Shown: piece by piece, positions 1-24,000 of the stretch | How the letters are laid out: each line of letters starts with the position of its first letter | Numbering within the stretch: position 1 is the first letter of the stretch | Assembly (NCBI GenBank): GCA_964589705.1 | Contig: CAZPUF010000006.1 | Span: forward strand, 1 to 24,000 | Source: an uncultured Saprospiraceae bacterium | GTDB taxonomy: Bacteria > Bacteroidota > Bacteroidia > Chitinophagales > Saprospiraceae | Length of the DNA stretch: 24,000 nucleotides | Reading direction: 5' to 3' | Notes under the pieces: generated by a model | Databases searched by the model: none | The model's input: only the letters and a program-made list of their open reading frames with translations | What the model was told of the DNA's origin: nothing | Program-made: the position numbers and the translations under genes

Positions 1-1512
1 CCCAGCCATAATCATTCTTGCTACCCATAAGAAAATTATATCCCATCCAGTAACCAATACAGTTGTTGGATAATAGTATTCAATCTCCTTTCTGTCATAG
101 AAGCCATCAAATACACTCATTGGCCACAACCAAGATGAAAACCAAGTATCCAATACATCTTCATCTTGCTTTAAGTCTTCAATTTTCAATGTTTTATTGC
201 CAGTTTTCTCTTTGGCTTGAGCAAGTGCTTCTTCAGGTGTTTCTGCCACAAATACCTCATCCCCCAAATAATAGGCTGGAATTCGCTGCCCCCACCAGAG
301 TTGTCTCGATATGCACCAGTCACGAATGTTTTCCATCCAATGCCTGTAAGTATTTTTATACTTCTTAGGAAAGAAATCAACTGTATCATTCATCACAGCC
401 TCTAGCGCGGGTTCTGCTATGCGCTTCATATCTACGTACCACTGCAAGGATAGTTTAGGTTCTACGATAGCATTGGTACGTTCCGAGCGACCAACATTAT
501 GTACTAAATCTTCTTCTTCTACTAACTGTCCTGCTTCTCTAAGATCTGCTAGTATTAGCTTTCTGGCTTTAGCTCTGTCCTCTCCTACATAGAGCTTACC
601 AGCCTCGCTAACGGTCCCATCATCATTCATCATATCGATGACTTCAAGATTATGGGTCTTACCTATTTCATAATCGTTAGGATCATGCGCGGGTGTCACT
701 TTGAGTGCTCCAGTCCCAAACTCCTTGTCGACATAGCTATCGAAAATGATAGGAATCGCTCTGCCCAACAAAGGGACAATTGCTTTCTTTCCTTTAAAAT
801 GAGTATATCGTTCATCCTCAGGATTAACTGCTATCCCTGTATCCCCCAAAATAGTTTCTGGTCTTGTGGTCGCTATCGTGATGTAGTTAGCTTCTCCTTC
901 TATCTTATACTTAACGTGATATAGTTTGGCAGATTCTTCTTTGTATAGAACCTCTTCGTTAGATAGTACTGTCTGAGCTACTGGGTCCCAATTAACCATG
1001 CGTTGTCCCCGGTATAACTTACCTCTCTTATATAGTGAGACAAACACTTTGATGACGGCATTATATCGCTCTTCATCCATTGTAAATGCTGTTCTGTCCC
1101 AATCACATGAGGCCCCTAATTTTTTGAGTTGTTGCAAAATGATGCCACCATACTTATGTGTCCAATCCCAGGCATGTGTTAAAAATTCTTCTCTGGTCAA
1201 ATCAGATTTCTTAATCCCCTTCTCTCTAAGTGCTCTCACAACTTTTGCTTCAGTGGCAATAGATGCATGATCGGTCCCAGGCACAAAACAAGCATTCTTA
1301 CCTTCCAATCTGGCTTTCCTAGTGAGAACATCTTGTATAGTGACATTGAGCATATGTCCCATATGCAATACACCGGTAACGTTAGGCGGCGGTATAACAA
1401 TGGTATATGGTTCTCTGTCATCTGGCTTTGACTGGAAATACTTTCTTTCTTCCCAGTACTTATACCATTTCTCCTCTATCTGACTGGGATCGTATTTATT
1501 ACTCTTTTCCAT
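1..1512 (-). CDS. valS: Valyl-tRNA synthetase, N-terminal ~504 aa (partial; C-terminus lies beyond the window start)
   Basis: This minus-strand frame is open from the ATG at 1512-1510 to position 1. It is absent from the ORF track because it has no in-window stop. My translation starts [22 protein letters not shown]. It contains the class I HIGH region '[13 protein letters not shown]' and '[21 protein letters not shown]', '[16 protein letters not shown]' and '[14 protein letters not shown]', which are all characteristic of ValRS. The small + and - track ORFs between 63 and 1421 lie inside or antisense to it. Confidence 0.93.
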
Positions 1513-1516
1513 ACCT

Positions 1517-1524
1517 CAAAGATA
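1517..1524 (-). promoter_or_regulatory. Candidate Bacteroidota -7 promoter box (TAnnTTTG) for valS
   Basis: The plus strand 'caaagata' reads 'tatctttg' on the minus strand, a perfect TAnnTTTG. It lies only 5 nt upstream of the valS ATG, which would imply a leaderless or very short-leader mRNA. A chance match is also possible. Confidence 0.3.
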
Positions 1525-1631
1525 TAATTACAGATTCAAGGAAACCATAATATGTTTTATAGAAAAAAATCACTTCCCTTTACACCAAATATCTCTTAAC
1601 TTACATCTAATGATTACAACCGCTCTTATTC

Positions 1632-2186
1632 GTGTATAATGAATCACATATCATAGTAAAATGTAAAGCCCAGGATAGGGTTGCTCAAAAGACCTTATAC
1701 ACTAGGTATGCACCGCTGTTTTTTAGCATTTGCTTGAGATACATAAAAAATAGACCTGCAGCGGAGGATGTGATGATTGAGAGTTTTTACAGAATCTATA
1801 GTAAAATCAATCAATACAAGGGTAAAGGCAGTTTTGAGGGTTGGATGAAGCGAATTGTAATCAATGAATGTTTGATGTATCTGCGCAAAAACAATAACAT
1901 GAACATGCATCTCGAATTGGAAAAGGCTAAGAATATTAGCGAACCAGCTCAGATAATAAGTAACATCAATTTCAAAGAAGTCGTAGAACTACTGCAGCAA
2001 TTGCCTGCTGGTTATAGAACTATATTCAATCTGTATGTCATAGAGGGTTATAAGCATAGAGAAATTGCTGAAGAACTAGGGATAAGTATCAATACCAGTA
2101 AGTCCCAATTAATTTTGGCAAAAAAGAGACTTAGAGCACTCTACAAAAAAAAACATAATTATCACGTAAACTCAAACCAAATTTGA
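1632..2186 (+). CDS. ECF-type RNA polymerase sigma-70 family factor
   Basis: Region 2-like 'LYTRYAPLFFSICLRYIKNRPAAEDVMIESFYRIYSKINQYKGKGSFEGWMKRIVINECLMYLRK'. Region 4 HTH-like 'YRTIFNLYVIEGYKHREIAEELGISINTSKSQLILAKKRLRAL'. The start is a GTG at 1632, because no in-frame ATG lies upstream of the conserved N-terminus. Confidence 0.85.
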   Translation: MYNESHIIVKCKAQDRVAQKTLYTRYAPLFFSICLRYIKNRPAAEDVMIESFYRIYSKINQYKGKGSFEGWMKRIVINECLMYLRKNNNMNMHLELEKAKNISEPAQIISNINFKEVVELLQQLPAGYRTIFNLYVIEGYKHREIAEELGISINTSKSQLILAKKRLRALYKKKHNYHVNSNQI

Positions 2187-2192
2187 ATCCTA

Positions 2193-2540
2193 GTGAAAGA
2201 ATTTGACCACATAAAGAAGACTTCGCAATCAGCACAGACTCCACCTCCATCTCGAATCTGGGATAATGTGACCAGAAGGTTGGATAATGATAACAATGAG
2301 CACCTAATATCAAAGAGACAGCAGTATAGATGGTTCAGCATGACTGCTGCGTGTATAGCTTTTATTGCCGTGGGTTCAATGATATATCTCGAATCTAATA
2401 CACTGTCTGAGCCACCAAAAGGACATATAGCTGGATGGGAGGAACTTCAATCTACAAATTCAGCCTTTTACGATTCAAAAAAACTACATGGCCTTTATCA
2501 AGCCTATAATTCAAGGCAAGGAACCAATAATCCTATTTGA
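2193..2540 (+). CDS. Putative anti-sigma factor (single-pass membrane protein)
   Basis: It starts 7 nt after the sigma gene stop, at a GTG. The N-terminal 'PPPSRIWDNVTRRLD' resembles the short PSxxxWxxIxxxL segment common in small Bacteroidota anti-sigma proteins. There is one hydrophobic helix, 'WFSMTAACIAFIAVGSMIYL'. The function is inferred from position and topology only. Confidence 0.5.
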   Translation: MKEFDHIKKTSQSAQTPPPSRIWDNVTRRLDNDNNEHLISKRQQYRWFSMTAACIAFIAVGSMIYLESNTLSEPPKGHIAGWEELQSTNSAFYDSKKLHGLYQAYNSRQGTNNPI

Positions 2541-3732
2541 ATGGGCTTCTAGGCTGCCAATCATTTTCCGGGACGAATTGAGCCAACAATCTAGGCAGTA
2601 ATTTATTTATAGGCTTATTATGATACTTGAGATGTACATACATCTCATGGGGTACCGCGCCTACACTACTTTTAATTTCTAAAGCAGTTCGACTTAGATT
2701 TAGATAGCTGGCGTTGTCTTCTATAGCTGTCTCTATAAGTTTGAGTAGGATATTAAAGTAGATCTGATACGTTGAATTCAATTGGACATCATAACCAAGA
2801 AAGTGAGCATCCCCTTGGGGACCATTACTTATATAGGTGTAAAAGGCTATTAACTTTTCATCTAAGAATACACCGACCAACTTCAGTTTATCACCCATCT
2901 GCTTCTTAAGCGCTCCAAAATAGCCCTCACCCAATAGAAATAAGCTAAAGACCGCTCTATCAGCTGTTTTCTTATAGAGCTTATACATATCATTATTATA
3001 TCTCTCAGCACCAGCTTCATCAAGTTCTCTAAAGGTAAGCGCATCGCCTTTCTTCTTTACTTTTTTGAATTTGACTCTGTATTTTGATTTGACGGCTTTG
3101 AGATAATCATCATAAGTTGTCCAATCTTCATGCAAATGAATGACCATATCGGGCTGCACAACAAACTGAGTATAATCTTGATGGTTAAATGTTAATTTCT
3201 GCAAAGGTCCTTCCTTATAGAAATCCTTGAGTAAGGTGCTATTGATCTTTACGCCTTGCTCTTTTTTCGCATAGACTATAACCTCTGATAGTATTGTGGA
3301 AGCCAACTCTGAAGTATGAGTGGTTATTGCAGCATCTAGCCTCATCCCGAACTCCCCTGTCAATAATACATTACCACAAACAAGGATATTATGTTTGATA
3401 AAACCAAAGGCGAACTTAGTCAGTGACACCTTAATTTTTTCCCAAAGAGCTTCACTATGTGCATGTACTCTGAAATCTTCCTTAAGCTTGATTTGTTTGC
3501 ATTGACAATATACTAGCCCAACGATCTGCTCTTGCAGATATACACAGACATAATAGTATCTATAACCTATTGGACCTTGGGATTCCAGGACACTTAAATA
3601 ATCTGATTGTACGTACACATTCTCACCACAATGCCTGTCCCACTGCTCAATAATATTGCTGATATTATCAGTAATAGTAATGCTCAAGCCCTTATAGCTT
3701 GGAACAGAAAGTGATGTTGAATACGGCGTCAT
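2533..3732 (-). CDS. FemAB-like / BioF2-like (Acetyltransf_6-type) GNAT-superfamily acyltransferase, function unknown
   Basis: 399-aa ORF. The C-terminal half 'YRVKFKKVKKKG...LVGVFLDEKLIAFYTYISNGPQGDAHFLGYDVQLNSTYQIYFNILLKLIETAIEDNASYLNLSRTALEIKSSVGA' follows the pattern I associate with FemAB/BioF2-like acetyltransferase domains. The family assignment is from memory and the substrate is unknown. Confidence 0.5.
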   Translation of the reverse strand: MTPYSTSLSVPSYKGLSITITDNISNIIEQWDRHCGENVYVQSDYLSVLESQGPIGYRYYYVCVYLQEQIVGLVYCQCKQIKLKEDFRVHAHSEALWEKIKVSLTKFAFGFIKHNILVCGNVLLTGEFGMRLDAAITTHTSELASTILSEVIVYAKKEQGVKINSTLLKDFYKEGPLQKLTFNHQDYTQFVVQPDMVIHLHEDWTTYDDYLKAVKSKYRVKFKKVKKKGDALTFRELDEAGAERYNNDMYKLYKKTADRAVFSLFLLGEGYFGALKKQMGDKLKLVGVFLDEKLIAFYTYISNGPQGDAHFLGYDVQLNSTYQIYFNILLKLIETAIEDNASYLNLSRTALEIKSSVGAVPHEMYVHLKYHNKPINKLLPRLLAQFVPENDWQPRSPFK

Positions 3733-3760
3733 TAATTATGTAAGAATGCTTGATATAAGA

Positions 3761-4267
3761 TTATTGTATTTCGCGTATAGCTTTATAGGCTTGAGACCAT
3801 TTATAAGAATTACATTTTTCTAATCCACATTGTGCTCTAAACCAATATTCGATAGCCATTTGAAGATCATTATTGATACTCATGAATGTTGAAAAATTAT
3901 CTCCAAGTTTCTTATTATCTACTGTGGCATATGAACTCACTAAGAATCTATGCTCTACTGTGTCAGTTTTAAATGAAAATAAACTCAAAGGTTTGACATT
4001 AACAGTCTGGCCCTTCTCTAGTCGTTGACTAAGTATAATTGTTTTTAATGGCGTCTTTCTATTATCGTGAGTCACTTCTCCAACATTAAAGAAAGGTGGC
4101 ACCTCCAAGTCTTCAAATGGAGAATACACCTCACCTGCTGGCACAAAGATGGTAGATTCCAAAATACCATCTTTATATAAAACATCAGGCTTCTCTGATT
4201 TGGAGGAATTTGAGCATGAAAACAGTAGCGAAAGGGCTACCAAAGCAAATATAATTTGGTTTGACAT
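3761..4267 (-). CDS. Hypothetical lipoprotein
   Basis: The track ORF runs 3761..4291 from a GTG. I prefer the internal ATG at 4267, which gives 'MSNQIIFALVALSLLFSCSNS', a classical signal peptide with a lipobox Cys. I recognise no family. It lies 28 nt upstream of the 2533..3732 gene on the same strand, so the two may be co-transcribed. Confidence 0.7.
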   Translation of the reverse strand: MSNQIIFALVALSLLFSCSNSSKSEKPDVLYKDGILESTIFVPAGEVYSPFEDLEVPPFFNVGEVTHDNRKTPLKTIILSQRLEKGQTVNVKPLSLFSFKTDTVEHRFLVSSYATVDNKKLGDNFSTFMSINNDLQMAIEYWFRAQCGLEKCNSYKWSQAYKAIREIQ

Positions 4268-4290
4268 TGGAGTATTTCTGTGATCTAACA

Positions 4291-4319
4291 CTAATATTGC
4301 AATATTAGCTAAATATTAG
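4291..4319. promoter_or_regulatory. Candidate operator: perfect 18-bp palindrome plus an adjacent third half-site
   Basis: 'ctaatattgcaatattag' (4291-4308) is its own reverse complement. It is followed directly by 'ctaaatattag' (4309-4319), which repeats the half-site with one extra base. It sits in the divergent intergenic region between the lipoprotein gene (-) and the AhpD-like/ArsS operon (+). Confidence 0.35.
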
Positions 4320-4402
4320 ATTTGTCACCATCTAACATAGATGCTGATGACAGATGACGTTTAAGTAATTAATTCGTTTACTTTGCAGCAAATTTAGATT
4401 CA

Positions 4403-4738
4403 ATGAGTCAATCTTACTTTAAACCAGAAGACTTAAAAAAGTTTGGGAATATTACCGATTTCCAAAAAGAGTATGGCGAAAAGTTCTTTGAGTACTATAA
4501 CTCTGTGTTTCAAGAAGGTAGTCTAACTGCTCGTGAGAAGGCATTAATCGCGTTGGCTGTTGCTCATGCTGTTAATTGCCCTTACTGTATGGATGCCTAT
4601 ACCAATGCCTGCCTTAAGAAAGGCGCTGATGAAGAACAAATGATGGAAGCAGTCCATGTTGCTGGCGCAATAAAGTGTGGTGCTACCTTAGTAAATAGTG
4701 TTCAGATGATGAATCAGGTAAATAAAAAATTAATGTAA
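4403..4738 (+). CDS. AhpD-like carboxymuconolactone decarboxylase-family protein (the arsenosugar biosynthesis-associated peroxidase-like partner of ArsS)
   Basis: 111 aa. 'REKALIALAVAHAVNCPYCMDAYTNACLKKGADEEQMMEAVHVAG' carries the AhpD/CMD CxxC motif ('CPYC'). Its stop overlaps the ArsS start within 'taATG', and this pairing is typical for the family. Confidence 0.8.
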   Translation: MSQSYFKPEDLKKFGNITDFQKEYGEKFFEYYNSVFQEGSLTAREKALIALAVAHAVNCPYCMDAYTNACLKKGADEEQMMEAVHVAGAIKCGATLVNSVQMMNQVNKKLM

Positions 4739-5808
4739 TGGGGGTAAAGCAAAAGACTAAAAGTTTAAAGGCGAGAGGAAGTAGCCTTTCTAGCACATTC
4801 ATGCAACTGAAGGTCCTTAGTGGTCGTGAGGAGGTTAAGGTTGATATTCCCCATTTCGAAAAAAGGATAGGAGAACACGGATTAGATCAAGGTATCCTAC
4901 CTTCTAAGGTTGACATATTTCAGATTAATATCGGAAAATTATGCAACCAGACCTGTGCTCACTGCCATGTAGATGCTGGTCCTGATAAGAAAGAGGAAAA
5001 TATGGATTTGGCCACTCTTGAGAAGTGCCTTGAGATAATCATCGATCATGATATCCCTACTGTGGATATTACAGGTGGAGCGCCTGAGATGAATCCACAC
5101 TTTAGATGGTTTGTAGAGGAGTGTTATAAAGCTGGTAAAAAAGTGATGGTGAGATGTAATCTGACGATTATAATGGCTAATAAAAAATACCATGATCTGC
5201 CGGATTTCTTTAAAGCTAATGGGGTTCAAGTTGTTTCTTCACTACCTTACTTCAGCAAAAACCGAACAGATTCTCAGAGGGGAGATGGTGTCTTTGAAGA
5301 TAGTATATCCGCTCTACAGCGCCTTAATGAAGTAGGTTATGGCAAAGAAGGTACTGGCTTGATTTTGGATTTAGTACACAATCCTTCTGGAGCATATCTT
5401 CCTGGAAACCAAGCTGAATTAGAGTCAGAATTCAAAAGACAACTCAAGACGAAGTTTGATATAGAGTTCAATGCCTTATATGCTATTACAAATCTGCCAG
5501 TGAGTAGATTCTTGGAGTACCTAATAGAGAGTGGTAATTACGAAGAGTATATGATTGAGCTGTCAAATGCATTTAATCCCATGACATTGGATGGATTAAT
5601 GTGCAAGAATACATTATCTATTAGCTGGGATGGATATATCCATGATTGTGACTTCAATCAAATGTTGGATTTAAAATCAAATGTCAAGCATCCGCATATC
5701 AATGACTTTGATATGGATAGCTTAATGGCCCGAAAAATTATTACAAACCAACATTGCTATGGTTGCACTGCTGGTGCAGGAAGTAGCTGTGGTGGGGAGG
5801 TTGTTTAA
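4738..5808 (+). CDS. arsS: Radical SAM/Cys-rich domain protein, ArsS-type (arsenosugar biosynthesis radical SAM protein family)
   Basis: The radical SAM cluster motif CX3CX2C is 'CNQTCAHC'. The Cys-rich C-terminus is 'HCYGCTAGAGSSCGGEVV'. It is translationally coupled to the upstream AhpD-like gene. Confidence 0.8.
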   Translation: MGVKQKTKSLKARGSSLSSTFMQLKVLSGREEVKVDIPHFEKRIGEHGLDQGILPSKVDIFQINIGKLCNQTCAHCHVDAGPDKKEENMDLATLEKCLEIIIDHDIPTVDITGGAPEMNPHFRWFVEECYKAGKKVMVRCNLTIIMANKKYHDLPDFFKANGVQVVSSLPYFSKNRTDSQRGDGVFEDSISALQRLNEVGYGKEGTGLILDLVHNPSGAYLPGNQAELESEFKRQLKTKFDIEFNALYAITNLPVSRFLEYLIESGNYEEYMIELSNAFNPMTLDGLMCKNTLSISWDGYIHDCDFNQMLDLKSNVKHPHINDFDMDSLMARKIITNQHCYGCTAGAGSSCGGEVV

Positions 5809-5884
5809 TAGCATTGCGGTCTGTAACTTCAATTTTAACCTAGATTTATATTGCATAACAAATTATTATGCTGATAGCAATCGT

Positions 5885-5892
5885 TAATTTTG
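5885..5892 (+). promoter_or_regulatory. Candidate Bacteroidota -7 promoter box (TAnnTTTG)
   Basis: 'taattttg' is a perfect TAnnTTTG. It ends 20 nt upstream of the ATG at 5913. Confidence 0.45.
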
Positions 5893-5912
5893 CAGTGCTT
5901 TAATAACAAATT

Positions 5913-6662
5913 ATGACTATTAGACTTTTAGTTGGACTTATCACTTGGTCCTTCGTTATGCTTTCTTGCAAAACAACAAAAGAGGTTATCCAACCGACAG
6001 TGAATCTGGAAGATGTGGCCGTCACTCAGGACGATCTTGTATTTAAATTGAAAAAAGGAGCTTGTTATGGAAGCTGCCCTCATTATGAGTTCAATATATA
6101 TGACAATATGTATGCTGAATTTATTGGGGCTAGGAATACAGATAAAATTGGCACTTATGCAAAATTTATCACAAAGGAAGAATTTACAAATCTGACATCT
6201 GAGTTTGACAAAGCCAAATTTCATGATCTGGACGATAATTACCCCAGTAATATAGCAGACCTACCTACTATGAGGATATCATATAATAAGGATGCAGTAT
6301 TGAAAACAGTAGCAGGGAAGCGAGAAAGACCAGAATCTGTCCACAAACTTCAATTCATGTTAGAAAAGATAGCAGAACACCAGGAGGGATGGACTAAGAT
6401 TAGCGATAACACAGGAATAAATGTTGAAGCAAAAATTAATAAATCACAGATTGTAGTTGATATAGCAAAAGGCAACGAGTTGGCGAGATGGTTTGATAAG
6501 ATGAAAACTCAATTTGGATTTCAAATTGTGGAAAGGTTAAAAAATGATAGTAGTTCTTGGTTGATTACTTATAACACTAAGAAACATACACCTGAAGAAG
6601 TCCTCACCTACCTTCAATCCGATCCTGTTGTAGGTTCTGCAGAATTCAAAAAAGAAAATTAA
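5913..6662 (+). CDS. Hypothetical lipoprotein with a DUF6438-like N-terminal domain
   Basis: Signal/lipobox 'LVGLITWSFVMLSCKT'. 'KKGACYGSCPHYEFNIY' matches the CxGxCPxY signature I associate with DUF6438. The C-terminal ~80 aa are unassigned. Confidence 0.65.
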   Translation: MTIRLLVGLITWSFVMLSCKTTKEVIQPTVNLEDVAVTQDDLVFKLKKGACYGSCPHYEFNIYDNMYAEFIGARNTDKIGTYAKFITKEEFTNLTSEFDKAKFHDLDDNYPSNIADLPTMRISYNKDAVLKTVAGKRERPESVHKLQFMLEKIAEHQEGWTKISDNTGINVEAKINKSQIVVDIAKGNELARWFDKMKTQFGFQIVERLKNDSSSWLITYNTKKHTPEEVLTYLQSDPVVGSAEFKKEN

Positions 6663-6722
6663 ACATCCTTTTATATCGCTATCAGATGTGACTTAGAAGA
6701 TGCATTTCAGTCATATTACAGA

Positions 6723-6730
6723 TATCTTTG
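6723..6730 (+). promoter_or_regulatory. Candidate Bacteroidota -7 promoter box (TAnnTTTG)
   Basis: 'tatctttg' is a perfect TAnnTTTG. It ends 19 nt upstream of the ATG at 6750. Confidence 0.45.
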
Positions 6731-6749
6731 ATATAAAATTTCAAGTGAT

Positions 6750-7718
6750 ATGGGTAGAATATTTATAATGGTGACGGTTATGTTTTGGAGTGCGATATGT
6801 GTTGCTCAAAATCATATAGTTGTAGACAAAGCTATCCAGGCAAAAGTCAATCAACACAACCAGACCTACTTCACTCATGAGATAAAGAAAGGAGAAACCT
6901 TATATAGTCTTGCAAGGTATTTCAAAATACCTCTCACTGACTTACTGCTAGTGAACAAAATGAAAAGCGGTAAAACGCTTCCCCTCGGTGCAACCGTAAT
7001 TATTCCCCTAGCTGTAGAGCACATTAAAAATACAGCTTACAAAAAATCTGATAGCTGGACACCAATATACTACCAAGTCAAAAAACAAGAAACGCTATAT
7101 AGAATATCGAAGGTCTATTTTCCTCAACAATTGGAGGACTTAATTAAAAGAAACAACACGAGATCATTTGCTGTCAAGCCAGGAGAGCATCTATTGGTCG
7201 GTTGGTGGGCAGCACCTCAGGATGAAAAAGACTTATCTGACTTAACCAGACGTATCAAGCAAAGATTGAAAGAACGGTTACAGAATAATGGGCCTCCAGT
7301 CACCCAAGCTCCAGAGCAAACACCTACTTCATCCGATACGTTATCTACGGCTACTGAAAGTGATGAACTGATCAGTGAGCTTGATGATATTTTATCTCAG
7401 ATAGAAGATATATCAGAGAACACTGACTCCACTGATACCCAAGTCACAGAATTCAATTATAAGAAAGGTATTGCCTATTGGGATAAAGAAGGCCACGATA
7501 GAGAAAATCTATTTGTGATGCACAGTAAGGCAAAAGCTAATTCATATATCAGTTTGAGATATTCTGTGACAGGGAAGGAAGTAACCGCGCAGGTTATCAG
7601 CCCAATTCCATCCAATTTGTATGCTGCAGATGTTGACATAGTCATTACGCCGGCAGTGGCCCAAGCATTAGGCGCATTAGATAGTCGATTTGAGATTCAA
7701 ATGGACTATTACGAATAA
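6750..7718 (+). CDS. Secreted LysM-repeat (peptidoglycan-binding) protein
   Basis: Signal peptide 'MGRIFIMVTVMFWSAICVAQ'. Two LysM-like units: 'HEIKKGETLYSLARYFKIPLTDLLLVNKMKSGKTLPLGATVIIP' and 'YQVKKQETLYRISKVYF...LIKRNNTRSFAVKPGEHLLVG'. These are followed by an acidic Ser/Thr-rich linker. The C-terminal ~90 aa ('GIAYWDKEG...VTAQVISPIP...DIVITPAVAQALG') may be RlpA/DPBB-like, but that is tentative. Confidence 0.75.
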   Translation: MGRIFIMVTVMFWSAICVAQNHIVVDKAIQAKVNQHNQTYFTHEIKKGETLYSLARYFKIPLTDLLLVNKMKSGKTLPLGATVIIPLAVEHIKNTAYKKSDSWTPIYYQVKKQETLYRISKVYFPQQLEDLIKRNNTRSFAVKPGEHLLVGWWAAPQDEKDLSDLTRRIKQRLKERLQNNGPPVTQAPEQTPTSSDTLSTATESDELISELDDILSQIEDISENTDSTDTQVTEFNYKKGIAYWDKEGHDRENLFVMHSKAKANSYISLRYSVTGKEVTAQVISPIPSNLYAADVDIVITPAVAQALGALDSRFEIQMDYYE

Positions 7719-7733
7719 GAAAACAAAGAGAAA

Positions 7734-8708
7734 ATGTATCATAAAAACGTGCTTTCAACGATTGGTAATACGCCACTCATCAAACTCAACAAGGTAGTGG
7801 AGGATATTCCAGGCACAATTTTAGCCAAGGTGGAGACTTTTAATCCAGGCCATAGCATTAAAGACAGAATGGCTTTGATGATGATAGAAGATGCTGAAAA
7901 AGATGGCAGACTCCAACCTGGTGGCACTATTATAGAATGCACTTCAGGTAATACAGGTATGGGCTTAGCGTTAGCCGCTTGTGTCAAAGGATATAAATGC
8001 ATCTTTACCACAACCGATAAGCAATCGCCAGAAAAATTTGACATACTTAGGGCTGTTGGCGCTGAAGTCATTGTCTGCCCTACAAATGTAACTGCAGATG
8101 ATCCGCAATCCTATTATTCTGTTGCCGAGAGGTTATCTAAAGAAACTCCCAACTCCTTCTGGTGCAATCAATATGATAATCTATCTAATAGAAAAGCACA
8201 CTATCTCTCAACGGGCCCAGAGATATGGAAACAAACGGAAGGTAAAATCACTCATCTGCTAGCTGGGGTTGGTACAGGTGGCACCATATCTGGAACGGGA
8301 AAATATTTAAAAGAACAAAATCCAAATATCAGAATTCTTGGAATAGACACCTATGGATCTGCATTGAAGAAATATCATGAAACGGGCGAATTAGATGAAG
8401 GTGAGATTTATCCATACATCACTGAAGGCATTGGGGAAGATATTATTCCTGCCAATATCGACTTTGAAACGATAGACAGAATGGAGAAGGTTACAGATAA
8501 GGATGGTGCATTGATGTGCAGAAGATTGGCAAGGGAAGAAGGCTTATTGCTGGGGTACTCAGCAGGGTCAGCTGTTGCTGGATTAGGGAAATTTGCTGAT
8601 GAATTAAATGACGATTCTTTGGTTGTTATTATCATACATGACCACGGCACACGTTATATAGGTAAGATGTACAATGATGAATGGATGAAAAAAAATGACT
8701 TCATCTAA
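7734..8708 (+). CDS. PLP-dependent cysteine synthase / cystathionine beta-synthase-family enzyme
   Basis: 'NPGHSIKDRMALMMIEDAEKDGRLQPGGTIIECTSGNTGMGLALAA' contains the PLP-lysine in 'SIKDR' and the 'TSGNTG' motif. A 'GVGTGGTISG' phosphate-binding loop is also present. I cannot separate CysK, CysM and CBS-core from sequence reading alone. Confidence 0.85.
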   Translation: MYHKNVLSTIGNTPLIKLNKVVEDIPGTILAKVETFNPGHSIKDRMALMMIEDAEKDGRLQPGGTIIECTSGNTGMGLALAACVKGYKCIFTTTDKQSPEKFDILRAVGAEVIVCPTNVTADDPQSYYSVAERLSKETPNSFWCNQYDNLSNRKAHYLSTGPEIWKQTEGKITHLLAGVGTGGTISGTGKYLKEQNPNIRILGIDTYGSALKKYHETGELDEGEIYPYITEGIGEDIIPANIDFETIDRMEKVTDKDGALMCRRLAREEGLLLGYSAGSAVAGLGKFADELNDDSLVVIIIHDHGTRYIGKMYNDEWMKKNDFI

Positions 8709-8740
8709 CTCAGCAATAAATTAATAATCAAACAACAACA

Positions 8741-9520
8741 ATGAAAAAAATATTAACCGCCTTTACATGCCTTGTCCTGATCTTGAGTTATTCATGCAGT
8801 GAGGACAATTGTGCAGATCTTGATTGTGGTCCAAATGGTGATTGTAATCCTGATACAGGTGCTTGTATGTGTGATCCAGGCTTTTCTGGCACCAACTGTG
8901 AAATTAATATTTGCGATACTACAGATTGTGGTTCCAATGGTACTTGTGACCCAGTTACAGGAGATTGTAATTGTGAAGAAGGATACTCAGGAGAAAACTG
9001 CGAAATTAATGTATGCGACACTGTAGACTGTGGGCCAAATGGAGATTGCTTTGAGAGAGACGGTACCTGTATTTGCAACCCAGGTTTTGAAGGAGAAAGA
9101 TGTGAAACAGAAACCAGATCAAATTTTGTTGGGGAATATATCGGTGATATTGTTCCATGCGTACCAAGTATACTGGCATCACAAATTCCAGATGACATAT
9201 TAGAATCACTAACGATGACACCTATAGAAGTTACGCCTAATGCTGAAGATATTTCATCGGTTGACATCGGAGCAAGCAATAGTATGGTTTTAGGTCTCTC
9301 TGTCGTCGCCAATATCACTGAAGAATCTTTTACTATAGACGAATTCATGCAAGAATTGGAGGTTGATACCCCTATTGGCACAGTTACAATTACAGTTATC
9401 GGAGAAGGGACTGGATCTTTTATTGACAATGATAATATGCAACTCAATTTGAGTCTTGTATATCAAACAGTTTTAGGAGTATTCAATAGTGAATGCGAAA
9501 TCATATTTACAAAACAGTAA
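8741..9520 (+). CDS. Lipoprotein with three tandem EGF-like Cys-rich modules and an unassigned C-terminal domain
   Basis: Lipobox 'LVLILSYSCSED'. Three ~34-aa six-Cys units follow: 'CADLDCGPNGDCNPDTGACMCDPGFSGTNCEINI', 'CDTTDCGSNGTCDPVTGDCNCEEGYSGENCEINV' and 'CDTVDCGPNGDCFERDGTCICNPGFEGERCETE'. The 219-aa antisense ORF (8788..9447) is a mirror artefact. Confidence 0.8.
   Translation: MKKILTAFTCLVLILSYSCSEDNCADLDCGPNGDCNPDTGACMCDPGFSGTNCEINICDTTDCGSNGTCDPVTGDCNCEEGYSGENCEINVCDTVDCGPNGDCFERDGTCICNPGFEGERCETETRSNFVGEYIGDIVPCVPSILASQIPDDILESLTMTPIEVTPNAEDISSVDIGASNSMVLGLSVVANITEESFTIDEFMQELEVDTPIGTVTITVIGEGTGSFIDNDNMQLNLSLVYQTVLGVFNSECEIIFTKQ
8810..9112 (+). repeat. Three tandem in-frame ~102-nt coding repeats (EGF-like modules)
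   Basis: The protein repeats are aligned by eye. The pattern C-x4-C-G-x-N-G-x-C-x5/6-C-x-C-x2-G-[FY]-x-G-x2-C-E is conserved in all three units. Boundaries were computed from residues C24 to E124. Confidence 0.8.
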
Positions 9521-9543
9521 TAAGAATAGCGTAAAAATTAAAT

Positions 9544-9581
9544 AAAAGGCCTTCCAGTTTGTTACTTGGAGGGCCTTTTTC
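9544..9581 (+). terminator. Rho-independent terminator after the EGF-like lipoprotein gene
   Basis: 'aaaaggccttcca gtttgttact tggagggcctttttc'. The GC-containing stem is aaaaggcc/ggcctttt plus ttcca/tggag with one U-G pair. A T-run follows, and the element sits ~25 nt after the stop. Confidence 0.75.
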
Positions 9582-9615
9582 TGCTAATGAAATAATATCA
9601 CTCGGTTCATCTCTC

Positions 9616-9623
9616 TATATTTG
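9616..9623 (+). promoter_or_regulatory. Candidate Bacteroidota -7 promoter box (TAnnTTTG)
   Basis: 'tatatttg' is a perfect TAnnTTTG. It ends 15 nt upstream of the ATG at 9639. Confidence 0.45.
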
Positions 9624-9638
9624 GTTTGAATAGGTACA

Positions 9639-10787
9639 ATGAAAATTATCGTCACTACACAGGAAGGATTAGAAGAAGTCTGCGCCAGAGAAATGGCCAA
9701 CTTAGATTTGCAAGATATTGAAATCCTTAGGAGAGGTGTTTCTTGTCAAGGCAATTGGGCACAACTTTACAAATGCAATTATCTTTTACGAACGGCAGTA
9801 AGAGTCCTTGTTCCTATACACGAATTCGATGTAAATGATCAAGACGAATATTACGAGGCTATCAAAAGTATCAATTGGACTCAATACATTAAACCTGACC
9901 AAACTTTTGCCATCAATTCAGTTATCACAGGAGAACTCTTTACGAATAGTCTCTTTGCTACTTTCAGAGCAAAGGATGCCATAGCAGATAGGATAACAGA
10001 AGAAAAAGGATCTCGACCTGATGTAGACATAGACAACCCTTCCATCGTTATTAATATTTACGTCAATCAAGATAAGTTATCGGTAGCCTTGGATAGCACA
10101 GGTCATTCACTCCATCTGCGTGGTTACAAAGAACGATCATATAAGGCACCTCTTAATGAAGTATTCGCGGCAGGCATCATCAAATTAGCAGGTTGGGATG
10201 GCTCACAAGATTTTTACGACCCAATGTGTGGTTCAGGTACTTTTACCACAGAGGCATTGATGATGGCAGCTAATGTTCCACCTGGTAGACTGATAAAGAG
10301 ATTTTGTTTTCAAAACTGGACAGAATATTATCCAAAAATTTGGAGAAGTATTAAAAGAACTGCCGAAGAAGATATCATTGCACCAAAGTGTAATTTTTAC
10401 TCTAGTGATCTCAATCCATATGCTACACGTGATTTGAGAAAAAATTTGCAACGTATACCCTTCAAAGAGATCGTCAAAATCAAAGAGAAAGACTTTCTAG
10501 AAGAAACTGGTCAGCAGGATGCTATCCTATTTCTTAACCCACCATACGATAAAAGAATTAAGATTAGAGATGTCAAGAACTTCTACCGAAAAATCTCTGA
10601 TGCCCTTAAGCAACACTGGCAAGGGTCTACGGCCTGGGTAATATCTGGCAATAATCAGGCTATGAAGTCGTTTGGACTTAAACATAGCGCAAAATATAGT
10701 GTAGATAATGGCGGGATACCGTCCAAGTTGTATAAATTTGAATTATATGGTGGCTCACGGAAACAGAAACATAATAAAGCTCTATAG
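9639..10787 (+). CDS. THUMP domain-containing class I SAM-dependent RNA methyltransferase (COG0116, RlmL N-terminal half / YpsC-like)
   Basis: 382 aa. The N-terminal THUMP-like region includes 'LLRTAVRVLVPI' and 'FRAKDAIADRI'. The SAM-binding motif is 'FYDPMCGSGTFTTEA'. The catalytic (D/N)PPY motif is 'FLNPPYDKR'. Confidence 0.8.
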   Translation: MKIIVTTQEGLEEVCAREMANLDLQDIEILRRGVSCQGNWAQLYKCNYLLRTAVRVLVPIHEFDVNDQDEYYEAIKSINWTQYIKPDQTFAINSVITGELFTNSLFATFRAKDAIADRITEEKGSRPDVDIDNPSIVINIYVNQDKLSVALDSTGHSLHLRGYKERSYKAPLNEVFAAGIIKLAGWDGSQDFYDPMCGSGTFTTEALMMAANVPPGRLIKRFCFQNWTEYYPKIWRSIKRTAEEDIIAPKCNFYSSDLNPYATRDLRKNLQRIPFKEIVKIKEKDFLEETGQQDAILFLNPPYDKRIKIRDVKNFYRKISDALKQHWQGSTAWVISGNNQAMKSFGLKHSAKYSVDNGGIPSKLYKFELYGGSRKQKHNKAL

Positions 10788-11127
10788 CCTGACGATTATT
10801 CTAATCACGATATTCGTCACTCCTTCCTTTACCCAATCTCTGTCTATAGAATCTCTCAGGTTAGATAAAATTGATTCATTATGCATAGTACCAGATTTGA
10901 AGTTAGACTATGCACTATTATCCAAGCCAAAAGCTATACTGAATATAGAATCAACAAAAAATCAATCTGTCATGGTTAAGAAATTTGATTATCTCAAGGC
11001 TTACCATGACCACTTAGGCATCTTTTGCAAAGCCGAAAATATAGCCAGCCAAAAAGCGACAGTCAACTTGAGAATGAGGTTAGGAAGTCTGGAGTACGTA
11101 GACAGGATGGAAGGAAAGATAAGGTAA
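10747..11127 (+). CDS. Hypothetical secreted protein
   Basis: The track ORF starts at 10708, inside the methyltransferase gene. I prefer the ATG at 10747, which gives 'MVAHGNRNIIKLYSLTIILITIFVTPSFTQ', a signal-like sequence. The C-terminal 'LGIFCKAENIASQKATVNLRMRLGSLEYVDRMEGK' resembles a small conserved Bacteroidota family that I recall only vaguely. The function is unknown. Confidence 0.55.
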   Translation: MVAHGNRNIIKLYSLTIILITIFVTPSFTQSLSIESLRLDKIDSLCIVPDLKLDYALLSKPKAILNIESTKNQSVMVKKFDYLKAYHDHLGIFCKAENIASQKATVNLRMRLGSLEYVDRMEGKIR

Positions 11128-11132
11128 AGCAA

Positions 11133-11858
11133 TTACAGAATATCCTTAAGGTCTGATACACCTATATACTCATGACAAGTAAATCCTTCACCATATTCCA
11201 CAGCTATTCTTCTTCCAAAATCTTGGGATCTTCCTCTTAATCCATCCAAAAAAGACTTAGACGAAATCGGTGTTTGTGGTCCTTTAGAATCCTTCTGATA
11301 AAACTGAGTTTCAAAGCATTTGACAAGTTTTATCTTCTTATCCATATACATTGAAATATCTACCACGATGTCTGGCTTGATATAATGATCCTGTATATAG
11401 TGGAGGACTTTGCGAGGACGCCATGGCGCTTGATTTGTTTTTCCTGATTTGGTTTTGATCTTAAGCAGACCAGAAAGAAAACAAGCTTCACTGACTAATT
11501 TTGCTGCATTACCATGGTCAGGATGACGATCTGTGACCGAATTAGCCAAGATTATCTCAGGCCTATACTTACGGATGGACTTTATAATTTTCAATTTATT
11601 CTCTTTGTTATTGGCGATAAAGCCATCTGCCATTCCTAGATTTTCTCTTACAGCAACCTTTGCAAATTTTCTTGCAGCTTCAGCCTCTTTCTTCCTTGTA
11701 GCAGCTGTTCCTCTTGTTCCTAATTCTCCTTTGGTCAAATCAACAATTCCAACTTTATATCCTAAGTCAATATGTTTTAGTATCGTACCACCACATCCTA
11801 ACTCCACATCATCAGGATGTACGCCTATTGCGAGAAAATCTAAATTCTTAATCTTCAT
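11133..11858 (-). CDS. bshB1: LmbE/PIG-L-family N-acetylglucosaminide deacetylase, best match to bacillithiol biosynthesis deacetylase BshB1
   Basis: 'AIGVHPDDVELGCGGTILK' is the zinc-binding (A/P)HPDD motif. 'DLTKGELGTRG...RKKEAEAAR' and 'DRHPDHGNAAKLVSEACFLSG' align closely with my recollection of B. subtilis BshB1 (YpjG). The gene lies 25 nt downstream of fabH on the same strand. Confidence 0.8.
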   Translation of the reverse strand: MKIKNLDFLAIGVHPDDVELGCGGTILKHIDLGYKVGIVDLTKGELGTRGTAATRKKEAEAARKFAKVAVRENLGMADGFIANNKENKLKIIKSIRKYRPEIILANSVTDRHPDHGNAAKLVSEACFLSGLLKIKTKSGKTNQAPWRPRKVLHYIQDHYIKPDIVVDISMYMDKKIKLVKCFETQFYQKDSKGPQTPISSKSFLDGLRGRSQDFGRRIAVEYGEGFTCHEYIGVSDLKDIL

Positions 11859-11883
11859 ATATTATAATTAAAAGGCAAGCCAT

Positions 11884-12936
11884 TTACTCCCATCTGAGTA
11901 ATGCACTACCCCAAGTAAATCCACTTCCAAATGCAGCCAAACAAACCAAATCACCTGATTTTACCATACCAGCTTCCCATGCTTCACATAAGGCAATAGG
12001 AATAGAGGCTGCGGTTGTATTGCCATATTTCTGGATGTTATTGAATACCTTATCATCAGTAAGGCTCATACTCTGCTGAACGAATTTGCTGATTCTCAAA
12101 TTAGCTTGGTGCGGAACCAACATATCTATATCTGACTTGTCCAAGCCGGTCTCATTCAGCGCTTCTTGTATAACCTCTACAAACTTAACAACTGCTTTCT
12201 TGAATACCGCTTGACCATTCATATATGGATACATCATCCCATCAGCCACCATCTTTGGTGTAGCAAATATGCCTCCTGGCACATTTGTATCAGGAAAGCC
12301 ATAATCCACCTCATCATGGACACCTCCATGACTTCCAAAATTTATCATGGCCAACTCCTCAGCAAAGCTGCCATCGGAATGTAGCTTGGTCGTCAATATA
12401 CCTTCTCCCTCTGCAGGTTGTAAGACAACCGCACCAGCTCCATCTCCAAAAATCACAGTCACATTCCGACCTTTGGTGCTAAAATCCAATCCCATACTGT
12501 GCATCTCAGCTCCAACTAACAAGATGTTCTTATACATTCCAGATCGGATAAACTGATCCGCCACTGAGAGACCATAGACAAATCCTGAACATTGATTACG
12601 TATATCCAATGCGCCGATTTCAGTATTGGTAATTCCCAATTCTCGTTGTAATAATACGCCACAACCTGGGAAATAATAATCAGGACTAAGGGTCGCAAAG
12701 ATGATGAAGTCCACATCCTCTTTGGTAATACCTGCTCTTTCTATAGCTATCTCTGCCGCTTTGGCACCCATGGTAGATGATGATTCTTTATGCTTAGTCG
12801 CATATCTCCTTTCTTCTATGCCTGTTCTCTCAATGATCCACTCGTCAGAAGTATCCATATACTTAGTTAGCTCTTGATTCTTGACGACATTGGAAGGCAA
12901 ATAACACCCTATACCTCCAATTTTGGTTCTTGCCAT
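11884..12936 (-). CDS. fabH: Beta-ketoacyl-ACP synthase III (KAS III)
   Basis: The catalytic triad contexts are 'NQCSGFVYGL' (Cys), 'VPHQANLRI' (His) and 'GNTTAASIPIAL' (Asn). The C-terminal 'GFTWGSALLRW' is typical of the family. At 350 aa it is somewhat longer than canonical FabH. Confidence 0.88.
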   Translation of the reverse strand: MARTKIGGIGCYLPSNVVKNQELTKYMDTSDEWIIERTGIEERRYATKHKESSSTMGAKAAEIAIERAGITKEDVDFIIFATLSPDYYFPGCGVLLQRELGITNTEIGALDIRNQCSGFVYGLSVADQFIRSGMYKNILLVGAEMHSMGLDFSTKGRNVTVIFGDGAGAVVLQPAEGEGILTTKLHSDGSFAEELAMINFGSHGGVHDEVDYGFPDTNVPGGIFATPKMVADGMMYPYMNGQAVFKKAVVKFVEVIQEALNETGLDKSDIDMLVPHQANLRISKFVQQSMSLTDDKVFNNIQKYGNTTAASIPIALCEAWEAGMVKSGDLVCLAAFGSGFTWGSALLRWE

Positions 12937-13054
12937 AACATTCAGTTTTCAAGCAAATTAATAGATTTTTTATTGCTGTCATTATCCAAAAGTCTATTAT
13001 TCACTAATAAATAAACTTAGAAATGTAAAGTAACCAATAGCAATGGATAATTAC

Positions 13055-13062
13055 TAGCTTTG
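13055..13062 (+). promoter_or_regulatory. Candidate Bacteroidota -7 promoter box (TAnnTTTG) for the lipid operon
   Basis: 'tagctttg' is a perfect TAnnTTTG. It ends 34 nt upstream of the TTG start at 13097, within the 160-bp divergent fabH / lipid-operon intergenic region. Confidence 0.45.
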
Positions 13063-13096
13063 CGATTAGCGAGATCACCTCACAGAATAAGACAAT

Positions 13097-13792
13097 TTGA
13101 ATCCTATAAAGAAGAAGCTACAACAGCTTATTTACATAATCCTAAATCCACTAATTCAGCTTTTGATAAAGTTGGGTGTCACTCCAAATATGGTTACCTT
13201 CTTCGGTTTCCTACTTAATATCTTGTCGACGGGTGTGCTCATATATGGAGCAGAGGTAGGAGATAGAAATAATCACAAATATCTAGGATATGCAGGTGCG
13301 ATAATACTATTTGCCGGAGCCATGGATATGATAGATGGAAGATTAGCGAGATTGAGTGGTAAGGACCATCCATATGGTGCCTTATATGACTCCGTCATAG
13401 ATAGGTACAGTGAGCTGGTTATGTTTTTTGGCTTCTGCTATTATACAGTAACTCAAGATTACTTACTGACAAGCATATTTAGTTTTATTGCTATGATAGG
13501 ATCTATTATGGTCAGTTATACAAGAGCGCGGGCAGAAGGACTAGGTGTCAATGCCAGTGTCGGTCTAATGCAGCGGCCAGAAAGAATAGTCCTTGTCGCA
13601 ACAGCCAGTCTGATAACCTGTATAGTCTCGGCTGCGATCGGCGGTGGGTATGAATATAGAGTATCATGGTTAGGTCAACCAATCTTTGAGACGATCTCAG
13701 TATTCAGCTGGTCTATCACTTTCTTGGCGTTTTCTGCCAATATCACAGCTCTAAGAAGGTTATATTTCTCCAGACAACAACTCATGGAATAG
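13097..13792 (+). CDS. CDP-alcohol phosphatidyltransferase; candidate phosphatidylinositol-phosphate synthase
   Basis: A perfect family signature DX2DGX2ARX8GX3DX3D is present in 'DMIDGRLARLSGKDHPYGALYDSVIDR'. The protein has multiple TM helices. The start is a TTG, because no in-frame ATG precedes the conserved 'TPNMVTFFGF'. The inositol-phosphate acceptor is inferred from co-operonic MIPS and PgpA. Confidence 0.85.
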   Translation: MNPIKKKLQQLIYIILNPLIQLLIKLGVTPNMVTFFGFLLNILSTGVLIYGAEVGDRNNHKYLGYAGAIILFAGAMDMIDGRLARLSGKDHPYGALYDSVIDRYSELVMFFGFCYYTVTQDYLLTSIFSFIAMIGSIMVSYTRARAEGLGVNASVGLMQRPERIVLVATASLITCIVSAAIGGGYEYRVSWLGQPIFETISVFSWSITFLAFSANITALRRLYFSRQQLME

Positions 13793-13860
13793 TTTGTTAA
13801 TCTATTTAATGGTGAGAATAACGGTGATATAGCTGAGAAAGATTTTAAATTTGAACCTAG

Positions 13861-14382
13861 ATGTTAGATAACTTTAATAAGATTAAGACCAGGAAGACCC
13901 AATATGGAGAACATGGGCTACCTGAAACTTATCCGGTTCCACGGATAGATGGTCTTCTTTTCTACATCCAAAGAAATCTAAATCAGAACACAGTAGTCTA
14001 CGTTATAAATCAATCTAAAGATGGCTTTCTAAATGAAGAGCGACCAATGGATGTCTACTGGGTTAATTACACCGAAGGCGGCATTGTTAAATCACTTAAC
14101 CAAATTCAAAACAAACTTGCTTTTGGCTATAAAAGCGAAAAAATAAACAATACAAGCTGTCGATTCCAAATGGTTTCATATGAACATCAGGAATTTTACA
14201 TTGGAAAAAACTGTGATAACAAGTATCAAGTACATACTAAGTTAAATGACCGAATGAGTGTCATATCCAACATATACGTATACGCTGAAGATTTTGGCGT
14301 ATTTCCTCAGGTTAAGTATATAGAGTTCTATGGACAGGACTTAGTGAGACAATTACCAACGTACAGTAAAGTACTCTTGTAA
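13861..14382 (+). CDS. Soluble hypothetical protein, probably DUF4833 family
   Basis: 173 aa with no signal peptide or TM segment. 'LFYIQRNLNQNTVVYVIN', 'DVYWVNY' and 'VKYIEFYGQD' fit my recollection of the Bacteroidota-restricted DUF4833 pattern. This was not verified. Confidence 0.6.
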   Translation: MLDNFNKIKTRKTQYGEHGLPETYPVPRIDGLLFYIQRNLNQNTVVYVINQSKDGFLNEERPMDVYWVNYTEGGIVKSLNQIQNKLAFGYKSEKINNTSCRFQMVSYEHQEFYIGKNCDNKYQVHTKLNDRMSVISNIYVYAEDFGVFPQVKYIEFYGQDLVRQLPTYSKVLL

Positions 14383-14392
14383 AACTTTCTTC

Positions 14393-15325
14393 ATGTCTTT
14401 TCGATTTGATTCAAGGTTCTCCAGAAATTGGATAGTATTTGGATTGGTTTTTACCACCCTATACTGGCTATGGAATGGGCTGGCAGTAGGTATAGATTCA
14501 TTGGCGATCATCTTCTACTTATCCATTATTGGTCTGATCTATGCCACTCCAAGAAGTAGAAAATTGGCCGTCGCTTTTAGTCCATTTTTCATCTACCTGA
14601 TATGCTATAATTCACTGAAAATATTGCATGATTATAATCCATTTACCATTATAAATGAGTCTCTTTATGATCTCGAAGTTGCTTGGTTTGGGGTTAATGT
14701 TGACGGTGTCAAAGTCTCCTTATGCGAATACTTCAACCATCATATTCATTGGTTTCTTGATTTAGTCTCAGGTATCTTCTATATCACTTGGGCCCCATTT
14801 CCAATCATTTTTGGTCTCATTACATTTTTTACTAAAAAACCAAAACTGACCTTTGATTTTTGGACTTGCTTTTTAATTGCCAACTTATTTGGATTTGCTA
14901 TCTATATTTTGCTTCCAGCTGCACCTCCTTGGTATTATTTGAAATATGGAGCAGAAGTGGTACTTGATGCTGGCGGAGAACCAGCTGGTTTAGCCAGGTT
15001 TGATGAAATGATAGGATTTGGGTTATATTCTGGAATGTACAGTAAGGGGACAAATACCTTTGGTGCATTACCTTCAATGCATGCTGCCTTCCCATTAATT
15101 TTGAGTTATTATAGTTTGAAATACAAGAACAAATATTTAACTACTTTATTCACTGTCAGTTTGTTATGTATATGGTTTGGTGCTATATATACTAACCATC
15201 ATTATTTAATTGATGTAATTATGGGGATTGGATGTGCTATTATTGGTATTTTACTACTTGAAACCACGGTAAATAGTAGTTTTGTGCCTTCTTGGTACAA
15301 GAAAACAAAAGAATTCATTAGCTGA
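14393..15325 (+). CDS. PAP2-superfamily integral membrane protein with sphingomyelin/IPC-synthase-like motifs; candidate inositol-phosphoceramide synthase
   Basis: About 6-8 TM helices. The C2-like motif is 'LPSMHAAFP' (PSxH). The C3-like motif 'NHHYLIDVIMG' (HxxxD) resembles the SMS/AUR1-type 'HYxxDV' block. The classical KxxxxxxRP C1 motif is not obvious to me, as is also true of SMS/IPC synthases. Confidence 0.7.
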   Translation: MSFRFDSRFSRNWIVFGLVFTTLYWLWNGLAVGIDSLAIIFYLSIIGLIYATPRSRKLAVAFSPFFIYLICYNSLKILHDYNPFTIINESLYDLEVAWFGVNVDGVKVSLCEYFNHHIHWFLDLVSGIFYITWAPFPIIFGLITFFTKKPKLTFDFWTCFLIANLFGFAIYILLPAAPPWYYLKYGAEVVLDAGGEPAGLARFDEMIGFGLYSGMYSKGTNTFGALPSMHAAFPLILSYYSLKYKNKYLTTLFTVSLLCIWFGAIYTNHHYLIDVIMGIGCAIIGILLLETTVNSSFVPSWYKKTKEFIS

Positions 15326-15340
15326 CTTAGTTTATATTTT

Positions 15341-16546
15341 ATGCCCCTAAGAAAGAAAATGGTTGCTTATACGCAGCCTCAAAAAATTCAAGAGCTAGGA
15401 ATATATCCATACTTCCGTACAATTGAATCTGAACAAGATACGGTTGTCAAAATCAATGGGAAGGATGTCTTGATGTTCGGTTCTAATAGTTATTTAGGAT
15501 TGACTAATCATCCACGACTTAAGGAAGCTTCAAAGAAAGCCATAGACAAATATGGCTCAGGTTGTGCAGGTTCTAGATTCCTAAACGGGACCTTGGATAT
15601 CCATTTAGAATTAGAAGAAAAGCTGGCTTCCTTTGTAGGAAAAGAAGAGGCCCTAGTATTTAGTACAGGGTTTCAAGTTAATCTAGGTGTTATCTCATCT
15701 ATACCAGGTAGACACGATTACATTATCACTGATGACTTAGACCACGCATGCATAATAGACGGTGCCAGATTGAGTTATGCGAGCAAGCACTGGAAGTACA
15801 AGCATAATGACATGGAAGCTCTAGAAAAGCTTCTTGCCAAGTGTGAGCCTGAGCGCATTAAGCTAATTGCTGTTGATGGTGTATTTAGCATGGAAGGTGA
15901 TCTATGTAATTTGCCAGAGATAGTCAGACTTGCGAAAAAATATAAAGCGTGTATCTTTTTGGATGATGCACATGGTCTAGGCGTAATGGGGGCTGGAGGA
16001 AGAGGTACTGCAGCACACTTTGGATTGACAGAGGATGTAGATATGATTATGGGTACATTCAGTAAATCACTAGCGTCTATAGGTGGGTTTGTTGCAGCAA
16101 ACAAAGAGACGATTAATTACCTTAAGCATAATGCAAGATCTCTCATATTTAGTGCAAGTATAGCACCTGCTAATGCTGCATCTGTTATTGCAGCACTTGA
16201 TCTTATACAAGAAGAACCCGACAGGATAGACAAGGTTTGGGAGAATACTAATTACGCTATGAAGCTTCTTAATGAAGCTGGTTTTGACACAGGTCATACA
16301 GTTACACCAATCATTCCAATTTTGATTAGAGATGATTATAAGACCTTTAGCTTAACCAGAAAATTATTAGACCAAGGTGTCTTTGTCAATCCAGTTGTAT
16401 CTCCGGCAGTACCAAGTACGTCTTCGTTACTGAGATATTCGTTGATGTCTACTCACACCAAACCCCAGATAGAAGAATCCGTAGAAAAGATTTACGCTAT
16501 CTCTAAGGAAATCGGTGTCTTTGACCAAGAAAAAACGCATGCATGA
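15341..16546 (+). CDS. spt: Alpha-oxoamine synthase, serine palmitoyltransferase-like
   Basis: 'GSNSYLGLTNHPRLKEASKKAIDKYGSGCAGSRFLNGTLDIHLELEEKLA', 'DDAHGLGVMG', and the PLP-lysine context 'GTFSKSLASIGGFVA'. The GTFSKS context matches what I recall for bacterial SPT, whereas BioF and KBL have GTLSKA/GTLGKA. The operon context also supports SPT. Confidence 0.8.
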   Translation: MPLRKKMVAYTQPQKIQELGIYPYFRTIESEQDTVVKINGKDVLMFGSNSYLGLTNHPRLKEASKKAIDKYGSGCAGSRFLNGTLDIHLELEEKLASFVGKEEALVFSTGFQVNLGVISSIPGRHDYIITDDLDHACIIDGARLSYASKHWKYKHNDMEALEKLLAKCEPERIKLIAVDGVFSMEGDLCNLPEIVRLAKKYKACIFLDDAHGLGVMGAGGRGTAAHFGLTEDVDMIMGTFSKSLASIGGFVAANKETINYLKHNARSLIFSASIAPANAASVIAALDLIQEEPDRIDKVWENTNYAMKLLNEAGFDTGHTVTPIIPILIRDDYKTFSLTRKLLDQGVFVNPVVSPAVPSTSSLLRYSLMSTHTKPQIEESVEKIYAISKEIGVFDQEKTHA

Positions 16547-17670
16547 GTCTCGAAATAAGAGAGACACAAAACAAAAAAGAACTTCATCAATTTATTGATT
16601 TCCCCCATGACCTTTATGAAGGGGACTCCTACTATGTGCCAGAGATCTTTATGGCACAAAAAGACTTACTTAATAAGAACAAACATCCTTTTCATAAGCA
16701 AGGAGAGGTCACCTGTTTTCTAGCCTTCGATAACGAGATAATTGTTGGCCGCATAGCCGCTATCAAAAACCCTGGTTATAACGCCTATCATCATTCCAAT
16801 ATTGGTTTTTTTGGTTTCTATGATTATATAGAATCAGCGCAAGTTGCCAAAGCATTATTGGACAGAGTGAAATCTCATTTAGCCAGTGAAAAATATGACA
16901 CTTTAATGGGTCCTGTCAATTTTTCCACGAATGAAACAGCCGCTACCCTAGTAGATGGATTTGATAGTTCTCCACTAATAATGATGACATATAACAAGTC
17001 CTATTATGACAGAATACAAAAAGAGATAGGACTAGAGAAAGAAATGGATTTGTATGCATACTATATGCCTACTGCATCGGTCTCTCAAAAGTCAGTAAAG
17101 ATGTATGACTTGATCCTAGAGCGACTTAAAAGAAAAGGTATCACTTTGAGAAACATTTCCATCAAAAACATCAAGGCAGAGGCTGATGGCATGCATAAGG
17201 TCTACAACAAAGCTTGGGAAAAAAATTGGGGATTTGTACCCATGTCTCGTACAGAAATGGACTTCATGATATCGGAACTCAAAATGATAGCAGATGAACG
17301 GTTCTGTTATATAGCCGAGCACAACGGTGAAGCGATTGGATTTTCCATTTCATTACCAGACATTAATGAGATTTCTAAGGGATTTAAAAAAGGCAGACTA
17401 TTCCCTTTTAATGTTTTTAAATTACTGCTCAAGAAGAAATCTGTATCCAAGGTAAGAATCATAACCATGGGAGTCATTGCTGAATATAGACGATTGGGGA
17501 TAGAAGCACTCTTCTTTGCCAGAAATATAATGACAGCTCAAGAGATTGGATTACACGGAGGAGAAGCCTCTTGGATATTAGAATCCAATGCAGAAATGAT
17601 CGCCTCAGCTGAAAAATTAAATGCCAAGAGATACAAAACGTATCGAATCTATAAGTACGACTTAAGTTAA
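16543..17670 (+). CDS. Two-domain GNAT-family acyltransferase; candidate bacterial ceramide synthase (N-acyltransferase)
   Basis: The start overlaps the spt stop within 'ATGA'. The GNAT core is 'CYIAEHNGEAIGFSISLP...RIITMGVIAEYRRLGIEALFFARNI'. The ceramide synthase role is inferred from its position between spt and the SDR gene. Confidence 0.6.
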   Translation: MSLEIRETQNKKELHQFIDFPHDLYEGDSYYVPEIFMAQKDLLNKNKHPFHKQGEVTCFLAFDNEIIVGRIAAIKNPGYNAYHHSNIGFFGFYDYIESAQVAKALLDRVKSHLASEKYDTLMGPVNFSTNETAATLVDGFDSSPLIMMTYNKSYYDRIQKEIGLEKEMDLYAYYMPTASVSQKSVKMYDLILERLKRKGITLRNISIKNIKAEADGMHKVYNKAWEKNWGFVPMSRTEMDFMISELKMIADERFCYIAEHNGEAIGFSISLPDINEISKGFKKGRLFPFNVFKLLLKKKSVSKVRIITMGVIAEYRRLGIEALFFARNIMTAQEIGLHGGEASWILESNAEMIASAEKLNAKRYKTYRIYKYDLS

Positions 17671-17674
17671 AACT

Positions 17675-18667
17675 ATGGCATCCAAAATATTAATTACTGG
17701 TGCCAACGGATTCCTAGGAAGCTGGCTGGTAGATGAAGCCATAGCCCAAAACCTCCATGTATATGCTGGGGTAAGAAAAACTTCTAACCTTCAATATCTC
17801 AAAGATCCACGAATACATTTTTTTTACTATGACTTCAGCAAAGAGGATCAGCTTAGAGAAAAACTAAGAACTGAGGCTTTTGACTACATCGTCTTGAATG
17901 CTGGATTAACTACAGCAAAGGATCGAGCTACTTATTTTAAAGTCAATGCCAGCTATGTCAGAAAAATCTGCAAAATACTGCTAGAAGAGAAAGTGATTCC
18001 CAAAAAACTGATTTTGATCAGCAGTCTCGCTTCTTATGGACCAGCCAATTATCAAGTTAAGCAAATCTTAGATAGTGACAGTACTCCTCATCCAGTGACA
18101 TGGTATGGGGAGTCTAAGTTGCAAGCAGAACAATTTATACAAGGTTTCCAGATGATACCTTATTTGATATTTAGACCTACAGCGGTTTTTGGTCCCAGAG
18201 ATACGGCAATGGTGGATGTTTTTAAAGCGGCCAAATTAGGTTTATCACCAAAAATAGGAAAAGGAGAAATGGATGCCAGTTTTATCTATGTCAAAGACAT
18301 GGCTAAACTTGTTATAGATGCTGCTACTTCTGAGGCCGAAAGAAAATCATATTTTGTCAGCGATGGAAAGGTCTACCCTATCCATGATTTCAATCAGATG
18401 GTTGGAGATATCCTTGGAAAAAAATTAACAAGGATTACAATTCCATTTTCTATCATGAAGCTAGCTGGCTTTGTAAGTGAAAATATAGGTAAGCTACGAG
18501 GTACTGTTCCTATTCTTAATCGCAATAAAGTCAAAGAATATTTTGCGAGGTCCTTTGCTGTAGATACCGATGACTTAAAAAAAGATTTTAACTTCGCACC
18601 TTCTTATACCTTAAGTGATGGATTAAAGGAGACTATCACCTGGTGTCAGCAGAATAAATTACTATAA
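17675..18667 (+). CDS. NAD(P)-dependent epimerase/dehydratase-family SDR; candidate 3-keto-sphingoid/ceramide reductase
   Basis: Rossmann motif 'ILITGANGFLGSWL' (GxxGxxG). Catalytic YxxxK in 'WYGESKLQAE'. It starts 4 nt after the GNAT stop. Confidence 0.75.
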   Translation: MASKILITGANGFLGSWLVDEAIAQNLHVYAGVRKTSNLQYLKDPRIHFFYYDFSKEDQLREKLRTEAFDYIVLNAGLTTAKDRATYFKVNASYVRKICKILLEEKVIPKKLILISSLASYGPANYQVKQILDSDSTPHPVTWYGESKLQAEQFIQGFQMIPYLIFRPTAVFGPRDTAMVDVFKAAKLGLSPKIGKGEMDASFIYVKDMAKLVIDAATSEAERKSYFVSDGKVYPIHDFNQMVGDILGKKLTRITIPFSIMKLAGFVSENIGKLRGTVPILNRNKVKEYFARSFAVDTDDLKKDFNFAPSYTLSDGLKETITWCQQNKLL

Positions 18668-18679
18668 ACAGTTAACGAA

Positions 18680-20053
18680 ATGGCAGCTAAAAGAACATCA
18701 ACTAAAAAACAGACGACCAAATCCGCAAAACGTGGAAAGAAGACCATGAAAGGATTGGCCACCAAACCAGTTGGCAAACTCGGCATATTGACGCCAGGAA
18801 TGGGTGCGGTAGCAACAACTTTTATAGCTGGTGTGATGGCAATCAATAAAGGCTTAGCAAATCCAGTAGGCTCATTGACTCAGATGGGGCGAATAAGAAT
18901 CGGAAAGAGAACAAAGAAGAAGATACCGATGATTAGTGATGTAGTCCCATTACAAGATTTGGGTAAGGTTGCATTTGGAGGATGGGATATCTTCAAAGAC
19001 AATATGTACGAAGCTGCAGTCCATGCAGATGTACTTGACAAAGCACTTCTAGATAAGCTAAAAACTCCTCTATCCAAGATTAAACCTATGAAGGCTGTCT
19101 TTGATAAGAGTTATGTAAAGAAGCTTAATGGGACCCATGTCAAGAAAGCCAAAACCAAAATGGATCTTGCAAAGGCAGTTATGGCTGATATTAGAAGATT
19201 CAAGAAGGCCAATAATTGTAATCGTCTTGTAATGGTCTGGTGTGGTTCTACCGAAATATATATAGAAGAATCTTCTGTGCATAAAACCATAGAAGCTTTC
19301 GAAAAAGGGCTAATGAAGAACAGCAAGCATATCGCACCTAGTATGATATATGCTTATGCGGCAATAAAGATGGGTATACCTTATGCAAATGGCGCACCTA
19401 ATCTTTCATGTGATGTGCCTGCCTTAGTAGACTTAGCTAAGAAGACTGGAACCCCAATTGCTGGAAAGGATTTCAAAACAGGACAAACCCTAATGAAGAC
19501 TATCTTGGCTCCAGGATTTAAAGCAAGAGCCCTAGGAATCGAAGGTTGGTTCTCTACAAACATATTAGGCAACAGGGATGGAGAAGTCTTAGATGATCCA
19601 GATAATTTTAAAACTAAAGAAGTATCTAAACTGGGTGTATTAGAGCAGATTCTCGAACCAAAATTATACCCTGAACTTTACAAAGATTTTTATCATAAGG
19701 TAAGAATCAATTACTATCCACCTAGAGGTGACAACAAAGAAGGATGGGATAATATAGATATCAAAGGATGGCTGGACTATCCTATGCAGATTAAAGTAGA
19801 TTTCCTTTGTCGTGATTCCATTCTTGCGGCGCCAATTGTCCTTGACTTAGCTATATTTTTAGATTTGGCTAAAAGATCAGGCATGTCAGGCATACAAGAG
19901 TGGTTATCCTTCTATCTCAAATCCCCTCAGGCACCTGCAGGAAGATTCCCAATTCATGACATCTTTAAGCAATTAGCAAAATTGGAAAATACACTTCGAT
20001 ATATCGGTGGTCATGATTTACTTGATTACCTAGGACAAGATTATGAAGCTTAA
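18680..20053 (+). CDS. myo-Inositol-1-phosphate (inositol-3-phosphate) synthase
   Basis: 457 aa. 'GILTPGMGAVATTFIAG' is the NAD-binding N-terminus. 'VMVWCGSTE', 'YANGAPN' and 'GKDFKTGQTLMKTILAPGFKARALGIEGWFSTNILGNRDG' are typical of MIPS. The true start may instead be the ATG at 18746 (see findings). Confidence 0.88.
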   Translation: MAAKRTSTKKQTTKSAKRGKKTMKGLATKPVGKLGILTPGMGAVATTFIAGVMAINKGLANPVGSLTQMGRIRIGKRTKKKIPMISDVVPLQDLGKVAFGGWDIFKDNMYEAAVHADVLDKALLDKLKTPLSKIKPMKAVFDKSYVKKLNGTHVKKAKTKMDLAKAVMADIRRFKKANNCNRLVMVWCGSTEIYIEESSVHKTIEAFEKGLMKNSKHIAPSMIYAYAAIKMGIPYANGAPNLSCDVPALVDLAKKTGTPIAGKDFKTGQTLMKTILAPGFKARALGIEGWFSTNILGNRDGEVLDDPDNFKTKEVSKLGVLEQILEPKLYPELYKDFYHKVRINYYPPRGDNKEGWDNIDIKGWLDYPMQIKVDFLCRDSILAAPIVLDLAIFLDLAKRSGMSGIQEWLSFYLKSPQAPAGRFPIHDIFKQLAKLENTLRYIGGHDLLDYLGQDYEA

Positions 20054-20056
20054 TAG

Positions 20057-20524
20057 ATGATTAAGTTTCACAAAGCCATAGCGACAGTTATAGGCTTAGG
20101 ATATGCGCCTATTGCACCTGGAACCTTCGGTACAATAGGCGCTGTCATTTTCCTTTACTTAGTCTATTTTTTTGGCATATCACTCTCCTCAGCTGTCCTG
20201 ATTGGCATCATAATAATCTCAGCTTTGGTTGGAATATGGAGTACAGATCAAGTTATTCCTGAATGGGGAGATGACCCTTCTAAAGTGGTAATAGATGAGT
20301 TTGTTGGTTATCTCGTCACAATGTTATTTGTTCCGATTCAACCCAAATATATACTAGTAGCATTTATACTATTTCGCTTTTTTGACATTCTTAAGCCACT
20401 TGGTATTAGATACCTTGATAAGAACATAAAGGGTGGAACAGGAGTTATGCTAGATGATGTGCTTGCAGGTATATATGCTTGTGGATGCTTGCATCTAATA
20501 ATTAGATTTGTACCATCATTCTAA
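20057..20524 (+). CDS. PgpA-family phosphatidylglycerophosphatase A; candidate phosphatidylinositol-phosphate phosphatase
   Basis: 'GLGYAPIAPGTFGT', 'VVIDEFVGY', 'FRFFDILKPLGI' and 'GGTGVMLDDVLAGIYA' are hallmark PgpA blocks. It starts 3 nt after the MIPS stop. Confidence 0.85.
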   Translation: MIKFHKAIATVIGLGYAPIAPGTFGTIGAVIFLYLVYFFGISLSSAVLIGIIIISALVGIWSTDQVIPEWGDDPSKVVIDEFVGYLVTMLFVPIQPKYILVAFILFRFFDILKPLGIRYLDKNIKGGTGVMLDDVLAGIYACGCLHLIIRFVPSF

Positions 20525-20533
20525 TCGACTGTC

Positions 20534-20932
20534 ATGACTACCTCACCTAAGGTCCCATTCTGGCAGTCCCTTATCAAATCTCAGTTGGGTTCATTTCTAG
20601 CCACTGTCTTTGATTTCAGTAGTCTTTATATCTTGACCGAGTTTGTTGGAATATACTATGTAGCCTCAGCTGGCATTGCTAGTGGCATAGGGGCGGTGGT
20701 TGGATTTCTGGTGCAGAGATATTGGGCATTCAAACGAACTGAAAAAAATTGGAAATGGCAAGCTGTGAAATATGGATTAGTCAGTCTACTTATTCTGCTG
20801 CTCAATGTGATAGGAATATATCTCTTTACTGAGATGTTGGAATTTCAATATATGATATCCAAAATTATAATTGCTTTCCTTATTGGTATCTTCGTTTCCT
20901 TTCCGCTATTCAGGTACTTCGTATATAATTAG
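20534..20932 (+). CDS. GtrA-family small membrane protein (polyprenyl-/lipid-linked sugar translocation family)
   Basis: 132 aa with four predicted TM helices. 'VGFLVQRYWAFK' matches the GtrA-type RxWxF motif after TM2. Confidence 0.75.
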   Translation: MTTSPKVPFWQSLIKSQLGSFLATVFDFSSLYILTEFVGIYYVASAGIASGIGAVVGFLVQRYWAFKRTEKNWKWQAVKYGLVSLLILLLNVIGIYLFTEMLEFQYMISKIIIAFLIGIFVSFPLFRYFVYN

Positions 20933-20938
20933 TAGAAG

Positions 20939-21952
20939 ATGGAATCTGGAAATCTAATAGGAGGAGACAAAATTAGCATTGTCATGCCAGTTAGGAATGG
21001 ATTACCATATCTAGAAGATTGCTTACAATCAATTTTATCTCAAACTTGGACTGACTGGGAATTAATCATAGTCAATGACCATAGTACAGACAACACCCTT
21101 ACTCTACTACAGGAGATATCATTAAGAGACCAACGTATCCAATGGTACAATAATGAAGAAATTGGAATTACTCCAGCGCTTATCAAGGCAAGCACTTATT
21201 GCACAGGAAATATGATTTCCAGGATGGACGCCGATGATATAATGCCTATAGATAAGTTGGAAAACCTACATCAGCTATTAAAAAATGAAGAACAGGGTAC
21301 CGTAGTAACAGGGATGGTCAAGTACTTTTCTTCAGAAAATTTGGGAGAGGGGTATCGAAAATATGAGGCATGGCTTAATAACTTATCTTCTAAGCAAATA
21401 CATTACAGCGAGATCTATAAGGAATGCTGCGTCGCTTCAGCCAACTGGTTGATGTACATGGATGACTTCGAAAGGTGTGGTGGATTCAATGTCAAAATGT
21501 ATCCTGAAGATTATAGTTTGGTTTTTGAGTGGCGGCGAATGGGCTACAAAATTTTAGCGACCAAACATATAACACATTTATGGAGGGACCACTTAATGAG
21601 AGCTTCGCGAAATGATGACAATTACAAGAACAATACATTCGCACCACTCAAAGTCAGTTACTTTCTAGACCAAGATTGGAATAAGAATAAACAATTGATC
21701 CTATGGGGCGCAGGACCTAAAGGCAAACTAATTGCCAAACAACTAGTCAAAAGAAACATCCTCTTCAGGTGGATATGTAATAACCCTAATAAAATTGGGC
21801 AAAACATTTATAACGTAGAGTTGGAAACAGTTGATATTCTAAAAGCAATACCAAGTAGTCAAGTCATTGTTGCTGTCAGTCAAAGAAAAACAAAAGAAAC
21901 TATTTTAAACACCTTGGAAAATCATAACCATCAAAGCTTCTTCTTTTGCTAA
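20939..21952 (+). CDS. Family 2 (GT-A) glycosyltransferase with a C-terminal Rossmann-like extension
   Basis: 'ISIVMPVRNGLPYLEDCLQSILSQTWTDWELIIVNDHSTDNT' is the GT2 N-terminus. 'RMDADD' is the DxD motif. Residues ~250-337 carry 'LILWGAGPKGKLIAKQL' (GxGxxG), which is not part of a standard GT2 fold. Confidence 0.8.
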   Translation: MESGNLIGGDKISIVMPVRNGLPYLEDCLQSILSQTWTDWELIIVNDHSTDNTLTLLQEISLRDQRIQWYNNEEIGITPALIKASTYCTGNMISRMDADDIMPIDKLENLHQLLKNEEQGTVVTGMVKYFSSENLGEGYRKYEAWLNNLSSKQIHYSEIYKECCVASANWLMYMDDFERCGGFNVKMYPEDYSLVFEWRRMGYKILATKHITHLWRDHLMRASRNDDNYKNNTFAPLKVSYFLDQDWNKNKQLILWGAGPKGKLIAKQLVKRNILFRWICNNPNKIGQNIYNVELETVDILKAIPSSQVIVAVSQRKTKETILNTLENHNHQSFFFC

Positions 21953-22989
21953 TTCTCTTCCTCAAAGAATAACTTATAATATTTTTGTCCAAATTCGTCC
22001 TCCCCTCTCTCAATTTTTGTTCGATCTCCATGTACATAGATGTGAAAATTCTTATCAAGCTTAATGACTGACTTAAATACTTTATTCTTCTTTTTGACTG
22101 CGGCCTCTGAAATGTCAAATTGTGGTTGTAAACCAAAACCTCCATTGAATTGGACTTCACGCTTAAATTCTCCGAAATCATCTACATGTTCTGTCCCCAG
22201 TACCTCTTCTAAGTATTCTTGTTCACTAAACACTTCTCTACCCTTAAAGTAACTTTCGGATGCATTCATCACTGCGATTTCGTCTCCTTTGTCAAAGTCG
22301 TCTGACATCTTTCGCTTTCCTTCTACGTAGTCTTTTGTCAGTTGGATATAATGTTTGGTAAACTGATAATCATCTTCCCTTTCTACAACATTCAAAAAAT
22401 CCTTTGTCCAATAATTTGCTTCAGAAGAACTAGCTTTGTCTATGATACATATCTTGTATCCACTCATTGAATCCGTGTTGAAAATCAAACAACCTTTATC
22501 CAATGTATTAGCAGCTAAGCCTTTCAAAGTGTCTACATTATAATTTTCCTTGTTTTCTATGAGTTGAAGAAAATTGGAAACTGTCTCAGCCTTAAAGATG
22601 CCAACTGCATCTAACATTTCGTCTTCCAATAATAAATCCTTGAAATGGCACATAATGAGTTCTCCTTGCCTAATGTTTGGATGATTCGAATGGAAATATA
22701 AGTATTGGGCAATTTTCTGAGAAATTGGATGGAGCAATGACTGATTGTCAAAAATCTCTCTAGCATACTTATATATTGGATTCTCATCTAAGTCTCCAGA
22801 AGAAAAATGAAACTTGTAAAAAGCAGGTTCTTTAAAGCCACTCAGCAAATACTTGAGCATCAGCTCTTTTGCTAGATCATCCTCAATTGTTACTGGATTA
22901 TTTTTAGTCCTTACTTGGCTTTCATCCTCAACTTTGGCAATGTGATGAATAGAGTATGGAGTAGCCTGAGCACTTATATAGTTAACCAT
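21949..22989 (-). CDS. NdpA/YejK-like nucleoid-associated protein (Bacteroidota type)
   Basis: 346 aa. 'HSNHPNIRQGELIMCHF', 'LDAVGIFKAE', 'LDKGCLIFNTDSMSGYKICIIDK' and 'NYWTKDFLNV' match blocks I recall from Bacteroidota proteins annotated as nucleoid-associated (NA37 family). Its stop overlaps the GT2 stop by 4 nt, and the two genes are convergent. Confidence 0.7.
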   Translation of the reverse strand: MVNYISAQATPYSIHHIAKVEDESQVRTKNNPVTIEDDLAKELMLKYLLSGFKEPAFYKFHFSSGDLDENPIYKYAREIFDNQSLLHPISQKIAQYLYFHSNHPNIRQGELIMCHFKDLLLEDEMLDAVGIFKAETVSNFLQLIENKENYNVDTLKGLAANTLDKGCLIFNTDSMSGYKICIIDKASSSEANYWTKDFLNVVEREDDYQFTKHYIQLTKDYVEGKRKMSDDFDKGDEIAVMNASESYFKGREVFSEQEYLEEVLGTEHVDDFGEFKREVQFNGGFGLQPQFDISEAAVKKKNKVFKSVIKLDKNFHIYVHGDRTKIERGEDEFGQKYYKLFFEEEN

Positions 22990-23093
22990 AGTTTTTTAAG
23001 CTTAGATTGAATTATAAGCGAAACTAGTAACTACGTACAGATTGAATTAAAATACTTTTCCACAGTCTATGAAAAACCGCGTTTGAGCTAAAC

Positions 23094-23579
23094 TCAAGAA
23101 ACCTCAGTATCTACAAAGGGAATATCATTAAGCATAGGCAAATCGATCAATTTATCCTCTTCTTTACCTACACTGAGAAATCCCAAAAAGCCTCCTGATG
23201 CTTTTGCTACGTGTTTTGCAAAAGAACGGTAACTCTTTAAAAGTAGATGTCCCAAATTATTATCTAGTATTGGAAGTATGTTATTGAGCTTGGACAACTG
23301 ACGTATTAATAATTCCTGTCTGTCATTTGTACCTGCAGGCAATTGATCTAATAGATTATTCAAGATTGAAGAAAAGTCTTTCCCCACTTCTTCATAGAAA
23401 GGCGTAAGTTCATTGGGATTATGATAAGATCTGATATGAGCGATTTTCTTAGCCCACTCCGTTTCTTCCTTTTCAATTTCTCCATCAGCACCTGCAATCA
23501 AGATTGTAATCCAAGTGATTGCCTTTTTCGTTACATCAAATTGCTCTTCACTGAGCATCTCAAATCCTTGTATCATCAT
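23094..23579 (-). CDS. Hypothetical cytoplasmic protein (possibly TerB-like helical domain)
   Basis: 161 aa with no signal or TM segment. 'ILIAGADGEIEKEETEWAKKI' resembles the ADGxxxxxE motif of TerB/DjlA-N-type domains. The assignment is weak. Confidence 0.55.
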   Translation of the reverse strand: MMIQGFEMLSEEQFDVTKKAITWITILIAGADGEIEKEETEWAKKIAHIRSYHNPNELTPFYEEVGKDFSSILNNLLDQLPAGTNDRQELLIRQLSKLNNILPILDNNLGHLLLKSYRSFAKHVAKASGGFLGFLSVGKEEDKLIDLPMLNDIPFVDTEVS

Positions 23580-23643
23580 CTAAAATTATTCTTCATAGGA
23601 GGTCAATATATACCACTGTGCATTAAAACGAAAAACTTTAAAC

Positions 23644-23659
23644 TTGGTTGAAAAACCAA
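23644..23659 (-). terminator. Possible weak terminator hairpin downstream of the TonB-dependent receptor gene
   Basis: 'ttggtt gaaa aaccaa' forms a perfect 6-bp stem with a 4-nt loop directly after the stop codon at 23660-23662. On the minus strand it is followed by 'gtttaaagttttt'. The stem is AT-rich and short. Confidence 0.35.
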
Positions 23660-24000
23660 TTAATAATTAAATCTTAAAGCGATTGATGGTATAATTGGTA
23701 ACTGGTCTACCCTTTCGAATCTGATTCTATCAAAGAAGAAGATATTGTTACGGTCATAAACATTTGTTATACTAGCTACTACTTCCAAATTGGCTTTATT
23801 AGACAGATGAAACGTCTTCTGAGCAGATGCATCTAGTCTATGATAGTATGGAAGTCTCCCTCCATTTCTTGTATCTGAAAATATGATACCGATATTGTCA
23901 GGATTATCTGTTTCATAAGTTGTGGATACACCAGGTTCAAATTGATTCAGGTTATAAAAACCTCTAGTTTCTGTAAAAGGAAAGCCACTTCCCAAATTCC
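23660..24000 (-). CDS. TonB-dependent outer-membrane receptor, C-terminal fragment (N-terminus beyond the window end)
   Basis: The frame stays open to position 24000. The C-terminal beta-barrel pattern is 'YYHRLDASAQKTF...LEVVASITNVYDRNNIFF...IPSIALRFNY', with a terminal aromatic residue typical of TBDR/OMP C-termini. Confidence 0.75.
   Translation of the reverse strand, partial: NLGSGFPFTETRGFYNLNQFEPGVSTTYETDNPDNIGIIFSDTRNGGRLPYYHRLDASAQKTFHLSNKANLEVVASITNVYDRNNIFFFDRIRFERVDQLPIIPSIALRFNY

What the first reader, a model, noticed from the sequence alone, without database searches (positions are those of the whole stretch)
13055..21952. Ten-gene operon fusing inositol-phospholipid, ceramide and glycosylation modules: predicted glycosyl-inositol-phosphoceramide pathway
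Seen in sequence: ten consecutive + strand genes follow a TAnnTTTG box, and after the first 68-nt gap the intergenic distances are only -4 to +15 nt. In order they are:
1. A CDP-alcohol phosphatidyltransferase with a perfect DX2DGX2ARX8GX3DX3D signature.
2. A DUF4833-like protein.
3. A PAP2 protein with 'PSMH' and 'HHYLIDV'.
4. An SPT-like alpha-oxoamine synthase ('GTFSKS').
5. A GNAT acyltransferase.
6. An SDR (GxxGxxG, YxxxK).
7. MIPS.
8. PgpA.
9. GtrA.
10. A GT2 glycosyltransferase.
Established knowledge, from memory: in Bacteroides thetaiotaomicron a MIPS + PIP synthase + PgpA-type PIP phosphatase + PAP2 locus makes PI and inositol-phosphoceramide. In Caulobacter, ceramide is made by Spt + a GNAT-type ceramide synthase + an epimerase/dehydratase-type reductase. 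Inference: this window carries both modules in one transcription unit and appends a GtrA + GT2 pair. That predicts a further glycosylated IPC, similar to the GIPC/MIPC lipids known mainly from fungi and plants. To my knowledge a single operon encoding the whole route, headgroup glycosylation included, has not been characterised.
Basis: partly seen in the sequence, partly recalled or inferred. Interest (0 to 1): 0.85.

Follow-up and report, generated by a model that had tools for sequence, protein, structure and literature searches.

The report
Bacterial inositol-phosphoceramide operon with an unassigned glycosyltransferase

Summary
Ten tightly spaced + strand genes (13097-21952) have the stated families, and the same order recurs on independent contigs down to 45% GT2 identity.

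The inositol module (MIPS, PIP synthase, PgpA-like phosphatase, PAP2 IPC synthase, GtrA) matches Bacteroides thetaiotaomicron BT_1522-BT_1526. The SPT / tandem-GNAT / extended-SDR triad fits the bacterial Spt-bCerS-CerR route. The most likely product is phosphoinositol dihydroceramide plus phosphatidylinositol.

Two parts of the interpretation need correcting:
- GtrA is not appended. BT_1524 is a GtrA protein, and GtrA sits in 56 of 80 related genome loci.
- The GT2 belongs to a widespread, mostly stand-alone Bacteroidota family. It lies next to the cluster in 1 of those 80 loci, and 0 of 54 GT2 metagenome loci carry inositol genes. Sister Saprospiraceae operons end at GtrA. It is soluble and structurally generic.

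Glycosyl-IPC is therefore possible but poorly supported (about 0.17).

Fusion of the ceramide and inositol modules is common in environmental Bacteroidota (19 of 80 loci) and undescribed in the searchable literature, so this is a new variant of a known kind. DUF4833 and GtrA are conserved members with unknown roles.

The parts
13055..13062 (+). TAGCTTTG, a Bacteroidota -7-type box (TAnnTTTG) 35 nt upstream of the first start codon; candidate operon promoter
   Evidence: The position fits a promoter, but the motif count in the window is not above chance (33 against 26.7 expected).
13097..13792 (+). Phosphatidylinositol-phosphate synthase (CDP-alcohol phosphatidyltransferase, BT_1523-like), TTG start
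   Evidence: Pfam CDP-OH_P_transf 5e-15. NCBIfam PIPSynBT1523 scores 291 bits, best hit but below the 350 equivalog cut-off. Top PDB hits are Renibacterium PIPS 5d91/5d92 and mycobacterial PgsA1. The full DX2DGX2AR...GX3DX3D motif is present.
13861..14382 (+). DUF4833 protein: soluble, function unknown, conserved partner of PIPS and PAP2 in environmental clusters
   Evidence: Pfam DUF4833 3e-33. No TM-like segment. No PDB relative. Found between PIPS and PAP2 in 23 of 80 genome loci.
14393..15325 (+). PAP2_3 phosphoinositol-dihydroceramide (IPC) synthase, BT_1522/AUR1-like
   Evidence: Pfam PAP2_3 8e-24. NCBIfam PhinosDhcerSyn at 255 bits is the only hit and is below the 480 cut-off. Motifs PSMH and HHYLIDV are present, with invariant H230, H269, H270 and D274 in alignment A1. 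About 6 TM-like segments.
15341..16546 (+). Serine palmitoyltransferase (alternative start at 15359 used by gene callers)
   Evidence: NCBIfam NF047600 SerpalmtaseCFB scores 666.5, above its 640 cut-off, while KBL, BioF and ALAS models all fall below theirs. PDB: Sphingobacterium SPT 3a2b/8guh 502 bits, KBL/BioF 320, cysteate-C-fatty acyltransferase 254.
16543..17670 (+). Tandem-GNAT N-acyltransferase, candidate bacterial ceramide synthase (bCerS type); overlaps the SPT stop by 4 nt
   Evidence: Weak Pfam Acetyltransf_1 hit. AF2 model pLDDT 87. Foldseek top hits are tandem-GNAT amine N-acyltransferases such as 5kf1 and MshD 1ozp. Always lies between SPT and SDR in the 17 related loci that hold all three genes.
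17675..18667 (+). Extended SDR (NAD-dependent epimerase/dehydratase family), candidate ceramide reductase (CerR type)
   Evidence: Pfam Epimerase 1.5e-27, adh_short only 3e-3. GANGFLG and YGESK motifs. No signal peptide or TM segment. Conserved directly after the GNAT gene.
18680..20053 (+). myo-Inositol-phosphate synthase (BT_1526-like)
   Evidence: Pfam NAD_binding_5 2e-100 and Inos-1-P_synth 5e-33. Top PDB hit is 7nwr at 552 bits, E 9e-165; I take this entry to be the B. thetaiotaomicron MIPS from memory, since the PDB table gives no organism.
20057..20524 (+). PgpA-family phosphatase, candidate PIP-DAG phosphatase (BT_1525-like)
   Evidence: Pfam PgpA 1.4e-42. Directly after MIPS, as in Bacteroides loci. 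BT_1525 function is from PMC9246714.
20534..20932 (+). GtrA-family small membrane protein (BT_1524-like): core but functionally unassigned member of the inositol cluster
   Evidence: Pfam GtrA_DPMS_TM 5e-17. Present next to PgpA in 56 of 80 genome loci, including gut Bacteroidales. BT_1524 is a GtrA protein whose knockout had wild-type TLC lipids.
20939..21952 (+). Soluble GT2 glycosyltransferase with a C-terminal Rossmann-like domain; last gene of the operon, lineage-specific addition, substrate unknown
   Evidence: Pfam Glycos_transf_2 3e-28. AF2 pLDDT 94. Generic GT-A hits in the PDB. No TM segment. Orthologues are mostly stand-alone. Operon-linked copies form one nested clade.

Best explanation
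This is a conserved operon of a marine Saprospiraceae-like bacterium (phylum Bacteroidota). It most likely makes phosphatidylinositol and phosphoinositol dihydroceramide, the bacterial form of inositol phosphoceramide, from central metabolites.

All steps below are inferred from homology and synteny; none has been shown in this organism.
1. MIPS converts glucose-6-phosphate to inositol phosphate.
2. The CDP-alcohol transferase joins inositol phosphate to CDP-diacylglycerol, giving PIP-DAG.
3. The PgpA-like phosphatase converts PIP-DAG to PI-DAG.
4. In parallel, SPT condenses serine with acyl-CoA to give 3-ketosphinganine.
5. The tandem-GNAT enzyme N-acylates 3-ketosphinganine.
6. The extended SDR reduces the keto group, giving dihydroceramide.
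7. The PAP2 enzyme transfers phosphoinositol from PI-DAG to dihydroceramide.

GtrA and DUF4833 are conserved accessory members with unknown roles. Possible roles are lipid flipping or substrate handover.

The tenth gene, a soluble GT2, is co-transcribed. It is a lineage-specific arrival from a widespread stand-alone family. Its substrate is unknown and most likely has nothing to do with the inositol headgroup.
For: - SPT passes its NCBIfam equivalog cut-off. PIPS, PAP2 and MIPS have the B. thetaiotaomicron enzymes or models as their best matches.
- Published genetics assign BT_1522, 1523, 1525 and 1526 and show that BT_1524 is GtrA (PMC9246714).
- B. fragilis cerS and cerR knockouts support the order Spt, then CerS, then CerR (bioRxiv 10.1101/2023.05.23.541633).
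- Tight spacing, with no terminator-like sites above chance, fits one transcript.
- The identical ten-gene order appears on several independent contigs.
- Among 80 species-representative loci holding the PAP2 gene, 19 carry SPT, 17 the full SPT-GNAT-SDR triad, 56 GtrA, 23 DUF4833 and 1 the GT2.
- GT2 family members at 40-51% identity are stand-alone. None of 54 informative metagenome loci has GtrA, PgpA or MIPS nearby. Individual contexts agree.
- Sister Saprospiraceae operons end at GtrA or continue with unrelated genes.
- Operon-linked GT2s form one clade inside the stand-alone family, without long branches.
Against: - No lipid or transcript data exist for this uncultured lineage.
- PIPS and PAP2 score below the NCBIfam equivalog cut-offs.
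- I could not compare the GNAT and SDR directly with CCNA_01212/CCNA_01222 or BF9343_4218/4240, because no reference sequences were available.
- Flectobacillus major carries the cluster but showed no inositol lipid by TLC.
- The GT2 has stayed 5-6 nt from GtrA, or overlapping it by up to 14 nt, across a clade that has diverged to 45% GT2 identity. Such persistence often signals a shared function.
- I could not check whether genomes with a stand-alone GT2 also carry inositol-lipid genes elsewhere.
Confidence: 0.65

Rival explanations
1. The GT2, with GtrA, glycosylates the inositol headgroup. The operon's end product is then a hexosyl- or HexNAc-inositol-phosphoceramide, analogous to fungal MIPC or plant GIPC.
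For: - The GT2 is the last gene of the operon. It starts 6 nt after GtrA here and overlaps GtrA by 4-14 nt in relatives.
- That position is kept throughout a clade that has diverged to 45% GT2 identity.
- Catalytic-looking motifs (RMDADD, YPEDY) are invariant.
- A different GT (Glyco_tranf_2_5) lies about 1.6 kb downstream of the Dyadobacter cluster, after an intervening 462-aa ORF of unknown family.
Against: - The GT2 is next to only 1 of 80 genome loci holding the IPC-synthase gene.
- None of 54 GT2 family loci in metagenomes carries inositol genes.
- Stand-alone orthologues are as similar to the window protein (46-50%) as the operon-linked L008 and L013 copies are (51% and 45%).
- Sister Saprospiraceae operons lack it.
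- It is soluble with no TM segment and matches only generic GT-A enzymes.
- It is unrelated to the known IPC glycosyltransferases (GT32 Sur1/Csg1, GT8 IPUT1; from established knowledge).
- GtrA belongs to the core cluster even where no GT is present.
- My literature searches found no report of a glycosylated inositol-phosphoceramide in bacteria.
Confidence: 0.17
2. GtrA and the GT2 form a Gtr-like pair. They make and flip a polyprenyl-phosphate sugar used to decorate a surface glycan, and this is unrelated to inositol lipids.
For: - GtrA-family proteins are associated with surface polysaccharide synthesis (statement in PMC9246714).
- The GT2 profile shows weak N-terminal similarity to ArnC and DPMS (E about 1e-9 to 1e-10).
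Against: - The GT2 lacks the C-terminal membrane helices of GtrB/DPMS-type enzymes.
- It carries a soluble Rossmann-like domain instead.
- No GT-C (GtrC-type) gene is in the window.
- GtrA co-occurs with PgpA and PIPS across Bacteroidota without any GT2.
Confidence: 0.04
3. The ceramide-like module makes a different long-chain-base lipid, for example a sulfonolipid or capnine-type or deoxy-sphingolipid. Alternatively, the PAP2 enzyme uses another acceptor, so IPC is not the main product.
For: - A CapA-like (cysteate synthase / CBS-like) PLP enzyme lies 5 kb upstream at 7734-8708. CysteaSynCapA is its best NCBIfam hit at 471 bits.
- SPT-family enzymes can be promiscuous (PMC10191378).
Against: - The SPT passes the SPT equivalog cut-off and scores far above the cysteate-C-fatty acyltransferase (502 against 254 bits).
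- The CapA-like protein is below its cut-off (471 against 600) and is not in the operon.
- SPT, GNAT and SDR are physically linked to the IPC-synthase homologue in 17 genome loci.
Confidence: 0.06

Closest known systems
Bacteroides thetaiotaomicron inositol lipid cluster BT_1522-BT_1526 (Heaver et al. 2022, PMC9246714)
   Same: All five gene families are present and give the best database matches: MIPS, PgpA-like PIP phosphatase, GtrA, PIP synthase and PAP2 PI-DHC synthase. The predicted chemistry is the same: a PIP-DAG intermediate, then PI-DAG, then PI-DHC.
   Different: - The gene order is rearranged.
- A DUF4833 gene is inserted between PIPS and PAP2.
- The whole ceramide module (SPT, GNAT, SDR) is embedded in the same operon.
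- A GT2 lies at the 3' end.
- PIPS and PAP2 share only about 40-50% identity with Bacteroides homologues and score below the NCBIfam equivalog cut-offs.
- The host is an environmental marine Saprospiraceae-like organism, not a gut Bacteroidales.
Bacterial ceramide pathway Spt - bCerS - CerR (Caulobacter CCNA_01220/01212/01222; B. fragilis BF9343_4218/4240)
   Same: - The three enzyme types match: an alpha-oxoamine synthase SPT, a GNAT-superfamily N-acyltransferase and an epimerase/dehydratase-type reductase.
- The three genes are adjacent and translationally coupled, as is often seen outside Bacteroidota (PMC11334938).
   Different: - In sphingolipid-producing Bacteroidota studied so far, the three genes are reported not to be close together. 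Here they are adjacent and fused to the headgroup module.
- There is no AcpR or AasR gene, as expected for Bacteroidota, whose SPTs use acyl-CoA (PMC11324152).
- The reductase here has no signal peptide, whereas Caulobacter CerR is periplasmic (PMC11087976).
- Direct sequence homology to the reference bCerS and CerR could not be tested.
Fungal and plant IPC glycosylation (MIPC synthase Sur1/Csg1/Csh1, GT32; plant IPUT1, GT8; GINT1/GMT1)
   Same: Only the concept: a glycosyltransferase acting after IPC synthase would give a glycosyl-IPC.
   Different: - The window enzyme is a soluble GT2 with a Rossmann-like C-terminal domain, not a membrane-bound lumenal GT32, GT8 or GT64.
- It does not co-distribute with the IPC synthase gene.
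- No product is known.
GtrA/GtrB/GtrC O-antigen glucosylation systems
   Same: A GtrA-family protein sits next to a GT2 gene.
   Different: - The GT2 lacks GtrB's membrane helices.
- No GtrC-type GT-C gene is present.
- GtrA here tracks with PgpA and PIPS, not with the GT2.

Membership tests
BT-like inositol lipid cluster (BT_1522-1526) | MIPS homologue adjacent to the lipid genes | tested here: met
   Pfam NAD_binding_5 and Inos-1-P_synth. 552 bits to PDB 7nwr, an inositol-3-phosphate synthase.
BT-like inositol lipid cluster (BT_1522-1526) | CDP-alcohol transferase with DX2DGX2AR...GX3DX3D, PIP-synthase type | tested here: met
   The motif is present. Best NCBIfam hit is PIPSynBT1523 at 291 bits, below the 350 cut-off. 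Best PDB hits are PIP synthases.
BT-like inositol lipid cluster (BT_1522-1526) | PgpA-family phosphatase (BT_1525-like) in the cluster | tested here: met
   Pfam PgpA 1.4e-42. Same position after MIPS as in Bacteroides loci. Its substrate was not tested.
BT-like inositol lipid cluster (BT_1522-1526) | PAP2/AUR1-like PI-DHC synthase (BT_1522-like) | tested here: inconclusive
   PhinosDhcerSyn is the only NCBIfam hit, at 255 bits against a 480 cut-off. Catalytic His and Asp residues are invariant in A1. Identity to Bacteroides homologues is about 40%.
BT-like inositol lipid cluster (BT_1522-1526) | GtrA-family membrane protein (BT_1524-like) within the cluster | tested here: met
   Pfam GtrA_DPMS_TM. 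GtrA is present in 56 of 80 related loci. BT_1524 is described as GtrA.
BT-like inositol lipid cluster (BT_1522-1526) | Production of PI-DAG and PI-DHC | not testable with these tools
   Needs lipidomics. The lineage is known only from metagenomes.
Bacterial ceramide pathway (Spt-bCerS-CerR) | SPT clade membership rather than KBL, BioF or HemA | tested here: met
   NF047600 scores 666.5, above its 640 cut-off, and all KBL, BioF and ALAS models fall below theirs. The PDB ranking agrees.
Bacterial ceramide pathway (Spt-bCerS-CerR) | GNAT-type acyltransferase homologous to CCNA_01212 / BF9343_4218 | tested here: inconclusive
   The fold is a tandem GNAT of amine N-acyltransferases. The position between SPT and SDR is conserved in 17 loci. 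No reference sequence was available, and no NCBIfam model hit.
Bacterial ceramide pathway (Spt-bCerS-CerR) | Epimerase/dehydratase-type reductase homologous to CCNA_01222 / BF9343_4240 | tested here: inconclusive
   It is an extended SDR of the Epimerase family, not the classical SDR type of BT_0972. Synteny is conserved. There was no direct comparison with a reference.
Bacterial ceramide pathway (Spt-bCerS-CerR) | Periplasmic location of CerR, as in Caulobacter | tested here: not met
   The N-terminus starts directly with the Rossmann motif, and there is no hydrophobic segment. The Caulobacter localisation is from PMC11087976.
Glycosyl-IPC (MIPC/GIPC-type) pathway | Glycosyltransferase that co-distributes with IPC synthase | tested here: not met
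   The GT2 lies next to the PAP2 gene in 1 of 80 genome loci. None of 54 GT2 loci has GtrA, PgpA or MIPS nearby.
Glycosyl-IPC (MIPC/GIPC-type) pathway | Homology to known IPC glycosyltransferases (GT32 Sur1/Csg1, GT8 IPUT1) | tested here: not met
   Pfam Glycos_transf_2 only. PDB neighbours are GalT1/CgT, RmlT, heparosan and chondroitin synthases, TarS/TarP and SpsA.
Glycosyl-IPC (MIPC/GIPC-type) pathway | Glycosylated inositol sphingolipid product | not testable with these tools
   Needs LC-MS/MS.
Gtr (GtrA/GtrB/GtrC) system | GtrB-type GT2 with C-terminal TM helices, plus a GT-C partner | tested here: not met
   The GT2 has no TM-like segment. No GT-C family is found in the window or its flanks.

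The most novel reading that the evidence does not exclude
In this Saprospiraceae subclade, a stand-alone housekeeping GT2 was captured at the end of the IPC operon. It now glycosylates PI-DHC (or PI) on the cytoplasmic face, and GtrA flips the product. The result would be the first bacterial glycosyl-inositol-phosphoceramide, encoded with its whole pathway in one transferable ten-gene operon.
Probability: 0.17. Interest if true: 0.75.

Novelty: new variant of a known kind. Interest (0 to 1): 0.45.

Why it matters
- **Compact pathway.** The operon joins the ceramide and inositol-headgroup modules. In gut Bacteroides these are scattered, with parts identified only recently. Here they form one compact unit, which gives strong genomic support for the whole Spt, bCerS, CerR, IPC-synthase route in Bacteroidota. 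It also offers a ready nine- or ten-gene cassette for heterologous reconstitution.
- **Wider distribution.** Inositol sphingolipid capacity appears widespread in environmental Bacteroidota: Saprospiraceae, Chitinophagaceae, Cyclobacteriaceae, Spirosomaceae and Sphingobacteriaceae. The published survey concentrated on host-associated genera.
- **Candidates for unknown steps.** Conserved members of unknown function (DUF4833, GtrA, and DUF5686/BT_1527-like proteins in relatives) may act in lipid flipping, substrate handover or export.
- **If the GT2 acts on the headgroup.** That would extend GIPC/MIPC-type lipids to bacteria. Present evidence makes this unlikely.

Tried and rejected
1. **GPI-like route.** I asked whether the divergent PIG-L gene (11133-11858, -) could be a GlcNAc-PI deacetylase working with the GT2. 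I rejected this: it is BshB1 (TIGR04001 at 289 bits, above its 182 cut-off).
2. **Direct test of the GNAT and SDR against reference bCerS and CerR.**
   - The Stankeviciute 2022 paper is not held.
   - No reference sequences were available.
   - Only PDB Foldseek could be run.
3. **Function of the GT2 family from its context.**
   - Stand-alone loci show only lineage-specific synteny, such as a BatA-like protein downstream in 29 loci.
   - The contexts of the PPTase-GT2 fusions were uninformative.
   - PDB sequence and fold hits cover only the generic nucleotide-sugar half.
4. **Promoter and terminator scans.** Neither was enriched over shuffles, so they neither support nor contradict a single transcript.
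5. **Literature.** Searches for a described fused cluster, for DUF4833 or for bacterial glycosyl-IPC found nothing relevant.
6. **Cluster-member names.** These gave no taxonomy. The taxon was inferred from the best genome hits, which are Saprospiraceae MAGs.

Full report
**Observation**

The window holds ten consecutive + strand ORFs from 13097 to 21952. The gaps between them are 68, 10, 15, -4, 4, 12, 3, 9 and 6 nt. The third gap is 33 nt if SPT starts at 15359, as gene callers chose on the source contig.

All the quoted sequence motifs are present.

A TAGCTTTG box lies at 13055-13062, 35 nt before the TTG start. TAnnTTTG occurs 33 times in the window against 26.7 expected, so only its position is meaningful. 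Sigma-70-type promoter and intrinsic-terminator scans show nothing above shuffled controls inside the block. That is compatible with one transcript but does not prove it.

**Source and conservation**

The window matches an ENA metagenome scaffold exactly (L001). The closest genomes are Saprospiraceae MAGs (lineage).

The same ten-gene order, with the same flanking genes, recurs on independent contigs. The flanks are BshB1 and FabH, divergent upstream, and NA37, convergent downstream. GT2 identity on these contigs is 72%, 64%, 51%, 48% and 45% (L005/6, L007, L008/9, L174, L013). The arrangement is therefore real and inherited, not a chance juxtaposition.

**Inositol module**

- MIPS scores 552 bits to PDB 7nwr, which I take from memory to be the B. 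thetaiotaomicron enzyme.
- The CDP-alcohol transferase has PIPSynBT1523 as its best NCBIfam match (291 bits, below the 350 cut-off). Its best PDB matches are PIP synthases, and it carries the complete catalytic motif.
- PhinosDhcerSyn is the only NCBIfam match for the PAP2 protein (255 bits, below the 480 cut-off), and the catalytic His and Asp residues are invariant in alignment A1.

Heaver et al. showed genetically that:
- BT_1526 is MIPS;
- BT_1523 is the PIP synthase;
- BT_1525 (PgpA-like) is the PIP phosphatase;
- BT_1522 is the PI-DHC synthase;
- BT_1524, in the middle of that cluster, is a GtrA-family protein whose deletion left TLC lipids unchanged (PMC9246714).

GtrA in the window is therefore the counterpart of BT_1524, not part of an appended glycosylation pair. 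In my survey, GtrA lies beside PgpA in 56 of 80 related genome loci, including gut Bacteroides, Parabacteroides and Dysgonomonas.

**Ceramide module**

The alpha-oxoamine synthase passes the NCBIfam SPT equivalog for the CFB group (666.5 against a 640 cut-off). It fails the KBL, BioF and ALAS models. In the PDB it scores:
- 502 bits to Sphingobacterium SPT;
- 320 bits to KBL/BioF;
- 254 bits to cysteate-C-fatty acyltransferase.

The next gene overlaps the SPT stop by 4 nt. It folds confidently (pLDDT 87) as a tandem GNAT, and its nearest solved relatives N-acylate amines, for example glucosamine N-acetyltransferase and MshD.

The third gene is an extended SDR of the epimerase/dehydratase family. 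This is the CerR type, not the classical SDR type of the B. thetaiotaomicron KDSR BT_0972.

I could not compare the GNAT and SDR directly with the reference bCerS and CerR sequences, so membership is inferred from fold and from synteny. SPT, GNAT and SDR stay together, in that order, in 17 of the 80 loci, even where the GNAT has diverged to 24-28% identity.

B. fragilis knockouts support the order Spt, then CerS, then CerR in Bacteroidota. One difference from Caulobacter is that the reductase here has no signal peptide, whereas Caulobacter CerR is periplasmic.

**How common is the fusion?**

A scan of one genome per GTDB species with a PAP2 profile found at least 587 confirmed loci, and I examined the best 80. 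Re-annotating these with the window proteins gave three patterns:
- Gut Bacteroidales carry the five-gene order MIPS-PgpA-GtrA-PIPS-PAP2.
- Nineteen loci carry SPT within 10 kb, and 17 of these hold the whole triad.
- Only one locus carries the GT2.

The 19 SPT-carrying loci come from:
- Saprospiraceae;
- Cyclobacteriaceae;
- Dyadobacter koreensis DSM 19938;
- Flavipsychrobacter;
- Segetibacter;
- Pedobacter;
- a Flavobacteriales MAG;
- a Bacteroidales MAG;
- an unclassified Bacteroidota MAG.

Accessory content varies among the 80 loci:
- DUF4833 lies between PIPS and PAP2 in 23 loci.
- A DUF5686 / CarboxypepD_reg protein (the BT_1527 type) occurs in 28 loci.
- A fatty-acid hydroxylase occurs in 11 loci.

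The literature states that Spt, bCerS and CerR are not close together in the sphingolipid-producing Bacteroidota studied so far (PMC11334938). The inositol-cluster survey concentrated on host-associated genera. I found no paper describing the fused cluster or DUF4833.

**The GT2**

This gene carries the whole glycosyl-IPC prediction.

*Structure.* It is a soluble protein with no hydrophobic segment. The model is confident (pLDDT 94): a GT-A domain followed by a Rossmann-like C-terminal domain of about 90 residues, with an invariant WGAGxKGK motif. PDB neighbours are generic GT2 enzymes that act on polymers or soluble acceptors, at 22% identity or less. NCBIfam gives no hit above cut-off.

*Distribution.* Full-length family members at 46-50% identity sit in unrelated contexts in other Bacteroidota, including an Ascidiimonas genome and a Vicingaceae contig. 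A metagenome scan returned 80 further loci, and none of the 54 with more than 1.5 kb of upstream sequence has GtrA, PgpA or MIPS nearby. The stand-alone copies are as similar to the window protein as the operon-linked copies in L008 (51%) and L013 (45%).

*Phylogeny.* In a neighbour-joining tree, the eight copies taken as operon-linked form one clade nested inside the stand-alone family, without unusual branch lengths.

*Sister lineages.* Sister Saprospiraceae operons share the other nine genes but not the GT2:
- L015's operon ends at GtrA.
- L014's continues with a YitT protein.
- L020's is followed by a histidine kinase.

The simplest reading is a single relocation of a conserved gene of unknown function to the 3' end of the operon in one subclade. 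Its tight coupling to GtrA (a 5-6 nt gap or a 4-14 nt overlap) keeps a functional link possible. I rate glycosyl-IPC at about 0.17.

**A lead that failed**

The upstream PIG-L-family gene could have suggested a GPI-like GlcNAc-PI deacetylase. It is BshB1, the bacillithiol deacetylase, which passes its equivalog cut-off.

**Verdict**

The pathway assignment for nine of the ten genes is well supported by homology, synteny and published genetics of the homologues. The predicted product is PI-DAG and PI-DHC.

The claim of a headgroup-glycosylation module is not supported: GtrA is a core member, and the GT2 is probably a passenger or has an unrelated role.

The fused operon is a new variant of a known kind. 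Its value lies in being a compact pathway cassette, in extending inositol sphingolipid capacity to environmental Bacteroidota, and in pointing to DUF4833 and GtrA as conserved unknowns.

**Limits**

- There are no lipid or transcript data.

Noticed in passing
window 11133-11858 (-) and 11884-12936 (-): BshB1 (bacillithiol deacetylase, PIG-L family, passes TIGR04001) and a FabH-type KAS III are transcribed divergently from the operon. This pairing is conserved with the operon in L005-L014. The PIG-L domain could be misread as a GPI-type GlcNAc-PI deacetylase.
   Followed up: yes
window 4403-4738 (+) and 4738-5808 (+): An arsenosugar biosynthesis pair. The peroxidase-like protein scores 171.6 on TIGR04169 (cut-off 120). 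The radical SAM ArsS scores 427.9 on TIGR04167 (cut-off 300). The two genes abut: the ArsS start codon begins on the last base of the upstream stop.
   Followed up: partly
window 7734-8708 (+): A PLP enzyme whose best NCBIfam hit is cysteate synthase CapA (471 bits, below the 600 cut-off), ahead of cystathionine beta-synthase. If it makes cysteate, the organism might also make capnine or sulfonolipids through an SPT-like route.
   Followed up: partly
window 8741-9520 (+): A 259-aa protein with teneurin- and laminin-type EGF repeats (EGF_Teneurin 1.4e-14). This domain type is unusual in a bacterium.
   Followed up: no
window 13846-13853 (+): A second TAnnTTTG box (TAAATTTG) lies inside the only sizeable intergenic gap (68 nt), 8 nt before the DUF4833 start. 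It could be an internal promoter or a chance match.
   Followed up: no
window 23660-24000 (-), continued in L001 17118-19475: A 785-aa CarboxypepD_reg + Plug outer-membrane protein lies 1.7 kb downstream and is conserved with the operon in the ten-gene clade. In 28 other PAP2 loci, a different CarboxypepD_reg + DUF5686 protein (BT_1527 type) sits next to the inositol genes, in many environmental clusters between GtrA and PIPS. These are possible lipid-export partners.
   Followed up: partly
L063 9277-9912 and ten other loci (L020, L027, L050, L056, L062, L064, L080, L084, L087, L088): In Chitinophagaceae- and Cytophagales-type clusters, a fatty-acid hydroxylase gene is inserted immediately upstream of PAP2, after DUF4833 where that gene is present. 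This suggests hydroxylated sphingolipid species. It is absent from the window.
   Followed up: partly
L063 (Dyadobacter koreensis DSM 19938) 1002-13326: A cultured strain with a fused cluster: SPT-GNAT-SDR-PgpA-GtrA-DUF5686-PIPS-DUF4833-hydroxylase-PAP2. No MIPS is in the locus. An unknown 462-aa ORF and a Glyco_tranf_2_5 glycosyltransferase follow. It is a practical organism for lipidomics.
   Followed up: partly
P0064, P0092 (L176-L178): Some members of the GT2 family are fused to an N-terminal 4'-phosphopantetheinyl transferase domain (547-558 aa). The C-terminal domain of the window GT2 gives a weak CoA_binding hit (E 0.004). No functional context emerged.
   Followed up: partly
window 18680-18745 (+): MIPS begins with a lysine- and arginine-rich tail of about 22 residues (MAAKRTSTKKQTTKSAKRGKKT) before a second Met. 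The alignment to PDB 7nwr starts at residue 27. The tail could be a membrane-association segment or an over-extended start call.
   Followed up: no
L025 (MAG labelled Desulfobacterales) 4435-8018: A MIPS-PgpA-PIPS-PAP2 cluster appears on a contig binned outside Bacteroidota. This could reflect horizontal transfer or misbinning.
   Followed up: no
window 1632-2186 (+), 2533-3732 (-): An ECF sigma factor and a FemAB-like protein lie at the left end of the window. They appear unrelated to the operon.
   Followed up: no

Follow-up and report, generated by a model that had tools for sequence, protein, structure and literature searches.

In all likelihood, the adjacent genes encoding a serine palmitoyltransferase (Spt), a tandem-GNAT protein and an extended SDR are the core of a ten-gene operon and serve there to form dihydroceramide, judging from their sequences. 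The original prediction had seen a bacterial ceramide module in this combination of Spt, GNAT acyltransferase and reductase, and all three assignments were upheld by homology, motifs and synteny. The gene identities are supported by homology, residue conservation, folds and syntenic context, and from them we infer the substrates, the acyl donor and the order of the steps. Spt would use serine and a long-chain acyl thioester to produce 3-ketosphinganine, the tandem-GNAT protein would N-acylate the sphingoid base and the extended SDR would use NAD(P)H to reduce the 3-keto function; the Caulobacter and B. fragilis pathways suggest that acylation probably precedes reduction here too. [quoted passage not shown] The pathway itself is already known.

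Organization and conservation of the locus

The three genes are ORFs on the plus strand: spt (15341-16546, 401 aa), the GNAT gene (16543-17670, 375 aa) and the SDR gene (17675-18667, 330 aa). Their junctions are as originally described: the spt stop and the GNAT start share an ATGA (16543-16546), and the SDR gene begins 4 nt past the GNAT stop, with a TAA ending at 17670 and an ATG at 17675. Among 60 same-strand spt-GNAT junctions in relatives, 9 overlap (8 of them by 4 nt) and another 14 leave no more than 0-20 nt between the genes, while GNAT and SDR overlap in 14 of 23 junctions. Such close packing is typical of this gene set.

The source genome is a MAG (85% complete). In it, spt-GNAT-SDR occupy the centre of a block of ten plus-strand genes (13097-21952) in which all gaps measure at most 68 nt and which would be co-transcribed as a single operon. 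The original prediction dealt with 15341-18667, and the flanking genes of the block lie outside these coordinates. A scan for sigma-70 promoters gave no signal above chance. A possible Bacteroidota-type -7 promoter element, a motif match (TAGCTTTG, plus strand, 13055..13062), is the single occurrence of the TAnnTTTG pattern in 12937-13100; it lies in the 160-nt divergent intergenic region, ~35 nt before the first operon gene.

The association of the three genes extends far beyond this genome. Among 80 species-level loci sampled from more than 12 phyla, 63 have Spt within 10 kb of GNAT and 53 have SDR within that distance. The order spt-GNAT-SDR-MIPS is kept in five genomes, and the gene order in Rubrobacter is the same.

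Among the closest known systems is that of Caulobacter crescentus, made up of Spt (CC_1162), CerS/bCerS (CC_1154 = CCNA_01212) and CerR (CC_1164 = CCNA_01222). Judged via the E. coli and Sphingomonas orthologues, both systems have three enzyme families in common (a PLP-dependent Spt, a YghO-type tandem-GNAT N-acyltransferase and an extended-SDR reductase), and the three genes are clustered in both genomes. Nevertheless, the Caulobacter cerS is eight genes away from spt, whereas spt-GNAT-SDR are contiguous and almost overlapping here, and the identity of GNAT and SDR to the CerS and CerR orthologues of proteobacteria is only 23-32%. The cluster of E. coli B/BL21 contains yghO (ECD_02850), aasR (ECD_02851), epi (ECD_02852), acpR (ECD_02853) and spt (ECD_02854); its YghO is 32% identical to GNAT and its epi corresponds to the best chromosomal match of SDR. 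Unlike the present operon, it includes AasR and AcpR and is devoid of head-group genes. In Bacteroides fragilis, CerS (BF9343_4218) and CerR (BF9343_4240) are Bacteroidota enzymes that were found by homology to the Caulobacter genes; they are 22 locus tags apart, whereas their putative counterparts are adjacent here.

The Caulobacter pathway also has a dedicated ACP (AcpR) and an acyl-ACP synthetase (AasR), which are missing from this operon. The original prediction had already remarked that the operon lacks ACP and acyl-ACP synthetase genes, and indeed neither these nor acyl-AMP ligase genes were found in the operon or in the window (the whole 24,000-nt stretch of DNA that was analysed). The whole assembly (85% complete) yields a single PP-binding match and a single AMP-binding match, neither of them on this contig. 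The absence was correctly noted, but the use of acyl-CoA substrates that had been deduced from it is disputed in the literature (PMC11324152 vs PMC9304779).

Identity of the core enzymes and alternative functions

The Spt protein (15341..16546) scores 666 bits against the NCBIfam model NF047600 (cut-off 640) and 503 bits against the crystallised Spt of Sphingobacterium (S. multivorum, 3A2B), compared to 240-255 bits against the cysteate enzymes. Its FSAS motif has an Ala at the position of the SulA Lys281, the residue that tells Spt from SulA (PMC9304779), and the TFSKS motif with the PLP lysine is also there. These features point to a genuine serine palmitoyltransferase. It belongs to the Bacteroidota/delta-proteobacterial subgroup, unlike the Spt of the Caulobacter pathway.

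The GNAT protein (16543..17670) is a tandem-GNAT N-acyltransferase of the YghO/CC_1154 family, and its homology, tree, residues, fold and synteny lead us to predict that it is a bCerS. As the original prediction had stated, it is a two-domain protein from a generically annotated family: its AF2 model (pLDDT 87) has alpha/beta domains at residues ~3-176 and 200-373, and the databases only name it 'GNAT family N-acetyltransferase' or 'hypothetical protein'. No NCBIfam model matches it. The AF2 model retrieves with Foldseek the tandem-GNAT enzymes 5kf1, 7q3a, 2wpw and 1ozp at E 2e-14 or weaker. The protein is 32% identical to E. coli YghO (186 bits, 99% coverage) and 30% identical to the product of the Sphingomonas gene in 'aca' position (162 bits, E 7e-51), and the Rubrobacter and Roseomonas homologues are likewise 30-32% identical to it over 99% of its length. 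Searches with tblastn brought up homologues that span the whole protein and lie in Spt contexts, in three phyla. The Sphingomonas parapaucimobilis locus successively encodes an NAD(P)H-binding protein, an ACP, Spt (907 bits against 2JG2), four other proteins and the N-acetyltransferase, so that the GNAT homologue is the fifth gene past spt. The neighbours of the E. coli yghO are acyl-AMP ligase, epimerase, ACP and aminotransferase genes. CC_1154, yghO (ECD_02850) and DRN02_007910 have been presented as one orthologous set (PMC9386255 Fig. 9).

In the tree of the GNAT family, four CFAT-linked paralogues are separated with 100% support from the other 111 rows, 83 of which are Spt-adjacent. The GNAT of this operon branches within Bacteroidota, in a clade where 15 of the 18 rows are Spt-adjacent. 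It has every one of the 43 positions that are conserved at ≥93% in the Spt-linked clade, and residues E213, W225, N228-W229-G230, N275, R305, E341 and W344 are conserved in that clade and different in the paralogues. A ceramide synthase function had initially been argued from the coupling to spt, with the reservation that the protein could be without detectable homology to known enzymes of this kind; full-length homology to YghO and 'aca' was found instead, and it backs the proposed function together with the Spt-linked tree clade and the conserved residues. GNAT is very probably a bacterial ceramide synthase, although it is tied to the assayed CerS proteins via their published orthologues, to which its identity is low (30-32%). 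A paralogous branch of the family is tied to sulfonolipid genes, and family membership alone therefore does not fix the substrate.

The SDR protein (17675..18667) belongs to the extended SDRs and, among these, to the CerR/'epi' family; from homology, motifs and synteny, we predict it to be the 3-keto reductase that yields dihydroceramide. Over its full length, it scores 105-140 bits against the SDRs located alongside Spt and GNAT in Sphingomonas, E. coli, Rubrobacter and Aureispira: 140 bits for the Aureispira protein and ~105 bits (24-25% identity) for the E. coli epi and the Sphingomonas NAD(P)H-binding protein that adjoins acpR-spt. Its cofactor motif TGxxGFxG (8-15) and its catalytic residues Ser116/117 and Tyr144-x3-Lys148 show little or no variation across 30 partner SDRs. 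It is very probably a ceramide reductase, although it is tied to the assayed CerR proteins via their published orthologues, to which its identity is low (23-29%). The epimerase/dehydratase-type ceramide reductase originally proposed is thus supported by its homology to CerR/'epi' and by its position after GNAT in related clusters that have no GT2.

Alternatively, the SDR could act first and reduce 3-ketosphinganine to sphinganine, which GNAT would then acylate in a eukaryote-like order. Such an order was first proposed by Olea-Ozuna and colleagues for CC_1164 and CC_1154 (PMC11324152), a true 3-ketosphinganine reductase (BT_0972) exists in B. thetaiotaomicron (PMC9278070), and sequence leaves the reaction order unfixed. 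Moreover, an early-acting cytoplasmic reductase is conceivable, since no signal peptide is visible in the SDR and its Rossmann strand and motif begin at residue 4; the proteobacterial homologues also begin directly with the Rossmann motif. Yet, the deletion of cerR in Caulobacter, where CerR is periplasmic, leads to the accumulation of oxidised ceramide (PMC11087976). Similarly, in B. fragilis, 3-ketosphinganine builds up after the deletion of cerS and keto-dihydroceramide after that of cerR (bioRxiv 10.1101/2023.05.23.541633), which supports acylation before reduction. As for BT_0972, it carries out an NAD(P)H-dependent 3-keto reduction of a sphingoid intermediate, as is predicted for the SDR, but it is a short-chain (classical) SDR related to TSC10/FVT1 (PMC9278070), whereas the protein studied here has 330 aa and is a CerR-type extended SDR from the epimerase/dehydratase family. 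We consequently regard the eukaryote-like order as unlikely. The assignment of the SDR as a classical-SDR 3-ketosphinganine reductase (BT_0972/TSC10/FVT1) was rejected, as it matches PF01370 Epimerase and related extended-SDR families.

Another interpretation, which the original prediction had envisaged for a nucleotide-sugar epimerase, would make the SDR an epimerase or dehydratase of nucleotide sugars or lipid-linked sugars that supplies the downstream GT2 instead of reducing sphingolipids. Its Pfam matches are the PF01370 Epimerase, GDP_Man_Dehyd and RmlD families, and GT2 and GtrA genes do follow it. Its model (pLDDT 95) resembles extended SDRs as a whole; nearly all of the best 50 Foldseek matches are sugar-nucleotide enzymes, with epimerases and dehydratases at TM 0.75-0.81, and there is no CerR structure in the PDB. 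The modelled fold does not discriminate between this protein and sugar-nucleotide epimerases. Nevertheless, the sugar-nucleotide enzymes are only 15-23% identical to the SDR, and the best solved epimerase by sequence in the PDB scores 42 bits, well below the SDRs partnered with Spt and GNAT. When the 4.8-Mb E. coli H240 chromosome was searched with the SDR, the top match was epi (69+23 bits), which is 2 kb from yghO; the second was Gnu, the GlcNAc-PP-undecaprenol 4-epimerase (62 bits), followed lower down by YbjS (27 bits), and GalE-type enzymes were not detected. The margin by which the SDR is nearer to the CerR-type epi than to Gnu is moderate. Furthermore, SDR follows GNAT in the related clusters L037-L041 and L071-L075, in which no GT2 homologue was found, and it is located near Spt and GNAT in 53 of the 80 loci, across many phyla, in the absence of inositol or GT2 genes. 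A role of the SDR in sugar metabolism thus seems very unlikely, and a ceramide reductase is the preferred reading.

It is even less probable that GNAT acylates an amino-sugar-inositol head group, in an MshD- or GPI-like manner together with MIPS, GT2 and PIG-L, instead of the sphingoid base. Mycothiol synthase MshD and glucosamine N-acetyltransferases are among its Foldseek matches, and MIPS, GT2 and a divergently transcribed gene for a PIG-L/LmbE-family deacetylase (11133-11858) are located nearby. However, the conserved partner of GNAT is Spt, as opposed to MIPS (near GNAT in 4 of the 80 loci) or PIG-L (2 of 80), the other fused clusters do not share PIG-L and GT2, and both sequence and position make GNAT an orthologue of proteobacterial CerS genes, in whose loci inositol genes are absent. 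Finally, sulfonolipids are common in Bacteroidota and the paralogous GNAT branch lies beside cysteate-C-fatty acyltransferase genes in two genomes, but the idea that GNAT is a capnine/3-ketocapnine N-acyltransferase next to a cysteate-using 'Spt' has a negligible probability given the Spt-type Ala, a score against Spt twice that against the cysteate enzymes, the position of GNAT on the Spt-linked side of the tree with nine differences from the CFAT-linked clade at otherwise conserved positions, and the IPC-synthase homologue in the operon.

The predicted head-group genes

The remaining genes of the operon, all on the plus strand, suggest what the ceramide is used for. The first one (13097..13792) codes for a BT_1523-like CDP-alcohol phosphatidyltransferase (PF01066) homologous to phosphatidylinositol-phosphate (PIP) synthase; it scores 291 bits against NF052561 (PIPSynBT1523), below the cut-off of 350. 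It is followed by a DUF4833 protein (13861..14382; PF16117, 115 bits) and by a PAP2-family homologue (PF14378) of the BT_1522/AUR1-like phosphoinositol-dihydroceramide (IPC) synthase (14393..15325), whose score against NF052609 (PhinosDhcerSyn) is 255 bits, below the cut-off of 480. By sequence, the PIP synthase and PAP2 proteins thus appear to be homologues below the curated equivalog level. Downstream of SDR are found the BT_1526-like MIPS (18680..20053; PF07994, 337 bits; PF01658, 114 bits), a PgpA-family phosphatase (20057..20524; PF04608, 145 bits) homologous to BT_1525, whose role is that of a PIP phosphatase (PMC9246714), and a BT_1524-like GtrA-family membrane protein (20534..20932; PF04138, 63 bits). 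A GtrA motif is also present in BT_1524, the knockout of which has no lipid phenotype (PMC9246714). The last gene (20939..21952) encodes a GT2 glycosyltransferase (PF00535, 99 bits) with a possible role in head-group glycosylation.

The predicted product of the operon is inositol-phosphoceramide, since each of the five inositol-lipid genes of B. thetaiotaomicron has a homologue alongside the ceramide core. These genes, BT_1522 to BT_1526 (Heaver et al. 2022), encode a PI-DHC synthase, a PIP synthase, a GtrA-motif protein, a PgpA-type PIP phosphatase and MIPS; DUF4833 and GT2 are additional here. In B. thetaiotaomicron, spt (BT_0870) is outside the inositol-lipid cluster, whereas ceramide and inositol genes are fused into one operon in the present genome. 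The ceramide genes of Bacteroidota have been reported as unclustered, including all three in gut Bacteroidota (PMC11334938).

One could also imagine that GtrA-GT2, DUF4833 and the divergent PIG-L build a glycosylated inositol-phosphoceramide head group, for instance bearing GlcN, although we consider this rather doubtful. If true, such a head group would be a free-living bacterial counterpart of the plant and fungal GIPC or of GPI-like glycolipids, and the genes for a GIPC- or GPI-like glycolipid would share one transcription unit with a ceramide core. In the related cluster L039, a DUF5686 protein occupies the position of GT2. The DUF4833 gene always adjoins the PIPS gene in the related fused clusters L038, L039, L070, L071, L074 and L075, MIPS shares 66-76% identity with its homologues in such clusters, and a sample of 301 genomes from the phylum contained homologues of the PAP2-type IPC synthase in only 7.

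Identity of the three core genes

The core is made up of three open reading frames on the + strand, spt (15341-16546, 401 aa), a GNAT gene (16543-17670, 375 aa) and an SDR gene (17675-18667, 330 aa). The junctions described in the original prediction were confirmed: the stop codon of spt overlaps the GNAT start codon in the ATGA at 16543-16546, and the SDR ATG lies 4 nt past the GNAT stop. Among relatives, the same-strand spt-GNAT junction is an overlap in 9 of 60 cases, 8 of them with the identical 4 nt, and a gap of at most 20 nt in another 14; the GNAT-SDR junction overlaps in 14 of 23. The tight junctions of the window are genuine, yet ordinary for this gene set. The core lies in the middle of a run of ten + strand genes (13097-21952) with all intergenic gaps at or below 68 nt. 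Terminator and sigma-70 promoter scans inside this ten-gene block gave no signal above chance; a Bacteroidota-type TAnnTTTG element was found at 13055 by motif match.

Spt scores 666 bits against the curated NCBIfam model of Bacteroidota serine palmitoyltransferases (cut-off 640), and 503 bits against the crystallised Sphingobacterium multivorum Spt versus 240-255 bits against two cysteate-condensing enzymes of the PDB. At the residue that separates the cysteate-condensing SulA (Lys281) from Spt (Ala) (Radka et al., PMC9304779), the window protein has Ala, within the motif FSAS, as do all Spt partners examined.

The GNAT is poorly served by profile searches: Pfam gives a weak Acetyltransf_1 match restricted to the C-terminal half, no NCBIfam model matches, and a sequence search of the PDB returns only marginal single-domain acetyltransferases. 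Its AlphaFold model (pLDDT 87) contains two GNAT-like domains, in agreement with the two-domain protein originally proposed, and its Foldseek matches are tandem-GNAT N-acyltransferases (glucosamine N-acetyltransferase, MAB_4324, MshD and FemX-type enzymes). Since no bacterial ceramide synthase (CerS) or ceramide reductase (CerR) structure exists, such matches support the enzyme class and not the substrate, for the GNAT and for the SDR alike. A translated search against annotated plasmid records supplied the decisive link to CerS. The Sphingomonas parapaucimobilis homologue aligns over its full length (30% identity, E 7e-51), and its gene is the fifth after that of an Spt scoring 907 bits to 2JG2, essentially the crystallised S. 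paucimobilis enzyme, with ACP and NAD(P)H-binding protein genes upstream of that Spt. The E. coli homologue is YghO (32% identity), whose gene neighbours encode a fatty acyl-AMP ligase, an epimerase/dehydratase, an ACP and a class I/II aminotransferase. Both belong to published orthologous sets (Padilla-Gomez et al., PMC9386255, Fig. 9): 'aca' comprises CC_1154, yghO ECD_02850, Swit_3908 and DRN02_007910, and 'epi' comprises CC_1164, ECD_02852 and DRN02_007875; in Caulobacter, CC_1154 is CerS and CC_1164 is CerR (PMC11087976, PMC11324152). By S. paucimobilis locus tags, aca is five genes past spt, a spacing identical to that of the S. parapaucimobilis locus. The window GNAT is thus homologous over its full length, at low identity, to recognised CerS orthologues, and its tie to the assayed Caulobacter and B. 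fragilis proteins runs through these published orthologues. Taken alone, the YghO match could count against a sphingolipid role, a reading overturned by the yghO neighbourhood and the same publication. Two of the PLSDB records labelled as E. coli plasmids, NZ_OL790696.1 (4.8 Mb) and NZ_MG591698.1 (354 kb), carry the chromosomal glcC-glcG, lptG, wca region and ybjS, and look like chromosomes or chromosome pieces.

The SDR aligns end to end, at low identity, with the SDR partners of other Spt/GNAT pairs (Aureispira, 140 bits; Sphingomonas, Rubrobacter and E. coli, about 105 bits each), compared with 42 bits for the best solved epimerase. Against a whole E. coli chromosome of 4.8 Mb, its top-scoring match was the epi gene, located 2 kb from yghO (69+23 bits); the lipid-linked GlcNAc 4-epimerase Gnu (62 bits) and YbjS (27 bits) came next, and GalE-type enzymes were not detected there. 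Conservation across 30 partner SDRs extends to the cofactor motif and to the catalytic Ser, Tyr and Lys. The predicted structure (pLDDT 95) has a general extended-SDR fold that also matches sugar-nucleotide enzymes (TM 0.75-0.81), so the case for CerR rests on the sequence ranking and the gene neighbourhood.

The identities of the genes are shown by sequence homology, by motifs and folds and by the conservation of their neighbourhoods, and the compact ceramide module first proposed finds support in the Spt model score, in the homology to CerS and CerR orthologues and in the neighbourhood counts. Three genes that databases label only as 'GNAT family N-acetyltransferase' and 'NAD-dependent epimerase/dehydratase' can thereby be named by function with confidence.

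Inositol head-group genes and the proposed pathway

[quoted passage not shown] Beyond this set, the operon encodes a DUF4833 protein and, as its last gene product, a GT2. Neither the PAP2 protein nor the PIP synthase reaches its NCBIfam equivalog cut-off, so both are treated as homologues and not as curated equivalents. Homologues of the PAP2 protein are rare: among 301 sampled genomes of the phylum, 7 have one, and none of the sampled genomes scored above the cut-off of the BT_1522 equivalog model.

In the proposed pathway, Spt would make 3-ketosphinganine, the GNAT would N-acylate it and the SDR would reduce the 3-keto group to yield dihydroceramide. MIPS, PIP synthase and the PgpA-type phosphatase would together supply phosphatidylinositol, from which the PAP2 enzyme would move phosphoinositol to form inositol-phosphoceramide. 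From its gene content, this single 8.9-kb operon should encode de novo inositol-phosphoceramide synthesis, which makes it a handy unit for heterologous reconstruction and for testing the disputed order of acylation and reduction. Acylation before reduction is presumed here by analogy with Caulobacter, where oxidised ceramide builds up without cerR (PMC11087976), and with B. fragilis, where the order comes from knockouts (bioRxiv 10.1101/2023.05.23.541633). A eukaryote-like order, with reduction first and acylation second, keeps some credit, yet in view of both precedents it seems rather unlikely. The original prediction also suggested acyl-CoA substrates, as no ACP or acyl-ACP synthetase gene is present in the operon. 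The absence was confirmed (the whole 85%-complete assembly contains one ACP-type and one AMP-binding match) and is consistent with acyl-CoA use by the Spts of Bacteroidota, as argued in PMC11324152, but the inferred donor is contested, since housekeeping acyl-ACP has been proposed instead (Radka et al., PMC9304779).

Ceramide and inositol genes are fused elsewhere too, in a rearranged order, in two groups: five genomes (loci L037 to L041), and named metagenome-assembled genomes (MAGs) from Saprospiraceae, Cyclobacteriaceae and unclassified Bacteroidota (L068, L070, L071, L073, L074 and L075), of which L070 has the gene order of the window. That the SDR could instead be a sugar epimerase serving the downstream GT2 would suit its fold, but appears highly improbable, as related fused clusters keep the SDR and not the GT2.

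Spt, CerS and CerR and their frequent co-localisation, including in MAGs of many phyla, are already published, as is inositol-phosphoceramide synthesis in Bacteroidota (PMC9246714). The pathway having been described previously, the conceptual gain is modest. The ceramide genes of gut Bacteroidota are reported to be unlinked (PMC11334938), whereas environmental Bacteroidota often have them contiguous and, in several lineages (Saprospiraceae, Cyclobacteriaceae and others), fused with inositol head-group genes. To this the window adds a clean, contiguous and nearly overlapping three-gene core in a member of the Bacteroidota, and its fusion with the head-group genes in one operon.

In the fused cluster of L039 (5510-8077, 9362-9997), a fatty-acid hydroxylase (PF04116) lies between DUF4833 and PAP2, and an 855-aa DUF5686 protein with a carboxypeptidase-regulatory-like domain takes the position of the GT2; accessory genes of the ceramide-inositol module therefore differ between lineages. 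Divergent from the window operon (11133-12936, - strand) are genes for a FabH-like KAS III and a PIG-L/LmbE-family deacetylase. This pair is kept beside the cluster only in L068, a Saprospiraceae MAG and the closest named relative (71% and 62% identity), so that the linkage may be plain shared ancestry. Further upstream are a PALP-family enzyme of the cysteine or cysteate synthase type (7734-8708, +) and a FemAB-like protein (2533-3732, -).

Distribution of the module and a paralogous GNAT branch

At the species level, 80 loci of the GNAT family were compared, spanning Bacteroidota, Ignavibacteria, Balneolia, Acidobacteriota, Gemmatimonadota, Myxococcota, Calditrichota, Zixibacteria, Planctomycetota and others. 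Of these, 63 have an Spt homologue and 53 an SDR homologue no more than 10 kb away, and many of the other loci are short contigs. The actinobacterium Rubrobacter has the identical order of aminotransferase, GNAT and oxidoreductase. The Spt-GNAT pairing is widespread, not universal: five genomes of the window's class (G063, G107, G231, G299 and G127) have a close Spt (59-67% identity) and only a distant GNAT homologue (27-31%), which in G063 lies 21 nt downstream of Spt (C1:2238382-2240687) and in the other four is unlinked to it, matching the reports for gut Bacteroidota. Complete triads are plasmid-borne in Rubrobacter radiotolerans (plasmid 1, L059:3698-7065) and in the Saprospiraceae member Aureispira anguillae (plasmid pAUEa, L058:3320-7149), so the module evidently can be mobile. 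An LTA-synthase-family gene follows the triad in Rubrobacter. Two Myxococcota loci have two GNAT copies each beside Spt (L128, at 9824 and 11869; L145, at 4899 and 6259), and these duplicates fall in two separate subclades of the tree.

The GNAT family tree (115 members) contains a split with 100% support between 4 paralogues and 111 sequences, 83 of them Spt-adjacent, a side that includes the proteobacterial CerS orthologues. The window GNAT belongs to a Bacteroidota clade of 18 sequences (15 Spt-adjacent). The genomes sampled as of the same phylum group with Ignavibacteria and Balneolia in this tree, which overturns a reading of them as Flavobacteriales and Bacteroidales. All 43 positions conserved at 93% or more in the Spt-linked group are present in the window GNAT, and 9 of them differ in the paralogues. 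A capnine acyltransferase identity for the window GNAT was rejected on the Spt score and its Ala, the tree split and the conserved residues.

The paralogous tandem-GNAT clade (25-30% identity to the window GNAT) lies beside the cysteate-C-fatty acyltransferase (CFAT) of the sulfonolipid route in two genomes of the window's class (L148:9413-10546, +, with L148:10611-11870, -; L151:9290-10408, +, with L151:10485-11783, -), and is also found in L147 and L149. The L148 acyltransferase scores 730 bits against PDB 28eh. Of 10 genomes with an orthologue of the paralogue, 8 have CFAT as well, mostly unlinked. The literature surveyed offered no name for the N-acyltransferase of sulfonolipid synthesis, for which this branch is a candidate, as a lead and not yet a finding. 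A PALP enzyme adjoins the L151 acyltransferase, and a Phenol_MetA_deg outer-membrane protein is encoded upstream in three of the paralogue loci.
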